Source: Bacillota bacterium (GTDB lineage Bacteria > Bacillota > Dehalobacteriia > UBA4068 > UBA4997). Taken from it: a stretch of DNA of 64,000 nt. Shown piece after piece: positions 1 through 64,000 of the stretch. The first letter of the stretch is position 1. Every line of letters begins with the position of its first letter. The notes under the pieces are model-generated. The model made no database searches. It was given only the letters and a program-made list of their open reading frames with translations, and was not told where the DNA came from. A program made the position numbers and the translations under genes. The stretch lies in contig JAVBWO010000012.1 of the NCBI GenBank assembly GCA_036677375.1, forward strand, positions 103,995 to 167,994, in the 5' to 3' direction.

Positions 1-276
1 TTATTCCTCGTCATCTTCCCAAAGCATTTCGGAATAAGCCTTCTCCACCTTATCCCATTCCTCATCGGATTCAATGTCGGCAAAAACTTCTTCCCCGTTT
101 TCATCCAGGATGAGCTTCATAACAACAGCCTCTTCTTCTTCCACCAGCTCTTCGCCTACGGGAAGCATAATGACATAACGGTTGTCGTCCAATTCCATGA
201 TATCTATGATCTCAAATTCATGCTCGTTCCCTTCGTCGTCTATCAAAATCAGATTCTCTTCCGTGAACTCGCTCAT
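1..276 (-). CDS. DUF1292 family protein (YrzB-like)
   Basis: ORF 1..324 trimmed to the internal Met MSEFTEENLILIDDEGNEHEFE preceded by AAAGGAG RBS. Acidic ~90 aa DUF1292 signature. Syntenic with ruvX/ireB/alaS as in Bacillus yrzB. Confidence 0.7.
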   Translation of the reverse strand: MSEFTEENLILIDDEGNEHEFEIIDIMELDDNRYVIMLPVGEELVEEEEAVVMKLILDENGEEVFADIESDEEWDKVEKAYSEMLWEDDEE

Positions 277-337
277 ATTCTTTTCTCCTTTAATTTTTAT
301 TTTTACACTACCATTGTACGGCACTTATGCCAGGATG

Positions 338-763
338 TCAATGCTGAACCCGGCGGGCCGGACCATCTAAAAAAGCCTGCAAAATGAATACCGCCGCCAT
401 TTTATCTATGACCTGTTTTCTTTTTTTTCGGGAAAGGTCTCCTTCCAAGAGCACCCGGTTGGCACTGACGGTGGAGAGGCGCTCGTCCTGAAAATAAAGG
501 GGCATTCCCAAGCGTTCCTTCAAGATACCGGCAAATTCCATTGCTTTTTCCGCCATAGGACCTACAGTTCCGTTCATGTTCTTGGGTAATCCGGCTACAA
601 TGCTGCCAACCTCATATTCTTTTACAATGACCGCCAAAGCCGTCAGATCATCTTCCAGGCTTTTCCGGTGAATGGTCGTGACGCCTTGCGCGGTTAACCC
701 CAAAAGATCGCTGACGGCAACACCGATGGTCTTCGTGCCGATATCCAATCCCATATAACGCAT
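338..763 (-). CDS. ruvX: Holliday junction resolvase-like protein RuvX/YqgF
   Basis: N-terminus MGLDIGTKTIGVAVSD (YqgF/RNase H-like motif). Start trimmed to MRYMGLDIG with GGAGGT RBS. Conserved position upstream of ireB-alaS. Confidence 0.85.
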   Translation of the reverse strand: MRYMGLDIGTKTIGVAVSDLLGLTAQGVTTIHRKSLEDDLTALAVIVKEYEVGSIVAGLPKNMNGTVGPMAEKAMEFAGILKERLGMPLYFQDERLSTVSANRVLLEGDLSRKKRKQVIDKMAAVFILQAFLDGPARRVQH

Positions 764-910
764 AAAAAACCTCCTACTATTTTGCAGCACTATTTTAATA
801 TTTATTTATAATATCATATGTTTTTTTGTTATTTTGAAAACACTAAATATAACGGAAGGCGGCAGGCTCCGTTTTCCAAGAGTATGCCGCCTTTTATTGA
901 ATTGCATCGA

Positions 911-1177
911 TTATTTGATATCGGAAAGATATTTTACCACCAATTCCTCTATGAGATCGTCCCGCTCCACCCGCCGGATCAGGCTTCTGGCCTGCTTGTG
1001 GCTGGTAATATAGGCAGGATCTCCGGAAATAAGATAGCCCACCAGCTGGTTAATGGGATTGTAACCCTTTTCCTGTAGGGCATAGTAAACCGAGAGTAAA
1101 ACGTCCCTGGGGTTCAACTCTTCTTCTTTGCTCACTCTGAAATTCATGGTTTCTTCCAGATTTTCTTTACCGGTCAT
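911..1177 (-). CDS. UPF0297/IreB family protein (YrzL-like)
   Basis: Motif ...[28 protein letters not shown] typical of IreB/UPF0297. Start trimmed to MTGKEN with GGGGTGA RBS. Lies between ruvX and alaS as in Firmicutes. Confidence 0.8.
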
Positions 1178-1263
1178 TTTATCACCCCGTTTTGCCCGCG
1201 ATTTTAATATCAATATTTGGAAAACATATATGAAGTATTCTCTTTTCTGAAGCTAATTCCTGC

Positions 1264-3909
1264 CTATTGCGCCAATTGTTGCCAAATGACTTCTTTTGCC
1301 GCTTTCACGGCATCGCCGATCTTTGAGACATCTTTACCACCGGCCTGAGCCATTTCCGCCTTACCGCCGCCGCCGCCACCGCAAGCCGCCGCCGCCGCTT
1401 TGACGATATTGCCGGCATGCAGCCCCCGGCTTAAGACGTCTGGGCTCACCACAGCCACCAAATTGACCTTTTCACCGGAAGCGGCCAGCAAGACCAAAAC
1501 GCCGGAATGGAATTTCTCTTTCACCATATCCATGGTATTGCGCAGCGCCGCCATGTCGGCCGCCTGTACTTCCTGTACCAAAACAGGCACTCCGCACACC
1601 TCTTCGATACTGTCCAAAAGGGAGCTCATGCTTTTCTGTGTCAACTGGGCCCGAAGCTTTTCCACTTCCTTTTCCTTTTGACGCAATTCCTTTTGCAGGC
1701 TCGCCACTTTATCCGCGATCTCGGGTACCGGCGTTTTTAGTTCTTTGCCGATCTTAAAGAGCTGACCTGTTTTTTCCGTCATCCATTGATAAGAATGCAT
1801 GCCGGTAATGGCTTCGATTCGCCGCAGGCCTGAGCCAATCCCCGTCTCGCTGACCACCTTAATCAGGCCGATCTGCCCGGTTTCCTCACAGTGGGTACCG
1901 CCGCACAGTTCCACGCTGTTTCCCATGGTCACCACCCGGACAGTATCGCCGTATTTCTCACCAAAAAGCGCCATGGCGCCTTTTTCAATGGCATCCTCTT
2001 TTTTCATCTGCCGGATGCTGGTACTGTAATCATTTAAAACCATGGTATTAGCAATTTCTTCCACCTGGAGCAGTTCTTCCTCTGTCACCGGAGCCACATG
2101 GGAAAAGTCGAAACGCAGTTCCGCAGGCGTTACCAAAGAACCTGCCTGATGCACATGATTGCCTAAAACCTGCCGCAAGGCATGATGTAGCAGGTGGGTA
2201 GCGGAATGGTTCCGCTTGATATCCATACGGCGGTTCTCGTCTACCATCGCTTGCACAGCTTCCCCTACCTCTAAGATACCATCTTTACAAGTAAAATAAT
2301 GAAGGTAAATATTGTTAGGCAGCTTTTGTGTGTCCGTAACCTCCAAAACGCCATTAGGCCCGTTAATGATACCTGTATCGCCTACCTGGCCGCCGCTTTC
2401 GCCGTAAAAAGGCGTAGCGTCCAAAACGGCGATGCCGCTTTCACCCGCCATGACGCTTTCCACTATTTGGCCGTCGCATAATAGGGCCAAAAGATCAGCG
2501 CCGCATTGATTTTTTTCATAACCGAGGAATCTGGTGGCGGGAATGGCATGAAGCGCCGCCGTGATCTGCTGCATTTCCGCCACGTTATGGCCGGCTTTCC
2601 GGGCTTCCCTGGCCCGTTTGCGCTGTTCTTCCATAGCGGCGGCAAAACCCGCTTTATCCACCGTCATTTTCTTTTCTTCCGCAATATCCACCGTTAGATC
2701 CAGTGGGAATCCATAGGTATCGTACAGCAAAAAAGCCTCGTCGCCACTGAACTGGCTGCGGCCTTCTTTTTGAATTTTTTCAGCCATGTTCTCCAGCAAA
2801 GCCAGACCCGCGTTTAAAGTCTCATGGAAACGCTCTTCTTCAATGCGGATAACCCTTTCCACCAAATTGCTTTGTTTAGCAATCTCCGGATAGGCTTCGC
2901 CCATCAATTCCACTAAAAGGGGCACCATGGTATACAAGAAAGGCTTGTCCATCTCCAAAAGCTTGCCGAAGCGCACCGCCCGGCGCAGAATGTGGCGCAG
3001 CACGTAACCGCGGCCCTCATTACCCGGCATGACGCCGTCGGCAATCAAAAAGGAGCAGGAACGCACATGGTCGGCAATGACCCGGAAAGGCAATCCGTCC
3101 TCGCTCTTATTATATTTTTTACCGGTGATGGTTTCCACTTGGCCGATGAGCTTCCGGAATAGCGGAATCTCATAATTACTAGCCACCTGCTCCAGAACGG
3201 AAACGATCCGCTCCAGGCCCATCCCTGTATCAATACTGGGACGGGGCAACGGCGTCATGATACCCTGCGCGTCCCGGTTATATTGCATGAAGACCAGATT
3301 CCATATCTCCATCCAGCGGTCACAGTCGCAGACGCCCATGCCGCAGTCGGGCCGGTCACAGCTATACTCCGCGCCCCGGTCAAAGAAGATCTCACTGCAA
3401 GGCCCGCAGGGGCCGGTATCGCCCATGGACCAGAAATTATCTTTTTTGCCCATGCTGTAGATGCGGCTGTCGGGGAAGCCCGTCACTTCCCGCCAAATGG
3501 CGCGGGCCTCGTCATCCTCTTCATAAACGGTAATATAGAGCCTGTCTATGGGAAGCGATAGCTCCTTGGTCAGAAATTCCCAGGCATAGCCGATGGCTTC
3601 CCGCTTGAAATAATCGCCGAAAGAGAAATTGCCCAGCATTTCAAAAAAAGTATGATGTCTCGCGGTACGGCCCACCGCGTCCAAATCGTTATGTTTGCCG
3701 CCGGCGCGGACGCATTTCTGCACCGTCACAGCCCTTTTATAAGGGCTTTGCTGCAAACCCAGAAAAATATCTTTAAACTGCACCATCCCGGCATTGGTAA
3801 AAAGCAAGGTGGGATCGTTATGAGGCACCAAAGAGGAACTGGGAACCACGGTATGACCGTGGGAAGCAAAATAATGTACAAATTGATCTCGCAACTGCTG
3901 CTCGTTCAT
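1264..3909 (-). CDS. alaS: alanine--tRNA ligase
   Basis: 881 aa. Class II aaRS motifs, the editing domain HxxxH/CGGTH motif (ELCGGTHCEETGQIG) and a C-terminal DHHA1-like Gly-rich tail. Confidence 0.95.
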   Translation of the reverse strand: MNEQQLRDQFVHYFASHGHTVVPSSSLVPHNDPTLLFTNAGMVQFKDIFLGLQQSPYKRAVTVQKCVRAGGKHNDLDAVGRTARHHTFFEMLGNFSFGDYFKREAIGYAWEFLTKELSLPIDRLYITVYEEDDEARAIWREVTGFPDSRIYSMGKKDNFWSMGDTGPCGPCSEIFFDRGAEYSCDRPDCGMGVCDCDRWMEIWNLVFMQYNRDAQGIMTPLPRPSIDTGMGLERIVSVLEQVASNYEIPLFRKLIGQVETITGKKYNKSEDGLPFRVIADHVRSCSFLIADGVMPGNEGRGYVLRHILRRAVRFGKLLEMDKPFLYTMVPLLVELMGEAYPEIAKQSNLVERVIRIEEERFHETLNAGLALLENMAEKIQKEGRSQFSGDEAFLLYDTYGFPLDLTVDIAEEKKMTVDKAGFAAAMEEQRKRAREARKAGHNVAEMQQITAALHAIPATRFLGYEKNQCGADLLALLCDGQIVESVMAGESGIAVLDATPFYGESGGQVGDTGIINGPNGVLEVTDTQKLPNNIYLHYFTCKDGILEVGEAVQAMVDENRRMDIKRNHSATHLLHHALRQVLGNHVHQAGSLVTPAELRFDFSHVAPVTEEELLQVEEIANTMVLNDYSTSIRQMKKEDAIEKGAMALFGEKYGDTVRVVTMGNSVELCGGTHCEETGQIGLIKVVSETGIGSGLRRIEAITGMHSYQWMTEKTGQLFKIGKELKTPVPEIADKVASLQKELRQKEKEVEKLRAQLTQKSMSSLLDSIEEVCGVPVLVQEVQAADMAALRNTMDMVKEKFHSGVLVLLAASGEKVNLVAVVSPDVLSRGLHAGNIVKAAAAACGGGGGGKAEMAQAGGKDVSKIGDAVKAAKEVIWQQLAQ

Positions 3910-3967
3910 TCTATTCTTCTCTCCCTATTGTTTAATGGACTATTTTATATTGTAACACAAGTGAATT

Positions 3968-5035
3968 TCAATAAACAATATGATTTTCCTGATTTTCCCC
4001 TTTTGTTCCTGCCACACGCCGGTATCCCCATACCAAGACCAAGCGTAAAATGGCAAAGATGGGCACTCCCAGGATCAGGCCGGCAAAACCCAGCCAATAG
4101 CCGCCTACCAGCACTGCCAGAATCACCACCAAAGGATGCAATCCCACGCTATGCCCCATAATCTTGGGCGTAAAAATACAGCTTTCCAACTGCTGCACCA
4201 CAAAAAAAGCAATCAAAACCTTAACAAACATGCCCCAACCCTGCAATGCGCCTAAAAATAGCACCGGTAACACAGCCAAAAAAGGACCGAAATAAGGAAT
4301 CAATTCGCCAAACGCCATCAATAAACCGAAAACCAGCGCATAGTCCATGCCGACAATCAAAAGTGCAATAAAAAAGAAAAATCCCACCAGAAAAGCCACC
4401 ACACAATATCCCCGGATGAATTGCCGCAGCATATGATGAATATCCGTCCATAGCTCATCCATGGCTTCTCGGATCTTAGGGTTTAAAAGAGCTTGTAAAC
4501 GGCGGTTGATTAATTCCTTATCCCGTAAAAAGTAAAAGGCGGTGACAGGAATCAAAGCAAATGACACGATATTTCCCACCATGGTCGGCAATAACCCCAG
4601 GGTACGTCCAATGAGCGAGGCTACCTTTTCTTCCGCGCCGCCGATGGCTTTCAATACAGCAGCTTTGAAACTTTCCGGTAATTGCAATTGATCATAAAAA
4701 CCGTCAAAATGAACCAGCCACTGGGTCAGCTTTTCCATATAGACGGGCAGATATTCCGCCAAACGCCGCAGTTCTTGAAAAAATTGCGGCAAAATCAAAT
4801 AGAAAAGCAATGCCAAAATACCAGTCAAAAGCAGATAAACCAAAAGGATGGCCCAAGACCGGGATATCTTTTTGGCAAAGATCTCCGTAAGAGGAACAAT
4901 CAGATAGGCAAAAATTAATCCACCGAAAAAAGGCAAAAAGGCATGATGGAAAATAAAGAGAAGAGCTATTATTAACAGGATGCTGAAAATTGTATTCTTT
5001 AAAGTCTTGGACATAAGGCTCCTTCTTTCTGTCAT
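3968..5035 (-). CDS. AI-2E family transporter (PerM/UPF0118 permease)
   Basis: 355 aa polytopic membrane protein with the typical AI-2E/UPF0118 hydrophobic pattern and length. Confidence 0.75.
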   Translation of the reverse strand: MTERRSLMSKTLKNTIFSILLIIALLFIFHHAFLPFFGGLIFAYLIVPLTEIFAKKISRSWAILLVYLLLTGILALLFYLILPQFFQELRRLAEYLPVYMEKLTQWLVHFDGFYDQLQLPESFKAAVLKAIGGAEEKVASLIGRTLGLLPTMVGNIVSFALIPVTAFYFLRDKELINRRLQALLNPKIREAMDELWTDIHHMLRQFIRGYCVVAFLVGFFFFIALLIVGMDYALVFGLLMAFGELIPYFGPFLAVLPVLFLGALQGWGMFVKVLIAFFVVQQLESCIFTPKIMGHSVGLHPLVVILAVLVGGYWLGFAGLILGVPIFAILRLVLVWGYRRVAGTKGENQENHIVY

Positions 5036-5184
5036 ATGTATATCCTGATAATTATCTTTCGTATCCTTATCATGTCCTATACGCTTTACAACTTATCCCT
5101 ATGATTTATTTGAATCAACCATTCGGTTCTGTTTCGTCAATTCCATTGCCTCCGTCTCCGCCCCGGGAAATATATTACAATATG

Positions 5185-5212
5185 TAAAAGACCCCGTATG
5201 GGGTCTTTTACG
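5185..5212 (-). terminator. intrinsic terminator (hairpin AAGACCCC-gtat-GGGGTCTT plus T-run on minus strand)
   Basis: Perfect 8-bp GC-rich stem with a 4-nt loop, followed by TTTTAC on the minus strand. Downstream of the small gene at 5339..5539. Confidence 0.7.
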
Positions 5213-5338
5213 TCCGTTTGAAACAATAGATCAGATTTCTGTTTAAGAGAGTCCTACCGCTCCGGGCGCTGACGTAATGGGGTTTACACTTTGCTGCGTT
5301 AAGCACTCCTCTTCTTCACGGGAGCCAGGATATCTACT

Positions 5339-5539
5339 TCAGCGGCCCATCCGATTGATTGCTTGGCCGGCTTTTATTAAGGCGTCACCCGTTTTTTCGG
5401 TAAAATGACTCAATTCTTGGGCAAATTCCCACTTCTGTGAGCCACCCATAGATCCTGTGGCTGCTCTCTTCTTCATCATACTCATAGCAAGACCCATGCC
5501 GCCTAAGATCATAAGCCCGGTCATCCGTTTCATTCTCAT
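5339..5539 (-). CDS. small membrane-anchored hypothetical protein (about 66 aa)
   Basis: Start MRMKRMTGLMILGG 7 nt after a GGAGGTGG RBS. N-terminal hydrophobic helix, then a charged tail. The longer track ORF (5339..5644) lacks an RBS. Confidence 0.5.
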   Translation of the reverse strand: MRMKRMTGLMILGGMGLAMSMMKKRAATGSMGGSQKWEFAQELSHFTEKTGDALIKAGQAINRMGR

Positions 5540-5624
5540 TGATACCACCTCCGAACATATTGTGTCACAAAAAAGCCGTAGTAATACTGAAAAGGTGTTC
5601 CTATATCTTCCTGTCGGATCCGAT

Positions 5625-6218
5625 TTAATTGCCGTTTTTCCCAATTTGATTCATTTCCGCCAAAGCGACCGGCGCAATCTGCGCCCACGGAATCAAAATC
5701 CAGCCACAGTCCATATCCTGCCAAATGCCGCCGGACATGGCAATGCCGGAAATGGCATAAAAAGCGCCGCCTAATGAGAGAAAATCCGGACTTTCTTTTA
5801 CCGCTTTTTCAATGGCAATATCCGCCACCGTACCGCACAAAATATTGTTTTCCCGCCACAACCGCCGTCCAATCCAATGCGCCGCCAGAAATTTTTCCCG
5901 ACGCTTACCTAAAGGATGAAGCGGTTTCGTAAATTCTGTTATGATATGATTTTCCGATATTTCCGTCACATTTTCCCATGGCAAAAATTTAATATTTTTC
6001 CAAACACCGGCGGCTTCAATAGCAAGACCGAGGCATTCGCCCTTAGTAAGGTCCAAAAGGATATCCTTTACTCTTGCCAACTCTTTTTCATGATTTTTTT
6101 TAAAAACAGGCAGATCCAAGATCTCCCGGCGAAAATACGTGGTTTTGGCTTTCACCTTTGTCACCTCTTGTTTAGTATGGCGGAATTCTTGGATTTCAAA
6201 CGAAAAATACCCACTCAA
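5625..6218 (-). CDS. tandem PRC-barrel-like domain protein (hypothetical, possibly sporulation-associated)
   Basis: 197 aa. Two repeats with a YlmC/YmxH-like PRC-barrel pattern (DILLDLTKGECLGLAIE... and NILCGTVADIAIEKAV...). No confident family assignment. Confidence 0.4.
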   Translation of the reverse strand: MSGYFSFEIQEFRHTKQEVTKVKAKTTYFRREILDLPVFKKNHEKELARVKDILLDLTKGECLGLAIEAAGVWKNIKFLPWENVTEISENHIITEFTKPLHPLGKRREKFLAAHWIGRRLWRENNILCGTVADIAIEKAVKESPDFLSLGGAFYAISGIAMSGGIWQDMDCGWILIPWAQIAPVALAEMNQIGKNGN

Positions 6219-6258
6219 AGAGCAGGTATTTTTTTGTTTTAATTTTAATTTTTGTAAC

Positions 6259-7347
6259 TTAATCCCACTGAGGATAACCTGTCACAAGCCAATCTTTCCC
6301 TATTTTTTGAAAATTAATGTGAGCCAGTTCTACGGCATCCTGCAATGTTGCAATACCCTGTCCGCCCAAAAGGCTCTGGGCATCATTGCCGCCAATCAGC
6401 ATAGGCCCAAAATAAAGATATAATTTATCAATTAATTTTTGATCAAAAAAAGCACCGTTCAATTGAGCGCCCGCTTCCAAAACGACGGAAACCACGCCCT
6501 TTTGATAAATATCGTACAAAAGCGCCTTAAAATCAATCCTGCCGTTGACCTCAGGACAGCAAAGCACTTTCACACCTCTTTTTTCCAGTTTTGATCTTTT
6601 GAAAGAATCGCAATGAAACGTATAAATCCAGGTTTCCGTCTGCTCCACATCACAGACATAGTTGGCCGGGTCAATCTTCAGGTGGCTGTCCAAAATGATG
6701 CGCTTGGGTTTTACACAATCCACCGCCAGACATTCCGTCGTCATTTGCGGATGATAGGCCATGATGGTGCCGATTCCCGTCAACACCGCGCCGTAACGCC
6801 AGCGCAGCTGCTGTCCATGCTTTCTTGATTCCTCTCCGGTGATCCATTGGGAAATGCCCTGATAGGTTGCGATTTTGCCGTCCACAGAGGCCGTCACTTT
6901 CAGCGCCACAAAAGGGCGCTTCTTTTCCTGGTTAACCCAGAACACCTCGTTTAACATCTTGACTTCTTCAGCTAATAAGCCCACTTCCACTTCCACACCT
7001 GCCTCGCGCAGGCGCTTGAATCCCTTGCCTTTGGCATTGGGATCGGGCGTCTCCACCGCGGCCACCACCTTGGTAATACCGGCCTGGATCAACGCTTCCG
7101 TACAGGGCGGAGTCTTCCCGAAATTACAGCAGGGCTCTAAAGTGACATAAAGCGTGGCTCCCGCCGCATAATTCCCCGCCATATTCAAAGCGTGGATCTC
7201 GGCATGGGGCGTCCCCGCTTTTTGGTGCCAGCCTTCCCCAACGATGTGCCCGTTTTTCACAATGACCGCACCCACCATGGGATTGGGCGCAGTAAAACCT
7301 GCTCCCTGGGCAGCCAGCTCCAAAGCCCGCCGCATAAAGATTTCCAT
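6259..7347 (-). CDS. ribD: bifunctional riboflavin biosynthesis protein RibD (pyrimidine deaminase / reductase)
   Basis: CMP/dCMP deaminase zinc motif HAE...PCxxC at the N-terminus and a RibD_C reductase domain at the C-terminus. Start set at ATG(MEIFMRRALELA) 6 nt after GGGAGGTG; the track start was the GTG 6 nt upstream. Confidence 0.9.
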   Translation of the reverse strand: MEIFMRRALELAAQGAGFTAPNPMVGAVIVKNGHIVGEGWHQKAGTPHAEIHALNMAGNYAAGATLYVTLEPCCNFGKTPPCTEALIQAGITKVVAAVETPDPNAKGKGFKRLREAGVEVEVGLLAEEVKMLNEVFWVNQEKKRPFVALKVTASVDGKIATYQGISQWITGEESRKHGQQLRWRYGAVLTGIGTIMAYHPQMTTECLAVDCVKPKRIILDSHLKIDPANYVCDVEQTETWIYTFHCDSFKRSKLEKRGVKVLCCPEVNGRIDFKALLYDIYQKGVVSVVLEAGAQLNGAFFDQKLIDKLYLYFGPMLIGGNDAQSLLGGQGIATLQDAVELAHINFQKIGKDWLVTGYPQWD

Positions 7348-7374
7348 TCCCACACCTCCCCGTCTTACAATTTT

Positions 7375-7608
7375 TTAAAAAAGAAAAAGCCCCCGCAACA
7401 TACGGAGACTTGAAAAGCGGTTGCGCTTACCTCTCTTGTTGAGCATCCGGGCTGTTTCTGTCAGTTTGAAATGCGCTAAGCATCTCATCAAGACAGACTA
7501 AAACATCACGGATATTTCATGGCAAAAGATCCGGTCCCCTAACAACGCTACATGGAAGAAACAGAGAAACAGCTATGATTTTCGGTTTTTTACTTTCAGT
7601 TTAAAATG
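7375..7608 (-). promoter_or_regulatory. riboswitch-like 5' leader with intrinsic terminator upstream of ribD (partial FMN/RFN-like motifs)
   Basis: Promoter, then a ~200-nt leader, then a CGCAAC...GTTGCG hairpin plus T-run, then RBS and ATG. Contains a P1-like UGUU/AACA pairing flanking GGGG and ...GACAGAAACAGCCCGGAUG (compare the FMN element GACAGU..AGUCUGGAUGG). Only one GGUGAAAUUCC-like copy (CCAUGAAAUAUCC). Confidence 0.4.
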
Positions 7609-7615
7609 TGTGAAA

Positions 7616-7644
7616 ATTATAGCATAAGGTTTTCCATTTTACAA
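7616..7644 (-). promoter_or_regulatory. sigma70-type promoter for the ribD leader (TTGTAA-17-TATAAT)
   Basis: Minus-strand TTGTAAaatggaaaaccttatgcTATAAT with a 17-nt spacer. Confidence 0.5.
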
Positions 7645-7749
7645 GGGGAGTCTCGGACTCCTTTGCCTCTACAAGGGAATTGCCAACCATTTTTCATATG
7701 TTTTTCAAAAAAATGCCGAGCCGATTGCTTTGCGCCATCCAATACCGAT

Positions 7750-8448
7750 TTACTTTAACGCTTGCCGCTCCCTCTGCCAAAGCCTTTGATTGGCCTCTTC
7801 CGCCGCCTGCCGCATCTCGGCCACGGCTTGCGCAATATCCGCCGCGCCGAAAATAGCCGTACCGGAAACCAAAACGTTGGCGCCGGCTTCCACCACTTCT
7901 CCGGCATTCTCCAGACAAATTCCTCCGTCTACTTCGATATCGACGGTCAATTCCTGTTCCAGAATGCTTTGACGCAGCCGGGTGATTTTTTTCAGTGTGG
8001 CCGGCAGAAAGGACTGACCGCCAAAACCCGGGTTGACGCTCATGAGAAGCACCATATCCACCTCGGGTAAAATTTCTTCAATGGCGGAAAGAGGCGTGGC
8101 GGGATTTAAGGCCACCGCCGCCGCTACGCCTAAGGATTTGATATGCTGCAGGCTACGGTGCAAATGAATGCAGGCTTCCGCATGCACGCAAAGGAGATCG
8201 GAACCCGCTTTCACAAAATCCTCCATATAACGGTCGGGATCGGCCACCATGAGATGGGTATCGAAAAACAAATTGCTTTCTTTGCGCAAGGCTTTGACAA
8301 GAGCGGGGCCGTAAGAAATATTCGGTACAAAGCAGCCGTCCATAATGTCCAGATGCAGATATTCGGCGCCTGCCGCTTCCGCCAGAGCCACTTGCCGCCG
8401 CAAATCTCCCATGTCCGCCGCCAAAAGGGACGGGGCAATCTTAATCAT
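7750..8448 (-). CDS. rpe: ribulose-phosphate 3-epimerase
   Basis: MIKIAPSLLAADMGDL... HLDIMDGCFVPNISYGP motifs. Conserved after rsgA. Confidence 0.9.
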   Translation of the reverse strand: MIKIAPSLLAADMGDLRRQVALAEAAGAEYLHLDIMDGCFVPNISYGPALVKALRKESNLFFDTHLMVADPDRYMEDFVKAGSDLLCVHAEACIHLHRSLQHIKSLGVAAAVALNPATPLSAIEEILPEVDMVLLMSVNPGFGGQSFLPATLKKITRLRQSILEQELTVDIEVDGGICLENAGEVVEAGANVLVSGTAIFGAADIAQAVAEMRQAAEEANQRLWQRERQALK

Positions 8449-9346
8449 AATATCTCTCCTCCCGCTTTTGCAATTCTTCCAACAGATCCAGATAGCGCCG
8501 ATAACGCTCCGGATGCACCTCGCCTTTTTCCGCCAATTCCCGGATGGTGCAGCCGGGTTCTTTATGATGCAAACAACCGTCGAAACGGCAGGGTTGGGCT
8601 TGCCGCATTTCAGGATAAGCTGCCGCCAAATCTTCCGGATGCATTTCCTTAGGCAGATCCAGCAGAGAAAACCCCGGCGTATCCGCTACCCAGCCGCTGC
8701 AGGACAAGGGAAAAAGCTCCACCAAACGAGTAGTATGCTTTCCTCTGCCCAGCTTGGCGCTGATATCTCCCGTTTCCAGGGTGAACCCAGGCTCCACCAT
8801 GTTGAGGAGACTGGATTTCCCAACCCCCGAAGGGCCTGCCACAATGCTGACGCGTCCGGCAAGCCGGTTTTGCAACTCTTCTTTGCCCCGACCCAATAGG
8901 GCGGAGGTCAAAAGTACATCAAAGCCTGCTTTTTGATAAATTGCAGCGCCAAGGTTCAATTCCGCCGTGGCAATATCCCATTTGTTCAGGCAGATACACG
9001 GCTTGATATTTGCCTGGTGGCAATGAACCAAAAGCCGGTCCAATAACAGCCAATCCGGCTGTGGCGATGCCGCCGCCAAGATCAAAAAAGCCTGGTCAAT
9101 ATTAGCAACCTTAGGCCGGATCAACTGGTTTCGTCTGGGCAGGATCTCCTCCACCACGCCTTCCGCCTCATTGAGCGGCACAAAGCGCACCTGGTCTCCC
9201 ACAACAACGCCGCCTTCCCGCCGCCGCAGCTTGCCCCGCAAACGACAGGTATAGTGCTGTTCCTGAGCGGTGACAAAATAGAATCCGCCCATTCCTTTTA
9301 TAATGACGCCTTGTTTTTTTTCTAAGGGCATAAGCTCCTTCATCAC
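8441..9346 (-). CDS. rsgA: ribosome small subunit-dependent GTPase A
   Basis: Circularly permuted GTPase with NKWD, then GPSGVGKSSLLN, and a C-terminal zinc finger CxxC..H..EPGC. Confidence 0.9.
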   Translation of the reverse strand: MMKELMPLEKKQGVIIKGMGGFYFVTAQEQHYTCRLRGKLRRREGGVVVGDQVRFVPLNEAEGVVEEILPRRNQLIRPKVANIDQAFLILAAASPQPDWLLLDRLLVHCHQANIKPCICLNKWDIATAELNLGAAIYQKAGFDVLLTSALLGRGKEELQNRLAGRVSIVAGPSGVGKSSLLNMVEPGFTLETGDISAKLGRGKHTTRLVELFPLSCSGWVADTPGFSLLDLPKEMHPEDLAAAYPEMRQAQPCRFDGCLHHKEPGCTIRELAEKGEVHPERYRRYLDLLEELQKREERYYD

Positions 9347-11172
9347 TCCACGTCCTGGCTGTAAACCATTTCATCGTCCAGATAGATCTGTACCTGACCC
9401 TTTCCATAGAAGGGAACTTCCTGTACCACCACATCGCCGCCGGAATGGGTAGCGTTATATTCTTCATGGCTGCCTTTGGTGTCTACCACGACGATACGGA
9501 CATTATAAGTGGTGCCAGTTTGCGGCAAGCCATAAGTGACACGTGCTTTCTGCGGCAGCGGACCCGGCCCGTCGCTGATGGTCAGATCGATGCTGCTGCC
9601 TTCCATGATCTTGGTACCTTCCGTGGTACTTTGAGCAATTACGATGTCGGAGACATAATCGTTGCTTTCCTTGCGGGAAGTATCGCCTAGAGATAATTTA
9701 TATTCCGCCAGCTTTGCTTTAGCCTGGTCTAAGGTAAGCCCTACCAGCTTTGGCATGGTTACCTCCTGGCCCTTGCTGACTTGTAAGTAGACTGTGGAAT
9801 TTTTGGCAACCATATCTCCGTCCACCGGGTTTTGCCGCACCACTTCGCCAGGATCAACCACATCGCTTAAAACTTCTTCGATACTGACCTGGAGCATACG
9901 GTTAGACAAAAGTACTTCCGCCTCACGGCGGGTCATACCCACCACATTGGGAACCTTTACCTGCTGCGGGCCGTCGCTGACCACCACCCCGATAACCCTG
10001 TCTTTTTTCACGGTTTGCCCGTCGGCAATATCCTGAGAAATGATATAGTTAGCCGGAGTATCCTCATCATAACGGTGCTCCGAGGTAAGGGTCAAGCCAA
10101 GGCCCTGCAATTTTGCCGTGGCCTCTTCCAAGGTCATGCCCACTAAATCAGGAACTTCCACCTCATTGTCCTTTGTGAATTCATTGATCAGGCGATAGCC
10201 CATAAAAGCCGCCGCGATGGCTAAGGCCACCACCACCAGGGTAATCACCGCCATGGGGTTTAATTTGCGTTTAAGAGATTTAACTTTGTGTTCTCCCTCC
10301 AGATATGCCGCGTCGCCTTCCGGAACAGTTTTGGTCTCCATGCCGCCCCGGGCCAGGTTCATCCGAATCTGCCGCAAACTGTCCGCCATATCTTTGGCCG
10401 AAGGATAACGCAATTCAGGGTTTTTACGTAAAGCCCGCATGACAATAAAAGAAAGCTCTACTGGAATATCGGGATTTTTTTTATGGGGAGGCACCAAATC
10501 GCCGTTAACGTGAAGCATGGCGATGGATACGGCGCTATCTCCCTGAAAAGCCTGCTCGCCGGTGAGAAGCTCATACAAGACCACCCCGGCGGAATAAATG
10601 TCGGACCGCTCCGAGAGCGAAGCGCCTGTCACCTGTTCCGGTGAAATATAATGTACGGAACCCACGATGCTCCCGGTATAATTATGTGTAATATCGCCCA
10701 TGGCCACGGCAATGCCGAAATCCGTCACCTTTACCTGGCCGTTGGTATCGATCATGATATTACGAGGCTTGATGTCCCTGTGGATCACATTATGCTCATG
10801 GGCGTGCTGTAAAGCGTCTAAGATCTGGATCTCAATACGCAGCGCCTCATCCATGGTGAGCGGCCCTTTGTCCCGGATGTATTCCTTCAGAGAACAACCG
10901 TTGATATATTCCATGACCAGATAGTGCATATCTTCTTTAAATACAACATCATAGATACTGACGATATTGGGATGGGACAATGCCGCCACCGCCTGGGCTT
11001 CATGACGGAAACGGCGGACAAATTCCTCGTCGTTGGCAAACTGATCCTGCAAAATCTTAATCGTGACCATACGGTTTAAAAGAACATCCCGCGCTTTATA
11101 CACAATGGAAGTGCCGCCCTGGCCCAATTTTTCCATAATTTCATAACGTTTATGAAATATTTGACCAATCAT
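9343..11172 (-). CDS. prkC: Ser/Thr protein kinase with PASTA repeats (PrkC)
   Basis: Hanks kinase motifs (GQGGTSIVYKA, HRDIKPRN, DFGIA), a TM segment and three PASTA repeats. Start trimmed to MIGQIFHKRYEI with GGAGGTGAAAAG RBS. Confidence 0.9.
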   Translation of the reverse strand: MIGQIFHKRYEIMEKLGQGGTSIVYKARDVLLNRMVTIKILQDQFANDEEFVRRFRHEAQAVAALSHPNIVSIYDVVFKEDMHYLVMEYINGCSLKEYIRDKGPLTMDEALRIEIQILDALQHAHEHNVIHRDIKPRNIMIDTNGQVKVTDFGIAVAMGDITHNYTGSIVGSVHYISPEQVTGASLSERSDIYSAGVVLYELLTGEQAFQGDSAVSIAMLHVNGDLVPPHKKNPDIPVELSFIVMRALRKNPELRYPSAKDMADSLRQIRMNLARGGMETKTVPEGDAAYLEGEHKVKSLKRKLNPMAVITLVVVALAIAAAFMGYRLINEFTKDNEVEVPDLVGMTLEEATAKLQGLGLTLTSEHRYDEDTPANYIISQDIADGQTVKKDRVIGVVVSDGPQQVKVPNVVGMTRREAEVLLSNRMLQVSIEEVLSDVVDPGEVVRQNPVDGDMVAKNSTVYLQVSKGQEVTMPKLVGLTLDQAKAKLAEYKLSLGDTSRKESNDYVSDIVIAQSTTEGTKIMEGSSIDLTISDGPGPLPQKARVTYGLPQTGTTYNVRIVVVDTKGSHEEYNATHSGGDVVVQEVPFYGKGQVQIYLDDEMVYSQDVE

Positions 11173-11176
11173 CTTT

Positions 11177-11905
11177 TCACCTCCGCCCTTGCTCCTGCCA
11201 TACCAAGACGGCAGAGATATTATCAAGACCACCCCGCGCCAGCGCCAATGCAGTCAGTTGCTGTAAAACATCCTCAGGGTTCTTGGCTACTGCCATGGCC
11301 TGCGTGATTTCCGTGTGGGATACCGGATTGCTCATGCCGTCGGTACATAGGAGCACACGATCTCCCGGTTTCAAATCAACCGAAAAAATATCCACATCCA
11401 CCCGGACGGATACTCCAAGCGCCCTGGTTATTATATGCCGTTGGGGATGTTCTTTTGCCTGCTCTTCGGTGATTTTACCTTCGCGCACCATTTCACCCAC
11501 TACGGAATGATCTTGGGTCAGAAGTTTCAGTATACCTTTCCTGTAAAGGTAGGCCCGGCTGTCGCCCACATGAGCAATATAGCAGGTTTTACCGGCACAC
11601 CACAGCACCGTAAGAGTCGTTCCCATACCGTTATACTGCAATTCCTCAATGCCTTTTGTATAAATACAGTCATTGGCCCGGTAAAAGCCCGCCCGCAGCA
11701 TTTCTTCCGGGCCGGCTTCCCCGTTGCTCTTTTCCAGCAATTCCTGGGCCATGATCTCCACAGCCAAGGCGCTGGCAATTTCGCCGCCATAAGCGCCTCC
11801 CATGCCGTCGGCTACCATAAAAAGCCCCGATTCCGGCTGGCAAAAGACCCTGTCTTCGTTGTTGCTCCGCACCAGGCCCGTTTTGGATATACTTACCCCC
11901 TGCAT
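11177..11905 (-). CDS. stp: PP2C-family Ser/Thr phosphatase (Stp/PrpC)
   Basis: PP2C metal-binding motifs (ADGMGG, DGMSN). Immediately upstream of prkC. Confidence 0.9.
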   Translation of the reverse strand: MQGVSISKTGLVRSNNEDRVFCQPESGLFMVADGMGGAYGGEIASALAVEIMAQELLEKSNGEAGPEEMLRAGFYRANDCIYTKGIEELQYNGMGTTLTVLWCAGKTCYIAHVGDSRAYLYRKGILKLLTQDHSVVGEMVREGKITEEQAKEHPQRHIITRALGVSVRVDVDIFSVDLKPGDRVLLCTDGMSNPVSHTEITQAMAVAKNPEDVLQQLTALALARGGLDNISAVLVWQEQGRR

Positions 11906-12052
11906 GCTGCACCTCCGGTTTCTATTTCAAACTATGTCGTGATACTGCAACGATTTATTCGATTTCATTTTTGTTTGCTAAAGATAAAACGAATCGTCAT
12001 CCTTCAATCCGTTACACATTATTTTATAAAACCGTTTCATTGACTTTTATTT

Positions 12053-13156
12053 TTACTCACTGTCATGTTGGATGGGATCGGCCGATTCCTGTTTTTCCTG
12101 TTTTTGTGCGTGATATTCCTGGCGTAACTGCCCACAGGCCGCCAGGATATCCCCTCCTCGGGATTCCCGGACACTCACCGGCACGCCATGATTTTCCAAA
12201 ACTTTGGCAAATTCCGCAACCTTTTCCTTGCCGGAAGGCAGAAACCCGCTTCCGGGCACCAGATTTGCCGGAATGAGATTGACATGAGACAACGTCCCTT
12301 TCAGCAAATGACCCAGGGCCGCCGCGTCTTCCTTGCGGTCATTGACGCCTTCAAACAAAGCATATTCATAAGTGATACGCCTGCCGGTAACTTTAGCGTA
12401 ATGGCGGCAGGCCTGTAAAAGATCCACAATGGGATAAGCGGCATTCACCGGCATGAGTATGTTTCTGACCTCGTCTTTCGCCGCATGCAAGGAAACCGCC
12501 AGATTGATGGCCAGCTCTTCCTCGGCCAGCTTATAGATCTGAGGCACCAAGCCGCAGGTAGATACCGTGATCCGGCGCTGTCCGATATTCATGCCCTGCG
12601 AATTGTTGAGCAAGCCAATACTTTTTAATACCGCGGGCATATTGGCCAAAGGTTCCCCCATACCCATATAGACCACGTTGCTGATGCCGGTAAACTGATG
12701 CCGCCGGCACCAGGCGTCGGCCAACTGCACCTGCGCTACGATTTCTCCGGCGGTAAGGTTCCGTTTGAAGCCGTCCAAGGCGGTGGCGCAAAAAACGCAA
12801 CCCATACCGCAGCCCACTTGGGTGCTGATACAACAGGTCTGGCGATCCTTAGCTTTATTCCTGGTATAAAGCATGATGACCATTTCGGTGGTATTGCCGT
12901 CCTGCCACTGCAAAAGCAGCTTGACGGTATCCCTCTTGGCCGAAAGATTTTCCTGCAAAATTTCCGGTGTAGCCAAAACAAAATTGGCCTCCAGCCAATT
13001 GATAATGTCCTTGGGCAAATTGCTCATGGCGGTAAAGGAGACCGCTCCTTTTTGCTGTATCCACTGGAAGACCTGATTGCCCCGATAAGGTGCGAAACCT
13101 GCTTCCATCACTTGTTCGATGAGTTCTTTTTGCCCGACACTCCGTAAATCCAGCAT
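12053..13156 (-). CDS. rlmN: 23S rRNA (adenine2503-C2)-methyltransferase RlmN (radical SAM)
   Basis: CxxxCxxC radical-SAM motif (GCGMGCVFCAT). Conserved position in the rsmB-rlmN-stp-prkC cluster. Confidence 0.9.
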   Translation of the reverse strand: MLDLRSVGQKELIEQVMEAGFAPYRGNQVFQWIQQKGAVSFTAMSNLPKDIINWLEANFVLATPEILQENLSAKRDTVKLLLQWQDGNTTEMVIMLYTRNKAKDRQTCCISTQVGCGMGCVFCATALDGFKRNLTAGEIVAQVQLADAWCRRHQFTGISNVVYMGMGEPLANMPAVLKSIGLLNNSQGMNIGQRRITVSTCGLVPQIYKLAEEELAINLAVSLHAAKDEVRNILMPVNAAYPIVDLLQACRHYAKVTGRRITYEYALFEGVNDRKEDAAALGHLLKGTLSHVNLIPANLVPGSGFLPSGKEKVAEFAKVLENHGVPVSVRESRGGDILAACGQLRQEYHAQKQEKQESADPIQHDSE

Positions 13157-13159
13157 CCT

Positions 13160-14542
13160 TTACTCCTTCCGTTCCAACAAAGCTAAAAAGAATCCGTCGG
13201 TTCCGCTCCGCTGCGGCCATATTTGCCACATGGCGGCTCCCTCCGCCTGCCAAGCCTTAGGCAAAGCCGGCAAAGGAACCAAATGGAACGCCGGGTGATT
13301 TTTTAAGAAAGCCGCAACATTGTCCTGATTCTCCTCATGGGTCAGCGTGCAGGTGGAATAAAGCAATCTGCCGCCTTTTTTGACGTAAGCCGCGGCATTG
13401 TCCAGGATCTTGCCGCTCAGCAATGCCATCTCACAAATGAGCGCCGGCGATTTCTGCCATCTGGCGTCCGGCCTGCGGCCTAAGACGCCCAAACCTGAGC
13501 AGGGCGCGTCCACCAAAACGGCATCCGCCCAATCCAGAAGCTCACGGTTTAACACTGCGGCGTCTCCTAATGCGGCATGAACAATATGAACCCCCAACCG
13601 ACGGCAGTTTTCCTCGATCAGAGCGATTTTATGGGGATAAACATCAAAAGCCCTGATCTCGCCGGAGTCTTCCATCAACTGAGCCAAATAGGTGGTTTTA
13701 CCTCCCGGCGCCGCGCATAAGTCCAGCACCTTACCGCCGGGCGGCGGCGCTAAGTTCAAAGCCGCCAGCTGCGAGCTTTCATCCTGCACCAACACTTTGC
13801 CTTGCCGGAAGATCGCCAAAGAGCCGGGAGCGTTTCCCCCTTGCAGGATGACGGCATCCGGCGCCCAAAGTCCCTCTTTCGCTTCTATGCCCAAAGCGGC
13901 CAGTTCCGCCAGAACCTCTCCTTTGGTAATTTGCAGCGTATTGACCCGCAGGGTCAGGGGCGATGTTTCATTGTTTTTTTGGCAAAGGGCCATGGTCTCC
14001 TCAGGGCCCAGCTCCGCGAGCCAGCGCTCCACCAGGAAAACAGGATGGCTTTCCGTTACCGCGATATATTTTACCATATTTTCCGCCGGATCCGGCCAGG
14101 AAATGGTTTCCAGGCTGGCGGCGATTTTTCTCAAAACGCCATTCACCAAACGCACCGTGCCCTCATGGCCATGTTTTTTGGCCAGCTTGACACTTTCATT
14201 GACCGCGGCGGAAGCAGGAATCTTGTCCATATAATAGAGCTGATAAACACCTAAACGCAAAATAAGCAGGATCTTCAATGGCAGTTTGTTCAGCGGTCTT
14301 GTGAGAAACTGCCCGATCATGTGATCCAAAGCCGCTTGCCGGCGCAAAACGCCATAGACCAACTGCGTAATGAGAGCGGCGTCCTGCCGGGTTAAATCAT
14401 TTGACGATAATTCCTTATCCAGCAACAGATTGGCATAAGCGCCGTCATTTGCCACCCGGTATAATAGAGAAAAGGCCAATTCCCTGGAATTGACCTTTTT
14501 GATCTGTTGGGCCGCTTTAGTCACGGCGCGCACCACCTGCAA
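13160..14542 (-). CDS. rsmB: 16S rRNA (cytosine967-C5)-methyltransferase RsmB
   Basis: NusB-like N-terminus plus SAM MTase motifs (VLDLCAAPGGKT, DAPCSGLG). Exact start uncertain (overlaps the upstream gene by 26 nt). Confidence 0.85.
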   Translation of the reverse strand: MQVVRAVTKAAQQIKKVNSRELAFSLLYRVANDGAYANLLLDKELSSNDLTRQDAALITQLVYGVLRRQAALDHMIGQFLTRPLNKLPLKILLILRLGVYQLYYMDKIPASAAVNESVKLAKKHGHEGTVRLVNGVLRKIAASLETISWPDPAENMVKYIAVTESHPVFLVERWLAELGPEETMALCQKNNETSPLTLRVNTLQITKGEVLAELAALGIEAKEGLWAPDAVILQGGNAPGSLAIFRQGKVLVQDESSQLAALNLAPPPGGKVLDLCAAPGGKTTYLAQLMEDSGEIRAFDVYPHKIALIEENCRRLGVHIVHAALGDAAVLNRELLDWADAVLVDAPCSGLGVLGRRPDARWQKSPALICEMALLSGKILDNAAAYVKKGGRLLYSTCTLTHEENQDNVAAFLKNHPAFHLVPLPALPKAWQAEGAAMWQIWPQRSGTDGFFLALLERKE

Positions 14543-15203
14543 TGAGTAAAAGACGCAGCAAAGTCAAGACAGCGGTTAAAGCTGCGGCCACATAGGTCAG
14601 GGCGGCGGCATTCAATACTTTTTTAGCGCCGGCCAGCTCCTCGTCTTGAAGATAACCGCCGCCTTCCAAGGCTACGATGGCCCGGCTGGAAGCATTGTAT
14701 TCCAAAGGCAAAGTCACCAGTTGAAAGACCACCACGGCAACAAAGACCGCAACCCCGGCCATAGCCAGGTTAAAGCTTCCCATAAATAGCCCGACGATCA
14801 GAATAAGCCAGGAAGCATAGTTACCGAACTGCGCCACCGGCGCGATGGCATTTCTAATCTGCATCGGCGCATAATTTTCTTTCTGCTGGATCGCATGGCC
14901 TACTTCGTGAGCCGCCACGCCCAAGGCCGCCAAAGAGCGGCTGTTATAGACCGGCTGGGACAGGCGCAGCACCTTGCTTCTGGGGTCATAATGGTCGGAA
15001 AGATTGCCCTGTACCTGTTCAATGCGAACATCGGACAAGCCGTTGGCATCTAAAATCGCTCTTGCGGTCTGCGCGGCGGTATAACCGGACCGCGAGCCGA
15101 TTTGGGAATATTTTTTGAATGCGCTGCTAACCCTGGCTTGCGCCCAGGCGGCAATAATAATCCCTGGGATCAAAATTATGATCGTCCAGTCGTACCAAAA
15201 CAT
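14517..15203 (-). CDS. zinc metallopeptidase family membrane protein (HExxH)
   Basis: HEVGHAIQ zinc motif between TM helices. Start trimmed to MFWYDW 8 nt after AAGGAGGG. Confidence 0.7.
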   Translation of the reverse strand: MFWYDWTIIILIPGIIIAAWAQARVSSAFKKYSQIGSRSGYTAAQTARAILDANGLSDVRIEQVQGNLSDHYDPRSKVLRLSQPVYNSRSLAALGVAAHEVGHAIQQKENYAPMQIRNAIAPVAQFGNYASWLILIVGLFMGSFNLAMAGVAVFVAVVVFQLVTLPLEYNASSRAIVALEGGGYLQDEELAGAKKVLNAAALTYVAAALTAVLTLLRLLLIAGGARRD

Positions 15204-15392
15204 ATTTTTCCCTCCTTCATGACAAAAAACCAACCGTGGATTCAGAATTTTCACTTCGGTTCATTCTCAACCGTTTTTTCTACATCGCTCTCACGCCGGC
15301 ACTGGATAAACCTATAATACCAGGCGTTTTTAAATTTTTTTAGATCCTAAATGCTCGCCGCATCTATTCTGAAAGCTTGGGATGCGGCATCT

Positions 15393-16322
15393 TTATTCAA
15401 AGCATCCCTCTTGATTTTTGCCCAGTCCCCGGTACCAGTCGACCGCCTGCATCCGGCTTTTGCCAAAGGGCTGCACCGCCTGAAGGAGCAGAGCTCCTTC
15501 GCCGCAGGCTACCCTGACGCCCTCTTTTCCAATACCCAAGACGGTGCCGGGTTGCGCTCCCGCCGCCTCCGCCAAAGGACTGGCCTTCCATATCTTAAAA
15601 ACTTCGTCCTGCCATTTTGTATAGGCTCCCGGCCAGGGGGACAGGCCCCGGATCTGACAAGCCAGCACCGCGGCGCTTTTTTGCCAGTCAATTCGTTCAT
15701 GTTCCCGCTTTAAAAGAGCGGCATAGGTGGAATCGGCATGATTTTGCGGGATACGGGGTGCTTTGCCCGCCTGAATCAACGCCACGGTTTCCACAATAAG
15801 CGCCGCTCCCAGAGCCGAAAGCTTTTCATAAAGCTTTCCGGTATCGTCCTCTTCTGCAATGGAAAGCGAACGCTGCAGGATTATATCCCCGGTATCCAGA
15901 TTTTCATCCATATACATGGTAGTAATGCCGGTCTCCTTTTCGCCGTTGATCAGCGCCCAATGAATAGGAGCCGCTCCCCGGTAACGGGGCAAAAGCGAAG
16001 CATGGATGTTCACCGCTCCCAAAGGAGCCAGCTCCAGCAAAGGTTTTTTTAAAATTTGTCCGAAAGCCGCCACCACCAAAAGCTCCGGCTGCCAGGCGGC
16101 AATCTCCTCCAAAACCTCCGGTTCATTGACATTTTCCGGCGTGATGACGGCAAGACCCGCCTTGATGGCCGCCTCTTTCACCGGCGTCTGAGTCAATTGC
16201 CCTTTGCGGCCTTTGGGCCGATCCGGCTGGCTGACCACGCCAGTGATCTCATGTCCCGCCTCGCGCAATGCCAAAAGGGGCGATACGGCAAAATCGGGGC
16301 TGCCCATATAGACGATACGCAT
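15393..16322 (-). CDS. fmt: methionyl-tRNA formyltransferase
   Basis: MRIVYMGSPDFAV N-terminus, formyl transferase core and C-terminal domain. Follows def. Confidence 0.92.
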   Translation of the reverse strand: MRIVYMGSPDFAVSPLLALREAGHEITGVVSQPDRPKGRKGQLTQTPVKEAAIKAGLAVITPENVNEPEVLEEIAAWQPELLVVAAFGQILKKPLLELAPLGAVNIHASLLPRYRGAAPIHWALINGEKETGITTMYMDENLDTGDIILQRSLSIAEEDDTGKLYEKLSALGAALIVETVALIQAGKAPRIPQNHADSTYAALLKREHERIDWQKSAAVLACQIRGLSPWPGAYTKWQDEVFKIWKASPLAEAAGAQPGTVLGIGKEGVRVACGEGALLLQAVQPFGKSRMQAVDWYRGLGKNQEGCFE

Positions 16323-16805
16323 CTATTCCTCCTTGGCCAATTCTTCTAATTCGGCCAAACTGACTTCTTTGGTCATTTTATCTACAAACAAGATCCCGTT
16401 TAGGTGATCGATCTCATGCTGCAAAGCGCGGGCCAGCATCCCTGTACCCTCAATGACAAATTCCCCGCCATTTCTGTTTTGAGCGGTCACCACGACCTTA
16501 GCGCCCCTGGGCACATAGCCGTTTCTGCCTTTGACGCTGAGACAGCCCTCTATTTCCACTTCCCTGCCCTCAGCTTTGATGATCAGCGGATTCACCAGTT
16601 CCACCAGGCCATCGCCCACGTCAATCACCACGACCCTTTTGCTGATACCGATCTGCGGCGCAGCCAGACCGGCGCCGTCTTCTTCGTATAAAGTATCCGC
16701 CATATCATCAAGCAAGGTGGCAAGCCGTTTGTCAAAACGTTTCACCGTCTGCGCCTGCTGCCTCAAAATATCATCCCCGATTTGCACGATATTATAAATT
16801 GCCAT
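16323..16805 (-). CDS. def: peptide deformylase
   Basis: Motifs GxGLAAPQ, EGCLS, HEIDHLNG. Start trimmed to MAIYNIVQIGDD with AGGAGAAAG RBS. Confidence 0.92.
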   Translation of the reverse strand: MAIYNIVQIGDDILRQQAQTVKRFDKRLATLLDDMADTLYEEDGAGLAAPQIGISKRVVVIDVGDGLVELVNPLIIKAEGREVEIEGCLSVKGRNGYVPRGAKVVVTAQNRNGGEFVIEGTGMLARALQHEIDHLNGILFVDKMTKEVSLAELEELAKEE

Positions 16806-16878
16806 CCTGTCTTTCTCCTTTGCATGTTCTTTTACATGTTCTTTGTTTTCTATCGCTTTATTATAACACATTTTCTCT

Positions 16879-19083
16879 TTACATCATACTCATAGGTTCC
16901 ACATCAATATGAATTTGTATGTCTTTGGCCCAACGGCTTTTTTTCCTGGCCATTGCCAGGCCTTCGGCCAGCGCTTGGCGCAGGATGGCAAGATCTTTGC
17001 CTCTGAGCATCAGATGAAAACGGTAACGGTCCTGCACTTTGCTGTAGGGAGCCGGCGCCGGCCCCGCTAAAACCACCTGTTCCGGCAGGCTTTCTTTTAG
17101 ATAACCGGCAACATCGCAAGCGGCGGCTTTGGCTTGATTCTCATTACCGCTTTGCACCACCAGGCGGATGATATGGCTAAAAGGAGGATACTGAAAGGCT
17201 TCTCTCCTTTTGATCTCTTGTTGATAAAAAAGAGCGTAATCCTGAGCGGCGGCGGCCTCTATGGCATCCTGCTCCGGCCGGTAAGTCTGGATGATGACCT
17301 TACCCTGACCTTTCCTGCCCGCTCTTCCCGCTACCTGGGTCAAAAGCTGGAAGGTCCGCTCACCGGCAGTCATTTCCGGCAGGTTCAAAGAAGTATCAGC
17401 CGCGATGACGCCCACCAAGGCCACCTGGGGAAAATCCAGCCCCTTGGCCACCATCTGGGTGCCCACCAAAATATCGATCCGCTCTTCCTTCATTTGACGA
17501 TAAACTTTTTCATAGGTTCCCCTGTCCTCGATGCTGTCCCTGTCCAGCCGGGCGATCCTGGCTTCCGGGAACAGCTTTGCCGTCTCTTCCGCCACCTTCT
17601 GGGTACCAGTACCGAAATGGCGGATGGCGCTGCCGCCGCAATTGGGACAAAGTATGGGCGGCGCTTGCACATAGCCGCAGGAATGGCATTTCAGCTGATT
17701 GCTTTTCTGGTGATAGGCCAAAGCCAAACTGCAATGGGGACATTCTACCACATAACCGCAATGGCGGCAAGAAACAAAAGTGGCAAACCCCCGGCGGTTC
17801 AAAAATAAAACGGCCTGTTTTTTGTTTTTCAAAGTCTCCCCCAGCGCTTGCTGCAAGGCATAACTGAAAATGGAACGGTTGCCGTTTTGCAGTTCCTGGC
17901 GCATATCCACCACTTCCACCGCCGCCAAAGGCAACCCTCCGATTCTGGAAGGCAAAAAAACCAGGCGGTAAGCGCCGTTTTGGGCCCGATAATAGCTTTC
18001 CAACGCCGGTGTGGCGCTCCCCATGAGAAGTTGGGCCCCTGTCAGGCGGCAACGTTCTTTGGCCGTTTCCCTGGCGTGGAAACGGGGGCTTTGCTCCTGT
18101 TTATAACTTTGCTCATGCTCTTCGTCCATAATAATGAGTCCCAGGCGGTTTAAAGGGGCAAATACGGCAGAACGCGCGCCTACTACCACATCGTATTTGC
18201 CCTGCGCCACCAAAAGCCAGGTCTGCCGCCTTTCGCTGTCCAAAAGACCTGAATGCAGAACTGCCAAAGGCTTGCCCAGACGCCCTGCGAGCATATCGAT
18301 CATCTGTGGCGTCAAGGAGATTTCCGGCACCAAAAACAGCACCTGTCTCCCCGCGGCCAGCACTTCTTTGGCCCTTTGCACATAAACCTCGGTCTTGCCG
18401 CTGCCGGTGACGCCGAAAAGCAGGACGGGCCGGTTTTGGCCTTGCGCTTCTTCCCTGACGGCGGCAAGAGCGCTTTGCTGCTCTTTGGTCAACTGCCTGT
18501 CCAAAGGTAGCAGTGCCGCTTCTTTTTCAATGTTCCAGACGGCTTTTTCTTCGATGCGAATGAGATTTTTTTTCGTCATGGCGCGGAGAATCGCGCGGTC
18601 TGCCACCGCCGTTACATCCTCTAAAAGAGCGCCGTTATGTTGGCCCAAATATGCCAAAACCGCTTTTTGCTGCCTGGCCCGTCCGGAAACCCGGTCAGGT
18701 TCTTGCAAGTAAACATATTTTTTCAGGATCTGACGGGGCAGCCGGCCGGAATTCATGCCCGCTGGGAGCATCGCCTGAAAGGCCGTAGCTTTGGGACAAA
18801 GATAATAATCGGCCAGCCATTCCCCCAAAGCCAGAAGCTCCGAAGAAAACAAGGGCGCGGTCCCCGTCATTTCCAGGATATCCTTGACTTTATCCGGCGA
18901 AACCTCCGGCGTTTCCGCCAGCTCTACTACGATGCCGTCTAAAATCTCATGCTGAAAAGGAACCCGGACGATACAGCCGGGGCTGAGGAATCCCTGCATG
19001 GCTTGGGGGATATGATAATGAAAGATCCTGTCCACCGCCTGAACCCTGCGGTTGATGATGACGGCTGCGTATGCCTTTTCCAA
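16879..19083 (-). CDS. priA: primosomal protein N' (replication restart helicase PriA)
   Basis: 734 aa. Walker A GVTGSGKT, DEEH box and a Cys4 zinc-binding region (CxxC...CxxC). Confidence 0.92.
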   Translation of the reverse strand: MEKAYAAVIINRRVQAVDRIFHYHIPQAMQGFLSPGCIVRVPFQHEILDGIVVELAETPEVSPDKVKDILEMTGTAPLFSSELLALGEWLADYYLCPKATAFQAMLPAGMNSGRLPRQILKKYVYLQEPDRVSGRARQQKAVLAYLGQHNGALLEDVTAVADRAILRAMTKKNLIRIEEKAVWNIEKEAALLPLDRQLTKEQQSALAAVREEAQGQNRPVLLFGVTGSGKTEVYVQRAKEVLAAGRQVLFLVPEISLTPQMIDMLAGRLGKPLAVLHSGLLDSERRQTWLLVAQGKYDVVVGARSAVFAPLNRLGLIIMDEEHEQSYKQEQSPRFHARETAKERCRLTGAQLLMGSATPALESYYRAQNGAYRLVFLPSRIGGLPLAAVEVVDMRQELQNGNRSIFSYALQQALGETLKNKKQAVLFLNRRGFATFVSCRHCGYVVECPHCSLALAYHQKSNQLKCHSCGYVQAPPILCPNCGGSAIRHFGTGTQKVAEETAKLFPEARIARLDRDSIEDRGTYEKVYRQMKEERIDILVGTQMVAKGLDFPQVALVGVIAADTSLNLPEMTAGERTFQLLTQVAGRAGRKGQGKVIIQTYRPEQDAIEAAAAQDYALFYQQEIKRREAFQYPPFSHIIRLVVQSGNENQAKAAACDVAGYLKESLPEQVVLAGPAPAPYSKVQDRYRFHLMLRGKDLAILRQALAEGLAMARKKSRWAKDIQIHIDVEPMSMM

Positions 19084-19159
19084 CCTATTGTCCCCCTTTT
19101 CATATTATTACTCATTATAACAAATAATTCTCTTTTTGCCATCTTCTTGACCAAAATAA

Positions 19160-19190
19160 CATAAAAAAGCCGGAGCAGTCGCTCCGGCTC
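19160..19190 (-). terminator. intrinsic terminator after spoVAE (AGCCGGAGC-gact-GCTCCGGCT plus T-run)
   Basis: Perfect 9-bp stem followed by TTTTTT on the minus strand. Confidence 0.75.
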
Positions 19191-19210
19191 AGTCATTGTT
19201 TCTGAAAATT

Positions 19211-19573
19211 TTATTCCCCCTTCGGTTTGAAAAAGACGGCCGCTAAAAACCCGAAAATAATGGCTGCGGAAATTCCGCCGGAAGTCACCTCAAAGACCCC
19301 TGTCAATACGCCGATGATCCCGGTACGGTTGGCCTCGTCCAAAGCGCCCTTCACCAAAGAATTGCCAAAGCTGACAATAGGTACGGTAGCTCCCGCTCCG
19401 GCCCATTCCACAAAGGGATCATAAAATCCCCAAAGGCCTAAAACCACACCGATGACAACTAATAAAGACATGGTGTGGGCCGGAGTCAGTTTCCCGATAT
19501 CCATGCAAAGCTGTCCGAAGACACAAATGGCTCCTCCTACCACAAAAGCAATCAGCACCTGCATCCAATCCAT
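19211..19573 (-). CDS. spoVAE: stage V sporulation protein AE (SpoVAEb-like)
   Basis: 120 aa membrane protein with the [13 protein letters not shown] motif. Follows spoVAD. Confidence 0.85.
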
Positions 19574-19578
19574 GAAGA

Positions 19579-20586
19579 TCAGCTCCTTTCCAAGGCTACG
19601 GCATAGGCTATACCGGGAATGCTCTCGCTTTGCTGATAGGTCAAAGGCGACATCAACGCCCCGGTGGCCACCACGAGAATCTTATTAAGCAGCCCTTTTT
19701 GCAGCTGATTCAGCAAATAACCATAGGTGACGCTGGCACAGCAACCGCAGCCGCTGCCACCTGCGAAGACGTCCTGCTTTTCCCGGTCAAAGATGATAAG
19801 TCCGCAATCGTTGAATTTGGTCTGTTCAATGGTAATCCCTTTATCAGCAAGAAGCGTCTTAGCGATCTTGTGCCCTACCTCTCCCAAGTCTCCCGTGACA
19901 ATGAGATCAAAATATTGCGGTTGGATGTTGCGATCCTGTAAGTGCCTACAAATGGCATCCACTGCCGCCGGCGCCATCGCGGCTCCCATATCGAAAGGGT
20001 CGGTGCAACCCATATCCACCACCTTGCCGATGGTGGCGGCTCTGATCTTGGGCCCCTCGCCCACATCCGCCACCACGGCGGCGCCCGCTCCCGTCACTGT
20101 CCATTGTGCGGTAGGCGGCCTTTGAGCACCGTATTCATTGGGATTGCGGAATTGTTTTTCCGCCGTATTGTTATGACTGACGGTAGCAGCCAATACCTTT
20201 TTGGCAAAGCCACAGGAAACGATCTGCGCCGCCAAAGCCAGACTTTCCATGGAAGTGGAGCAAGCCCCGAACAGGCCAAGATAAGGCAGATTGAGGCCCC
20301 GGGCGGTAAAACTGGAAGAGGTAATCTGATTCATCAGATCACCGGCAATAAAAAGATCGATATCCGAAGGCATTAGGTTTGCCTTGGTGATAGCGGTGCG
20401 TCCTGCTTCTTCCAAAAGGCTTTGTTCGGCTTTTTCAAAAGTTTCTTGCCCCAACCAGGCATCTTCGTGGATTCTGTCAAATTCACTTTTTAAAGGCCCT
20501 TCCCCTTCCATTCTCCCGACCACGGTGGCTCCCGCCAGCACTACGGGAGCATTAGGGAAGCTCCAGGTTTGTTTTCCGATGAGCAT
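19579..20586 (-). CDS. spoVAD: stage V sporulation protein AD (thiolase-like fold)
   Basis: 335 aa. KAS/thiolase-like SpoVAD signature. Sits between spoVAC and spoVAE. Confidence 0.9.
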
Positions 20587-20596
20587 AATGATCCTC

Positions 20597-21079
20597 CTAA
20601 ACAGAAAATGTCTGCCAGGCTATTTGGATCAGCCCGGCGAAAAAAGATGCCACAACGCCGTAAACGATAACCGGCCCGGCGATCTTGAACATATTGGCGC
20701 CCACACCCAGAATAAAACCTTCGCTTCTGTGTTCCATAGCCGCCGCCGTGATACCGTTGGAAAAGCCAGTGACCGGTACGGCGCTGCCGGCGCCGGCCCA
20801 CTGGGCAATATTGTCGTAGACCCCGGTGGCCGTAAGGATACTGGCGATTAAGATCAGAATGGCGGTAGCCGGCGCTGCGGCTTCTTCTTTGTCCAATCCC
20901 ACGAATATGAAAAAGAATTGTAAGAGCTGCCCGATGGCACAAATCAGGCCGCCGGCAACGAAGGCCTTTATACAATTGGTAAAAACCGGTCTTTTGGGTT
21001 GCTGCGCTTTGACTTTTTTTTGGTATTGCTTTTGTTCGCTGTCCATTTTTCCTCCGCTTTTTTGTTGATTTTTCTCCAT
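20597..21079 (-). CDS. spoVAC: stage V sporulation protein AC
   Basis: 160 aa membrane protein homologous to SpoVAC/SpoVAEb (AGAGSAVPVTGFSNG). First gene of the clostridial-type spoVAC-AD-AE operon. Confidence 0.85.
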   Translation of the reverse strand: MEKNQQKSGGKMDSEQKQYQKKVKAQQPKRPVFTNCIKAFVAGGLICAIGQLLQFFFIFVGLDKEEAAAPATAILILIASILTATGVYDNIAQWAGAGSAVPVTGFSNGITAAAMEHRSEGFILGVGANMFKIAGPVIVYGVVASFFAGLIQIAWQTFSV

Positions 21080-21314
21080 TTTTTCACCTGGTTTCTCTGT
21101 TTTAATTTTTTATTTTTATACTTATTTCCTATTTCACCCTTCGGCTTTTTCTTGGTTTATACGCCGGATTTTCATTCATATATTTCTTTTGTTTTCCTTC
21201 TAGTATGCTAGATTGCAAGCCGCCTTATACGAAAAGATATGCATATTAGCCTACTATCCTCCGCAAAATAAGGCAACGTAAACCAAAAGAACACACAAAG
21301 TCAGGAGACTTGTT

Positions 21315-22094
21315 ATGTTGCTAATTACCATTCGTACTTTAATTTTATATACCGTGGTCATGATCGCCATCAAAGCCATGGGAAAGCGGCAGATCGGGCA
21401 ATTGCAGCCCTTTGAGTTTGTCGGGATCATCATCATGTCGGAAATGGCGGCCATCTCCATCCAGAGCAATGCGGTACCGGTGTTAAACAGCGTGGTACCC
21501 ATTGCTTCTTTGGCCATTTTCCAGATCACCATTACCCTGATTAATTTAAAAAGCGAAAAGGCCCGGGGTATTATTTGCGGCGTGCCTACTGTTGTAGTGA
21601 AAAACGGCGAGATCTTAGAAGAGCAAATGCGCTTATTACGCATGAACATGAATGACCTTTTGGAACAGATCCGCGCCAAGGGCTATTTCAATCTGGCGGA
21701 AGTGGAATATGCCGTCATGGAAACCAACGGCCAGCTGAGCATCATGGCCCGAGCCGATAAACGGCCTCTTCAACCCAGCGATATCCAATTGATGGTGGAG
21801 AATGAGACGCCCGCTATTACATTAATCCTGGACGGCCAGGTGAATCATAAGAGCTTGAACGAATTAGGCAAAGATGAAAAATGGCTGTCAGAACGTTTAT
21901 CCCGTCATCATATTACAAGCTTTGCAGAAGTTTTTTATGCCAGTGTTGACGGCAGTGACAGTTTATTTTGCCAACTGAAGGAAAAATCAGCCCAGGGCAG
22001 CCCCGCGCCCATCCGGGAAAATGATGAAACCGCTCCCTTGCATGGCGGCAAGGGAACCGAAAAAAATAACAATATGGGAGGAGACGAGCTGTGA
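21315..22094 (+). CDS. DUF421 (YetF-like) membrane protein
   Basis: N-terminal YetF_N TM region (VVMIAIKAMGKRQIGQLQPFEFV) plus a DUF421 domain. AGGAGA RBS. Confidence 0.8.
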   Translation: MLLITIRTLILYTVVMIAIKAMGKRQIGQLQPFEFVGIIIMSEMAAISIQSNAVPVLNSVVPIASLAIFQITITLINLKSEKARGIICGVPTVVVKNGEILEEQMRLLRMNMNDLLEQIRAKGYFNLAEVEYAVMETNGQLSIMARADKRPLQPSDIQLMVENETPAITLILDGQVNHKSLNELGKDEKWLSERLSRHHITSFAEVFYASVDGSDSLFCQLKEKSAQGSPAPIRENDETAPLHGGKGTEKNNNMGGDEL

Positions 22095-22474
22095 AAAAAA
22101 CCTATATTTTGCTGATCGTATCCTTCTTATTAGTCCTGGGCGTCGGTTTCGGCAATATCTTTCTCTTAAATAAAGGCGTAAGCACGCTTTTCGGCATTTT
22201 GGAACCCATAGAAGAGTGTATTTACAAGGAGGATTGGCAAAAAGCACAGGAAATCTTCCACCAATATGACCAGGAATGGCGCAAACAGCGTAAGCTTTGG
22301 CAAATAACCATCGATCATAAGGAAACAGAGAATATCGAGGTCGCCTCCAGTCATCTGGATGCCGCGATTGCCTTAAATTCCGTCGATGACGCTATTCTTG
22401 GCCTATACGAGCTGAGGCATAATATTGAGCACATCCTATACATCGAAAAGCTCAGCTGGCAAAATATACTCTAA
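22091..22474 (+). CDS. DUF4363 family protein
   Basis: 127 aa with a signal/TM N-terminus and the DUF4363 pattern (W..A....HQYDQEW). Canonical partner of DUF421. 4-nt overlap with the upstream gene. Confidence 0.7.
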   Translation: MKKTYILLIVSFLLVLGVGFGNIFLLNKGVSTLFGILEPIEECIYKEDWQKAQEIFHQYDQEWRKQRKLWQITIDHKETENIEVASSHLDAAIALNSVDDAILGLYELRHNIEHILYIEKLSWQNIL

Positions 22475-22626
22475 ACGTTCGCGCATATCCGCGGCAGTAT
22501 GCCGCGATTTGACCTGCGGCTAGCGGTTGCAGCTCCGCCAAGATTAAAGCGTTCGCGCATATCCGCGGCAGTATGCCGCGATTTGACCCGGGGCTAACAG
22601 TCACATCTCCGCCAAAATAAAACGTT
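22475..22626. repeat. two tandem copies (~76 bp) of a repeat unit carrying a 17-bp palindrome CGCGGCAgtaTGCCGCG, plus a degenerate third start
   Basis: Direct repeat gttcgcgcatatccgcggcagtatgccgcgatttgacc at 22477 and 22551. Both are followed by related ...ggcta.c.gt...ctccgccaa..taaa segments. Confidence 0.8.
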
Positions 22627-22639
22627 CCCGCAAACATTT

Positions 22640-22845
22640 CATACTTTGTCAAGATCTTACCCGCAGACGATGAGAACCGTCTATACAATACGCCCCTTGC
22701 AATGTTCACTTAGACCTTGCGGCACCGTACCACAATTCCGTCCACGGACAATAATATCCCTCCCTGCCAGGATTGGTATGTTGGCGCTGACATTTTGAAT
22801 ACTTTGTCAAGATCCTGCCTTCAGACGATATGAATTGACTGTGCA
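22640..22845. repeat. second dispersed repeat family (atactttgtcaagatcYYRCC..cagacgat) containing the palindrome CAAGATCTTG
   Basis: Copies at ~22650 and ~22799. The sequences after each copy are related (ctatacaatacgcccc versus actgtgcaacgactcc). Confidence 0.7.
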
Positions 22846-23007
22846 ACGACTCCGAATCTTCCCATCGAATTTTAAAGTTATCATAAAAAAAGAACGTACC
22901 AAGTACGCTCTTCTTTAGTTTCATGATCACTTAATTGTTTTTGAAGCATATACGCAATCAAGTCTCGCTTGAATTTCCTGGGATATCTTTTATTGGATAC
23001 GCCTTTT

Positions 23008-23066
23008 GGCATAAAAATCACCCCTTAAGTTATTTCAGTATACCATATTGTCTAACTTAAGGGGTG
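23008..23066 (-). terminator. intrinsic terminator after glmM (14-bp stem CACCCCTTAAGTTA with a 20-nt loop)
   Basis: Perfect inverted repeat followed by ATTTTTAT on the minus strand. Confidence 0.65.
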
Positions 23067-23108
23067 CAGCTCTTCAATAGCATTTATTTCTTTTAATTCA
23101 TTTATCAT

Positions 23109-24470
23109 CTAATTTAATTCACTGGTAATCACCGTGGATATTTCGGTAACCAGGGTCTCCAATTCATGCTGGTCGGAGCCTTCCGCCATCACCCGCAAAA
23201 GCGGCTCGGTTCCGGAAGGACGCACCAAAACCCGTCCCCTTTCCACCAGTTGCGCTTTGGCCTTCGCCACCGCGGCGGTAACCGGCATATTGTCCTGCCA
23301 AGCCTTATTTTTGACGGGAACATTCTGTAGATACTGGGGCAATCGTTGAATGACCAGCTGTGACAAAGGTTTGCCGCTTTCTTTTAAGATCTGCACCAAA
23401 TGGAGAGCGGTTGCCAGACCGTCTCCTGTGGTGTTGGTTTTAGAAAAAATGATATGCCCAGACTGCTCACCGCCTAAGACCGCTCCCGTTTCCAGCATTT
23501 TTTCCAGAACATAACGGTCGCCTACCTGAGATTCTATTACGGAAATGCCGGCATTTCTCATAGCAAGATGCAGCCCCATATTGCTCATGACGGTTACAAC
23601 GATCTGGTTATGCTCCAATTGCCCTTTTTGCGCCAGGGCCAGGGCGCACAAACCCATGATCTGATCGCCGTCTACGGGATTGCCCTTTTCGTCCACCGCC
23701 AGCAAGCGGTCCGCGTCCCCGTCAAAAGCCAAGCCAAGATCGGCTTTTACTTCTTTTACAGAAGAACAAAGGCTTTCCAGATGAGTGCTGCCGCATTTTT
23801 CGTTAATGTTAATGCCATTGGGTCGGTCATGAATGGTTTGCACAATCGCGCCTAAATCGGCCAAAACCCTGGGCGCGATGATCGACGCCGCGCCGTTGGC
23901 ACAGTCTACCACGATTTTTAAGCCGGTGAGATCCGTGCCCAGGCTTTCCTTCAGATAACAGGCATAGTTCCAGGCATATTGTTCTTCATGGGATATCACT
24001 CCGATGCCGTCGCCTTGCACAGGTGATGCTTGGCGCTCTTTTATCGCATTCGTTTGATATGTCCGATCCATCATGATGGCTTCGATCTCATCTTCTATGG
24101 CATCCGGCAGTTTATAGCCATTGGCGCCGAAAAATTTGATCCCATTATAGGCCATAGGATTGTGGGAAGCAGAAATGACGACTCCCGCGACCATAACGGA
24201 GGAGGTCCGCACAAGATAAGCGACGGCGGGCGTCGGCAGTACGCCGGCCAAAACAACGTCATAACCTGCAGAACAGATCCCGGCAGCCAAGGCGCTTTCC
24301 AGCATCGTCCCGGAGATCCTGGTATCTCTACCCACTAATATTTTTCTTTTATCAGGGCAATGCCCCGCTAAAACCAATGCGCCCGCCCGGCCCACTTGAA
24401 AGGCAAGCTCCGGCGTCAATTCCACATTGGCGATTCCCCTGATTCCGTCTGTACCGAATAATTTACCCAT
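23109..24470 (-). CDS. glmM: phosphoglucosamine mutase
   Basis: MGKLFGTDGIRG N-terminus, phosphoserine loop SASHNP. 453 aa. Confidence 0.95.
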   Translation of the reverse strand: MGKLFGTDGIRGIANVELTPELAFQVGRAGALVLAGHCPDKRKILVGRDTRISGTMLESALAAGICSAGYDVVLAGVLPTPAVAYLVRTSSVMVAGVVISASHNPMAYNGIKFFGANGYKLPDAIEDEIEAIMMDRTYQTNAIKERQASPVQGDGIGVISHEEQYAWNYACYLKESLGTDLTGLKIVVDCANGAASIIAPRVLADLGAIVQTIHDRPNGININEKCGSTHLESLCSSVKEVKADLGLAFDGDADRLLAVDEKGNPVDGDQIMGLCALALAQKGQLEHNQIVVTVMSNMGLHLAMRNAGISVIESQVGDRYVLEKMLETGAVLGGEQSGHIIFSKTNTTGDGLATALHLVQILKESGKPLSQLVIQRLPQYLQNVPVKNKAWQDNMPVTAAVAKAKAQLVERGRVLVRPSGTEPLLRVMAEGSDQHELETLVTEISTVITSELN

Positions 24471-24492
24471 AGATTCAATAAAAGCTCCTCTC

Positions 24493-25689
24493 CTATTTCT
24501 GCATCCGGGATATGGTAACCGTCACCTGACCGGGATCCAGGCTATAAACACTGATCCCACTAGCGCAGTCAACCTCAAGATGATAGACCTTTTGTCCAAA
24601 GGTAGCGCCATCTACATCGCAAAATACGGCGACATCCGCTGCCGTCAGATCTTCCACTAAAGAACGGGGACCCTCTAATGTCACATTGACTGTAGATTCA
24701 TCTAAGGCATATTGGAAATTATCGGCCGGGTTCTTAATGGTGATGGCTACATTGTTCAAGGTTTTCCGTATTTTGGGTTCGATCTTCACCACCACGTTGA
24801 TGGTAGTATCACTGACAATATCCGCACCGTCCGGGGGAACCAGCGCAGGCCGCATCGTAATATCGTTTTTGGCCCCCGCAATATCCACCGCAGTAGTCTG
24901 TAAGGTATTGATCTTATCAAGAGACCAATAATCTCCCTGTATGGTAGCGGTATTGGGCGAAATGGCCACCCGCGTCACCATATAGCCTTCCGCCGGCGAA
25001 CCGGATAAAGGAACCTGCACCGCCACCACTTTGGTCGGTTCGCCGCTTAAAGCCGGGATAAAGACTGCGACATCCGTTGGTTGGATATCTAATAAGCTGT
25101 TCAAATTTTGCCCCTGGGCATCTTCCACCTGCACGGGCAAACTGGCTTGATAATTGCCGTCCAACTCACTGCTTTTTACCTTCACATAAATCTTAGCAAT
25201 GCTTTTGATCACATCCTGAGGGCCGGAAATCACCACTTCCTCAGGCGTAAGAACCGTTACCGCCGCCGTGTCGGAGGTAGCAGTACCGCTGTCATATAAT
25301 ACTTTTACCTTGCTTTGTTGGGTCGCTATCTTCTGCACATCTACAAAGAGATCAAGGGGGTTGACGGATACCAACTGCACATTGCTGGGTAAACTGACCT
25401 GGATCTTTTCTGTTTGGCGACCGATGGCGGCATTGGTCAGGTCTACCGTAGCCACAATGTCTCTGGCCAAAAGATCCTCAATCACCTGTTTGTTTCCTTC
25501 TACCCTTACTTTGACAGTGGAAACCTGGCTCACGGCAAGATCATCCGGCAGATTGATAAACTCAACTTCCACATCAAATAATTTATCTTCAATGGGATTC
25601 TGCCCATCGGCAACATAAATCCAAAGTAGAAGCGCTACAATAAGAGAAAATATCTTTAAAAATGTAGAATTGTTAAAGATTCCTTTCAT
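24493..25689 (-). CDS. cdaR: CdaR (YbbR-domain regulator of diadenylate cyclase CdaA)
   Basis: 398 aa. N-terminal TM plus repeated YbbR-like domains. Lies between cdaA and glmM. Confidence 0.8.
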   Translation of the reverse strand: MKGIFNNSTFLKIFSLIVALLLWIYVADGQNPIEDKLFDVEVEFINLPDDLAVSQVSTVKVRVEGNKQVIEDLLARDIVATVDLTNAAIGRQTEKIQVSLPSNVQLVSVNPLDLFVDVQKIATQQSKVKVLYDSGTATSDTAAVTVLTPEEVVISGPQDVIKSIAKIYVKVKSSELDGNYQASLPVQVEDAQGQNLNSLLDIQPTDVAVFIPALSGEPTKVVAVQVPLSGSPAEGYMVTRVAISPNTATIQGDYWSLDKINTLQTTAVDIAGAKNDITMRPALVPPDGADIVSDTTINVVVKIEPKIRKTLNNVAITIKNPADNFQYALDESTVNVTLEGPRSLVEDLTAADVAVFCDVDGATFGQKVYHLEVDCASGISVYSLDPGQVTVTISRMQK

Positions 25690-26522
25690 TTACTGTTCAC
25701 CCTCCTTTGCCAGAAAGGCGTATGCATAGGCTCTTTTCCGATAAAGGCTTCCTCCAGGAAGCTCCTTAATTCCTTTTCCTCCAGAGAACGAGCCAGTTTA
25801 CCGTCTTTGGCCACGGAAATACTCCCTGTCTCCTCCGAGACCACTAAGACCATGGCGTCCGATACCTCGGAAAGACCGATAGCGGCACGGTGCCTGGTAC
25901 CTAAAGACATGGAAATATAAGGATTATCGCTTAAAGGCAAAAAGCAAGCGGCAGCAGCAATCCGGTTATCCTTAATGATGGTGGCGCCGTCATGCAAAGG
26001 CGTATTGGGTTCAAATATATTAACTAAAAACTCTGATGAAACAACGCCGTCCAGACTGATGCCTGATTCGATATAGTCCTTGAGGCCGGTTTCCCGTTCA
26101 ATCACCACCAGCATTCCAGTTTTGGTTTTGGAACAGGCAATCGCGGCCTTAATCAATTCCTGGATGATATGTGCCGACTCCGGTGTGGCTAAAAGCGTCC
26201 GGGAAGGCGAAAAAAACTTGCCCCGGCCCAGCTGTTCCAAGACCCGCCTCAATTCCGGCTGGAAAATAACGGCCAATGCGATAAAAATCACAGCCCACAA
26301 TTTGCTTAAGATCCACTGGATGGTATAAAGATTCAGCCAATCGGCTACCAAGCCCGCTACAGCCAACATGATAATTCCTTTGATCAACTGCACCGCCCTG
26401 GTGCCCCTGATTAAAAGTAAAATTTGGTATAATACAAAAGCAACGATGAGGACATCAATGATACCGGTAATGAAAGAGCCGACGCTCAAATTCTGCCAAA
26501 ACTGCCATGATAGATTGCTCAC
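25686..26522 (-). CDS. cdaA: diadenylate cyclase CdaA (DacA)
   Basis: Three N-terminal TM helices plus a DisA_N (DAC) domain with DGA...RHRAA. Confidence 0.9.
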   Translation of the reverse strand: MSNLSWQFWQNLSVGSFITGIIDVLIVAFVLYQILLLIRGTRAVQLIKGIIMLAVAGLVADWLNLYTIQWILSKLWAVIFIALAVIFQPELRRVLEQLGRGKFFSPSRTLLATPESAHIIQELIKAAIACSKTKTGMLVVIERETGLKDYIESGISLDGVVSSEFLVNIFEPNTPLHDGATIIKDNRIAAAACFLPLSDNPYISMSLGTRHRAAIGLSEVSDAMVLVVSEETGSISVAKDGKLARSLEEKELRSFLEEAFIGKEPMHTPFWQRRVNSK

Positions 26523-26716
26523 TACGCCTCACCTCAGATCTTACTTGGATTTCATTCTGTATCCATAAAGATTTTCTATTCTACATGGAACCATCAAATC
26601 CTTTTTAAAGATATCTTTATAATTATAAAATACTATAGAAAAAAGCCTTGATTCTATAGTATAATCTGTTTAAAGATAAAGAAAACATCATGGAATAAAA
26701 GAAACAAGGGGAAACC

Positions 26717-27514
26717 ATGAAACACTTTACGATATTAAAACTAAAACCAAAACAAATTCTCATCTTGGTGATTCTTTGTTTTTTTATCGGATTCTTTCTG
26801 AGCCTTACCATCCGTACCAATCTTTTGGCAACGCAGCAAAGCGATAACAGCCAAAATAAGAACCTCATTGAGGTCATTACCAATTTGGAGACGGAAACCG
26901 ATGCTTTAGAAAAACAAGTGTCGGATATGCGGGAAAAAATCGCCACCACTCAGCAGGAATACGGCACCGATGCGGAAACAGTGTCCCGTCTGCAAAAAGA
27001 ACTGGACTCTTTGAAATTCCTGGCCGGACAAACGGAAACCACTGGCTCGGGCATTGTTTTGACCATAACGGACAATGTCTCCGGCGCGGAAGCCGCCAAA
27101 GCGTTAGACCCGGATAATTTTTATCCGGAAAACTATATCGTCCACGATACCGATTTGCGTTATCTTTTAAATGATGCTTCTTTTCTGGCGGAAGGAATCG
27201 CCATCAATAACCAACGTATTGTCAGCACTTCGGATATCCGCTGCGTCGGTACGGTCATCATGGTGAACTCCACCCGTTTGGCTCCTCCCTACGAAGTGCG
27301 GATGATCGGCTCTCCCAGCTTGCTTTCGGCTGCTATCACCGGTTCCGATCAATATATTTACCTGAAAGAAAAAGGGATGCCCTTAAAAATCGAAGCAAAT
27401 GATAAGATTGTCCTGCCTGCTTATAATGGCAGTATTCCATCCAGTTATACCCAGGTGGATTACGAAAAAGCCGGTGAAGAAAGCGGCAAAGACAGCGGAA
27501 CGCAGACACAGTAA
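26717..27514 (+). CDS. DUF881 (YlxW/YlxX-like) division-associated protein
   Basis: N-terminal TM, coiled coil and DUF881 pattern. Arrangement DUF881-sbp-DUF881 as in the Bacillus dcw cluster. Confidence 0.75.
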   Translation: MKHFTILKLKPKQILILVILCFFIGFFLSLTIRTNLLATQQSDNSQNKNLIEVITNLETETDALEKQVSDMREKIATTQQEYGTDAETVSRLQKELDSLKFLAGQTETTGSGIVLTITDNVSGAEAAKALDPDNFYPENYIVHDTDLRYLLNDASFLAEGIAINNQRIVSTSDIRCVGTVIMVNSTRLAPPYEVRMIGSPSLLSAAITGSDQYIYLKEKGMPLKIEANDKIVLPAYNGSIPSSYTQVDYEKAGEESGKDSGTQTQ

Positions 27515-27596
27515 CCCGGTCCCGAGTCTTTGGTCTACAGCTAAATGCGATTTTATTATTCATATGTAAAGGGTACAAAGAGCAAAGAAAGGAAAT

Positions 27597-28109
27597 TTGA
27601 TTATGTGGCTTGCCATTATTAGTATTATAACAGGGGTTCTTGTTGGTTCCATTTTGACGGTCAGTGTTCCCATTGTTTTTGCAAAATATTTATCTGTAGC
27701 GGTCTTGGCCGCTTTGGACTCCCTTTTAGGCGGTATGCGCGCCATTTTGGAAGATGATTTTGACGGAACCATCATGCTTTCCGGCTTCATTACCAACGCA
27801 TTAATGGCTGCCGCACTGGCTTTTTTGGGCGATAAAATGGGTCTCGACCTCTATCTGGTGGCGGTGATTACTTTTGGCTTGCGGATCTTCGGCAATTTAG
27901 GTTATATCCGCCGTGATATTCTGACGAAATTGCGTCAAAAACACGGCAAAGCACCGCAAGAAAAAGGAATTCTGCTGCCGGAAGTCAGTATCATGAAGGA
28001 AACCGCACCCAGCACAACGGAAGTTCTCTCCGCTTCTTTAACTTCTCCTTTGTTGGAAACAAAAAACCAGGAGGCTGCCGATGACCACGGGCAATCAAAA
28101 GAAAACTAA
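27597..28109 (+). CDS. sbp: small basic protein Sbp (DUF1290) with C-terminal extension
   Basis: TM-rich DUF1290 core (LAALDSLLGGMRAILEDDFD) between two DUF881 genes. TTG/ATG start ambiguity (27597 or 27603). Confidence 0.7.
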   Translation: MIMWLAIISIITGVLVGSILTVSVPIVFAKYLSVAVLAALDSLLGGMRAILEDDFDGTIMLSGFITNALMAAALAFLGDKMGLDLYLVAVITFGLRIFGNLGYIRRDILTKLRQKHGKAPQEKGILLPEVSIMKETAPSTTEVLSASLTSPLLETKNQEAADDHGQSKEN

Positions 28110-28791
28110 AAAACCTTATGTGAAAAAACCTTGGCATTTGCCGCTGGCCTTCGCCCTCTTGGTTTTTAGTTTTTTATGCGCCATGCAATATAATACCCAA
28201 CAAAAAGTACTGACTTCCCTGGAAAATCAAAAAACGGAAGACTTGGTTGCCTTAGTGCGCAATTTAAATGAAAAAAGAAACAGCCTGGAAGCGGAATATG
28301 ATAATCTGTACAGCCTTTACGCTTCTTTCGGCATTGCGGCAACAGTGGAAGACCAGATCAAGCAATTGCGCATTTTTACCGGCGCCGTGCCGGTGGTAGG
28401 ACCTGGGATCACCATTACCATCACCGGGGACTCTCCCTTGGTCTATTTGGACTTAATAGATCTAACAAATGAGTTGAAAGTTTCAGGCGCCGAGGTCATC
28501 GCCATCAATGATATGCGCTTGCAGGGCAATACCAGAATCGCGCAGGGTATTGATGCCGATGGCAAATTCATCATTACGTTGGATGGCAGAAAGCTTCTTT
28601 CACCTGTTATCATCAAAGCCATCGGCAAGTCGGATACTCTGGAAAAGGGCCTGACCTTCCCCGGCGGCATTATAGACACCTTAAACAACAACTACAATGT
28701 TTACCCCATGATCAAGAAAGAAGAAAAGATCCATATTCCTGCCATTGAAACCGCAACACCCCAGTATATGAAAAAATATGAAGCTCCTTGA
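28081..28791 (+). CDS. DUF881 family protein (second copy)
   Basis: AGGAGG RBS 7 nt upstream. Paralog of 26717..27514. Confidence 0.75.
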   Translation: MTTGNQKKTKKPYVKKPWHLPLAFALLVFSFLCAMQYNTQQKVLTSLENQKTEDLVALVRNLNEKRNSLEAEYDNLYSLYASFGIAATVEDQIKQLRIFTGAVPVVGPGITITITGDSPLVYLDLIDLTNELKVSGAEVIAINDMRLQGNTRIAQGIDADGKFIITLDGRKLLSPVIIKAIGKSDTLEKGLTFPGGIIDTLNNNYNVYPMIKKEEKIHIPAIETATPQYMKKYEAP

Positions 28792-29036
28792 TAATACCAA
28801 AACAAAAGCCAATACAAATACAGAATAATTAGGGCACAAAACAAACCTCACAGAAAATCTCCGGTAACAAAATCCGCAAATGATCAATTTCTCCTTGCCT
28901 GGTTTCCTATAAAAACGCAGCCGATGCCAAATGCTTCCGGATATAGCAACAGATGCGTTTCAATTGCTATCATAAAATGGCAAAGAAAACCATGCTTTGC
29001 TTTGCAGGAATACTGCCGGATACTTCCCGTGCAATC

Positions 29037-29080
29037 AAGAACCACCCGTTTTAAAAACGAGTGGTTCTTTTGTTTTATTT
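29037..29080 (+). terminator. intrinsic terminator (AAGAACCACCCGTTTT/AAAACGAGTGGTTCTT plus T-run)
   Basis: 16-bp stem with one mismatch, followed by TTTGTTTTATTT. 245 nt downstream of the DUF881 stop. Confidence 0.7.
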
Positions 29081-29320
29081 GTATCCAATACTTTACCGCT
29101 CACCGTTGGATTTCGCCTGTGTTTGGCCCGGTGTTTTATTGTAAATGTTCCGTAACGTGTTCCCAAAGGTATTACCAATAGGTAAGCGCCCGGAAGGCAA
29201 CGGATTACAAATGGGTACCCGGCCGCAAAGTAACGGAATGGGTGCGGAAAAGTTTAACATTTCCCATAAATATTTCATCCGATAAATTCTATCTGATCTC
29301 AGGTTCTACAGAAACTACCG

Positions 29321-31003
29321 TTACTTTCCGGAGGTCAGTACCATTTCATGCAAGCCCATACCAGATAAAACCATGGGATAAACCAGCTCTTCGGGCGAGA
29401 TAACACATTCGATCAAAGTAGCTTTATCATTAGCAAAAGCAGCTTTTAAAGCGCCGTCCACCTCTTCTTTTTGACTGATACGGCAGGTTTCCATATCATA
29501 GGCCACGGCCAGCTTGATAAAATCGGGGTTTCCATCCAGGTCAATGCCGAAATAATTGCCGTCGTTGGCAAAATACTGCAACTGCCTTACCATGCCTAAG
29601 GAGCTGTTGTTGAATACAACGAATTTGATGGGCAGATGATTGGCTCTGGCAGTGGCAAGCTCGTTCATGGTCATTTGAAAACCGCCGTCGCCGGCAATAC
29701 AGATGACCAAATCCTCCGGCGCGGCCAATTGCGCACCTACTGCCGCCGGAACGCCATAGCCCATGGTCCCCAAACCACCGGAGCTGATAAAACCATGCTT
29801 ACGGCAGGCGCTGTACATCTGGGCCGCCACCATCTGGTGCTGTCCCACGTCCGTTACGACAATGGCCTTTCCCTGGGTAAGGGCAAAAATACGGGAAACC
29901 ACATAACGCATGGTTAAGATATCGGTATCGCTGACGGCATAGGCTTGCTTTTGCATGGGCTTCCAGGCTTCCACCTGGGCCAACCATTCCGGATGCCGGC
30001 AGGGTTTAAGCAATTTCAGCATATCCTGGATGACCAAGCCGGCGTCGCCCACGATGGGCACTTTCACCGTGATATTCTTGCCGATCTCCGCCGGGTCGAT
30101 ATCGATATGGATGATGGTGGCCTGGGGTGCAAATTTTTCTACCGACATGGTGACTCTGTCGTCAAAGCGACAGCCGACGGCCAAAAGAACGTCACAATTG
30201 CTTACCGCCATATTAGCCACCGGGGAACCGTGCATACCAAGCATGCCCATATACAGACTGTTTTGATAAGGAAAAGATCCTTTCCCCATCAGGGTAACGG
30301 TCACAGGCGCGTTAAGGATCTCGGCCAGTGCCAAAAGTTCTACTTCCGCACCGGCATGAGTGATACCGCCGCCGGCATAAATCACCGGACGTTCGGCTTT
30401 TTGCAGCAATTCGCAGGCGCTCTTAATCTGCGCGCCGTGGCCGCGGTAATTTGGCTTGTAGCCAGGCAAATCAATGGTGCCGGGAATCGTCGCAGTACAG
30501 GAGGCATCCGCCACATCCCGGGGAATATCCACCAAGACCGGGCCGGGACGGCCCGTTCCTGCAATATGAAAAGCTTCTTTCATGATGCGGGGAATGTCGT
30601 TGGGGTCGGTAACCATATAATTATGCTTGGTAATCGGTTTGGTGATGCCGGTGATATCGATCTCCTGAAAAGCATCGGTCCCCACCAAACCGGAAGCTAC
30701 CTGCCCCGTAATGGCCACTACAGGAATGGAATCCATATAAGCGGTGGCTAGGCCTGTTACCAGATTGGTGGCTCCTGGGCCCGAGGTGGCAAGGCAAACC
30801 GCCGGTTTTCCGGTCACTCTGGCGTAACCAGAAGCGATATGAACGGCGCCCTGTTCGGTGCGGGTCAGAATATGCCTGATCTTTGATTGTCTTAAAGCCT
30901 GGTAAAGTCCTAAAACAGCACCGCCCGGATAGCCGAAGATCATTTCGATATTTTCTTCTTCCAGGCAGCGGATGACTGCTTCCGCTCCATTCATATGCCG
31001 CAC
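29321..31003 (-). CDS. ilvB: acetolactate synthase large subunit
   Basis: 560 aa TPP enzyme with N-terminal, central and TPP-binding domains (GDGGFQM). Confidence 0.92.
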   Translation of the reverse strand: MRHMNGAEAVIRCLEEENIEMIFGYPGGAVLGLYQALRQSKIRHILTRTEQGAVHIASGYARVTGKPAVCLATSGPGATNLVTGLATAYMDSIPVVAITGQVASGLVGTDAFQEIDITGITKPITKHNYMVTDPNDIPRIMKEAFHIAGTGRPGPVLVDIPRDVADASCTATIPGTIDLPGYKPNYRGHGAQIKSACELLQKAERPVIYAGGGITHAGAEVELLALAEILNAPVTVTLMGKGSFPYQNSLYMGMLGMHGSPVANMAVSNCDVLLAVGCRFDDRVTMSVEKFAPQATIIHIDIDPAEIGKNITVKVPIVGDAGLVIQDMLKLLKPCRHPEWLAQVEAWKPMQKQAYAVSDTDILTMRYVVSRIFALTQGKAIVVTDVGQHQMVAAQMYSACRKHGFISSGGLGTMGYGVPAAVGAQLAAPEDLVICIAGDGGFQMTMNELATARANHLPIKFVVFNNSSLGMVRQLQYFANDGNYFGIDLDGNPDFIKLAVAYDMETCRISQKEEVDGALKAAFANDKATLIECVISPEELVYPMVLSGMGLHEMVLTSGK

Positions 31004-31007
31004 CTCC

Positions 31008-31499
31008 CTACTCTAAATTACTTTTATAGCCACGCACCATGGCGATCTGCCCGGTGCGCACGACCTCACGGATCCCGTAAGGCCGCATGGCTTCTTCAAT
31101 GGCGTCCAGCTTTTTGCGGTCGCCGGTGGCTTCGATGATCAGGCTTTTCTTACTGACGTCTACGATCTTGCAGCGGAAAATATCCACCATCTGCATAATC
31201 TCATTGCGCTGGGAAACGGTAGCGTTGACTTTGATCAGCACCAGTTCCCGGTCAACCATTTCTTCTTCCGTGATATTGCTGACCTTGATCACCTCTACCA
31301 ATTTATGCAGCTGCTTGGTCACCTGCTCAATGATACGGTCATCCCCTTCCACCACGATGGTCATGCGGGAGATATCCTTCCTTTCGGTGGTACCCACAGC
31401 TAGGCTGTCGATATTATAGCCGCGGCGGCTGAACATACCGGCTACCCGGGCCAAAACCCCTGCCCTGTTTTCTACTAAAACCGATAGAGTGTGACGCAT
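31008..31499 (-). CDS. ilvN: acetolactate synthase small (regulatory) subunit
   Basis: ACT domain MRHTLSVLVENRAGVLARVAGMFSRRGYNI plus the ALS_ss_C domain. Confidence 0.9.
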   Translation of the reverse strand: MRHTLSVLVENRAGVLARVAGMFSRRGYNIDSLAVGTTERKDISRMTIVVEGDDRIIEQVTKQLHKLVEVIKVSNITEEEMVDRELVLIKVNATVSQRNEIMQMVDIFRCKIVDVSKKSLIIEATGDRKKLDAIEEAMRPYGIREVVRTGQIAMVRGYKSNLE

Positions 31500-31537
31500 G
31501 AGAATTCCTCCTAAACCTTACTTCACTTTCTTTTGCT

Positions 31538-33199
31538 TTATTTAACGGTAATAGCCCCGGTGGAAGCGGAGGTGACCCGGCCGGCATATTTGGCCAGATA
31601 GCCTTTGGTTACTTTGGGCGCCGGGCAGACCCAGGCAGCCTTTCTTTTAGCAATTTCCTCCTCAGAGACCAGTAATTCCAATTTGCCGTTTTCGATATCA
31701 ATGGAAATCAGATCCCCTTCTTCGATCAAGCCGATGAGGCCGCCTTCGGCGGCTTCCGGAGAAATGTGACCGATAGAAGCGCCGCGGGTGGCGCCGGAGA
31801 AACGTCCGTCGGTAATGAGGGCAACGGAAGAACCAAGCCCCATGCCTTGTACGGCGGAGGTAGGCGTCAACATTTCCCGCATACCGGGGCCGCCCTTGGG
31901 TCCTTCGTAACGGATGACCACTACGTCGCCTGAGACGATCTTGCCGTTCATGATGGCGTCATCCGCTTCTTCTTCCCCGTCGAATACCCGGGCGGGGCCT
32001 TGATGCAGCAGCATTTCCGGAGCCACGGCGGCTTTTTTCACCACGGCGCCGTCCGGAGCCAGGTTGCCCCGTAAAATGGCCAAGCTGCCTTTTTGGCTGT
32101 AAGCCGTTTCTTTGCTGCGGATCACGTCGGGGTTCAATATTTTTGCATTAGCGATATTCTCTTTGATGGTCTTCCCGGTAACGGTGGGAAGAGAAGTATC
32201 CACAAGACCCAGCCGATCCAGTTCGGCCATTAAAGCAGGCAACCCGCCGGCGGCGTCCAAGTCCTCCACATGATGGGTCCCTGCGGGAGCCAGCTTGCAA
32301 AGATGGGGTGTAATGGCGCCGATCTCATTGATCATGTCCAAATTGATTTCTATCCCTGCCTCATGGGCAATGGCGGGCAGGTGCAAAACGGTATTGGTGG
32401 AACAACCCAAGGCATTGTCTGCCACCAAAGCATTGCGGAAAGCGGCGGCAGTCAAAATCCTGGAGGGCCGGATATCCTTCCGTAAAACCTCCATGACTTG
32501 CATGCCGGCGACTTTAGCCAGGCGGATGCGGGCGGCGGAAATCGCGGGAATCGTACCATTGCCGGGAAGGCCCAGGCCAAGAATCTCCGTCATACAGTTC
32601 ATGGAATTGGCGGTAAACATCCCGGAGCAGGAACCGCAGCCGGGGCAGGCATTTTCCTCCACGTCACATAGCTCTTCTGTGCCAATCTTGCCGGCGCTGT
32701 AAGCGCCCACCGCTTCAAATACCGAATTTAAATCCAAAGTCTCACCCTTAGAATGTCCGGTAAGCATAGGGCCGCCGGAAACAAAGACACAGGGCAAATC
32801 CAGACGAGCCGCAGCCATCAGCATGCCGGGCACGATCTTATCACAGTTGGGGATAAACACCAAAGCATCAAAAGCATGAGCCAAAGCCATGACTTCCGCA
32901 GAGTCGGCAATCAGTTCCCGGCTGGCCAAAGAATACTTCATGCCTATGTGTCCCATGGCAATGCCGTCGCAGACCGCAATGGCCGGAAATTCCATAGGCG
33001 TACCGCCCGCCAAGCGAACGCCCGCTTTGACCGCTTCGGCGATCTGCCGCAAATGGATATGACCCGGCACCACTTCGTTGAAAGAATTAACGATCCCAAC
33101 TAGGGGACGTTCCATTTCCTCTTTGGTGAGACCCAAAGCATATAACAGGGAACGCTGCGGCGCCCGCACAAAACCGTCTTTCATGACACTACTTTTCAT
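31538..33199 (-). CDS. ilvD: dihydroxy-acid dehydratase
   Basis: 553 aa. ILVD/EDD motifs [12 protein letters not shown] and SGGPM. Confidence 0.93.
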
Positions 33200-33251
33200 T
33201 GTTTTCCCCTCACTTTATGTAAATTAAAAACGCTTATAAATCCTAAACAAC

Positions 33252-33725
33252 TTATAATTCCTTCATCATCGCGACTTCGTCGCAATTGGGGAATTTGGGA
33301 CAGTTGATGCATTCCGTCCACACCTTTTGCGGCAATAACTTGTTGTCGATCTTTTGAAACCCTACCGAACGGAAAAAATCCTCCTGATAGGTTAAGGCAA
33401 ACAATTTGGGAATCCCTAATTCTCTGGCCTCTTCTTCCAGCTTTTCCACAATATTTTTGCCGATGCCGATGTGATGGTAGTCTCCGTGTACTGCTAGGGA
33501 ACGCACCTCAGCCAAATCGGACCACAGGATATGCAGACCACCGACCCCCACTACTGTTTGATTTTCTTCAGCCACCACATATTCCCGCAAATTGTCATAA
33601 ATGGCAATCAACGGTTTAGCCAGCATCAAGCCACGTTCGGCGAAGCCGTTGATCAGCTTGTGGATCTCCGGGACATCGACCATCTTCGCTTTCCGATAGA
33701 TCATGGCAATACGCTCCTTAATCAT
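33252..33725 (-). CDS. GNAT family N-acetyltransferase (ArgA-short-like) with C-terminal Cys cluster
   Basis: Acetyl-CoA binding region (VAVHGDYHHIGIGKNIV) and C-terminal CxNCPxFxNC. First gene of the apparent ilv transcription unit. Confidence 0.65.
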   Translation of the reverse strand: MIKERIAMIYRKAKMVDVPEIHKLINGFAERGLMLAKPLIAIYDNLREYVVAEENQTVVGVGGLHILWSDLAEVRSLAVHGDYHHIGIGKNIVEKLEEEARELGIPKLFALTYQEDFFRSVGFQKIDNKLLPQKVWTECINCPKFPNCDEVAMMKEL

Positions 33726-33897
33726 TGGACATGTTCCCTTAAACTCGAGCTTCCCGTTTCATGCTGCTTTGTACCGAACCAAGCGCTCTTTGGCAGAAGA
33801 CTGCCTGTTTCAAGAGAAAACTGATATATGGTACAAAAACAGTACGGGGAAACGGGCATAAACCAGTCAAGCGAACATACCACAGCATTATCCTTGT

Positions 33898-33926
33898 ATT
33901 ATAGCAAAAGTAAGGAGGTATTACAA
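33898..33926 (-). promoter_or_regulatory. candidate sigma70 promoter (TTGTAA-17-TATAAT) for the GNAT-ilvDNB unit
   Basis: Minus-strand TTGTAAtacctccttacttttgcTATAAT, about 170 nt upstream of the GNAT start. Confidence 0.45.
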
Positions 33927-33952
33927 CTAGAGAAGCAGGCAAAAGAAGGTCT

Positions 33953-34975
33953 TTATCGGCAAAAATAGCAAACGGGGTATTTGCATACCTTACAGCCCCG
34001 GCACATGCCGCCTTCTCCCATAGCCGCAAAATCTTTTTTCGTCATTTCCACGCCCGCAAAAATCCGGGGCAAGATGACATCTAAGACCGTGGTGCGGAAA
34101 AACATGGCGCAGCCCGGCACCCCCACCAAAGCCGTTTCCCCCAAATAAGCCAGCATCGCCATATTGCCCGGCTGCACCGGCGCCCCATAGGTCACGACGT
34201 GAGCACCGCTTTGCGCGATGGCGGTGGGCGTCAAATCGTCCGGATCAACGGACATGCCGCCTGTTAAAATAATCAATTGAGCGCCTCGGTCCAGGTAGTC
34301 CCGGATCGCGGCGTTGATTTGGGTAAGATCATCGGGGCAAAGGGTCTGGCCTAAGAATTTGCCGCCATAGAATTTGATCTTCTCCTTGATCACCGGACCG
34401 AATTTATCCTCGATCCTGCCTTTATACACCTCACTGCCGGTGGTGACAACGCCGCAGGACAGGGTCTGATAGGGCAGCACATTGAATACTCTCTTTTCTT
34501 CCTTGGCCGCCAGTTCTTCCACTTCCAACAGCGCCTTTTCCGGCACCATGAGAGGCACGACCCGCACACCGGCCAGTTTCTGCCCTTTTTCCACATGATA
34601 AAAACCGGGCAGACTCGCCATAGTGACATAATCGATCAGGTTCATTTCGGCAAATACCGGAGAATTCACGGTAAAAAGACCTCTTTGCTCCGCGTATAAA
34701 TTGATTTTGCCTTCCGTAGGCTCATCATAGCTGATATTTTCTCCCGCGGTGGCTTGGGCCAGGCGGGAAGCCGCCTCGTTCTCATGCAGGAAATCTGGCT
34801 CAGGCTCCCAAACATAGATATTTTCTTTCCCGATGGAAAGCAGAACGGGAATGTCTTCTTCCGTAATAATATGGCCCTTTTTAAAGATAGCGCCTTTGAA
34901 GCCGTCGGGGATGATCTGGGTCATATCCTGGCACAATACCGTGCCGATGCTTTGTTCTACCGGAATACTTTTCAT
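33953..34975 (-). CDS. molybdopterin-binding (MoCF_biosynth/MoeA-CinA-like domain) protein with C-terminal Cys-rich tail
   Basis: GGMSVDPDD-type MoCF-binding motif. C-terminal CRGCKVCKYPVCYFCR. Last gene of the yqeC-mocA-yqeB-xdhC cluster. Confidence 0.5.
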   Translation of the reverse strand: MKSIPVEQSIGTVLCQDMTQIIPDGFKGAIFKKGHIITEEDIPVLLSIGKENIYVWEPEPDFLHENEAASRLAQATAGENISYDEPTEGKINLYAEQRGLFTVNSPVFAEMNLIDYVTMASLPGFYHVEKGQKLAGVRVVPLMVPEKALLEVEELAAKEEKRVFNVLPYQTLSCGVVTTGSEVYKGRIEDKFGPVIKEKIKFYGGKFLGQTLCPDDLTQINAAIRDYLDRGAQLIILTGGMSVDPDDLTPTAIAQSGAHVVTYGAPVQPGNMAMLAYLGETALVGVPGCAMFFRTTVLDVILPRIFAGVEMTKKDFAAMGEGGMCRGCKVCKYPVCYFCR

Positions 34976-36025
34976 TTATTTTTCCTCCTTGCGCAAGGTA
35001 ACGGGATCCAGGAACAGTTCGACGATGCCGCCGCAGACCATACCGTCCTCAGCTGCGTTTTTTCCTGTGATATCCACTTTCAGGTATCGGGGCTTCCCTG
35101 TATCCAGAGCCGTCAGGGCCTGCCGCCGCACTTCCGCCTCTACACAACCGCCGCCAATGGTATCGATACAGGTTCCGTCCGCCAATACCAGCATTTTAGT
35201 ACCGGCATCCCGGGGCGCGGAACCCTGCCGCCTGGTAATGGTCACCATGGTTTTGGGCATATCGGCAAAGGTTTCCTCTTGCAAGGCTTTTATAATCTCT
35301 TTGGGAATTTTACCGGCTTGAGATCCTTTATTTTTCTCAGCAATGATCTCCGCAAAAATGCTAATGGAGATTTCTTCCGGCGTTTCCGCCCCAATCTTCA
35401 GACCGATGGGACTATGGATACTGTTGACAAAGTCTTCCGCAAAACCCTCTGCGATCATGGCTTTTTTGACCAGAGCAACCCTGTTTTTGCTGCCGATCAT
35501 GCCAATATAGGCATGGGCTTTTCCCATGACCTGCCGGAGGCATATCTGGTCATACTGATGCCCCCTGGTCACAATGACGAAGTAATTGCCGGAGCTTTCC
35601 GGGACAGAAGCCAGCGCCTCCGTAAAATCCTGACACAATACCTGATCCGCCATGGGAAAGCGCTGAGTATTGGCAAAACTCTGCCGGTCGTCAATGATGG
35701 TGACTTCAAAACCCAGCATCTTACCGATTTGCGCCACCGGCAGCGAGACATGCCCGCCGCCGCATATGATGAGCCTGGGAGTGCCACCCAGGATCTCGGC
35801 AAAAATAACACTGTCTTCCACCTGAATCAAGCTTGGTTTTTTGACTTCAACCAAATAGGGTGCCGCTTTTTGCCAAAAATCGGCATTTGTACCCTCTACC
35901 ATATGACCGTTTTGCCTGTAAACGGACTTTCCCCCCAAAAGTTCCGGCTTTCCTTTGACGATGGTAGCCAAAACCAGCGGCTCTTTTTCCGCCCAAGCCG
36001 CCACTTTGGTATAAAATTGTTCCAT
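34976..36025 (-). CDS. xdhC: XdhC/CoxI family molybdenum hydroxylase accessory protein
   Basis: XdhC_CoxI N-domain, Rossmann-like XdhC_C (RLIICGGGHVSLPVAQ) and a second XdhC_CoxI-like segment. Confidence 0.7.
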   Translation of the reverse strand: MEQFYTKVAAWAEKEPLVLATIVKGKPELLGGKSVYRQNGHMVEGTNADFWQKAAPYLVEVKKPSLIQVEDSVIFAEILGGTPRLIICGGGHVSLPVAQIGKMLGFEVTIIDDRQSFANTQRFPMADQVLCQDFTEALASVPESSGNYFVIVTRGHQYDQICLRQVMGKAHAYIGMIGSKNRVALVKKAMIAEGFAEDFVNSIHSPIGLKIGAETPEEISISIFAEIIAEKNKGSQAGKIPKEIIKALQEETFADMPKTMVTITRRQGSAPRDAGTKMLVLADGTCIDTIGGGCVEAEVRRQALTALDTGKPRYLKVDITGKNAAEDGMVCGGIVELFLDPVTLRKEEK

Positions 36026-36042
36026 ACCTGTATCCTCCCTAA

Positions 36043-36831
36043 TTAATGCCTGGCCAGAAGCTTGTCCAAGGCCTCCAGCACACCGCCGCCGATGGCGCGG
36101 GCTTTATCCGAAACGGAAAAACAGTGTTCCACTTGACAGCGGGGATCAATATCTCCGATCTTCATGCCTTTTTCCACCATGAGCCCTTCCTGCAAGATCC
36201 CCCTTAATACCCCATCAATGGCCGCATAGACCGGAGCATCTTCTACATAAGCCAGGATCTCGTTGGCTTTGACTATATCGCCAATCTTTTTCTCGGGCCG
36301 AAAGAACCCATCCTTGGGCGCTTGAACCAGCCGTTCTATGGCATAGCCGCCCACATTGCCCGGAATACCGGTATTGGGCGCCGCTTCGCCTTGCCAAATC
36401 ACTCTGCCAAGGTGATGCCCCCGCTGAGTTTCCACCACGGCATGAGCGTCGACGCCAGCCGTAAAGCCGGGCCCCAGGGCAATGACCGCCTTGGCCTGAT
36501 GGAGGGAAGTTCCCAGATTCTTCTTGGCCAGTATAGCGTCTACCAAGCCGGAGAATTCTATTTGCTCTAAGATTCTAGCCGCGGGGTCAATAATAACAGG
36601 AACATGGCCGGCAGCCAAAACCACTTCAATTTCCGCGATATTTTTCGTCAAAATTCCTTTATGTCCTTCCACCCGGGTCTCCCCATCATAGACTGCCTGA
36701 GCAAAAGCTACCGTGCGCCGAATGACGGTGGGTTCGGCAATCTCGGTCATGACCACCTGATAGCCCGCGTTCAAAAGGCGGCAAGCCACACCGGTTGCCA
36801 GATCCCCCGCCCCTTTGATCAAAATCCTCAT
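36043..36831 (-). CDS. yqeB: selenium-dependent molybdenum hydroxylase system protein, YqeB family
   Basis: 262 aa. N-terminus MRILIKGAGDLATGVACRLLNAGYQVVMTE...PTVIRRTVAFAQAV matches my recollection of E. coli YqeB. Co-clustered with yqeC, xdhC and mocA. Confidence 0.6.
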   Translation of the reverse strand: MRILIKGAGDLATGVACRLLNAGYQVVMTEIAEPTVIRRTVAFAQAVYDGETRVEGHKGILTKNIAEIEVVLAAGHVPVIIDPAARILEQIEFSGLVDAILAKKNLGTSLHQAKAVIALGPGFTAGVDAHAVVETQRGHHLGRVIWQGEAAPNTGIPGNVGGYAIERLVQAPKDGFFRPEKKIGDIVKANEILAYVEDAPVYAAIDGVLRGILQEGLMVEKGMKIGDIDPRCQVEHCFSVSDKARAIGGGVLEALDKLLARH

Positions 36832-37003
36832 ATCGTCCCCTCTTTCTGTGTATCAGTACCATTTACCGGATTACCTGTTTGTATGCAAGCTTTCTTTGTC
36901 ATAGCGATTCCTTTGTTTAAAAAAAACGCCTCTTGGGGTTTCCAACATAGTTTTTAATGATGAAGCCCTCACCATTTTTTATTTTTGCGCTGCCTGGGCA
37001 ATT

Positions 37004-37630
37004 CTATGCCTGACACCCCTTGGGGATTCCGGGGAAAGCTGTTGTCCCCCGAATCTCTGCATTTTTCCATTTTTCATATTCTTCCGGCGTATCGATATCG
37101 ATGACCACACCGGGATCATCCACCGGTACCAGGATATGCGAATGCCGGTGGAACAATTCTCTTGCTCCGGTATCTCCTTTAAGCTCTCTTAATTCCGGCA
37201 GCAAATCGGCAGCAAATAAAACGGGATTGCCTCGCCGGCCTTGGTATACCGGAGCCACCAGAGGAATACTGTTTTCTTGATAGACATCAATGATGCGATT
37301 GACCGTTTCTTTTTGCAAAAGCGGCACATCCCCCAAACAAAAGAGGATTCCTTGGCATTCCGGTGCAAGCTGAGCCAAGCCCGCCTGAAGACTATGGCTC
37401 TGACCCATGGCATATTGGGGGCTGGCAATGATATTCCAGCCCGGCAAATTTTCCAGATGGCGCCAACGTCCCGCTTCATGCCCTAAAACCAGTATTTTTT
37501 GGGAAGCCTTGGTTTGAGACAGCATGGCAAGCGTGCTTTCCAAAACGGTAGAATGCCCCCAGGGCAGGGCCAGCTTGTTTGTGCCCATGCGGCGGGATTG
37601 TCCGGCAGCCAAAACGATCAATGAAATCAC
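37004..37630 (-). CDS. mocA: MobA-like NTP transferase (molybdenum cofactor cytidylyltransferase MocA-like)
   Basis: LIVLAAGQSRRMGTNKLALPW N-terminal motif of the MobA/MocA family. Confidence 0.7.
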   Translation of the reverse strand: MISLIVLAAGQSRRMGTNKLALPWGHSTVLESTLAMLSQTKASQKILVLGHEAGRWRHLENLPGWNIIASPQYAMGQSHSLQAGLAQLAPECQGILFCLGDVPLLQKETVNRIIDVYQENSIPLVAPVYQGRRGNPVLFAADLLPELRELKGDTGARELFHRHSHILVPVDDPGVVIDIDTPEEYEKWKNAEIRGTTAFPGIPKGCQA

Positions 37631-38394
37631 TTTTTATCCTCCCACATCTGTCTTACAAGGGGTTCATTTTGCGCCGTAGTGACCAAAACTTTCTTGATGC
37701 CGCGCCGCAAAAGCAGGGGCGCCATTTTAGCGGCTAAATCCAAACGCTCCCGGTTATCCGCTTTGTTTAAGCACACCACAAGTTCCGAATGAGGCGCTCT
37801 TCCTTTCAAGCCGCCCATTGGTGAAGTCAAGACATCGGCGGCTAATTCCGGTGTAATAAAATCCCCCAGCTTCTTGCCGCTGATGGCCGCAATTCTTTCC
37901 GGCCGGTGGCAGAAATCAGCCGATAGCGGTTGTCCCAAAGCATCCAACCCAAATACCAGTACTTGGAGTCCGGTAAAAGGCGGTACCACAGGCTCATGCT
38001 CCGCCGGGGCTTTAAAAGGCAGTCCGGCCGCACCGTCCGCTTCCACCAAAACATAAGCGCCGTGATTCAACAGCTGTAAAAGAATCGCTTCCTCCGCCGG
38101 GAGCAATTTCCCATTAATGCCCACGCCCGGCGCCACAGTAATGACCTTCCCCTTTTTTAGGGCTCTTTCCGCCTCTTCCCTTAATTCGACGGCTTCTTTC
38201 CTGATAATCACAGCGTCCGCTTCCCAGGGTGCCGGCACCCAGATCCGTGTTGTGGTGGCAACAGCCACCATTTCCCCCTGTTCTTTCAATTCTCTTGCCA
38301 AACGCCACATGAGACTGGTCTTACCCCCGCCGCCGGTGAATGCAATCAGCGTGGGCGCGTCTAGTGCCAGACATTTTAAAAACGAGTGATTCAT
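37627..38394 (-). CDS. yqeC: selenium-dependent hydroxylase accessory protein YqeC family
   Basis: 255 aa with a P-loop-like GGGGKTS near the N-terminus. 4-nt overlap with mocA. Confidence 0.6.
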   Translation of the reverse strand: MNHSFLKCLALDAPTLIAFTGGGGKTSLMWRLARELKEQGEMVAVATTTRIWVPAPWEADAVIIRKEAVELREEAERALKKGKVITVAPGVGINGKLLPAEEAILLQLLNHGAYVLVEADGAAGLPFKAPAEHEPVVPPFTGLQVLVFGLDALGQPLSADFCHRPERIAAISGKKLGDFITPELAADVLTSPMGGLKGRAPHSELVVCLNKADNRERLDLAAKMAPLLLRRGIKKVLVTTAQNEPLVRQMWEDKK

Positions 38395-38747
38395 GATTTG
38401 GTTTCACCTCCTGAAAAATAGTCGTCAAAGGCCTTTTCAATGAAGTTACTGCATTCTTTATAGAATCCCTCATATTGCATCATAAGATTTTCCGCTTCCG
38501 GTGTCAAATGCGTCTCACCGCCGCCAATGCCTCCCGTATGGCTTGAAATCAGTTCGAAGCCCAGATTCCGGCTGAGTTTTTTCATCATGGTATGTGCCTG
38601 GCTGTAAGACATGTTTTGTTCCTTCGCAGCTTGGGCTAAAGAGCCGTACCGGCGGATTCCCTGTAGAAGATGATAAGGTCCAATGCCGAAAGCCTTGCCA
38701 CTTGTTTCAAGCCATAACTTGTAACGCAGCTTATACATAGAAAACAC
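38391..38747 (-). CDS. ModE-like winged-helix (molybdate-responsive regulator N-domain) protein
   Basis: 118 aa. GSLAQAAKEQNMSYSQAHTMMKKL...GGIGGGETHLT matches the ModE_N/TOBE-less HTH family. Confidence 0.7.
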   Translation of the reverse strand: MFSMYKLRYKLWLETSGKAFGIGPYHLLQGIRRYGSLAQAAKEQNMSYSQAHTMMKKLSRNLGFELISSHTGGIGGGETHLTPEAENLMMQYEGFYKECSNFIEKAFDDYFSGGETKS

Positions 38748-38819
38748 ATCCTCGATATTCTTATTTGAATATAACGGGGTTGGAAAAAAACTGCATCCGC
38801 ACGAATGCAGTTTTTATAT

Positions 38820-39512
38820 TTAACTTTCTTGTTTTTTGTCCCAGATATGAATAAAGGCATCCTTGCTTTGCAGGATATGGTTCCTGGCTACTGTTTCCGC
38901 CAATGATGCATCCCTATTTTCGATCGCCCGGTACAACTGTTCATGCTCTTCGTATGCCTGAATCCAATAATCTTTAATATAATAGCTCCTGAAAAGTTGA
39001 AGATATTCGGTATAATCGCATAAGAGCTGTTCTAAACGCTTGTTGCCACCCGCCGTATAAATGATCAAATGAAACTCACGGTGAAATCTCATTTCGCGGT
39101 CTCGGTCACCCGATTCCAGGCTGGTCCACATCTCATTCAAGATGGAACGGAGCCTTTTAATATCCTCAGGAGTGGCGTGCTGTACCATTAAATTGGCGGC
39201 ATACCCTTCCAGCAAAGCACACATTTCATAGAGGTCTGTGGCGTCCTTAGGCGTGATCTGCCGCACTTCCACTCCTCTGCGGCGGTAATGCTTCACCAGG
39301 CCTTCCGACTCCAATTTGCGTAATGCCTCCCGTACCGGCGTCCTGGAAGCATTGAGCCGTTTCGCCAGTTCTTCTTCCACCAGATGGACACCGGCCTGCA
39401 AACGCCCGCAAATGATGGCGCTGCGCATATACTGGTAGATCAACTCTCGCATGGGAATAAATTCACGTTCTGCAGCAAAATCTGTAAAATCGTCAAATAC
39501 ATTAAGAGTCAA
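38820..39512 (-). CDS. GntR family transcriptional regulator (FadR/FCD subfamily)
   Basis: N-terminal wHTH (LNASRTPVREALRKLESEGLV) plus a C-terminal FCD domain. Confidence 0.85.
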   Translation of the reverse strand: MTLNVFDDFTDFAAEREFIPMRELIYQYMRSAIICGRLQAGVHLVEEELAKRLNASRTPVREALRKLESEGLVKHYRRRGVEVRQITPKDATDLYEMCALLEGYAANLMVQHATPEDIKRLRSILNEMWTSLESGDRDREMRFHREFHLIIYTAGGNKRLEQLLCDYTEYLQLFRSYYIKDYWIQAYEEHEQLYRAIENRDASLAETVARNHILQSKDAFIHIWDKKQES

Positions 39513-39564
39513 CTGCCGACACCTCCTTAAAAATGAATCATATGCCTGAAAGGTTATAAAAAAA

Positions 39565-40140
39565 TTAAATCTGGCGACTGCCCGGTTTAACCGCTATGGA
39601 CCCTGCGGCACACAAGGGGCAATCCTCCGGCTGATAAGTCTTGATATTAACTGTCAGCAACGCTTTTAAAGGCACGCCAAAGTCTACCCGGCCGCCGCTT
39701 CTGTCTACCAAGACGCCAACCCCTATGACCTGAGCACCTTTTTCCCTGGTAGCGGCAATGACTTCCTTGACCGAGCCGCCGGTGGTGACCACATCCTCTA
39801 CCACCAATACTCTATCTTCCGGGCTTAAAGTAAAACCACGGCGGTATACCATCTTACCGTCTTCTCTTTCGGTAAATAAAGAACGGGCGCCTAATTGTTT
39901 CGCTGCTTCATAAGCCAAAATAATGGCTCCGGTAGCAGGTCCGACCACTACGGTAATATTTTGATCCGCAAAATAGCTTGCCAACTCTTTTAATAAGATC
40001 TCAGTGGGTTTGGGATATTGCAACAATTGCGCGCATTGCATATATTGTGCCGCATGCAGGCCGGAGGTAAGGCGGAAATGACCCTCTAAAAGCACCTTGG
40101 TTTCCGTAAAAATATTCAGGATCTCAGCTTCTGTCAACAA
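39565..40140 (-). CDS. pyrE: orotate phosphoribosyltransferase
   Basis: PRPP-binding motif VLVVEDVVTTGGS. 191 aa. Standalone, not in a pyr operon. Confidence 0.85.
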   Translation of the reverse strand: MLTEAEILNIFTETKVLLEGHFRLTSGLHAAQYMQCAQLLQYPKPTEILLKELASYFADQNITVVVGPATGAIILAYEAAKQLGARSLFTEREDGKMVYRRGFTLSPEDRVLVVEDVVTTGGSVKEVIAATREKGAQVIGVGVLVDRSGGRVDFGVPLKALLTVNIKTYQPEDCPLCAAGSIAVKPGSRQI

Positions 40141-40346
40141 TTACTTTTCCCCCTCTTACATTTCATTTTACATTTATTTTCACCTGTTATCCGTAAAGGA
40201 TAAGGCATTCATATCAGAATTAATGTTAAGATCATACTTATATTACTATCTTGATGTATTGATGTATACATAGATACAATAATACAATTTAGGTATTCTA
40301 CAGATCGCACGATTCTCCTTTTTTTATTGTATAACTTCCTATTATC

Positions 40347-40375
40347 TTGACGAATACTTTTTTTCTGATTATAAT
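40347..40375 (+). promoter_or_regulatory. sigma70 promoter TTGACG-17-TATAAT upstream of comB
   Basis: Near-consensus hexamers with a 17-nt spacer in an AT-rich region. Confidence 0.55.
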
Positions 40376-40554
40376 CGCATATAAAAGATAAAAAATTCCC
40401 CAAAATGACACCATGTTTGATTGAGAAGATTTTTAGCCTTTGGAGCCCACCGGTCAGACAGCCCGACATGCCGCAAGGTGTTAAAAAAGGAATCAGCCTA
40501 ATTGCCCAAAGGGTCTTACGTTTATCAATCAAAATCTTAGAAAAGGCAGCATAT

Positions 40555-41292
40555 ATGAAATTTAAAATGAAAGTTAATATGAAAGTTAAAACCATTTTAA
40601 CCTGGCAGGAGATGACGGGCAGAGATAACAGCGGGCAAACCTTAATTGTGATTGACGTTTTGCGCGCTACCAGCACCATCACGGCGGCGCTGGCTGCCGG
40701 CGCTGAAAAAGTGATCCCGCAAAACAGCATTGAAGGCGCGCTGGCCGCGGCTCAGAAATACCCGAACGCTTTGCTTTGTGGAGAAAGAAAAGGCGTGCGC
40801 ATAGAAGGGTTTCATCTGGGCAACAGTCCGCTGGAATTCAAACCGGAAACTGTTGGCGGCAAAGTTCTGATCTGCACCACCACCAACGGCACCAACGCCA
40901 TCTTTGCGGCAAAGGGCGGCCGCCCTATTTATCTGGGCTGCCTGAACAATGCCTGGGCCTGTGCCGAGGCTGCTTTTGACGTGGGACAGGATCTGACGAT
41001 CCTTTGCGCCGGGACCAGGGGCAACCAGTCGGTTGACGATATGCTGGCGGCCGGTTCTATGGTGTACCGCTTACAGCAATTCTATCCTAATGCCGACTAC
41101 GACCCTATAAGCATCCAGGTGAAACAACACTATGAAAAAGAGCGTCATGACCTGCATCGTGCCTTGATCGCCTCAAGTCACGGCCAATTTTTGGCCAAGC
41201 TGAGTATGTCAGAGGACATTGCCTATTGCGCCAAAGAAAATATCATTGACCGGGTACCCCTCTGCGAAAACGGCGAGGTTTGCTTTTCATAG
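40555..41292 (+). CDS. comB: 2-phosphosulfolactate phosphatase family protein (ComB)
   Basis: IVIDVLRATSTITAALAAGA core motif of ComB. The track ORF starts at 40405; the more likely start is MKFKMKVNMKVK (40555) or one of two later in-frame ATGs. Start uncertain. Confidence 0.75.
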   Translation: MKFKMKVNMKVKTILTWQEMTGRDNSGQTLIVIDVLRATSTITAALAAGAEKVIPQNSIEGALAAAQKYPNALLCGERKGVRIEGFHLGNSPLEFKPETVGGKVLICTTTNGTNAIFAAKGGRPIYLGCLNNAWACAEAAFDVGQDLTILCAGTRGNQSVDDMLAAGSMVYRLQQFYPNADYDPISIQVKQHYEKERHDLHRALIASSHGQFLAKLSMSEDIAYCAKENIIDRVPLCENGEVCFS

Positions 41293-41459
41293 GCTTCCAT
41301 CGGCCGCTATTCCGTCCCTATCCCATTTGGTATGGAAACGAATTATTTTCAGGTAATGCTGAAAATATTACTTACAGCGCAATGGTAATGTCATAAATAG
41401 CAAAAGGCAAGTTATATCAAAATAGATAACCCCTCACTAAAGGGGGAGATAAAAACAAA

Positions 41460-41500
41460 TATAAAAGAACGAAACTTCGCGGTTTCGTTCTTTTATATTT
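41460..41500. terminator. bidirectional intrinsic terminator (AAGAACGAAAC-ttcgc-GGTTTCGTTCTT)
   Basis: Perfect 11-bp stem flanked by A-run and T-run. Sits between convergent comB and iorB. Confidence 0.8.
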
Positions 41501-41515
41501 GCATTAATATTGATA

Positions 41516-42100
41516 CTACTTTTTGAATAATGCTCTTCCAGCCGCAAATACCGCCAGATTGGCGTCAAGAAACTTGGCGGGCACCCGCACTTTCAATACC
41601 TTGAGCCAAGCATCCTCATGGATCTCCATCATGGCGGACAATACGCCAAGTAATACCACATTGACCCCTTTGGGATTGCCGTGAGCCACCGCCACGTCAA
41701 AAGCATTGAGGGCAATGGTCTGCCCCGCTGTTGCCTGAACCCGGTCCAAGGCATCCTGAGGATAAAGGGCGGCGCCCGTAATAACGGGCATGGGATTGAT
41801 CTCCTGGGTATTGACGATGACCTTGCCGCCTGGGGCCAGATAAGGCAGCCAACGCAAAGCCTCCAACAGTTCAAAAGCTAAAATGATATCAGCTTCTCCC
41901 GGCTGAATAATGGGAGAACTGACTTTTTCCCCGAAACGCACCTGGGTCACCACGCTGCCGCCCCGCTGGGACATGCCGTGGATCTCGGAAACCTTGACAT
42001 CGAAGCCTTGTGACATGGCAACGCCGGACAGAACACGGCTGGCTAAAATGGTTCCCTGTCCACCTACCCCTACGATCAGGATGTTTTTGACATCGGACAT
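41516..42100 (-). CDS. iorB: indolepyruvate ferredoxin oxidoreductase subunit beta
   Basis: POR gamma-like motif IVGVGGQGTILASR. Start trimmed to MSDVKNIL with AAAGGAG RBS, 1 nt after the iorA stop. Confidence 0.85.
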   Translation of the reverse strand: MSDVKNILIVGVGGQGTILASRVLSGVAMSQGFDVKVSEIHGMSQRGGSVVTQVRFGEKVSSPIIQPGEADIILAFELLEALRWLPYLAPGGKVIVNTQEINPMPVITGAALYPQDALDRVQATAGQTIALNAFDVAVAHGNPKGVNVVLLGVLSAMMEIHEDAWLKVLKVRVPAKFLDANLAVFAAGRALFKK

Positions 42101-42101
42101 A

Positions 42102-43853
42102 TTACTCAGCGCTCCTTTCAATGGCATTGGTTGGGCAGAGGCCCTGGCAAAGGCCGCAACCGACACATTGAGAAGCGTTGATGGTCATACCGTCTTCCCC
42201 TTTGCAGATAGCGGGACAGCCGATGGCCATGCAACTGCCGCAGTTAACGCAGGTTTCTTTATTAATGACTAAGGAAGGCTTGACCGCTTGTTTATCAATC
42301 AAGATGCAAGGACGGCGGGCAATGATGACGGAAGGCTCCGCCGCGGCCAATTCCTCTTTTAAGGCTTTTTGCAGTCCCCGCAGGTCAAAGGGGTCGACTA
42401 CCTGGATCCGCTTCACGCCGCAAGCCCGGCAGATCATTTCCAGATCCACCTGCGGCGCCGGCTGGCCTTTGGCGTTTTTGCCGGTGGCGGGGTTCTGCTG
42501 ATGGCCGGTCATGGCAGTGATGCTGTTGTCCAGAATAATGGTAGTAGTGGTACCGCCGTTATAAACGGTATTCATTAAGCCGGTAATACCGGAATGCAGG
42601 AAAGTGGAATCGCCGATCACCGCTACGCTCTTGGCCGCGAATTCCCGACCCCGGGCGGTTTCCATGCCGTGCAGGCCGCTGATGCTGGCTCCCATACATA
42701 CCGTGGTATCAATGGCCGAAAGAGGAGGCAGCGCTCCCAGGGTATAACAGCCGATATCTCCTGACACACATAAACGCATCCTATGTAAAACGTGGAATAC
42801 GCCGCGGTGCGGGCAACCGGGACATAAGACCGGCGGACGCACCGGAATAGCGGCTGTCTCACAAGCGGCGGCAGGTTTGCCGTCCCCTAATTTTTCCCGG
42901 ATATTTTCAGCAAAGATCTCACCGCAAGAGGAAAAGAGTTCGCGGCCTTTCACCGGGATGCCCATGGCTTTGACGGCGTCTTCCAAGAAGGGTTCCAGCT
43001 CTTCAATGACATAGAGTTCTTCCACACCCGCAGCAAATTGACGGATCAAGGCTTGGGGCAATGGGAAGGCCATGCCGATCTTCAAGACGGACACTTCCGG
43101 CAACACTTCTTTGACATATTGGTAAACGGCGCCGGAAGCAATCACGCCACGTTTTTGATCTTTGCCCCATTCGATACGGTTCAAGGCTTGCGTGGTCTCG
43201 CCGTACGCCGCCAAGGCCAAAAGCCGCTCTTCCACCGCGATATGACGGGGCCGGGCATTGCCGGGCATCATGACATATTTTTTAGGATCTTTGACATATT
43301 CTTTTACTTCTTTTTCTTCTCTGTCCGATAATTCAACCAAAGATTGCGAATGTGCGATCCTGGTAGTCAGTCTTAAAAGAACTGGCGTATCGAAGGTTTC
43401 ACTGATTGCAAAACCCAGCTTAACAAACTCTTTGGCCTCACCGCTATCGGAAGGCTCCAGAATCGGGACTTTGGCGGCCCTGGCATAATGCCGGTTGTCC
43501 TGCTCGTTTTGGGAGCTGTGCATACCGGGATCATCGGCGCTGACAATGATCAGTCCGGCGTTGACGCCGGTATAGGCGGCCGTAAACAGCGGGTCGGCCG
43601 CTACATTCAAGCCGACATGCTTCATGGCGGCCAGCGCTCTGACGCCGCCGATGGCGGCCCCCAAAGCCACTTCCACCGCTACTTTCTCATTAGGGGCCCA
43701 CTGCGCCGCCAATTCTTCATAACCTGCGGCATTTTCCGTGATCTCCGTGCTGGGAGTACCGGGATAAGCGACTACCAAACTGCCTCCCGCTTCCCAAACG
43801 CCCCGGGCAATGGCCTCATTGCCTGTCATTAAGACTTTTCCCATGATTACCAC
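42102..43853 (-). CDS. iorA: indolepyruvate ferredoxin oxidoreductase subunit alpha (TPP, two 4Fe-4S)
   Basis: 583 aa. TPP-binding domain plus C-terminal CVNCGSCMAIGCP / CVGCGLCQGLCP ferredoxin motifs. Confidence 0.88.
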   Translation of the reverse strand: MVIMGKVLMTGNEAIARGVWEAGGSLVVAYPGTPSTEITENAAGYEELAAQWAPNEKVAVEVALGAAIGGVRALAAMKHVGLNVAADPLFTAAYTGVNAGLIIVSADDPGMHSSQNEQDNRHYARAAKVPILEPSDSGEAKEFVKLGFAISETFDTPVLLRLTTRIAHSQSLVELSDREEKEVKEYVKDPKKYVMMPGNARPRHIAVEERLLALAAYGETTQALNRIEWGKDQKRGVIASGAVYQYVKEVLPEVSVLKIGMAFPLPQALIRQFAAGVEELYVIEELEPFLEDAVKAMGIPVKGRELFSSCGEIFAENIREKLGDGKPAAACETAAIPVRPPVLCPGCPHRGVFHVLHRMRLCVSGDIGCYTLGALPPLSAIDTTVCMGASISGLHGMETARGREFAAKSVAVIGDSTFLHSGITGLMNTVYNGGTTTTIILDNSITAMTGHQQNPATGKNAKGQPAPQVDLEMICRACGVKRIQVVDPFDLRGLQKALKEELAAAEPSVIIARRPCILIDKQAVKPSLVINKETCVNCGSCMAIGCPAICKGEDGMTINASQCVGCGLCQGLCPTNAIERSAE

Positions 43854-43955
43854 CCTTATCGATTATCAATATTAACAACTTTTAGCCGTTACGAGCTATT
43901 TTTGTCCGTTTTTGTCCATGATGGACGGTTCCTGCTTCACCTCGTGGGCAAGCCG

Positions 43956-45251
43956 CTATTTTCGATGGTCGACCACCCGTTTTGCTTTACCCGCCCCTCT
44001 TTGGATGGAGAAAGGCTCCAGTAATTTCACACGGCAGCTGATGCCTAAAACAATTTTCATCCGGTTTTTGATTTTACCGGTCAATTCTTCCAATGCCTTA
44101 TAACTGTCTAAAAGGCTGGTATCCGCCAATTCCACTTGGATCTCCAGTTCATCCATGGAACCTTCCCTATAAACATGGATCTGGTAATGCGAACCCAAAC
44201 CCTCAATCTTAAAGAGAATCTCCTCAATTTGAGAAGGAAAAACATTGACGCCCCGGATAATCAGCATATCGTCGGTGCGGCCTACCAGTTTGCCGATTCT
44301 GGCCATGGTACGCCCACAGATGCAGGGTTCCTGATTGATATGGGAAATATCCTTGGTCCGGTAACGAATCACCGGGAAGGCCTCCTTGGCCAGGCTGGTG
44401 ATGACCAGTTCCCCTTCGGAGCCGGCAGGCAGAACCTCAAAAGTATCCGGATCGATGGTTTCCACGACAAAATAGTCTTCCGCGATATGCATGCCTGTGG
44501 CATAGATGCATTCTCCGGCGACACCGGGCCCCATGACCTCGGTCAAGCCATAGTTATCGGTGGTGACGATATGTAAGCGCTTTTCAATTTCCATCCTCAG
44601 CTCGCTGGAGGATGATTCGCCGCCGAAAAGGCCTACTCTTAATTTCAGTTTATTGGTATCGATCCCCATGCCTTCCGCTACCTCAGCAATATGCAAAGCA
44701 TAAGAAGGCGTTGCGATCAATGCCGTGGTGCCGAAATCCTGCATTAGCATCAACTGTTTTTCCGTATTGCCGCCAGACAGGGGAACCACAGTAGCTCCTA
44801 CCGCCTCCAACCCGTAATGCAAACCGAAGCCGCCGGTAAAAAGACCGTAATTAAAAGCCACCTGTGCAATATCGTCGGGCCCCACAGAGGCGGCGGTGAT
44901 GATCCGCGCCAAGAGGTCCGCCCACATTTTCAAGTCGTTGGCGGTATAGCCGACAACGATGGGTTTGCCGGTGGTGCCCGATGAACCGTGAACCCGGACA
45001 ACATCTCGTTGGGGCACCGCGAACAGTCCGAAAGGGTAGTTCTGACGCAGGTCTTCTTTTGTGGTAAAGGGCAGCAATGCAAGGTCTTTCAAAGTACGGA
45101 TATGTTCCGGCCGCACCCCCAGCTCATCCATTTTTCTCCGGTAAGGCAGCACATTTTCATAGACTCGCCTTACCGTATTTTGCAGGCGTTCCAACTGCAG
45201 GGCTTCCAATTTGCTGCGGCTCATGCACTCCTGTTCCTTGTTCCAGATCAT
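43956..45251 (-). CDS. paaK: phenylacetate--CoA ligase
   Basis: AMP-binding PaaK family (SSGTTGKP). Start trimmed to MIWNKEQE 9 nt after AAGGAG. Confidence 0.85.
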   Translation of the reverse strand: MIWNKEQECMSRSKLEALQLERLQNTVRRVYENVLPYRRKMDELGVRPEHIRTLKDLALLPFTTKEDLRQNYPFGLFAVPQRDVVRVHGSSGTTGKPIVVGYTANDLKMWADLLARIITAASVGPDDIAQVAFNYGLFTGGFGLHYGLEAVGATVVPLSGGNTEKQLMLMQDFGTTALIATPSYALHIAEVAEGMGIDTNKLKLRVGLFGGESSSSELRMEIEKRLHIVTTDNYGLTEVMGPGVAGECIYATGMHIAEDYFVVETIDPDTFEVLPAGSEGELVITSLAKEAFPVIRYRTKDISHINQEPCICGRTMARIGKLVGRTDDMLIIRGVNVFPSQIEEILFKIEGLGSHYQIHVYREGSMDELEIQVELADTSLLDSYKALEELTGKIKNRMKIVLGISCRVKLLEPFSIQRGAGKAKRVVDHRK

Positions 45252-45317
45252 TGCTGCCATCTCCTTAGTTTTTCAATCATTATAAAATTTAAGTATTTTA
45301 GCGAAACAAAACAAATA

Positions 45318-46829
45318 TTACCCTTGAGAAACCGCTACACTTTCATCCGGGATCCGATTAGCCTTTTTCTGAAGAGACAAAACGTCTTCTCCGAAAACCC
45401 TGTCGAGATGCTCCTGGCTAAAAGGCTTGGTAAATTGGCTTACAATAGGTACAACCGCCAAAGGAATCACCATGGCGCAGCAGCTCACAACAGCAGTCTG
45501 GGCGGGCACTAAAGCGGTGCCAATCACTGCGATGCAGAGACCACTCAGCATACCGGCCATTGCTCCGGCTTTGGTGGTCTTTTTGGAGAAAAGACCCCAA
45601 ATCATCGGCGCGATAAAGCTGCCGGAAACAGCACCCCAGGAAAATGCCATCAGATTCACGATAACGCTGGGCGGATCCATGGCAATGAAAAAAGAAAGAG
45701 CCACAAAGGCAACGCATAAAATCCGCATTAAGACTACCTGAGTAGATTTCTTCAGATCAGGTTTGGCCACTTGCATAAAGTCAACGGCTACAGAGGAACT
45801 GGAAACCAGAACCAAAGAGGACAAGGTAGACATGGAAGCGGCTAAAACCAGCACTAAAATCAAAGCAAGCACCGCGGAAGGCATCGTTTGCTGCAACATG
45901 GTTGGTACGATCCTATCTACATTGCCGCCCACCGCATCCAGATTATTGAAGAATAAGTGGCTCAGGCTGCCGGTAAAATAAGCGCCAAAGGCAACCCAGA
46001 GAGAAAGTAGAAAAGTGACCCAGGTAGCACTCTTGACCACCCGTTCATCCTTGATGGCATAAAATTTTTGCGTCATTTGCGGCATGCCCCAGGTTCCGAG
46101 AGAAGTCAGCGTCACTAAGGCAACCAACTGGATGACGCCGGGAGGTCCCACGGGAGATGTCAATTTCGGATCAATGGCGGTGAGCTTGGGGATGATATTG
46201 GCAAAGCCGCCAACCTGCGGGCTCCCCACGACAAAATATAATAAGAACAAAACGCCAAAGATCATGACGATGCCTTGAAACAAATCGGCTAAAGCCACGG
46301 CTTTATAGCCACCCATCACCAGGTAAAAAGCGGTGACACCGGCAATAATGATAAGACCTAAAATGTAAGGGATACCAAATACCGATTCAAAAAGATAGCT
46401 CAGGCCGGAATAGACCGAGCTGGTATAGGGAACTAAGAAAACAAAAATAATGAGAGCCGCCAGCAGTTTTATTGCTTTGGAATCATAACGCTGACGCAAA
46501 AATTCCGGCATGGTGATGGCTTTCAGCCGCACCGTCATGTTGTGGAGAGGTTTTGCCAGAAGCTTCCAAGCTAAAAAGCAGCCGATCACGGCATTGCCAA
46601 TCACGATCCATAAAGTAGAAAGACCAAAACCCCAGCCCAACTTGCCGGCGTAGCCAATAAAGACTACGGCAGAAAAATAGGTGGTCCCATAGGAGAAAGA
46701 AGAGATCCAGGGTCCCATTGTTCTGCCACCCAGCACAAAGTCGCCGATGGTTTTGGTTTTTTTCATGCCTACCCAGCCCAACACCAGCATCAACACGATG
46801 TAGGCCGCAATAATTGCGAATTTCATCAA
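45318..46829 (-). CDS. sodium:solute symporter family (SSF) transporter
   Basis: 503 aa, ~13 TM. SSF N-terminal pattern (GDFVLGGRTMGPWISSFSYGTTYFSAVVF). Substrate unknown. Confidence 0.8.
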   Translation of the reverse strand: MMKFAIIAAYIVLMLVLGWVGMKKTKTIGDFVLGGRTMGPWISSFSYGTTYFSAVVFIGYAGKLGWGFGLSTLWIVIGNAVIGCFLAWKLLAKPLHNMTVRLKAITMPEFLRQRYDSKAIKLLAALIIFVFLVPYTSSVYSGLSYLFESVFGIPYILGLIIIAGVTAFYLVMGGYKAVALADLFQGIVMIFGVLFLLYFVVGSPQVGGFANIIPKLTAIDPKLTSPVGPPGVIQLVALVTLTSLGTWGMPQMTQKFYAIKDERVVKSATWVTFLLSLWVAFGAYFTGSLSHLFFNNLDAVGGNVDRIVPTMLQQTMPSAVLALILVLVLAASMSTLSSLVLVSSSSVAVDFMQVAKPDLKKSTQVVLMRILCVAFVALSFFIAMDPPSVIVNLMAFSWGAVSGSFIAPMIWGLFSKKTTKAGAMAGMLSGLCIAVIGTALVPAQTAVVSCCAMVIPLAVVPIVSQFTKPFSQEHLDRVFGEDVLSLQKKANRIPDESVAVSQG

Positions 46830-46977
46830 AATCTACCGTCCTTCCGTTCTAAATCATGACTTCTACCAATCTACATAATAATTTTACCAATTGAATCCCG
46901 TCTTGCTCTACTGTTCTACCGCTGTCTTACGCTACCGTTCTGCCGTCCTCCTCTCTGCAAAATCCTTAAACATCATA

Positions 46978-47006
46978 ATTATACTATATTTCCTCTTTTT
47001 TCGCAA
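46978..47006 (-). promoter_or_regulatory. candidate promoter TTGCGA-17-TATAAT for the SSF transporter, with ~180-nt leader
   Basis: Minus-strand hexamers with a 17-nt spacer. Confidence 0.45.
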
Positions 47007-47034
47007 GGATCTCCTGTCTGTATCCTATCTTTCT

Positions 47035-48432
47035 TTAGTTCTGGGAGCCCTTCTCAAAAAGCCATTTCCGGCCGGAAGCAATGGCTTTTTCCACTGCCTC
47101 GGGAGCCGGACCGCCGGGAACCCGACGGGCGTCCACACATTTTTCCACCGCGATATATTCATAGATATCACCGGCAAAAATGGGGGAAAATTCCTGCAGG
47201 ACGGAAAGGGGGATCTCTTCTAAGGCGCACTCCTCTTTTTCGCAATAGAGAACCAGCTTGCCCACCACCGCATGAGCTTCCCGGAAAGGCAAGCCGCGGC
47301 TTGCCAGATAATCTGCTGCGTCGGTAGCATTGGTAAAACCGCTTTGAGCGCTAAGGAGCATCTTGGCCCGGTTAACCCGCATGGTGGAAAGCATGGGGGC
47401 ATAGACCAAAAGGCATTTTTTCACGGTGTCCACCGTATCAAATAAGGCTTCTTTGTCTTCCTGCATATCTTTGTTATAGGCCAGAGGCAGTCCCTTCATC
47501 ACGGTCAAAAGCCCCATCAAATGACCGAATACCCGGCCGCTTTTCCCCCGCACCAGCTCGGCCACATCGGGGTTTTTCTTTTGCGGCATAATGGAGGAGC
47601 CTGTGCTGTAGCCGTCGTCTAAGCTGATAAAGGCAAATTCATTGCTGGCCCAGAGAATGATCTCTTCGGAAAGCCTGGATAAATGCATCATAAGAATAGA
47701 AGCATCCGCACAGAACTCGACGGCAAAATCCCGGTCGCTGACACCGTCTATGGTGTTTTGACTGATCGTGGCAAATCCCAGTTTCTCCTGGACGCTGTAG
47801 CGGTCGATGGGGAAAGTGGTGCCTGCCAATGCCCCCGACCCCAAGGGCATACAGTCGGTACGTTCATAACAATCGCTGAGACGTTGGGCGTCCCGGCGGA
47901 ACATCTGAAAATAAGCCATCAAATGATGTGCTAAAGTAATCGGCTGCGCTTTTTGCAGATGGGTATAACCGGGCATAATAGTCTCTCTATGGGCATCCGC
48001 CAAATCCAGAATGACCTTTTCCAGTTTATAGAGAAGCTCAAGAATCGCATTGATCTCATCTTTCATATAGAGACGGATATCTAATGCTACCTGGTCATTT
48101 CTGCTCCTGGCCGTATGCAGGCGCTTGGCTACGGAACCGATCTTGGCAGTCAAAAGCTTTTCCACATTCATATGGATATCTTCGGCGCCGATCTCAAATT
48201 CCACATGGCCGGTTTCGATATCAGCTAAAACCGCATTTAAGCCCTCTATGATCTTAGCGGCGTCTTCTTTTGTGATGATGTCCTGCTCGCCCAGCATCGC
48301 CGCATGGGCAACGGAACCCTGGATATCCTGACGGTACAGGCGTTTATCAAATGAAATGGAAGAATGAAAATCCTCTACCAATGCATCGGTTCCCTTGGCA
48401 AAACGTCCGCCCCATAGCTTGTCACTCATCAA
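47035..48432 (-). CDS. argH: argininosuccinate lyase
   Basis: 465 aa. Fumarate lyase signature [11 protein letters not shown]. Confidence 0.93.
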
Positions 48433-48732
48433 ACTTCCTCCTAAATTACAGTATTAATCTTTTATTGCTTCTTTTATTGCTTCTTTTATGGCCCTTTTAA
48501 TATTTCTCTTCCCACAAGATGTTTACCGCTTTCATATACGGGCAGCGTAACATCAATTAGATTCAAGTCACTGGAAATCCATAAATATTATTATAGCATC
48601 AAACAGCAGGGATGACCAGAATATTTGCGGTTTTAGCTTATTTCTTTTAATAATTTTCTGTTTTCGCGATTTTTACCATGCTTTAGCTTAGGTTTTACAA
48701 TTCTTCTTAATTCGTTCCAGCGCCAAGCGCCG

Positions 48733-48773
48733 GATAAACATAAAGCGGGCCGGCTGTTTTCCACCGGTCCGCC
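48733..48773 (-). terminator. intrinsic terminator after rubrerythrin (GCGGACCGG-loop-CCGGCCCGC plus T-run)
   Basis: GC-rich 9-bp stem with one mismatch, followed by TTTATGTTTAT on the minus strand. Confidence 0.6.
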
Positions 48774-48827
48774 TTATGCTTTCAATTTTTCTTGTCATGC
48801 CTGTTCCTGGTCCCAAAGCTCCCAATT

Positions 48828-49373
48828 TTAGAAATATCTTTTCAACAAACCGGCAAAACCACAGCCGTGACGCGCTTCATCTTTACACATTTCATGAACG
48901 GTGTCATGAATCGCATCATAATTTAATTGCTTGGCTAAGGTCGCCAAATCTTTTTTACCCTGGCAGGCGCCATGCTCGGCAGCAGCGCGCAATTCCAGGT
49001 TTTTCTTGGTATCGGGATAAACCACTTCCCCCAGCAATTCGGCAAAACGGGCGGCATGATCGGCTTCTTCCAAGGCATAGCGCTTGAAGGCCTCGGCAAT
49101 CTCGGGATAGCCTTCCCGGTCGGCCTGGCGGGACATGGCAAGATACATCCCTACTTCGGTGCATTCCCCGGTAAAGTTGGCTCTTAAGCCTTCTATGACT
49201 CTTTCGTCCACACCTGCCGCTACACCGATCTTATGTTCGTCGGCATAAGCTGTTGTGCTTTCGGTAGCTTTTTCAGAAAACTTTTCCGCAGGAGCCTTGC
49301 ATTGCGGGCATTGCGCCGGAGGCGTATCACCCTGATGAATATAACCGCAAACACTGCAAACCCATTGTTTCAT
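48828..49373 (-). CDS. reverse rubrerythrin (N-terminal rubredoxin-like CxxC pair plus ferritin-like diiron domain)
   Basis: [13 protein letters not shown]...CPQC rubredoxin domain at the N-terminus, then ExxH diiron motifs. Start trimmed to MKQW after GGGAGGT RBS. Confidence 0.85.
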
Positions 49374-49509
49374 TTTGACGACCTCCCATATATTATTAAT
49401 AATTATTACTAATAATAGTATAGCATAAAATCCTATCCTGTCAAGCACAATTTGAAATTTAATTTAATTTCAACCAAATTCATCCAAATTTATCTGATTC
49501 TTGATTGTT

Positions 49510-49890
49510 TTAGCCCAAATAAGCAATGGCTTCGATCTCAACCAAAGCATCCTTAGGCAGACAGGCCACTTCAACCGTACTACGGCTGGGATATGGTTTT
49601 GTGAGATATTCGGAATAAATGCCATTGACCGTGACAAAATCCTGCAGATCCTTTACAAAAATCGTTGTTTTTACGATATGCTCCAAAGTACCGCCGGCTT
49701 CTTTTAAGATAGCGGCAAGATTCTTCATGACCTGGCGGGTCTGAGCCTCCACACCTTCCGGTATGATACCCGTGGCGGGATCAAAACCAAGTTGACCGGA
49801 AACAAAAATCATATCTCCCGTTTTGATTCCCTGCGCGTAAGGACCGATAGCCGCAGGAGCATTCACCGTGCTGATCTCTTGTTTTTTCAT
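49510..49890 (-). CDS. ridA: RidA family (YjgF/TdcF) reactive enamine/imine deaminase
   Basis: 126 aa. YjgF signature ...PARSTVEVACLPKDALVEIEAIA. Confidence 0.88.
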   Translation of the reverse strand: MKKQEISTVNAPAAIGPYAQGIKTGDMIFVSGQLGFDPATGIIPEGVEAQTRQVMKNLAAILKEAGGTLEHIVKTTIFVKDLQDFVTVNGIYSEYLTKPYPSRSTVEVACLPKDALVEIEAIAYLG

Positions 49891-50010
49891 GTTCTTTCCT
49901 CTTCTTTCCTCCGTATGTTTTCAATAATTGTGTTGCACACAAATTTATTTTAGCTTACAATAAGCATAGTTGCAATTTGATTGTAAAAATTTCCCTGGAA
50001 TGGACGTGGT

Positions 50011-51390
50011 TTGATGACAGATGCGTTAAAAAATAAAAGCCTTGGTATGGATATGACAACCGGAGTGCCTTGGAAGCAAATTGCTCTTTTTTCCATTCCT
50101 CTTCTCATTGGGAATGCTTTTCAGCAATTATATAATGTTGTAGACAGTATCATCGTTGGACGCATTGTGGGAACCGAAGCATTGGCAGCCGTTGGCACCG
50201 CTTTTCCGGTGCTTTTTTTAATGATTGCCCTCTTTGTGGGAATCAGCATGGGCTCCTCCGTTTTAATCTCCCAATATTTTGGCGCCAAGGATGAAGAGAA
50301 GATCCGCCGTACCGTCAGTACAACCTATATCCTTATTTTCTTTCTTTCTATCGCCATCACCGCCATAGGACTACTTTCCTCCGCCGCCCTGCTCCGCTTA
50401 ATGAAAACACCGGAAGAGGTCATGCCCTATGCCACAGGTTATCTGAACATCTTGTTTTTGGGCACCCTGCCTAACTTTGGCTACAATGCCATTGCCGGCA
50501 TTCTGCGCGGGGTGGGCAATTCCAAAACGCCCCTTTACCTTTTGATTATCGCTACTGTTATGAATATCGTGCTGGACCTGATCTTTGTCGGCCTGTTCCA
50601 CTGGGGGGTCGCCGGCGCGGCCTGGGCGACTATCATATCGCAAACAACCTCCTTCATCATGGGAGCAATGTACCTGAATATGAGCAGGAGCCTCCTGAAA
50701 ATCGATTTTAAACATCTGATTTTTGATCATGCTATCTTAAAAGGCATCTTAAAACTAGGCATTCCCACAGGAATCCAGCAAACGACTCTTTCTCTCGGCA
50801 TGATGGCCATTCAAAGCCTGGTCAACAGCTACGGTACCGAAGTGATCGCCGGTTTCAACGGCGCTTCCAAAGTGGATTCCTTTGCGATTATGGTCATCTT
50901 GAACTTCGGCATCGCCACCTCTACTTTTGTAGGGCAGAATATCGGCGCCAACCGTATGGACCGGGTTCATGCCTGTACCAAAAGTACCACCATCATGTCT
51001 TCTCTGGTCTCTTTGGGCATTGCCTTGGTGCTGATCCTTCTCAGGCACCCCATTATGAGCCTTTTTGACGATAATGCCGCCGTCATGCTGGCGGGAGCGC
51101 AATACCTGATCTATACGGCTCCCTTTTATTTTCTTTTTGCCATTATGCAGGTATATGTGGGAGTGATGCGGGGCGCCGGGGAAGCCGTCATCCCCATGCT
51201 CCTTACTTTATTGACCTTATGGATTGTCCGGGTCCCCATTGCCACGTTCCTCTCCCATCAAATGAACAGTCCCATTGGGATCTGGCTGGCCACCCCCGCC
51301 GGCTGGCTCATCGGAGCCACCGCTTCTTATATTTATTACCGCAGCGGCCGCTGGAAGAACAAAGCCATGATCCTTTTCCCGCAAAGTTAG
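50011..51390 (+). CDS. MATE family efflux transporter
   Basis: 459 aa, 12 TM. MATE signature in TM1 (WKQIALFSIPLLIGNAFQQLYNVVDSIIVGR). Confidence 0.85.
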   Translation: MMTDALKNKSLGMDMTTGVPWKQIALFSIPLLIGNAFQQLYNVVDSIIVGRIVGTEALAAVGTAFPVLFLMIALFVGISMGSSVLISQYFGAKDEEKIRRTVSTTYILIFFLSIAITAIGLLSSAALLRLMKTPEEVMPYATGYLNILFLGTLPNFGYNAIAGILRGVGNSKTPLYLLIIATVMNIVLDLIFVGLFHWGVAGAAWATIISQTTSFIMGAMYLNMSRSLLKIDFKHLIFDHAILKGILKLGIPTGIQQTTLSLGMMAIQSLVNSYGTEVIAGFNGASKVDSFAIMVILNFGIATSTFVGQNIGANRMDRVHACTKSTTIMSSLVSLGIALVLILLRHPIMSLFDDNAAVMLAGAQYLIYTAPFYFLFAIMQVYVGVMRGAGEAVIPMLLTLLTLWIVRVPIATFLSHQMNSPIGIWLATPAGWLIGATASYIYYRSGRWKNKAMILFPQS

Positions 51391-51454
51391 TGATTGGAAT
51401 CTACTGCGTTTTTGTGTAAGATTTTTATTATACCGTCCATATCATGCATTTACT

Positions 51455-51503
51455 ACAAAAAGTAAGGGTCTCCGGGATACCGGAGACCCTTACTTTTTTA
51501 TTT
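51455..51503. terminator. bidirectional intrinsic terminator (16-bp stem AAGTAAGGGTCTCCGG-gatac-CCGGAGACCCTTACTT)
   Basis: Perfect stem with an A-run upstream and TTTTTTA downstream. Sits between convergent MATE and fdhD. Confidence 0.85.
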
Positions 51504-51558
51504 GCAGGACATTACTTTAGAGTAACACAACACTTTCTGACTTTTCCATTCCATTGAT

Positions 51559-52242
51559 TCAGCAATATACATTCATATCCTGCCCGCGGATAAAACCAAC
51601 CAAGGTCATATTGGATGCTTTGGCTTTTTCCACACCTCCTGTTGTCGCCGCGGAACGGGACAACAGAACCCCAATGCCGTGTTCTGCCGCCAGACTAACA
51701 ATGGACGTTGTCAAACGGCAGGTCAAAGCAACAATCTTATCTTCCAACGGGATATCATTTAAGAAGGCGTGGCCCAAAAGCTTATACATGGCATTATGCC
51801 GGCTGATATCCTCTGTAAAATAGAGGGGCTCGCTGCCCCGGCAAAGCAGGGCGCTGTGCGCTGCGCCCGTTTGCGTAAATAAGGCGGCCTTCCCTTCCAA
51901 TATCTTCATGATGCCGCTGTATTGAGAGATAGGCAGGCTAATTTTAGCACTTTTATTTTCAGGCTCCCGCACCGTTTTACTTTGCGTATCCCGGATCATG
52001 GCATCAATCTTTTTTGATGGATCCTCCACTTTGATGGATAAAATATCCCGGGGCGCCGTGATCATCCCGGCTTCCCAAAGGAGACCCGCCGTCAATTCCG
52101 TCAATTGAGCGGGAGTACACAGCACCTTTTGCCAAAAGCAGCCGTTAAGATCAATCTGGTATTCCGCTTCCACGGCCAGAATATCCCAGGTACTGCCGGC
52201 AGCCTTTTGCACCGGCAGTTTTTCCGTTATCACGGTTGCCAT
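51559..52242 (-). CDS. fdhD: formate dehydrogenase accessory sulfurtransferase FdhD
   Basis: 227 aa. C-terminal FdhD pattern (TSIVSLAAEHGIGVLLSRSAATTGGVEKA). Immediately downstream of fdhA. Confidence 0.8.
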   Translation of the reverse strand: MATVITEKLPVQKAAGSTWDILAVEAEYQIDLNGCFWQKVLCTPAQLTELTAGLLWEAGMITAPRDILSIKVEDPSKKIDAMIRDTQSKTVREPENKSAKISLPISQYSGIMKILEGKAALFTQTGAAHSALLCRGSEPLYFTEDISRHNAMYKLLGHAFLNDIPLEDKIVALTCRLTTSIVSLAAEHGIGVLLSRSAATTGGVEKAKASNMTLVGFIRGQDMNVYC

Positions 52243-52255
52243 TATAGCCCCCCCC

Positions 52256-54934
52256 TCAAGCCTTTTGGATACTTACCGCGCAGGCCTTTAATTCCGGGAT
52301 CTTCGCCTTAGGGTCCATGGCCGAATTGGTCAGGAGATTGGCGTTGCCCTCGCTGTAATGGAAGGGCATGAACACCACATCCTGCCGGATCTTTTCACTG
52401 AGCCTGGCAGTGGTTTTCAACTCGCCGCGGCGCGAACGGACCACAACCGTATCCCCGTTCTGAATGCCTAAAGCCGCGGCAGCGGTGGGATTGATCTCGA
52501 TAAAGGATTGCCCCGCCAGGCGGTTGAGACCTTCCACCTGTCCGGTCATAGTGCGGGTATGGTATTGATAAAGCAGACGGCCGGTAGTCAGGATATAAGG
52601 ATATTCCGGATCGGGCAGCTCGGCGCTGGGCCGGTAATCGGTGGCCGTAAAAAGTCCCTTGCCCCGGGAAAAAGAATCTTTGTGCAGATAAGGGGTGCCG
52701 GGGTGATGCAGGTTGGGACACGGCCATTGCAGGCTGCCCTCTTCCTCCAAACGCCGGTAAGTAATGCCGCCGTAAGACGGCGTTAAAAAAGAAAGCTCAT
52801 CCATGATATCCTCGGGAGAACGGGCGACACTGCAATAGCCTAAACCGTCCATGACCGAAAGCAGGATCTCGGTATCGGCTTTGGCGTTGCCCTTGGGGGG
52901 AATGGCCTTGCGAACCCGCTGCACACGGCGTTCGGTATTGGTGAAGGTGCCGTCCTTTTCCGCAAAAGAAGCGGCAGGCAGTACCACATCCGCCAAAGCG
53001 GCCGTCTCGGTAAGGAAAATATCCTGCACCACCAGGAAGTCAAGACTTGCCAGGGCATGCAACACATGGTTGGTATCCGGCTCGGACAAAGCGGGGTTTT
53101 CTCCCATAATATATAAGAGGGATATCTTACCGGAAACGGCGCCCTCCATAATCTCCATCACCGTCAAGCCGGGGGCTTCCGGCAATTGGGGCACTCCCCA
53201 CCAATGGGCGAATTTCTCCCGGATATTGGGATCACCGACCTTTTGATAGCCAGGCAATACATCCGGCAGACACCCCATATCACAGGCGCCTTGCACGTTA
53301 TTTTGCCCCCGCAAGGGATTGATGCCGCCATATTCATGACCGATATGACCGCATAACAATGCCAGATTGGACAAAGCCATCACCGAGTCGGTGCCGGTGG
53401 TATGTTGGGTAATGCCCATGGCGTAGAAAATACCGGCCCGTTTGGCGCCCGCATAGAGCCGGGCCGCTTTTTTGATATCTTCGGCGGCAACGCCGCAAAT
53501 CTCCGCCGCTTTTTCCGCTGTCCAATTTTGCAATAAAGCAGCTAACGCTGCATAATTTTCCGTCCGCTGGTCAATAAAAGTACCGTTCGTCAGGTTCTCA
53601 TCCAGGATCGTCCGCATCATGCCGTTAATCAAAGCGATATTAGTTCCAGGGCGGATCTGTAAAAAGACTTCCGCATGATTGCACATATCCACATAGCGGG
53701 GCTCCGCCACAATAATTTTTGCACCCTTTTGTTTTGCCTGCTTCATCTGGGCGGCAATCACGGGGTGTGCCTCTGTGGTGTTGGAGCCGATAATAAAGAT
53801 CAGGTCCAATCCTTTGACTTCCCGGATACTGTTGGTCATGGCGCCGCTGCCTAAAGTCGTTGCCAGACCGGCAACGGTGGAAGCGTGTCACAAACGGGCG
53901 CAGTGGTCCACATTGTTGGAACCGATGACGCCGCGGAATAGCTTTTGGAAAAGATAATTCTCTTCATTGGTACAGCGGGCGGAAGAAAGACCTGCTATAG
54001 ATTGCCCACCTTTGGTTTCCTTGGTTTCTTTGATCTTTTTGACCACCAAAGCGACGGCTTCCTCCCAGGAAGCCTCACGGAATTCGCCGTTTTCTTTGAT
54101 CAGGGGTTGGGTCAAACGCCGGGGGCTGTCTATGAAGTTATAACCGAATTTCCCTTTTACACAGAGCAAGCCGTCATTGGCGGGACCGGGCGCCGGCTCC
54201 ACCCCCACGATCTTGCCGCCTGAAGAAATGAGATCCAACTGGCAACCTACGCCGCAATAAGCGCAAACGGTACGGGTGGCCTTGCTTTGCGGAACCTGGT
54301 ATTGATAACCATTTTTAGGGGTTAAGGCCCCCACAGGACAATTGGAAACACAATTGCCGCAGGAAACACAGCGGGATTGATCAAGAGGCAGCAGAAATTC
54401 CGGTGAAATTTGGGTTCTCATGCCTCTGCCCACCGTCTCTATGGCATACATCCCTTGCAGCTGGCTGCATACCCGAACACAGCGGTGGCAAAGGATACAT
54501 TTATTCCGATCCAGATTGAAGAATGGATTGCTCTCATCCACGGGATAGGCCGGCGGCTTGGCGGGAAAGCTGCTTTCCCCCACGCCATACTCCCGGCAGT
54601 ATTCCTGCAGGCGACAGTGACCGGCGGCATTACAGACCAGACATTCCACTTTATGGGTGGAAAGGATCAATTCCAAAATGGTACGCCGAGCCGTCAACAC
54701 ACGCTCCGAACGGGTAAAAATCTCCATGCCGTCCATAATCTCCGTGGCACAGGCTATTTTTAAATTGCGCTGTCCCGTAACTTCTACCACGCACAAACGG
54801 CAGCTGCCATCCGGTGTTAACTTCTCCATATAACACAGGGTAGGGATGTCGATGCCCATGGCCTTGGCGGCATTTAAAATGGTCATGGGCTTTTCTGCGG
54901 TAAATTTACGGTTATCAATGGTAATGGTTATCAT
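52256..54934 (-). CDS. fdhA: selenocysteine-containing formate dehydrogenase alpha subunit (2Fe-2S + 4Fe-4S + Mo-bisPGD domains). Track ORFs 53888..54934 and 52256..53839 are one gene read through an in-frame TGA.
   Basis: The N-terminal ORF ends ...NNVDHCARL at TGA (53888-53890). The next ATG (53839) is exactly 17 codons downstream in the same frame. Read-through gives CARL-U-HASTVAGLATTLGSGAMTN, which aligns with the E. coli FdhF Sec140 region (ARV-U-HGPSVAGLHQSVGNGAMSN). A SECIS-like hairpin follows. Confidence 0.85.
53855..53887 (-). promoter_or_regulatory. SECIS-like stem-loop immediately 3' of the UGA (GUUGCC-GGUCU-GGCAAC)
   Basis: mRNA UGA CAC GCU UCC ACC GUUGCCGGUCUGGCAAC. The hairpin starts 15 nt after the UGA and has an apical loop containing GGUC, as in the fdhF SECIS. 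Confidence 0.65.
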
Positions 54935-55002
54935 AGGTATCCTTCTTTTCGTTCATTCTTTTAATCTTTGCATTTAATATCCAAAATATTTGCATGGTTT
55001 CA

Positions 55003-55031
55003 ATCATAGTATAATGCCGCCCAAAAGTCAA
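55003..55031 (-). promoter_or_regulatory. sigma70 promoter for fdhA (TTGACT-17-TATGAT)
   Basis: Minus-strand hexamers with a 17-nt spacer, about 70 nt upstream of the fdhA ATG. Confidence 0.55.
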
Positions 55032-55176
55032 GAGAAGCCTCCGGCCTGAGCGAATAAACTGTAGCAAAATGACGGCCTGTCTCATAATGTATAGTACAAC
55101 CTATTGGTTTGTAATAAAAGGATCACGTATCTAAATTTGAAGTTTTTGCAAATTCTAAAAAAAAGGAGGTATTGTT

Positions 55177-55362
55177 ATGTGTGGCTGTGGCTGTGGATGT
55201 GGCTGTGGATGTTTTTTCCCCTGGCTCTTTCTGCCTTTCCTCTTTTGCCGATTCGGCAACAATAATTGTTGCCAATGCTGTAATAGAACCTGCCGTAACT
55301 GCTGCTGTCAGTGTTGCTGCAAATGTTGCTGCAAATGCTGCCCTCCCCCTCCCGTGGGATAA
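55177..55362 (+). CDS. orphan cysteine-rich small peptide (61 aa, 27 Cys; CGCGCGCGCGC N-terminus, hydrophobic core, CCxCC/CCCxCCC C-terminus, PPPPVG end)
   Basis: AAAGGAGGT RBS 6 nt upstream of the ATG. Candidate TTGTAA-17-TAAATT promoter at 55109-55137. Stop followed 34 nt later by a perfect terminator hairpin. No competing ORF on the other strand. Confidence 0.6.
   Translation: MCGCGCGCGCGCFFPWLFLPFLFCRFGNNNCCQCCNRTCRNCCCQCCCKCCCKCCPPPPVG
55180..55212 (+). repeat. in-frame hexanucleotide repeat (TGTGGN)x5 at the start of the Cys-rich ORF
   Basis: tgtggc tgtggc tgtgga tgtggc tgtgga tgt directly after the ATG, encoding (CG)5C. Confidence 0.9.
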
Positions 55363-55395
55363 GTTTTTACTTAAGAAAGGCTTTTAAAAGTAAAC

Positions 55396-55425
55396 AAAGC
55401 ACCCCAAAGGGGTGCTTTGTTTGTG
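55396..55425. terminator. bidirectional intrinsic terminator (AAAGCACCCC-aaa-GGGGTGCTTT) shared by the Cys-rich ORF and the pilin operon
   Basis: Perfect 10-bp stem. GTTTGT follows on the plus strand and GTTTACTTTT on the minus strand. Confidence 0.8.
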
Positions 55426-55489
55426 GAGCAAAAGGTCTTTCAACTTTTGCAAGTTCTTATGTTTTTACAAATTCTTATGTTGGTTTGGT

Positions 55490-55960
55490 TTAGCGGGGAT
55501 AAATGCCAACGAAACTGGGGGTATCGCTATCTTCAGTGGTATACTGAACTTCGGTAACCTGAACACCATCTTCAATACTGCTATCGGCACTGACGACCAA
55601 AGCAACATAGCCGCTGAAACCGGAACCTAAGACGTTTTTCAAAGTAGGAGATACATCATTAGCAGTTAAAGTGCTGATAGGAGTCCAGTCATCCGCAGCT
55701 TCTATAGCGGCTAAGAGGTCTTCCGCTTCACCAAAGCTTGAATTACTAATCAGGTCGGCAAAAGTGGTCTGCAAGGCCAGGGCGAAGGTCTGGGCATTGG
55801 CATCTACCGCGGCTTGGCGGGCGTCGGAAACATAATTGGTCACGACGGGAATGAGGATGGCCGCCAAAATAGCGATGATGGCGATGACGACAATGAGTTC
55901 CACCAGGGTAAAGCCTTTCTTGTTCATGAGTTTGTTCATAGGATGTTTGATTTTTAACAT
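55490..55960 (-). CDS. type IV pilin (prepilin with class III signal peptide), paralog 1
   Basis: N-terminus ...KKG|FTLVELIVVIAIIAILAAILIP. Start chosen at MLKIKH after GAAGGAGGG RBS (alternative internal Met starts exist). C-terminus ends GIYPR. Confidence 0.85.
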   Translation of the reverse strand: MLKIKHPMNKLMNKKGFTLVELIVVIAIIAILAAILIPVVTNYVSDARQAAVDANAQTFALALQTTFADLISNSSFGEAEDLLAAIEAADDWTPISTLTANDVSPTLKNVLGSGFSGYVALVVSADSSIEDGVQVTEVQYTTEDSDTPSFVGIYPR

Positions 55961-56041
55961 AAGGTTCCCTCCTTCAATTTTTTTAAATATTGATAATACA
56001 ATCAAATATGTTATGGTTAAGAAATTATTAATGGCCTTTTA

Positions 56042-56533
56042 TTATCTGGGATAAACGCCGATGAAGTTCAGCCCGGTATCAGTTGCGGTATCGGTGGGAA
56101 TACTCTCGCTACTGTAGCGAACTTCAGATATATCCAGCCCTGTGCTGGGGCTGCCAGTAGCGGTAATGTCAACGATACCTGTAAAGCCGGTACCCAAAAT
56201 GTTGCTAAATGTGGGGGATGCGGTTCTTAAAGCAGAAATATTCGTCCAATTGCCGGTAATAGCAGTGTCCAGAGCTGTTGCTTCCGTCAGCATGGCAGCA
56301 CGCGCCGTGGCATCGGCCGCACCCAAGCCGCTGATGAGATCAGCAAAAGTAGTCTGCAAAGCGACGGCGACAGTCTGGGCATTGGCGTCGGCCGAGGATT
56401 GGCGGGCGTCGGAAACATAATTGGTAACGACGGGAATAAGAATGGCGGCTAAAATAGCAATGATAGCGATAACGACGATAAGTTCTACCAAGGTAAAGCC
56501 TTTTCTGTTTCTCAATGGTTTGATTTTTGGCAT
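56042..56533 (-). CDS. type IV pilin (prepilin), paralog 2
   Basis: MPKIKPLRNRKG|FTLVELIVVIAIIAILAAILIPVVTNYVSDARQ... The first ~50 mature residues are identical to paralog 1. AGGAGGAAACCGG RBS. Confidence 0.85.
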   Translation of the reverse strand: MPKIKPLRNRKGFTLVELIVVIAIIAILAAILIPVVTNYVSDARQSSADANAQTVAVALQTTFADLISGLGAADATARAAMLTEATALDTAITGNWTNISALRTASPTFSNILGTGFTGIVDITATGSPSTGLDISEVRYSSESIPTDTATDTGLNFIGVYPR

Positions 56534-56610
56534 CCGGTTTCCTCCTAAAATTTTTATATGATAATAACTTTAAAAAAATTTGTTATTATTTTCCACAGTT
56601 TGATACGAAC

Positions 56611-56639
56611 AGTTTATCAATGTTACCAAGCCAGGTCAA
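56611..56639 (-). promoter_or_regulatory. sigma70 promoter for the pilin genes (TTGACC-17-TAAACT)
   Basis: Minus-strand hexamers with a 17-nt spacer, about 70 nt upstream of the pilin-2 start. Confidence 0.45.
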
Positions 56640-56740
56640 GGAATATTTTACAAAAATCGACTTTTTTCTAACAAATCCTCTTCGCTTCCCTCTCTTCCCC
56701 CTTCTTTCTGATTACAGTCTTTTCAAACTCTCGTCAACCT

Positions 56741-57259
56741 TTAGGGCCCGTCTTTGGGCCAAAGGGCATAACCCCTCCAGAAATAATCGATCAATTGCCG
56801 CTTTTCGGTCTTTGTCCAAGATGCGTAAAGCACCTTCCGGCTGTCCTTGGCCACCGCCACCTTTACCATTCCTTTGATATCCGGGTTATAATGTTCGTAA
56901 AGCTTTTTGTAATCGGTGATATAAAAATGATCCGCATCCTCCGCGTCAAAGCTGTCACCGCCAAAGGCTACATAAGCCGTCCCCGCAATATAGGCGCTAT
57001 GAGCCTGATTGAGAGCGTAAAATCGGTTGTGCAGTAAAAAAAATGTCTGTAAACCGACATAAACGACCAAAAGAACGATTAGAACGGCAACCAGCGATCT
57101 GCCGATAAAAGACAGTCCCTGCCTTTTGTCCAGGTTGTCGGCATCCCTCTGCCGCGCATAGGCCTTTTTGTCGCTTGCTGGCATGGGATGGACTGATTGG
57201 CTGTCGGGAAGGGCAGTATTAATTTTTTCCTCAGGTTCTTTTTCTTTGCGGAAATTCAT
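56741..57259 (-). CDS. hypothetical single-pass membrane protein in the pilB-pilT operon
   Basis: 172 aa. GGGGGAG RBS, one TM helix (LVAVLIVLLVVYVGL), extracytoplasmic C-terminal domain. No family recognised. Confidence 0.5.
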   Translation of the reverse strand: MNFRKEKEPEEKINTALPDSQSVHPMPASDKKAYARQRDADNLDKRQGLSFIGRSLVAVLIVLLVVYVGLQTFFLLHNRFYALNQAHSAYIAGTAYVAFGGDSFDAEDADHFYITDYKKLYEHYNPDIKGMVKVAVAKDSRKVLYASWTKTEKRQLIDYFWRGYALWPKDGP

Positions 57260-57272
57260 ACGCTCTCCCCCG

Positions 57273-58343
57273 TCACCTGGCCTTGACTCCCAATAAACGG
57301 TGAAGATCCTCTTTCACCAGGCATTTATCCAAGGCGGCGTCCATGGTAATGGCGCCTTTTTTGACCAACGCGGCCAGATCCATATCCAGACTTTGCATGC
57401 CCTGACGGACGCTGGTTTGCAAGACGGAATTGATCTGATGGGTCTTGCCTTCCCGAATCATATTGGCAACCGCGTCATTGACCAGCATGACTTCGAAAGC
57501 GGCAAGGCGTCCGGAACCGTCCGCCTTGGCAATGAGCTGCTGGGTAATAACAGCCTTCAACACGGTAGCCAGCTGGATGCGGATTTGCTGCTGCTGATGG
57601 GGCGGGAAAATGTCGATGATCCGGTCGATGGTCTTGGCCGCTCCGATGGTGTGGAGAGTAGACATAACCAGGTGACCGGTCTCTGCCGCCGTAATAGCTG
57701 CGGCTATGGTCTCCAAATCTCTCATCTCCCCTACCAAAATGACGTCGGGGTCCTCCCGCATCGCGGAACGCAAAGCGCCGGCAAAGCTGTCACAGTCAAC
57801 GCCGATTTCCCGCTGGTTTACAATGCAATTGTGGGATTGATGCAGATATTCGATGGGATCTTCCAAGGTCAGGATATGGTCATGGCGGTGATGATTGATA
57901 TAATCAACCATCGCGCTCAAGGTGGTGGTCTTGCCGCTGCCGGTAGGCCCTGTAACCAGGATCAGTCCTCGGGGCATCCCGGCGATGGATTTAAAGACTT
58001 CTGGCAAATGCAACATTTCAAAGCTGGGCGTCTCACTGTTCAATATGCGGAGCGCAATGCCTTTTTTGCCTTGCTGGCGGTAAATATTGACCCGCTGCCG
58101 GTGACCGTCGGCGGAGACGTAGCCGAAGTCGATATCAACGGAATCGGAACAGTCTTCGATCTTCTCTTGCCTTAACATGGCCGTAACCATGTCTTCGATA
58201 TCCTGTTGGCGCAAAGGCGGATGTTCAACTATGGGTTTTAAGACGCCGATATGCCGCACGATGGGAGACAGCCCACAGACAATATGCAGGTCGGAGGCAC
58301 CATTGGCTCTGGCATAAGCCAGCAGTTCGTCGATTTGATTCAT
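57273..58343 (-). CDS. pilT: type IV pilus retraction ATPase PilT
   Basis: Walker A GPTGSGKTTT, Asp box, His box and the PilT-type C-terminus. Start trimmed to MNQIDELLAYAR. Confidence 0.88.
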   Translation of the reverse strand: MNQIDELLAYARANGASDLHIVCGLSPIVRHIGVLKPIVEHPPLRQQDIEDMVTAMLRQEKIEDCSDSVDIDFGYVSADGHRQRVNIYRQQGKKGIALRILNSETPSFEMLHLPEVFKSIAGMPRGLILVTGPTGSGKTTTLSAMVDYINHHRHDHILTLEDPIEYLHQSHNCIVNQREIGVDCDSFAGALRSAMREDPDVILVGEMRDLETIAAAITAAETGHLVMSTLHTIGAAKTIDRIIDIFPPHQQQQIRIQLATVLKAVITQQLIAKADGSGRLAAFEVMLVNDAVANMIREGKTHQINSVLQTSVRQGMQSLDMDLAALVKKGAITMDAALDKCLVKEDLHRLLGVKAR

Positions 58344-58461
58344 GGATCCTCCCCCTTTTTTCGTTTTCCACATTTTAAAGAATCTCTGTAATATTTTACG
58401 ATTTTACATACGCTGCTATGTATCATTCTACTGTTGGCTCTGTTGTGCTGTTGCTCTGCCG

Positions 58462-60153
58462 CTACTCTACCACATAGGTATGTTTTAAAAGCTCCGCCAC
58501 CGTGGTCTTGCCCTCCGCCACCAAAAGCGCCATGTTATCCCATAGAGTCTGCAAACCGTTTTTGACGGCATATTCTTTGATCTCCTGGGAAGAACAGCGG
58601 TCCAGGATCATTTTCCGTATGACGCTGTTTAAAAGAATGATCTCGTGAACAGCGGTTCGGCCGATATATCCCGTATGATTGCAGCGGATACAGCCGACGC
58701 CGTGCGCCAGCTTTTCCGGCGTCTTTTCACCTAAAATCATCCGCTCTTCCGGTGTGGGAGCATATTCTTCCCGGCAATAGGGACAGATGAGGCGGATCAG
58801 GCGCTGCGCCACCACGCCGACCACGGAGGAAGCCACGATATAAGGCTCGATGCCCATATCCACCAGCCTCATGAAGGCGGAGGCTGCATCGTTGGTATGA
58901 ATGCTGGAAACCACCAAGTGCCCCGTAATGGCGGCCCGGGCAGCGATTTCCGCCGTTTCCTTATCACGGATCTCTCCGATCATAATGATATCGGGATCCT
59001 GCCGCAGCAGGGAACGCAAGCCGGAAGCAAAGGTCAGGCCCGCTTTCACATTGATCTGGGTTTGATTGGTCCCGGCCAGCATCTTTTCCACCGGGTCTTC
59101 CACGGTAACGATATTCACCTTCGGCGTGGAAAGCTGAGCCAAAACCGAATACAGAGTCGTGGTTTTGCCGCTGCCGGTAGGGCCGCTGACTAAGATAATG
59201 CCGCTGGGGCTTTGGACCATCCGGCGAAATTTTTCAATATTATACGGCAGCATGCCAAGCTCGGATACTTTCAAGATAGCGGACTTACTGTCGCTTAAAA
59301 GACGCAGTACCACCTTTTCCCCATAAACGGTAGGAATAGTAGAGACCCGTACGGAAAGACGGTTGTCATCAATCTCTGTTTCAAAGCGTCCGTCTAAAGG
59401 CAGCCGCTTTTCCGCAATATCCATGCCTCCCATAATCTTGACCCGGGTCACGATAGGACCATGCAAAGCGGGATTCAGGCTCATGACTTCCACCAGCTCA
59501 CCGTCAATGCGGTAACGAACCCTGATCTTGCCGTTTTCCGGTTCGATGTGCACATCGCTGGCACGCCTCTTAAAGGCCTGAGTGATCATGGTACTCACCA
59601 GACGAACCAAAGGAGCGCTGTCCACCCGCTGGTAGACCTCGGTGAATTCCTCGCTCATGAGGTTTTCAAAACCGGTATATTCCTTACTGACATCTTCCAC
59701 CACAGCATCTACCCGGCGCTGGGCATAATAGCGCTCAATGGCCAGATCGATATCCGTGCTGCCCGCTAAAACAGGTGAAACATTACGCCCGGCGGCAAGG
59801 GAAATCGCGTTGAAGACGGTATAATTCAGAGGATCGTTGGTTGCGACAATTAAATTGCTGTCCGTTAAGGAAATGGGAATCAAATGATGTTCGCGGGCTA
59901 TTTTTTCGGGAACGGTTCCGATGACTTCCCGTGGAATGTCAATACTCTTCAGATCGAGCAAAGGAACATCCAGGCGTTTTTGTAAAACGGAAAACAGCTG
60001 CTCCTCCGTGATGATGCCTTGTTCAATCAAGATCTGACCCAGCCGTTTGCCGCCGCTGCTTTTTTGAACGTCCAAAGCGTCTTGCAGCTGGCCTGGTAAT
60101 AGGAGGCCGCTCTCTACCAAGAGATCGCCGATACGAATATTTTTCTGGAACAT
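58462..60153 (-). CDS. pilB: type IV pilus assembly ATPase PilB (GspE family)
   Basis: N-terminal GSPII_E_N domain, Walker A GPTGSGKTTT and tetracysteine motif CPYC...CIRC. Start trimmed to MFQKNIRIGDLL after TGGAGG RBS. Confidence 0.9.
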   Translation of the reverse strand: MFQKNIRIGDLLVESGLLLPGQLQDALDVQKSSGGKRLGQILIEQGIITEEQLFSVLQKRLDVPLLDLKSIDIPREVIGTVPEKIAREHHLIPISLTDSNLIVATNDPLNYTVFNAISLAAGRNVSPVLAGSTDIDLAIERYYAQRRVDAVVEDVSKEYTGFENLMSEEFTEVYQRVDSAPLVRLVSTMITQAFKRRASDVHIEPENGKIRVRYRIDGELVEVMSLNPALHGPIVTRVKIMGGMDIAEKRLPLDGRFETEIDDNRLSVRVSTIPTVYGEKVVLRLLSDSKSAILKVSELGMLPYNIEKFRRMVQSPSGIILVSGPTGSGKTTTLYSVLAQLSTPKVNIVTVEDPVEKMLAGTNQTQINVKAGLTFASGLRSLLRQDPDIIMIGEIRDKETAEIAARAAITGHLVVSSIHTNDAASAFMRLVDMGIEPYIVASSVVGVVAQRLIRLICPYCREEYAPTPEERMILGEKTPEKLAHGVGCIRCNHTGYIGRTAVHEIILLNSVIRKMILDRCSSQEIKEYAVKNGLQTLWDNMALLVAEGKTTVAELLKHTYVVE

Positions 60154-60297
60154 GTTATTCCTCCAATTATTCTCCCCATAATCCCCCAAAACTCTTTGTT
60201 TTTGCCCCGGAGAATGCTACAATGGAAAATGTTTCATAAGAAGCGCAGATATGTTAATATAAAAATGAATGAATCCAATGATGATACGGAGGCGGCA

Positions 60298-61041
60298 ATG
60301 GCGTACTTTCTTTTTCTGGCATTTGTCTACGGCCTGGTAATCGGCAGCTTTCTCAATGTCTGCATTTACCGTATTCCCCTAGGCATCTCAGTGGCCAAGG
60401 GACGTTCTTTTTGTCCCCAATGCCATGAGACTTTACGGGCCAAGGATCTGGCGCCCATCTTCAGCTATCTTTTTTTGAAGGGACGCTGCCGCTACTGCGG
60501 CAGCCGCATCTCGCCCCGTTATCCCGTAATCGAGCTGGCCAACGGTCTTTTATGGCTGGCTGCCGCTTTCAAATGGGGCTATAGCTGTCAAGGACTCTTA
60601 TATGCATTCTTCTTTTCCCTGCTTCTCACTCTGGCCATGATCGATTGGGATACGCAGACGATTCCTGACCGTTTTGCGGTGCTCATTGCTGTTTTAGCGC
60701 TTTTTTCTTTATTCTTTCCCGGCGCTACCCTATTCAGCCGCGTCCTGGGTTTTTTCATCATCAGTCTGCCAATGCTGGCCGTTGCCTGGTTTTTTAACGG
60801 CTTCGGCGGCGGCGACATCAAGCTGATGGCAGTCGCCGGCTTCTTACTGGGCTGGCAGAACATTGTACTGGCTTTCTTTTTGGGTACTGTCCTTGCCGCT
60901 TTGGCCTATGCGCCCCGGCTGAAACAAAAACAGCAAAAAACCCCCATCCCATTCGGTCCCTGGCTGGCCTTGGGTCTTATCATCACCGCCCTCTTAGGCG
61001 ACAGGATCATCGGGGCTTATATCCATCTTATCATCCGGTAG
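60298..61041 (+). CDS. pilD: prepilin peptidase (A24 family, PilD) with N-terminal zinc-binding CxxC pairs
   Basis: CPQC...CRYC N-terminal domain plus DiS-P-DiS catalytic region (GGGDIKL). Start trimmed to MAYFLF after GGAGG RBS. Confidence 0.88.
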   Translation: MAYFLFLAFVYGLVIGSFLNVCIYRIPLGISVAKGRSFCPQCHETLRAKDLAPIFSYLFLKGRCRYCGSRISPRYPVIELANGLLWLAAAFKWGYSCQGLLYAFFFSLLLTLAMIDWDTQTIPDRFAVLIAVLALFSLFFPGATLFSRVLGFFIISLPMLAVAWFFNGFGGGDIKLMAVAGFLLGWQNIVLAFFLGTVLAALAYAPRLKQKQQKTPIPFGPWLALGLIITALLGDRIIGAYIHLIIR

Positions 61042-61244
61042 CAATCAAACCAAACCCTGCCCACACGGCGGGTTTTTTTATTTCCGGCTGACAAGATTCC
61101 GGAAACTTCTGTTTTTTGGTGTTTTATTGCGCCTTTACCCCTATGCTTTAAAAATGCTTTTCTGCTTTGGAAGATACAATCCCCGGATTTCGAACCAAGG
61201 GCGAACGCTCCACGATGCGGTTTGTTCCGGCTTCGGCTTCAGGT

Positions 61245-61979
61245 TTATTCTGCCGCATCGCTGGCCATATAGACTTCCAGGCTGAAATTTACATTAATCT
61301 CGCCGCCACCATCAGGCATATTGATGACAAAGCTTTTGACATGGATGAAATCCTTAGCGGCCAAACCGTCAAGATAACTTAAAATATTGCTGTAAGAGCC
61401 GGAAACCAACACAGCGACGCCGGATTTGTAGATAATAGGAGTGCTGCCTGCGCTTTGCTGTTTCGTTCCGGATTTTCCCGAGGCTGTTGCGGTATCACCT
61501 GTTAGGCTGGCGCCTTGCATCAAGGCGGTGGTGATGCTGCCGGCCACGGTGCTGTCGCCGCCTGAGATCTCATTTGCCATTTGGCTAACGGCCGCTGCCG
61601 CTTGGGCCTGGGCAACGCCACTGTCTTCCAAATTCACGGCGGCATAATTTCCGATAGACAAGGAATTCAGCTTCACCTTGGCATCCTTCGCAAGATCAAC
61701 CATCAAGTAATGAATGTCATAGGTTTTCATGACAGGCGGCATTTGCGCAGCCAGGTCGGCATATTTTTCTTCCTCGCTGTCTTCGGCTGCCATAACCGCC
61801 GCTTTACAGAGGATACTATGATCCATCGCCTCTTTTTGCGCCTGGACGTTCGTCTGAGCGGCTTTGGCGTCCCGCCAGTTCCCGATAATGGGGCGCAGGC
61901 CAAAAAACCCCGCCAATGCCAGCACCAATACGGTACAAAAAACAGTTAAAATTATTTTGTCTTTGGGCGTCATTTTCAT
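61245..61979 (-). CDS. pilO: type IV pilus assembly protein PilO-like
   Basis: N-terminal TM plus a PilO-type periplasmic domain. Follows pilN with a 4-nt overlap. Confidence 0.6.
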   Translation of the reverse strand: MKMTPKDKIILTVFCTVLVLALAGFFGLRPIIGNWRDAKAAQTNVQAQKEAMDHSILCKAAVMAAEDSEEEKYADLAAQMPPVMKTYDIHYLMVDLAKDAKVKLNSLSIGNYAAVNLEDSGVAQAQAAAAVSQMANEISGGDSTVAGSITTALMQGASLTGDTATASGKSGTKQQSAGSTPIIYKSGVAVLVSGSYSNILSYLDGLAAKDFIHVKSFVINMPDGGGEINVNFSLEVYMASDAAE

Positions 61980-62545
61980 TGTAATTCACCACCGCCCGCT
62001 AAGACGCATTGAATATTAAAGGTATATTGCTCGGAGGTACCGTTGAACCCTACATATTTCACCTCGTAAAACAGGCCGGAACCATCCAGGATCTGGGCAA
62101 ATTCCGCCGGCGGCAAATTGTTCGCAGTGGTACAGGACAACCCTATGGTGTTGTCGCTGACGCCATAGCTGATAATATGAACGCCGGAGGGCGCCATATC
62201 ATCGATCTGGTGAAAGCAACCGGCCGTGATCCGGGTCTGATTTTTCAGAAGGGAAACTGCTTCCGACACTTGGATATTATGGGAGATATCCCACCCAAGA
62301 TCGGAGGCGGCATTCAAAACGTTTTGATATTCTTCCGCATATTGGGGTTCTGTGATAGCCTGCTCCAGCAAAGCGGTTTCACGTTCCAGCTTATGCCCGG
62401 AGAAGAAGAATCCCAGAGCGGTTACCGCCAATACCAAAAGCAGAGCCAAGCCTACCGCCGGAATCAGAAAGGAGGATTTCTGCCAACTCCGTGCGCTTTT
62501 ATTGGCGGCTTCCAGCGCGGAAAAAAAGTTGATATCACCTTTCAA
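61976..62545 (-). CDS. pilN: type IV pilus assembly protein PilN-like
   Basis: 189 aa with N-terminal TM and coiled coil. Between pilM and pilO. Confidence 0.6.
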   Translation of the reverse strand: MKGDINFFSALEAANKSARSWQKSSFLIPAVGLALLLVLAVTALGFFFSGHKLERETALLEQAITEPQYAEEYQNVLNAASDLGWDISHNIQVSEAVSLLKNQTRITAGCFHQIDDMAPSGVHIISYGVSDNTIGLSCTTANNLPPAEFAQILDGSGLFYEVKYVGFNGTSEQYTFNIQCVLAGGGELQ

Positions 62546-62556
62546 CGGTCTTTACC

Positions 62557-63516
62557 TCACTTTCTCAGCATAGCGCCGATCAGAGTCACCCAGTTATCAT
62601 AATTGAAACCGGCCGGACTGCTGACAGATTGGGGATCGGGCAGCATGGCGACCTCCACCTCAAGTTCCATTTGCAGTCTCATGCAGGCTTCTTCCGTTTT
62701 TTCGATATCGCCGCAGAGATAGACTCTGTTTAAAACGGTGCCGGGAGACTTGATGGAATAAAATTGTAGCATCTTGGAGATCTGCTGAGCAGCCATATCA
62801 TACATGGCTTCCATTTGCTCTTCCTGGGATTCCGTTTGTGCACCGCCGGTCAGCAAATTAATACCAAAAGCAGTGAGGTCGCTATTTTTTTTACCGATTT
62901 GTGCCGTTCTGGTCAGTATGGAGCCTTTGCCGTCTAAAAGGTGAACCGCCACATCCTCAGGAGTCAGCTTGACGACGATATAAGGGCCTGCCTGAGCCAA
63001 AGCCGGTTGCAGCCTTGTGGCCTTCAGCAAAGCGTTTTGCGCAACATCGAAAAAGACCGGCTTTTTCTTCATGCTCATAATCAAATGCTGATAAGATTCA
63101 ACGATGAGCCGGGGCATCAGATAAGCCATTATTTTGGCCATGGTATTGTTTTCCACCTGCTCCAAAGAAAGGATCGTGTATTGCAGCAGATATTCCTCTT
63201 CCGCGGTATAAAATGCGGCAATCTCGCTTTGTACCAAGGTGTTCATCTGTTTTTGATTTTTGGTATAAGGTAAGGACAGCTCACGGGATACGGCGGGAAC
63301 ATGCAAAAGCAACCCCACATCCTTTTCCCGAAAACCATTTTTTAACAAAAAATCGCCGATAACTGTGGTACACTGCGCCATATTACGGATGATGCCATTC
63401 TCATAGATGACGCGGTCCAGGATTGCTTTGGCAAATTGATTAACCAGGATCATGCCGTTTTGTTCTTGGGCTGAAAGAACAGATATGCCGTTATTGCCGA
63501 ATTCAATACAGATCAT
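62557..63516 (-). CDS. pilM: type IV pilus assembly ATPase-fold protein PilM (actin-like)
   Basis: 319 aa with an actin/FtsA-like fold pattern. Upstream neighbour is the pilC C-terminus. Confidence 0.7.
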   Translation of the reverse strand: MICIEFGNNGISVLSAQEQNGMILVNQFAKAILDRVIYENGIIRNMAQCTTVIGDFLLKNGFREKDVGLLLHVPAVSRELSLPYTKNQKQMNTLVQSEIAAFYTAEEEYLLQYTILSLEQVENNTMAKIMAYLMPRLIVESYQHLIMSMKKKPVFFDVAQNALLKATRLQPALAQAGPYIVVKLTPEDVAVHLLDGKGSILTRTAQIGKKNSDLTAFGINLLTGGAQTESQEEQMEAMYDMAAQQISKMLQFYSIKSPGTVLNRVYLCGDIEKTEEACMRLQMELEVEVAMLPDPQSVSSPAGFNYDNWVTLIGAMLRK

Positions 63517-63525
63517 TTTTTCACC

Positions 63526-64000
63526 TCACGCAATATACTGAAAGGACGTGTAAATAGGCAGAATAACAGCCACCAGGATAAATCCGATGATCAGGGCTAA
63601 GACCACCAGTAAGACAGGTTCTAAAAGCGCCATCATCTTTTGAATAGCGGCTTCCGACTCCTCATCGTAATAGTCCGCGATGCTGACAAAAATAGCGTCC
63701 AGGCTGCCGGATTCCTCTCCGATCTTGACCATGGAATGAAAAAGCGTGTCAAAGAGATTCATTTCTTCCAAAGCGCCGGATAAGCTGGCTCCGGAGCTAA
63801 TTTTTTCCACACCTACGGCCATTTGGCCGTTGACATATGTATTGTTCAGAACATCGGAAGATAATCGGATGGCTTCCAGCATAGAAATGCCGTTGGCATA
63901 GAGCACAGACATGGAACGGGCAAAACGCGCCTCATAGATCGTACGGTTAAATTTGCCGAAAATAGACATCCTCAGCTTCATTTTATCCAAGAACAGACGC
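63526..64000 (-). CDS. pilC: type IV pilus inner-membrane platform protein PilC (GspF family), C-terminal part; continues beyond the window
   Basis: T2SSF domain C-terminus ...LLEPVLLVVLALIIGFILVAVILPIYTSF. The ORF runs off the window end. Confidence 0.8.
   Translation of the reverse strand, partial: RLFLDKMKLRMSIFGKFNRTIYEARFARSMSVLYANGISMLEAIRLSSDVLNNTYVNGQMAVGVEKISSGASLSGALEEMNLFDTLFHSMVKIGEESGSLDAIFVSIADYYDEESEAAIQKMMALLEPVLLVVLALIIGFILVAVILPIYTSFQYIA

Follow-up and report, generated by a model that had tools for sequence, protein, structure and literature searches.

A short-ModE operon predicted to finish a molybdenum cofactor, probably selenium-containing, for an enzyme encoded elsewhere

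Six co-directional genes occupy positions 33953 to 38747 on the minus strand of the window (the whole 64-kb stretch of DNA analyzed), in the order modE(short)-yqeC-mocA-yqeB-xdhC-M340, with successive overlaps or gaps of 4, 4, 172, 17, and 0 nt. All six open reading frames (ORFs) are intact, and the ORFs and their family matches agree with the cluster described in the original prediction. One flank consists of ilvD/N/B and a GNAT gene, and the other of GntR, pyrE, and comB. In the direction of transcription, the region contains the following.

38820..39512, minus strand: GntR/FCD regulator (PF00392 and PF07729), an upstream neighbor outside the operon
38784..38810, minus strand: hairpin and T-run (ctgcat-tcgtgcgg-atgcag-ttttttt) that ends the upstream pyrE-gntR unit
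38753..38776, minus strand: predicted ModE-type operator, the 24-bp palindrome CGTTATATTCAAATAAGAATATCG (pattern CGnTATATA-N6-TATATAnCG)
38391..38738 (ORF to 38747), minus strand: short ModE, winged-helix DNA-binding domain only (TIGR00637, NF007957, and Pfam HTH_1)
37627..38394, minus strand: YqeC, selenium-cofactor trait marker (TIGR03172, 186 bits, cut-off 73; PF19842, 142 bits)
37004..37630, minus strand: MocA-like molybdenum cofactor cytidylyltransferase (best match TIGR03310; PF12804)
36043..36831, minus strand: YqeB, marker of the selenium-dependent molybdenum hydroxylase trait (TIGR03309 over the full length, 360.2 bits, cut-off 220)
34976..36025, minus strand: predicted XdhC-family cofactor chaperone (PF13478 and PF02625)
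33953..34975, minus strand: M340, predicted MoeA-like molybdopterin-binding protein (PF00994 and a five-Cys tail)

The hairpin and T-run were read straight from the sequence and have no listing in the consensus scan; the same hairpin is kept in the syntenic relative L006. Because this element stands between the GntR gene and the cluster, GntR is treated as a separate unit. The regulator had originally been placed after the cluster but is upstream by the direction of transcription; synteny of its gene extends to L006 and L010, and L008 lacks it. Both the ModE box and the terminator-like hairpin before GntR were missed in the original prediction. The 172-nt gap between mocA and yqeB lacks a ModE box, and yqeB, xdhC, and M340 may therefore have their own promoter. 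A Moco riboswitch (RF01055) was not found upstream of the operon; the 64 kb gave no Rfam matches at the gathering score, and positions 33700 to 39000 gave one chance lncRNA match at E ≤ 1 and nothing more.

The synteny of the locus is kept in L006, L008, and L010, and relatives with as little as 62% identity still have the locus at this chromosomal site. In comparison with L006, dN/dS was 0.14 for YqeC, 0.13 for MocA, 0.056 for YqeB, and 0.11 for XdhC. Overall, five of the six genes gave values of 0.06 to 0.14 at saturating dS, with the synonymous sites of the winged-helix gene saturated. The operon genes are thus under purifying selection, as measured on five of six.

Profile searches placed the products of 37627..38394 and 36043..36831 in TIGR03172 and TIGR03309, respectively, both well above the cut-offs, as had been proposed. 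YqeC contains the P-loop motif FTGGGGKTS; no solved structural relative was found for it, and neither a Pfam family nor a solved structural relative was found for YqeB. MocA scored 179.6 bits against TIGR03310 (cut-off 186.45), versus 39.5 bits for the MobA model TIGR02665 and 36 to 43 bits for MobA models. In XdhC, the XdhC_C domain (PF13478) spans residues 85 to 227 (146.5 bits) and the XdhC_CoxI domain (PF02625) residues 257 to 317 (89.8 bits), and residues 1 to 80 form a degenerate, extra CoxI-like N terminus with a weak PF02625 match (E = 0.019). The domain order is consequently degenerate CoxI-like, Rossmann, CoxI. The protein has relatives in the PDB (2we7 and 3on5) and does not reach the equivalog cut-off for either TIGR02964 or NF045664. 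It shares both family Pfam domains with Rhodobacter capsulatus XdhC and Escherichia coli PaoD but differs from them in having the canonical CoxI domain after, not before, the Rossmann domain. Stand-alone xdhC-mocA operons have been described (PMC2997495).

The last gene, M340, combines a MoCF_biosynth domain (PF00994, residues 175 to 305) with a C325-x2-C-x2-C-x4-C-x2-C tail, and a domain search of 33953..34975 returned this domain and nothing more; the Cys-rich tail is as first read. The MogA/MoaB/MoeA-III-like domain carries an invariant GGMSVDPDD motif, and neither the tail nor the N-terminal 170 residues match Pfam even at E ≤ 10. PF00994 alone matches, rather than the four-domain MoeA_N, MoCF_biosynth, and MoeA_C architecture, and all MoeA NCBIfam models are far under their cut-offs, the similarity being at the level of fold only. 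M340 differs from MoeA, the gephyrin E domain, and MogA/MoaB in having no MoeA_N or MoeA_C Pfam match and, compared with MoeA, in the replacement of C-terminal domain IV by the five-Cys tail. It is not considered a MoeA replacement because it co-occurs with separate genes of 400 to 420 aa, taken as MoeA by size only. The family numbers more than 8,000 sequence clusters and has neither a dedicated curated model nor a solved structure. Its homes are mainly loci of general molybdenum cofactor biosynthesis and molybdate transport, with moaA, modABC, moaC, mogA, mobAB, and Mop-type aldehyde oxidoreductase genes. The original view that M340 is not a standard member of the cluster holds for YqeB loci at large, where it is a minority neighbor (6/80 loci; 5/19 with long flanks), but not for the relatives of the window, in whose cassette it is fixed (L003, L006, L008, L010, L011, L012, L018, L033, L042, and L078).

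The first gene encodes a ModE protein of 115 to 118 aa. The most likely start is the ATG at 38738 (115 aa), which is preceded by GAGGA 10 nt upstream and is also used by the L006 relative. Pfam HTH_1 is above threshold, TIGR00637 matches with E = 3.4e-15 (55.9 bits, cut-off 98.5), and NF007957, the E. coli ModE equivalog, matches with E = 1.9e-8 over profile positions 23 to 101 of 263. The TIGR00637 score is under the cut-off because the DNA-binding part alone is present; profile searches detected no Mop/TOBE match, i.e., no tandem Mop (molybdate-binding) domains. Among 29 such winged-helix proteins, the domain is fused to YqeC in 2 loci (L008 and L010) and with MocA in 8. The fusion of the short ModE domain to YqeC or MocA in relatives is new here. 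Compared with E. coli ModE, the DNA-binding domain is homologous and the operator pattern fits, but the two Mop domains are absent, and relatives have YqeC or MocA in their place. DNA-binding-only ModE proteins have been noted in Desulfovibrio, with a different operator and an unknown sensing mechanism (PMC545781).

The predicted operator at 38753..38776 fits the published E. coli ModE consensus, ATCGnTATATA-N6-TATATAnCGAT (PMC545781), and is the sole match in the 64 kb at ≤1 mismatch; four further matches with two mismatches are at chance level. An exact match occurs at the corresponding location in L006 and L010, and one with a single mismatch in L008; the position of the box is thus kept in these three syntenic relatives, although the surrounding spacer has diverged. 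Across the intergenic sequences of 164 loci, 27 matches at ≤1 mismatch were found versus 1.4 expected from shuffles, and 8 exact matches versus 0.025. In other loci, the box recurs upstream of yqeC, yqeB, xdhC, M340, modA, moaA, and hydroxylase genes. A conserved E. coli-type ModE box, as a predicted operator heading this operon and recurring elsewhere, is likewise new here.

The window was scanned by tblastn with six hydroxylase large-subunit sequences as seeds, together with seeds for the FAD and FeS subunits, SelD, YgfK, and SsnA, and with further seeds for SclA, ModABC, MoaA/C, MOSC, and MobB. No hydroxylase subunit, selD, ygfK, ssnA, modABC, or moaA/C was detected in the 64 kb, in line with the originally reported absence of a hydroxylase and selD, and the SclA, MOSC, and MobB seeds yielded nothing further. 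There is also no hydroxylase within 10 kb of the locus in the syntenic L006, L008, and L010. Linkage was counted in the 19 metagenome loci that are anchored on YqeB and flanked by 6 kb or more on each side: the hydroxylase large subunit was in reach of YqeB in 10/19 and not in 9/19. Moreover, yqeB and the xdh loci are far apart in Clostridioides difficile (PMC11448449), XdhC/YqeB homologues unlinked to an enzyme have been discussed and proposed as shared chaperones (PMC2997495), and selD is far from TIGR03309 genes in genomes with selenocysteine (PMC2276186). In view of these loci and reports, the absence of a hydroxylase and selD here is unremarkable. The original prediction had offered a remote target enzyme or an unrecognized partner; because the former is the ordinary situation, the latter is not needed. 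The selenium supply of the cell, also anticipated, is supported by a gene elsewhere in the window.

52256..54934, minus strand: fdhA, formate dehydrogenase alpha subunit with selenocysteine (in-frame TGA codon at 53888-53890)

The translation around this codon reads HCARL*HASTVAGL, and fdhD adjoins fdhA at 51559-52242. The in-frame TGA indicates selenocysteine decoding, from which we infer that selD is present in the genome.

We consider it likely that this is an ordinary operon for completing the molybdenum cofactor of an enzyme whose gene lies elsewhere: a single ModE-controlled unit would supply the late steps from Mo-molybdopterin to the cofactor of xanthine-oxidase-family hydroxylases, with the client hydroxylase(s) and selD located elsewhere in the genome. 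M340 would handle or deliver molybdopterin or Mo-molybdopterin upstream of MocA, a role suggested by its fold, its invariant MogA/MoeA-type motif, and its gene neighborhoods. MocA would add CMP, yielding the cytosine dinucleotide form, as established for its family. XdhC would hold the cofactor during installation of the terminal ligand and then insert it into the apo-enzyme, as established for R. capsulatus XdhC; the cofactor is bound by XdhC and undergoes sulfuration in this bound state (PMC2997495). The ligand would be labile selenium from SelD's selenophosphate, handled by YqeB with YqeC as a P-loop helper; phylogenetic profiling and the C. difficile yqeB knockout point to this step. The short ModE would bind the predicted operator, which lies across the likely promoter, and would probably control its own operon, whether as a repressor or as an activator being judged from the position of the box. 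Since it lacks molybdate-binding domains, the short ModE most likely senses via a partner. YqeC is the leading candidate for this partner, given that relatives make both as a single polypeptide and that the two genes share 4 nt here.

A bolder reading, which we regard as possible but rather doubtful, is that this ModE has lost its molybdate-binding domains and now senses the state of the cofactor pathway via YqeC or MocA and that M340 represents an unrecognized step of Moco biosynthesis in anaerobes. M340 might then be, for example, a carrier or insertase between MoeA and MocA that depends on a Cys-ligated metal or Fe-S, and the ModE partner would be separate here but translationally coupled, and fused in relatives. 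If true, this would amount to a cofactor-sensing, not molybdate-sensing, ModE regulon that includes the selenium-cofactor markers.

In the favored reading, the cofactor made by the operon probably carries selenium. The cassette could instead mature an ordinary sulfur-containing cytosine-dinucleotide cofactor, e.g., for a Mop-type aldehyde oxidoreductase or a different member of the xanthine oxidase family, with YqeB and YqeC as general XdhC-like and MobB-like chaperones that have no selenium specificity. Consistent with this, XdhC and MocA score well on NF045664 (XdhC_rel_AOR, 282 bits) and NF045665 (DVU_1551 family, 129 bits), M340 immediately precedes genes for Mop-type aldehyde oxidoreductases in 17/84 loci, E. 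coli YqeB has been treated as an XdhC homologue (PMC2997495), and deletion of C. difficile yqeC has no phenotype (PMC11448449). We nevertheless judge it improbable: YqeB is well above the equivalog cut-off of TIGR03309, a family reported only from selD-positive genomes (PMC2276186); C. difficile lacking yqeB behaves like selD mutants on xanthine and urate (PMC11448449); at YqeB loci, yqeB often has selD and a selenocysteine-lyase-like gene as neighbors; and the cell decodes selenocysteine.

It is quite unlikely that the operon is a general molybdenum/tungsten cofactor supply for bis-guanine-dinucleotide enzymes, such as the FdhA 14 kb away, rather than being hydroxylase specific. [quoted passage not shown] That the lineage has lost the client enzyme, leaving the cassette as an orphan remnant, is very unlikely, as the lack of a hydroxylase within 30 kb on either side, and within 10 kb in L006, L008, and L010, is countered by the intact ORFs, the low dN/dS, the conserved predicted operator, the constant chromosomal site, and the similar unlinked state of about half of YqeB loci.

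The same cassette order adjoins hydroxylase genes in "Candidatus Formimonas warabiya," an oil-associated MAG, a Syntrophomonas MAG, and Clostridium species. The "Ca. Formimonas warabiya" locus (CP017634, L003) has the identical order YqeC-MocA-YqeB-XdhC-M340 and a ModE box inside the cluster, between mocA and yqeB, but its YqeB and XdhC Rossmann domain form a fusion protein, the CoxI domain is encoded by a separate 102-aa gene, the winged-helix gene is lacking, and the hydroxylase large subunit and FAD subunit are seven genes downstream. The E. coli mocA(ygfJ)-yqeB-yqeC cluster and the Haft and Self set (TIGR03309, TIGR03172, and TIGR03310) share the clustering of the same three families and an XdhC-like function tied to YqeB. 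Relative to these, the window has no purine-catabolic neighbors (ygfK, ssnA, ygeX, or a permease) and no hydroxylase in 64 kb, XdhC is a separate gene, and the operon includes the short ModE and the MoeA-like Cys-tail protein. The system that includes CDR20291_1976, a candidate M340 member, resembles the operon in that its accessory genes stand apart from the hydroxylases or are no more than loosely linked to them and in that a molybdopterin-biosynthesis-type gene follows yqeC-mocA; the related Peptostreptococcaceae loci L026 and L027 have YqeC-MocA-M340. This system differs in that yqeB and xdhC belong to the same operon here.

Scans with NCBIfam and Pfam models, together with the open reading frame (ORF) listing, bear out six co-directional genes on the minus strand, which the original prediction had read as a maturation cluster for selenium-dependent molybdenum hydroxylases that lacks a hydroxylase.

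The six genes of the cluster, with supporting model matches
38391-38747, minus strand: ModE-type winged helix (TIGR00637, E=3.4e-15; Pfam HTH_1)
37627-38394, minus strand: YqeC (TIGR03172, 186 bits; cut-off, 73)
37004-37630, minus strand: MocA-like nucleotidyltransferase (TIGR03310, 179.6 bits; cut-off, 186.45; MobA models, 36 to 43 bits)
36043-36831, minus strand: YqeB (TIGR03309, 360 bits; cut-off, 220)
34976-36025, minus strand: XdhC (PF13478, residues 85-227; PF02625, residues 257-317)
33953-34975, minus strand: M340, a MoeA-like protein of 340 aa (PF00994, residues 175-305, and a Cys-rich tail)

The prediction had been made to depend on placing 36043-36831 in TIGR03309 and 37627-38394 in TIGR03172; both models were run and exceed their cut-offs, so both assignments stand. 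The P-loop motif FTGGGGKTS is visible in the YqeC sequence, and neither YqeB nor YqeC has a solved structure. The winged helix matches the E. coli ModE model (NF007957) over profile positions 23-101 of 263 only, and the N terminus of XdhC has a weak additional CoxI-like match. The winged-helix gene overlaps yqeC, and yqeC overlaps mocA, by 4 nt each; xdhC and the M340 gene abut, and 172 nt separate mocA from yqeB. A 430-aa ORF on the plus strand (34754-36046), which lies opposite xdhC and the beginning of the M340 gene, is without homologues in the fetched loci and was rejected as an artefact.

Read along the minus strand, a hairpin followed by seven T residues (38784-38810) lies just past the stop codon of the GntR/FCD gene, and the 24-bp palindrome CGTTATATTCAAATAAGAATATCG (38753-38776) lies between this hairpin and the winged-helix gene. 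GAGGA follows the palindrome, with an ATG at 38738 a further 10 nt on, and the homologue in the syntenic relative L006 starts at the equivalent ATG. From these features, the GntR/FCD gene is a separate upstream unit and the winged-helix product is probably 115 aa; the GntR gene, said to follow the cluster, does adjoin it, but upstream and across the hairpin and T run. Promoter and terminator consensus scans gave counts near or modestly above chance and did not call the 38784-38810 hairpin. Neither strand of the 64 kb contains an Rfam family at gathering score (tRNA, riboswitch, and leader all absent), and no riboswitch or other known RNA was found by Rfam in the gaps of the cluster. Beyond the M340 stop codon, the 227-nt spacer (33726-33952) before the GNAT gene (N-acetyltransferase, NF005840) contains a good promoter-like site, TTGTAA-17-TATAAT with TG (33926-33898), which leaves a leader of ∼170 nt with a GGCAG-TCTT-CTGCC hairpin and no Rfam match.

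The original prediction missed this palindrome, which agrees with the consensus that PMC545781 quotes for the E. coli ModE operator, ATCGnTATATA-N6-TATATAnCGAT. Within the 64 kb, no other site matches CGWTAT-N12-ATAWCG with one mismatch or none; with two mismatches, there are four other matches, which is chance level. In three syntenic relatives, this ModE box is present just upstream of the orthologous gene (exact in L006 and L010, one mismatch in L008), in spacers that have otherwise diverged. The 164 loci analyzed contain 38 matches with no more than one mismatch, and 27 of them are wholly intergenic, where intergenic DNA makes up 8.5% of the sequence and its shuffled version gives 1.4 matches. 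Eight intergenic matches are exact, compared to 0.025 expected. The intergenic matches are located upstream of yqeC, yqeB, xdhC, the M340 gene, modA, moaA, and hydroxylase genes, a distribution that argues strongly, on comparative grounds, for a ModE-type regulon, with a putative operator, taking in these maturation genes. A second box was found neither near fdhA nor between mocA and yqeB, and alignment of this 172-nt gap with the relatives revealed no conserved block.

The short ModE consists of the DNA-binding domain alone, and the sensing mechanism of such proteins has already been noted as unclear (PMC545781). Among 29 homologues in the fetched loci, the winged helix is fused to YqeC in two, which are the syntenic relatives L008 and L010, and to MocA in eight. 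These fusions and the 4-nt overlap with yqeC suggest that the short ModE may work with a protein of the cofactor pathway rather than with molybdate-binding domains. The MocA fusion, of ∼305 to 315 aa, occurs in L089 and in the gut metagenome loci L093, L095, L097, L120, L127, and L141. In the gut loci, it adjoins YgfK-YqeC-YqeB/MocA together with SsnA, diaminopropionate ammonia-lyase, and xanthine permease (uric-acid pathway genes), and modABC comes after it in those that reach far enough.

M340 belongs to a large family for which no characterization was found in the literature. A word-indexed search returned 7990 or more clusters at 90% identity, mostly of ∼339 aa, 55 to 87% identical, and labeled in the source just “molybdopterin-binding protein”; when the 50%-identity representatives were searched exhaustively, 560 were returned at E≤1e-30, which include tail-less forms of ∼324 aa and some fusions. 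Versions of ∼530 to 560 aa with an N-terminal extension also exist. In an alignment of 26 members, the GGMSVDPDD motif and C325, C328, C331, and C336 are invariant, and C339 is nearly so. The AlphaFold model, with a pLDDT of 87.5, is confident everywhere but in the tail, and its top solved matches by Foldseek are MoeA and the gephyrin E domain (4.5e-9). With the threshold relaxed to E≤10, Pfam still has no family for the first 170 residues or for the tail.

The genes within 10 kb of M340 were tallied at 84 loci (80 species genomes, the three relatives, and the window). MoaA was present at 34/84 loci, ModC at 33/84, XdhC at 23/84, MocA at 21/84, YqeB, ModA, and MogA/MoaB at 20/84 each, MoaC at 19/84, YqeC and a Mop-type aldehyde oxidoreductase at 17/84 each, MOSC at 16/84, and MobB at 11/84. 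M340 genes often occur in tandem duplicate, and separate genes of 400 to 420 aa, taken as MoeA by size only, co-occur with the family. The neighbors, the tandem copies, and the co-occurring genes indicate on sequence grounds that M340 is a general component of molybdenum cofactor loci in anaerobes, which some lineages appear to have recruited into the YqeC-MocA-YqeB-XdhC cassette. The claim that it is not a standard member of the cluster is thus half right: M340 is common in cofactor loci and a minority beside YqeB, being found in only 6/80 YqeB-anchored metagenome loci (5/19 with 6 kb or more on each side). Two tandem copies lie within moaA-moaC-mogA-mobAB operons among L013-L089 (e.g., L014, L022, L023, L025, L038, L043, L047, and L063). 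A further conserved layout, which differs from the YqeB cassette, places M340 immediately before a Mop-type aldehyde oxidoreductase of ∼900 aa (L036, L041, L046, L052, L061, L068, L074, and L076 in Desulfovibrionaceae; also L032, L049, and L062), followed by a Fer4_20/CCG-domain protein of ∼800 aa and then MoaA, with XdhC in the longer loci L068 and L076.

In the route that we propose, M340 would handle molybdopterin or Mo-molybdopterin upstream of MocA, as its fold, motif, and neighborhood suggest, and MocA would turn Mo-molybdopterin into the cytosine dinucleotide cofactor, as is established for its family. XdhC of R. capsulatus is established to bind the cofactor, shield it during installation of the terminal ligand, and insert it (PMC2997495), and the XdhC of the cassette would bind, protect, and insert the cofactor in the same steps. 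YqeB, aided by the P-loop protein YqeC, would make the terminal ligand labile selenium from selenophosphate, a step to which phylogenetic profiling (PMC2276186) and a C. difficile yqeB knockout that resembles selD mutants in its behavior (PMC11448449; see also bioRxiv 10.1101/2025.04.24.650524) point. The short ModE, probably with YqeC, would bind the promoter operator and autoregulate, as the comparative evidence suggests, and the client enzyme would be encoded elsewhere in the genome. That the cassette matures a cytosine dinucleotide cofactor without selenium would fit the resemblance of the window's XdhC and MocA to Desulfovibrio families linked to aldehyde oxidoreductase, and a yqeC deletion without phenotype, but YqeB is clearly in TIGR03309 and is linked to selD, which argues against this reading.

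In three relatives, the cassette is found at the chromosomal position that it has here, with pyrE(-gntR) on one side and GNAT-ilvD on the other. M340 is 87% identical to that of the window in L006, 67% in L008, and 62% in L010 (a Clostridiales MAG); the L008 cassette (7453-13244) has the winged helix-YqeC fusion, lacks XdhC, and has a ModABC-type transporter behind M340. Compared to L006, dN/dS is 0.056 to 0.14 for five cassette genes (dS >1), the winged helix has a dN of 0.12 with saturated dS, and flanking housekeeping genes have a dN/dS of 0.01 to 0.045. The cassette is kept by selection and is no decaying remnant; an orphan remnant, as the lone cassette might be read, is countered by this purifying selection and by the conserved operator.

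The selenocysteine formate dehydrogenase alpha subunit reads as ORFs 53888-54934 and 52256-53839, bridged by an in-frame TGA (53888-53890, HCARL-U-HASTVAGL), with fdhD directly downstream of fdhA (region 51559-54934). General cofactor supply for this FdhA is argued against by the MocA-type transferase and the XdhC chaperone. Farther along, two tandem type IV pilin-like genes (55490-56533; 171 and 163 aa) upstream of pilT/pilB-like ATPases are almost the same in their N-terminal halves and diverge in their C-terminal ones.

Every ORF in the window with a product of 130 aa or more was read, and tblastn was seeded with six hydroxylase large subunits, FAD and FeS subunits, SelD, YgfK, SsnA, a selenocysteine-lyase-like protein, ModABC, MoaA, MoaC, MOSC, and MobB. 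Besides the seeds' own genes, just weak matches of MogA/MobA seeds to M340 and mocA were obtained over the 64 kb, and the predicted absence of hydroxylase subunits and selD holds throughout. The other usual neighbors of YqeB (SelD, the selenocysteine-lyase-like protein, YgfK, SsnA, diaminopropionate ammonia-lyase, and xanthine permease) are all missing from the window. A hydroxylase large subunit is in reach in 10/19 YqeB-anchored loci with long flanks and in none of the other 9, and within 10 kb in 8 of the 22 loci anchored on M340 in which YqeB or YqeC is also present; its absence near the cassette is not unusual. Among the 120 matches listed for a profile of five cassette-adjacent large subunits, mostly Atribacteria-like, none is assignable to the window's contig.

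Selenium-dependent molybdenum hydroxylases are important for the anaerobic breakdown of purines and urate, in the gut among other places, and how they are supplied with selenium is, to our knowledge, understood less well than any other biological use of the element. The locus adds no new principle; what is new is the putative ModE-type operator, the ModE-domain fusions to YqeC and MocA, and M340 as a large family of cofactor biosynthesis loci. Three usable handles follow. The compact conserved YqeC-MocA-YqeB-XdhC-M340 cassette suggests proteins to coexpress for reconstitution; the operator links the yqeB/yqeC markers to a molybdenum-responsive regulon and may serve to find client genes; and the fusions and the M340 family are candidate missing pieces in late cofactor maturation.

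The original interpretation is largely right, and what it treated as a puzzle, the missing hydroxylase, is an ordinary situation that the literature already covers. The yqeB gene of C. difficile is far removed from the xdh loci, and a molybdopterin biosynthesis gene comes after yqeC-mocA (PMC11448449). Haft and Self reported selD far from TIGR03309 genes where the genome has selenocysteine or selenouridine (PMC2276186), and Neumann and Leimkuhler regarded enzyme-unlinked XdhC homologues (E. coli YqeB included) and xdhC-mocA operons as possible shared chaperones (PMC2997495). The locus also shows that a cassette need not be seen as unusual for having no hydroxylase close by.

Follow-up and report, generated by a model that had tools for sequence, protein, structure and literature searches.

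A short cysteine-rich reading frame beside fdhA is most likely an unannotated gene for a microprotein with a conserved hydrophobic segment and a variable tail

RESULTS

The cysteine-rich reading frame

Does the short, cysteine-rich open reading frame (ORF) that lies between the divergent fdhA gene and the convergent pilin genes encode a protein, and if so, which part of that protein is kept by selection and what might it do? The ORF was proposed in an initial annotation of the 64-kb stretch of DNA analyzed here (64,000 nucleotides; hereafter, the window). Both its location between fdhA and the pilin genes and its extent were as described, with 61 codons at 55177 to 55362 of the forward strand and a translation identical to the quoted peptide. 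The same annotation counted 27 cysteines among the 61 residues; a recount gave 23 (38%), encoded by 12 TGC and 11 TGT codons. When all ORFs of the window were scanned for at least 8 cysteines within any 30 residues, this ORF alone was recovered, which argues that its cysteine richness does not arise from chance composition. The frame in which it is read is referred to below as the Cys frame, and its parts are as follows.

55177 to 55362, forward strand: candidate Cys-frame microprotein coding sequence, 61 amino acids, TAA stop included in the span
55180 to 55212, forward strand: in-frame repeat (TGTGGN)5.5 encoding the N-terminal (CG)n; period 6 or 12 (12 x 2.8) by Tandem Repeats Finder (TRF)
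55213 to 55248, forward strand: hydrophobic core FFPWLFLPFLFC, conserved in both relatives
55249 to 55359, forward strand: tail RFGNNNCCQCC…KCCPPPPVG, basic, acid-free, Cys-rich and of low complexity, holding the 55312 to 55341 repeat
55312 to 55341, forward strand: second 12-nt repeat, in frame, inside the Cys-rich tail

The in-frame (TGTGGN) microsatellite that had been reported within the ORF was thus recovered by TRF, in 5.5 copies. The statement that no ORF opposes it was not correct, as antisense ORFs of 50 and 35 amino acids are present, both with TTG starts. Across the (TGTGGN) repeat, no forward frame is interrupted by a stop codon, and a +1-frame ORF of 68 to 71 amino acids spans the entire Cys-frame gene.

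Diverged homologues upstream of fdhA in two relatives

Homologues came to light only when the DNA upstream of fdhA was retrieved from the two closest relatives, L012 (FdhA 87% identical) and L014 (FdhA 74% identical). Each carries a small gene upstream of fdhA in the position and orientation seen in the window, encoding MFGCGFGCFWPWLFLPWIFCNRRCCCCCHHHHHHGQGCC in L012 and MCGGCCWLWPWLFWPFFWGGWGWRRGCWNGC…NCY in L014, and ORF length ranges from 39 to 70 codons among the three lineages.

L012, 7607 to 7726, reverse strand: homologous ORF at the same site relative to fdhA
L014, 696 to 959, reverse strand: homologous ORF, starting at an internal ATG at 908

The initial annotation had called the peptide an orphan and had proposed a search for homologues with a conserved neighborhood. 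With diverged homologues in two related lineages, strict orphan status does not hold; both homologues do share the neighborhood, lying upstream of fdhA with the placement and orientation of the window gene. Synteny with fdhA may reflect inheritance rather than function. Among FdhA relatives of at most 58% identity, fdhA lies inside an NADH-dependent operon with no divergent small ORF, and a scan with FdhA of a genome-contig collection that contains neither the genome of the window nor close relatives of it gave a best match of 56% identity with no small ORF.

A core of the form [FW]PWLFxP[FW] is common to the three proteins, the relatives reading FWPWLFLPWIFC and LWPWLFWPFFWG. Within it, synonymous differences number 4, 4, and 3 in the Cys frame versus 1 in each other frame, and the third codon position accounts for 7, 9, and 7 differences, versus 3 to 4 at positions 1 and 2; the +2 frame is interrupted by a stop codon in L012. 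Ahead of the core, the (TGTGGN) region is shorter in the relatives by 12 and 15 nt, so the indels are in frame. Behind it, the tails differ in composition, and the relatives have repeats of their own there (periods 3, 6, and 12); every repeat period in the three lineages is a multiple of 3. That of L012 (CCCCCHHHHHHGQGCC) has a Cys run together with His6 and GCC, and that of L014 is mostly Asn, Trp, and Gly with few Cys. Cysteine content is 38% in the window protein and 26% and 16% in the relatives, and the conserved Cys spacing that the initial annotation looked for in homologues is absent, the tails differing wildly. Its suggestion that the repeat could expand or contract in frame was borne out between lineages; within lineages, 2 to 4 near-identical contigs each gave no such variation.

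Overall, we conclude from these comparisons that the Cys-frame ORF is most likely a real but unannotated gene. As only three sequence variants exist, the selection statistics are thin. On these alignments, it is the hydrophobic N-terminal segment that is conserved; the earlier description of the peptide had treated this segment as secondary.

Expression signals around the gene

The following elements flank the ORF.

55078 to 55102, forward strand: upstream block TGTCTCATAATGTATAGTACAACC, candidate promoter, with CATAnnnTA at 55083 to 55091 and TATAGT at 55090 to 55095
55144 to 55156, forward strand: motif TTTTGCAAATTCT, with further exact copies at 55445 to 55457 and 55463 to 55475
55161 to 55170, forward strand: ribosome-binding site (RBS) AAAGGAGGT(A), with GGAGG at 55165 to 55169 inside AAAAAAAAGGAGGT, 7 nt before the ATG
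55392 to 55422, both strands: hairpin terminator with 14-bp perfect arms (55392 to 55405 and 55409 to 55422) and a 3-nt loop

The RBS that had been noted ahead of the ATG is present with a GGAGG-to-ATG gap of 7 nt, and the alignment of the three lineages shows AAAAAAGGAGGT and the ATG unchanged in all of them despite diverged flanking DNA. Counting both strands, the 64-kb window has just 9 copies of AGGAGGT. Pairing of this Shine-Dalgarno (SD) sequence with the CCUCC of the PPPP codons was considered as a conserved feature and rejected, because the relatives have no Pro run and the pairing is seen in the window only. A search of Rfam over the window and the relatives' loci gave no riboswitch, leader, or small RNA at the gene.

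Between the fdhA -35 element and the RBS, the upstream block is the sole conserved element, and it occurs once in the window. Its generic form, TGTCTCATAnnnTATAGTACAACC, is invariant in all three lineages save for three central "nnn" columns, to which the variation among the aligned versions (CATAATGTA, CATAAATTA, and CATACAGTA) is confined, and it is separated from the SD by a leader whose length varies from 75 to 130 nt among the lineages. A CATAnnnTA-type mother-cell -10 consensus is also known from the Bacillus subtilis literature, and the aligned block matches such a -10 of the mother-cell (σE/σK) regulon in all three lineages. Promoters of σE and σK have very similar -10 elements, for example CATATAAT, and the σK -35 element is AC (PMC3789822). 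At a spacing of 17 nt, AC is present in L014 only, with GC in the window and L012, and the ATA of σE is absent. No σA -35 was found for the CATAnnnTA block, and no mother-cell genes for calibrating the promoter motif were found in the window. The block can also be read as a σA-like -10 (TATAGT) or as the imperfect palindrome TGTnnnATAnnnTATnnnACA, and so it could be the operator of a regulator. The promoter originally proposed, TTGTAA-17-TAAATT at 55109 to 55137, has 8 of 12 consensus matches, is unreported by the sigma-70 scan, and lies in a region that is indel-rich in the relatives; judged by these comparisons, it is weak and not conserved.

Motif TTTTGCAAATTCT has three exact copies, all flanking the Cys-frame gene, and one single-mismatch match elsewhere in the window; four matches were reached in 0 of 100 shuffles. 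The perfect 10-bp terminator claimed after the stop codon exists as a hairpin, with arms of 14 rather than 10 bp. It does not belong exclusively to the ORF: A-runs and T-runs stand on both of its sides, the minus-strand T tail being the better one, so that it can serve the pilin operon as a terminator too. In L012, a related hairpin lies 3' of the gene and a second one beside the pilin gene, and the L014 gene is followed by an unrelated hairpin with a T-run.

Database, profile, and structure searches

The Cys-frame peptide had no homologue in protein databases (5.8 billion clustered proteins; 1.84 billion representatives), and a 660-amino-acid tandem-repeat protein, P0122, that was matched in direct protein searches proved spurious. 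Searches of Pfam and NCBIfam with the three homologues gave 0 families at E ≤ 10, and a PDB sequence search gave no meaningful match. These searches support the view that the peptide belongs to no described family. A degenerate DNA pattern (RBS, ATG, and core) recovers all three known variants; in metagenome_contigs it gave chance matches only, at 9 loci (8 out of frame and 1 unrelated), and in viral_contigs no match. A tblastn search of plasmids also gave no match. The known range is three sequence variants in three related spore-forming anaerobe lineages of one narrow, apparently uncultured clade. AlphaFold, run on a single sequence, returned a mean pLDDT of 56, with no confident model and no helix in the hydrophobic segment.

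DISCUSSION

A membrane-anchored microprotein as the preferred reading

All three proteins begin with an uncharged hydrophobic N terminus of 20 to 24 residues (Cys/Gly, then [FW]PWLFxP[FW]xF), followed by 1 to 2 Arg. Charge first appears with an Arg, at position 25, 22, or 24; Asp and Glu are absent from all three; and the Wimley-White octanol scale gives best sums over 19 residues of -11.8, -15.4, and -18.6 kcal/mol. The tail that follows is made of Cys plus Lys, Gln, and Asn in the window protein, His6 in L012, and Asn and Trp in L014. The hydrophobic segment holds two prolines and many Gly and Cys.

The reading that we prefer, to which we give about an even chance, is that a monocistronic Cys-frame gene encodes a microprotein anchored in the membrane, whose thiol-rich tail lies in the cytoplasm and serves to bind metal or to form cross-links. 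Transcription would start from the conserved block and run through the variable leader, the SD and ATG, and the ORF to the gene's own hairpin terminator. The 20 to 24 uncharged residues have the length of one membrane span and would anchor the product; with Arg directly after the span, the positive-inside rule would place the C terminus in the cytoplasm. Selection would act to retain the anchor and the tail's composition, while the sequence of the tail would turn over by in-frame repeat slippage. So tethered, a thiol-rich tail would bind soft metal ions or make disulfide or metal cross-links. A metallothionein-like role of the tail is plausible; since the L014 tail has few Cys, a purely metal-binding reading is weakened. 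Expression may take place in the sporulating mother cell: spoVAC and spoVAD lie within the window, and together with the CATAnnnTA fit they make sporulation expression and a spore-envelope role a live sub-hypothesis. A bolder form of the proposal, possible but doubtful in our estimate, would make the family a new microprotein class in which an N-terminally anchored, metallothionein-like Cys/His tail is rebuilt in each lineage by slippage, serving as a membrane-tethered store or buffer of soft metal or selenium or as a primer of spore-coat cross-linking. The organism invests heavily in enzymes that depend on selenocysteine (Sec), Mo, and W, and the microprotein gene has remained beside one for a selenocysteine formate dehydrogenase.

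Alternative readings

Two alternatives deny the Cys-frame peptide a function of its own as a protein. Automated calls in all three lineages chose the +1 frame, which is open in each of them and gives products of 68, 47, and 100 amino acids, so that the real gene might be the overlapping Ala/Val-rich ORF (GTG at 55181, 68 amino acids) and the Cys frame its by-product. We regard this as highly improbable: the +1 products are nearly unlike one another across lineages, with 1 synonymous versus 7 to 10 nonsynonymous differences in the core; they start at GTG or TTG 11 nt from GGAGG, compared with 7 to 8 nt for the conserved ATG; a protein search with the window's +1 product returned no homologue other than the self-match; and, on reasoning, a composition of TGY, GGN, TGG, and AAY codons predicts an open +1 frame by itself. 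Synonymous codon usage in the +1 frame is off-frame-like (-0.07 versus 0.13 ± 0.06 in real genes), a measure that lacks the power to pick a frame, the Cys frame being intermediate. A second "100-aa" call, in L016, is an unrelated protein. The other alternative is a regulatory ORF that senses the supply of cysteine or Cys-tRNA, or a functionless proto-gene kept by drift. Mycobacterial polycysteine short ORFs act as cysteine-responsive attenuators (bioRxiv 10.1101/834739), the present family is limited to a narrow clade, and its tails consist of slippage-prone repeats. An attenuator would need a same-strand target downstream, and there is none: all three loci have a terminator after the ORF, beyond which the next gene is convergent in the window and L012, and a separate σA-like promoter intervenes in L014. 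The Cys bias also falls from 38% to 26% and 16%, and conservation resides in the non-Cys core PWLFxP; as this core appears to be under purifying selection, the peptide itself would matter, and we consider a sensor or proto-gene quite unlikely. The suggestion of a RiPP precursor found no support, as no maturase gene is common to the three loci and NCBIfam gave no match; fdhA and pilin genes are the neighbors in the window and L012, and a weak radical-SAM gene beyond fdhD in L014 is not conserved.

Two further alternatives accept the protein and assign it another role. As a spore-envelope microprotein, it would be expressed from a mother-cell σK or σE promoter, reach the forespore outer membrane or coat, and be disulfide-cross-linked through its tail into the coat or exosporium. 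This overlaps the preferred reading, the primary role being structural cross-linking rather than metal binding. The conserved CATAnnnTA block without a σA -35 is consistent with it, as is a host that forms endospores, and a tail selected for composition over sequence would suit a structural or cross-linking material. Cys-rich proteins are also recurrent components of clostridial and Bacillus spore envelopes (PMC6101409, PMC7333573). Set against this are a promoter assignment that depends on a 6-base motif, a -35 AC in one of the three lineages, the Cys-poor tail of L014, the lack of sporulation genes as neighbors, and the lack of any similar known coat protein in Pfam and NCBIfam, and we judge the spore-envelope role unlikely as the primary one. 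A type I toxin-like, membrane-active peptide, translationally silenced under normal conditions (for instance through an antisense RNA), would account for the small size, N-terminal span-like segment, and basic tail, for an intergenic gene missed by annotation, and for a variable-length leader convergent with its neighbor. We hold it to be very unlikely, as consensus sigma-70 scans, which cannot exclude an antisense promoter, reported none over the gene in the three loci; the L012 gene and pilin operon have separate hairpins and hence no conserved antisense overlap; and the conserved SD is not matched by conserved sequestration. To our knowledge, known type I toxins do not typically carry tails rich in Cys, His, or Asn.

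Significance and comparison with known systems

If the Cys-frame gene is real, a conserved microprotein has been mis-framed by standard annotation in three lineages and is absent from databases of billions of sequences, the gene callers' choice of the +1 frame having made the family invisible in protein databases. Because small ORFs rich in Cys, Gly, Trp, and Asn leave a more gene-like +1 frame open, the same error may hide other low-complexity microproteins. The membrane-anchored reading would moreover join, in one protein, a conserved anchor and a composition-selected tail that evolves by repeat slippage.

The tail resembles metallothioneins in having 30 to 40% Cys, CC, CxC, and CCC motifs, Lys or Arg, and no aromatic residues, and mammalian metallothionein is close to the window protein in size and Cys count. 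It differs from them in showing no sequence or profile similarity (Metallothio_Pro and related), in its hydrophobic N terminus, and in an unconserved Cys pattern; the bacterial metal peptides compared (SmtA/BmtA, Helicobacter Hpn, and the tails of SlyD and HypB) are soluble and have no hydrophobic anchor. The YjcZ or "tiny transmembrane" sporulation proteins of Bacilli, which have an aliphatic core with low-complexity flanks of Gly/Cys/Tyr type and are often poorly annotated, are also tiny, come from spore formers, and set a hydrophobic core between low-complexity flanks; the core here is PWLFxP rather than aliphatic, and NCBIfam gave 0 matches at E ≤ 10.

Mycobacterial polycysteine ORFs are leaderless, have few codons, and lie upstream of attenuated Cys-metabolism genes (bioRxiv 10.1101/834739). 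They too are short, unannotated, and marked by runs of Cys codons, but the present gene has a strong SD, a long leader, its own terminator, nothing downstream, and a conserved part that is not the Cys run. The Cys-rich spore envelope proteins CdeC/CdeM, CsxA, and CotY/ExsY (PMC6101409, PMC7333573) are self-assembling, about 150 to 400 residues long, and expressed in the mother cell. They are far larger than the microprotein and have no sequence similarity to it; what they share with it is a Cys-rich composition in spore-forming Firmicutes, together with a promoter-like block of the mother-cell type here. CYSTM proteins are eukaryotic, tail-anchored, and implicated in stress and metal tolerance (PMC2804304). 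In them the Cys-rich span is C-terminal, whereas here a bacterial protein without a Pfam match has an N-terminal anchor and a separate polar Cys tail; both are very small and have one span-like segment, a Cys cluster, and a low-complexity region. Should the proposed architecture hold, the family would offer a bacterial analogue, unrelated by descent, of these small Cys-rich membrane proteins of eukaryotes.

Conservation of a cysteine-rich small gene beside fdhA

The open reading frame (ORF) at 55177..55362(+) encodes exactly the 61 residues quoted in the initial annotation, with 23 cysteines (12 TGC and 11 TGT codons) rather than the 27 counted there. It is the sole ORF in the window to reach at least 8 Cys within any 30 residues, so this composition is not due to chance. 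The ORF does lie, as described, with fdhA on one side and pilin genes on the other, and the reported in-frame repeat was recovered by TRF as a (TGTGGN)5.5 array at 55180-55212; TRF also detected a second in-frame array, of 12 nt, at 55312-55341. An RBS precedes the ATG as annotated: GGAGG, within AAAAAAAAGGAGGT, ends 7 nt upstream of it. Contrary to the claim that no ORF opposes the gene, two short ORFs (35 and 50 aa) run antisense to it, and a +1-frame ORF of 68-71 aa overlaps the entire gene.

Relatives were sought with the FdhA N-terminal fragment as query, which returned matches of 87% (P0003) and 74% (P0004) identity, the next best being 58%, and contigs of the two close relatives (L012 and L014-L017, respectively) were then examined. 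Gene order in L012 is that of the window (pilus operon, pilin, small gene on the opposite strand, fdhA), and its small ORF is preceded by AAAAAAAGGAGGT. Contigs L014-L017 carry a homologue in the same place upstream of fdhA, after AAAAAAGGAGGT, with a different far flank. The peptide is thus not the orphan it was taken for.

Small gene in three lineages
55177..55362, + strand, window (FdhA 100%): peptide MCGCGCGCGCGCFFPWLFLPFLFCRFGNNNCCQCCNRTCRNCCCQCCCKCCCKCCPPPPVG
L012 7607..7726, - strand (FdhA 87%): peptide MFGCGFGCFWPWLFLPWIFCNRRCCCCCHHHHHHGQGCC
L014 696..959, ATG at 908, - strand, representing L014-L017 (FdhA 74%): peptide MCGGCCWLWPWLFWPFFWGGWGWRRGCWNGCTCWNNGWNNGWNNNCNNSCNSWNNNCTCSNNWNNGYNCY

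Contigs within one lineage are virtually identical. FdhA relatives of 58% identity or less have no small ORF by fdhA, and the operon is different there. A degenerate pattern of RBS, ATG and hydrophobic core recovers all three known variants. This pattern, a strict one, gave nothing but chance matches in the metagenome collection and none in viral contigs, and plasmids likewise held no match for the small gene; across these collections, and with the strict pattern, the family is known from one narrow clade only. A gene for a metal-dependent repressor of the DtxR/MntR type (L016 39-512(+)) lies ~1.2 kb from the small gene in the 74% lineage, with two unrelated genes between them; the other lineages do not share this arrangement.

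Reading frame and database representation

The translated frame was assessed by comparing a 13-codon core between the three lineage pairs.

Differences in the core per lineage pair, by forward frame
Cys frame: synonymous 4, 4, 3; non-synonymous 4, 7, 7
+1 frame: synonymous 1, 1, 1; non-synonymous 7, 10, 9
+2 frame: synonymous 1, 1, 1; non-synonymous 8, 10, 9

By codon position, core differences numbered 7, 9 and 7 at position 3 versus 3-4 at positions 1 and 2. Indels between ATG and core measure 12 and 15 nt, tandem repeats within the three ORFs all have periods divisible by 3, and GGAGG lies 7-8 nt from the ATG in all three lineages, which share the peptide motif M-x-G…[FW]PWLFxP[FW]x[FW]. 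The +2 frame of L012 is interrupted by a stop codon. Substitution pattern, in-frame indels and repeats, ATG spacing and peptide motif together provide good comparative evidence for translation in the Cys frame. That the +1 ORF is the real gene is less likely, as its core comparison gives one synonymous difference per pair against 7, 10 and 9 non-synonymous ones; TGY, GGN, TGG and AAY codons alone are expected to suffice for an open +1 frame. The earlier proposal of a real gene is therefore upheld by the RBS, ATG and core conserved in two relatives and by a substitution bias found only in the Cys frame.

The Cys-frame peptide was absent from a 15-billion-protein collection, had no relatives in a 5.8-billion-cluster search, and matched nothing in Pfam or NCBIfam, in agreement with its designation as an undescribed family. 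A single match among 1.84 billion representatives proved to be an unrelated tandem-repeat protein. Two Logan contigs hold DNA identical to the window; on both, the gene caller selected the +1 frame from a GTG (55181) 4 nt after the ATG, yielding a 68-aa Ala/Val-rich product for which no relatives were found either. This frame was also called in both relatives (L012, start 7722, 47 aa; L014, start 904, 100 aa), and all three called products are Ala/Val/Gly/Ile-rich and start 4 nt past the ATG. Microproteins of this family are consequently missing from protein databases. The main general lesson is that gene callers systematically mis-frame genes of this kind.

Transcription signals

Alignment of the whole fdhA-to-ATG spacer across the three lineages revealed four islands of conservation: the fdhA -10 region, the fdhA -35 (TTGACT, appearing as AAAAGTCAAGAGA on the small-gene strand), an upstream block, and the RBS.

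55078-55102: conserved upstream block, TGTCTCATAnnnTATAGTACAACC, from the spacer alignment

DNA between block and RBS is rich in indels, the relatives being longer there by about 55 nt. The previously proposed promoter, TTGTAA-17-TAAATT (55109-55137), falls inside this stretch, matches 8 of 12 consensus positions and gave no signal in a sigma-70 scan, and is not retained. Spacing between the fdhA -35 and the block is not constant (46, 40 and 42 nt), which speaks against a binding site for a phase-dependent activator of fdhA and favors the block as a candidate promoter of the small gene itself. No sigmaA -35 was found for it. Across lineages the block reads CATAATGTA, CATAAATTA and CATACAGTA, or CATAnnnTA with variation confined to nnn. 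The sigmaK consensus of B. subtilis is AC-17-CATAnnnTA; of the three lineages, L014 alone has AC at 17-nt spacing, and GC stands in its place in the window and in L012. In C. difficile, sigmaE and sigmaK promoters share a very similar -10 (e.g., CATATAAT) and are distinguished by a -35 of ATA versus AC (PMC3789822). Because AC is limited to L014, and because a sigmaA-like TATAGT lies within the block, which can also be read as an imperfect palindrome, TGTnnnATAnnnTATnnnACA, unique within the window, we offer a sigma-factor assignment as a hypothesis only.

The extra ~55 nt in the leaders of L012 (7740-7870(-)) and L014 (925-1040(-)) are partly alike, form small hairpins and are absent from the window; Rfam had no family matching leader, small gene or this extra stretch. 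In the predicted mRNA fold, the RBS GGAGG (55165-55169) pairs with CCUCC in the PPPP codons, within 55343-55355 (fold z-score -2.5), a pairing that is probably incidental, since the relatives lack the Pro run.

A hairpin does follow the stop codon, but its perfect arms span 14 bp (55392-55405 and 55409-55422) rather than 10, and it is not exclusive to the small gene: with A-runs and T-runs on both sides, it can act as terminator for the convergent pilin operon as well, which ends at 55490. Every homologue ends at its own hairpin, L012 has an additional hairpin beside the pilin gene, and the next gene in L014 has its own sigmaA-type promoter; by these signals the small gene is predicted to be monocistronic in all three lineages. 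Three exact copies of TTTTRCAARTTCT flank it, one between promoter region and RBS (55144-55156) and two in tandem after the terminator with an 18-nt period (55445-55457 and 55463-55475); a fourth match, elsewhere in the window, has one mismatch, and 0 of 100 shuffles gave 4 matches.

Genomic neighborhood

Nearly all window genes are on the minus strand. On one side of the small gene lie fdhA, with N-terminal Fe-S domains, and fdhD; on the other are two pilin genes, pilT, pilB and a prepilin peptidase gene. An in-frame TGA (53888-53890) splits fdhA into ORFs of 348 and 527 aa and is overlapped by a SECIS_3-like element (53835-53893(-); E 6.7e-7, below the Rfam gathering score). As the arrangement recurs in L012 and L014, fdhA is predicted to encode a selenocysteine formate dehydrogenase read through the TGA. 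A selenium-dependent molybdenum enzyme maturation cluster (xdhC-like, yqeB, mocA/ygfJ-like and yqeC) occupies ~34976-38394(-), beside a molybdopterin-synthesis-domain gene at 33953-34975. The tandem pilin genes, 55490-55960(-) and 56042-56533(-), are nearly identical over their N-terminal halves; only a single pilin gene (L012 6933-7430) is present in the 87% relative, which suggests a recent duplication next to the small gene. The presence of spoVAD and spoVAC at 19579-21079(-), with spoVAE probably at 19211-19573, identifies the organism as an endospore-forming Firmicute.

Protein layout and possible function

In all three proteins the first 20-24 residues are uncharged (best 19-residue Wimley-White octanol sums of -11.8, -15.4 and -18.6 kcal/mol) and are followed by Arg or Arg-Arg at position 25, 22-23 or 24-25; none contains Asp or Glu. 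From this we infer a membrane anchor at the N-terminus, which by the positive-inside rule would keep the C-terminus inside. A single-sequence AlphaFold model gave no useful information. The tails, each with short tandem repeats of its own, align only in part (window CNRTCRNCCC with L012 CNRRCCCCC): the window tail combines Cys with Gln, Lys, Asn and Arg before a PPPP end, L012 has CCCCC-HHHHHH-GQGCC, and L014 has Asn, Trp and Gly with scattered Cys. Extreme Cys content is peculiar to the window lineage, at 38% versus 26% and 16% in the relatives. The conserved, apparently selected part is the hydrophobic core and not the cysteines; selection seems to preserve the anchor together with a tail of polar, basic and thiol-containing character, but not the sequence of that tail.

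A RiPP precursor is less likely, the three loci having no conserved maturase, as is a Cys-sensing leader ORF of the mycobacterial type, given that it has no downstream gene to regulate and that conservation does not lie in the Cys runs. For a type I toxin, also less likely, sigma-70 scans of the three loci gave no antisense promoter and the overlap is not conserved.

Judged from sequence, the best reading is that of a microprotein tethered to the membrane, with a tail in the cytoplasm that would bind soft metals or cross-link by way of its thiols. A Cys run, His6 and GCC give the L012 tail the look of known Ni/Zn-binding tails. A closely related alternative would be a spore-envelope component made in the mother cell; it draws on the promoter-like block upstream and on the fact that spore envelopes commonly employ Cys-rich proteins (PMC6101409, PMC7333573). 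Among known kinds, we rate the protein as joining the small anchored or low-complexity microproteins and the Cys-rich metal-binding or cross-linking peptides.
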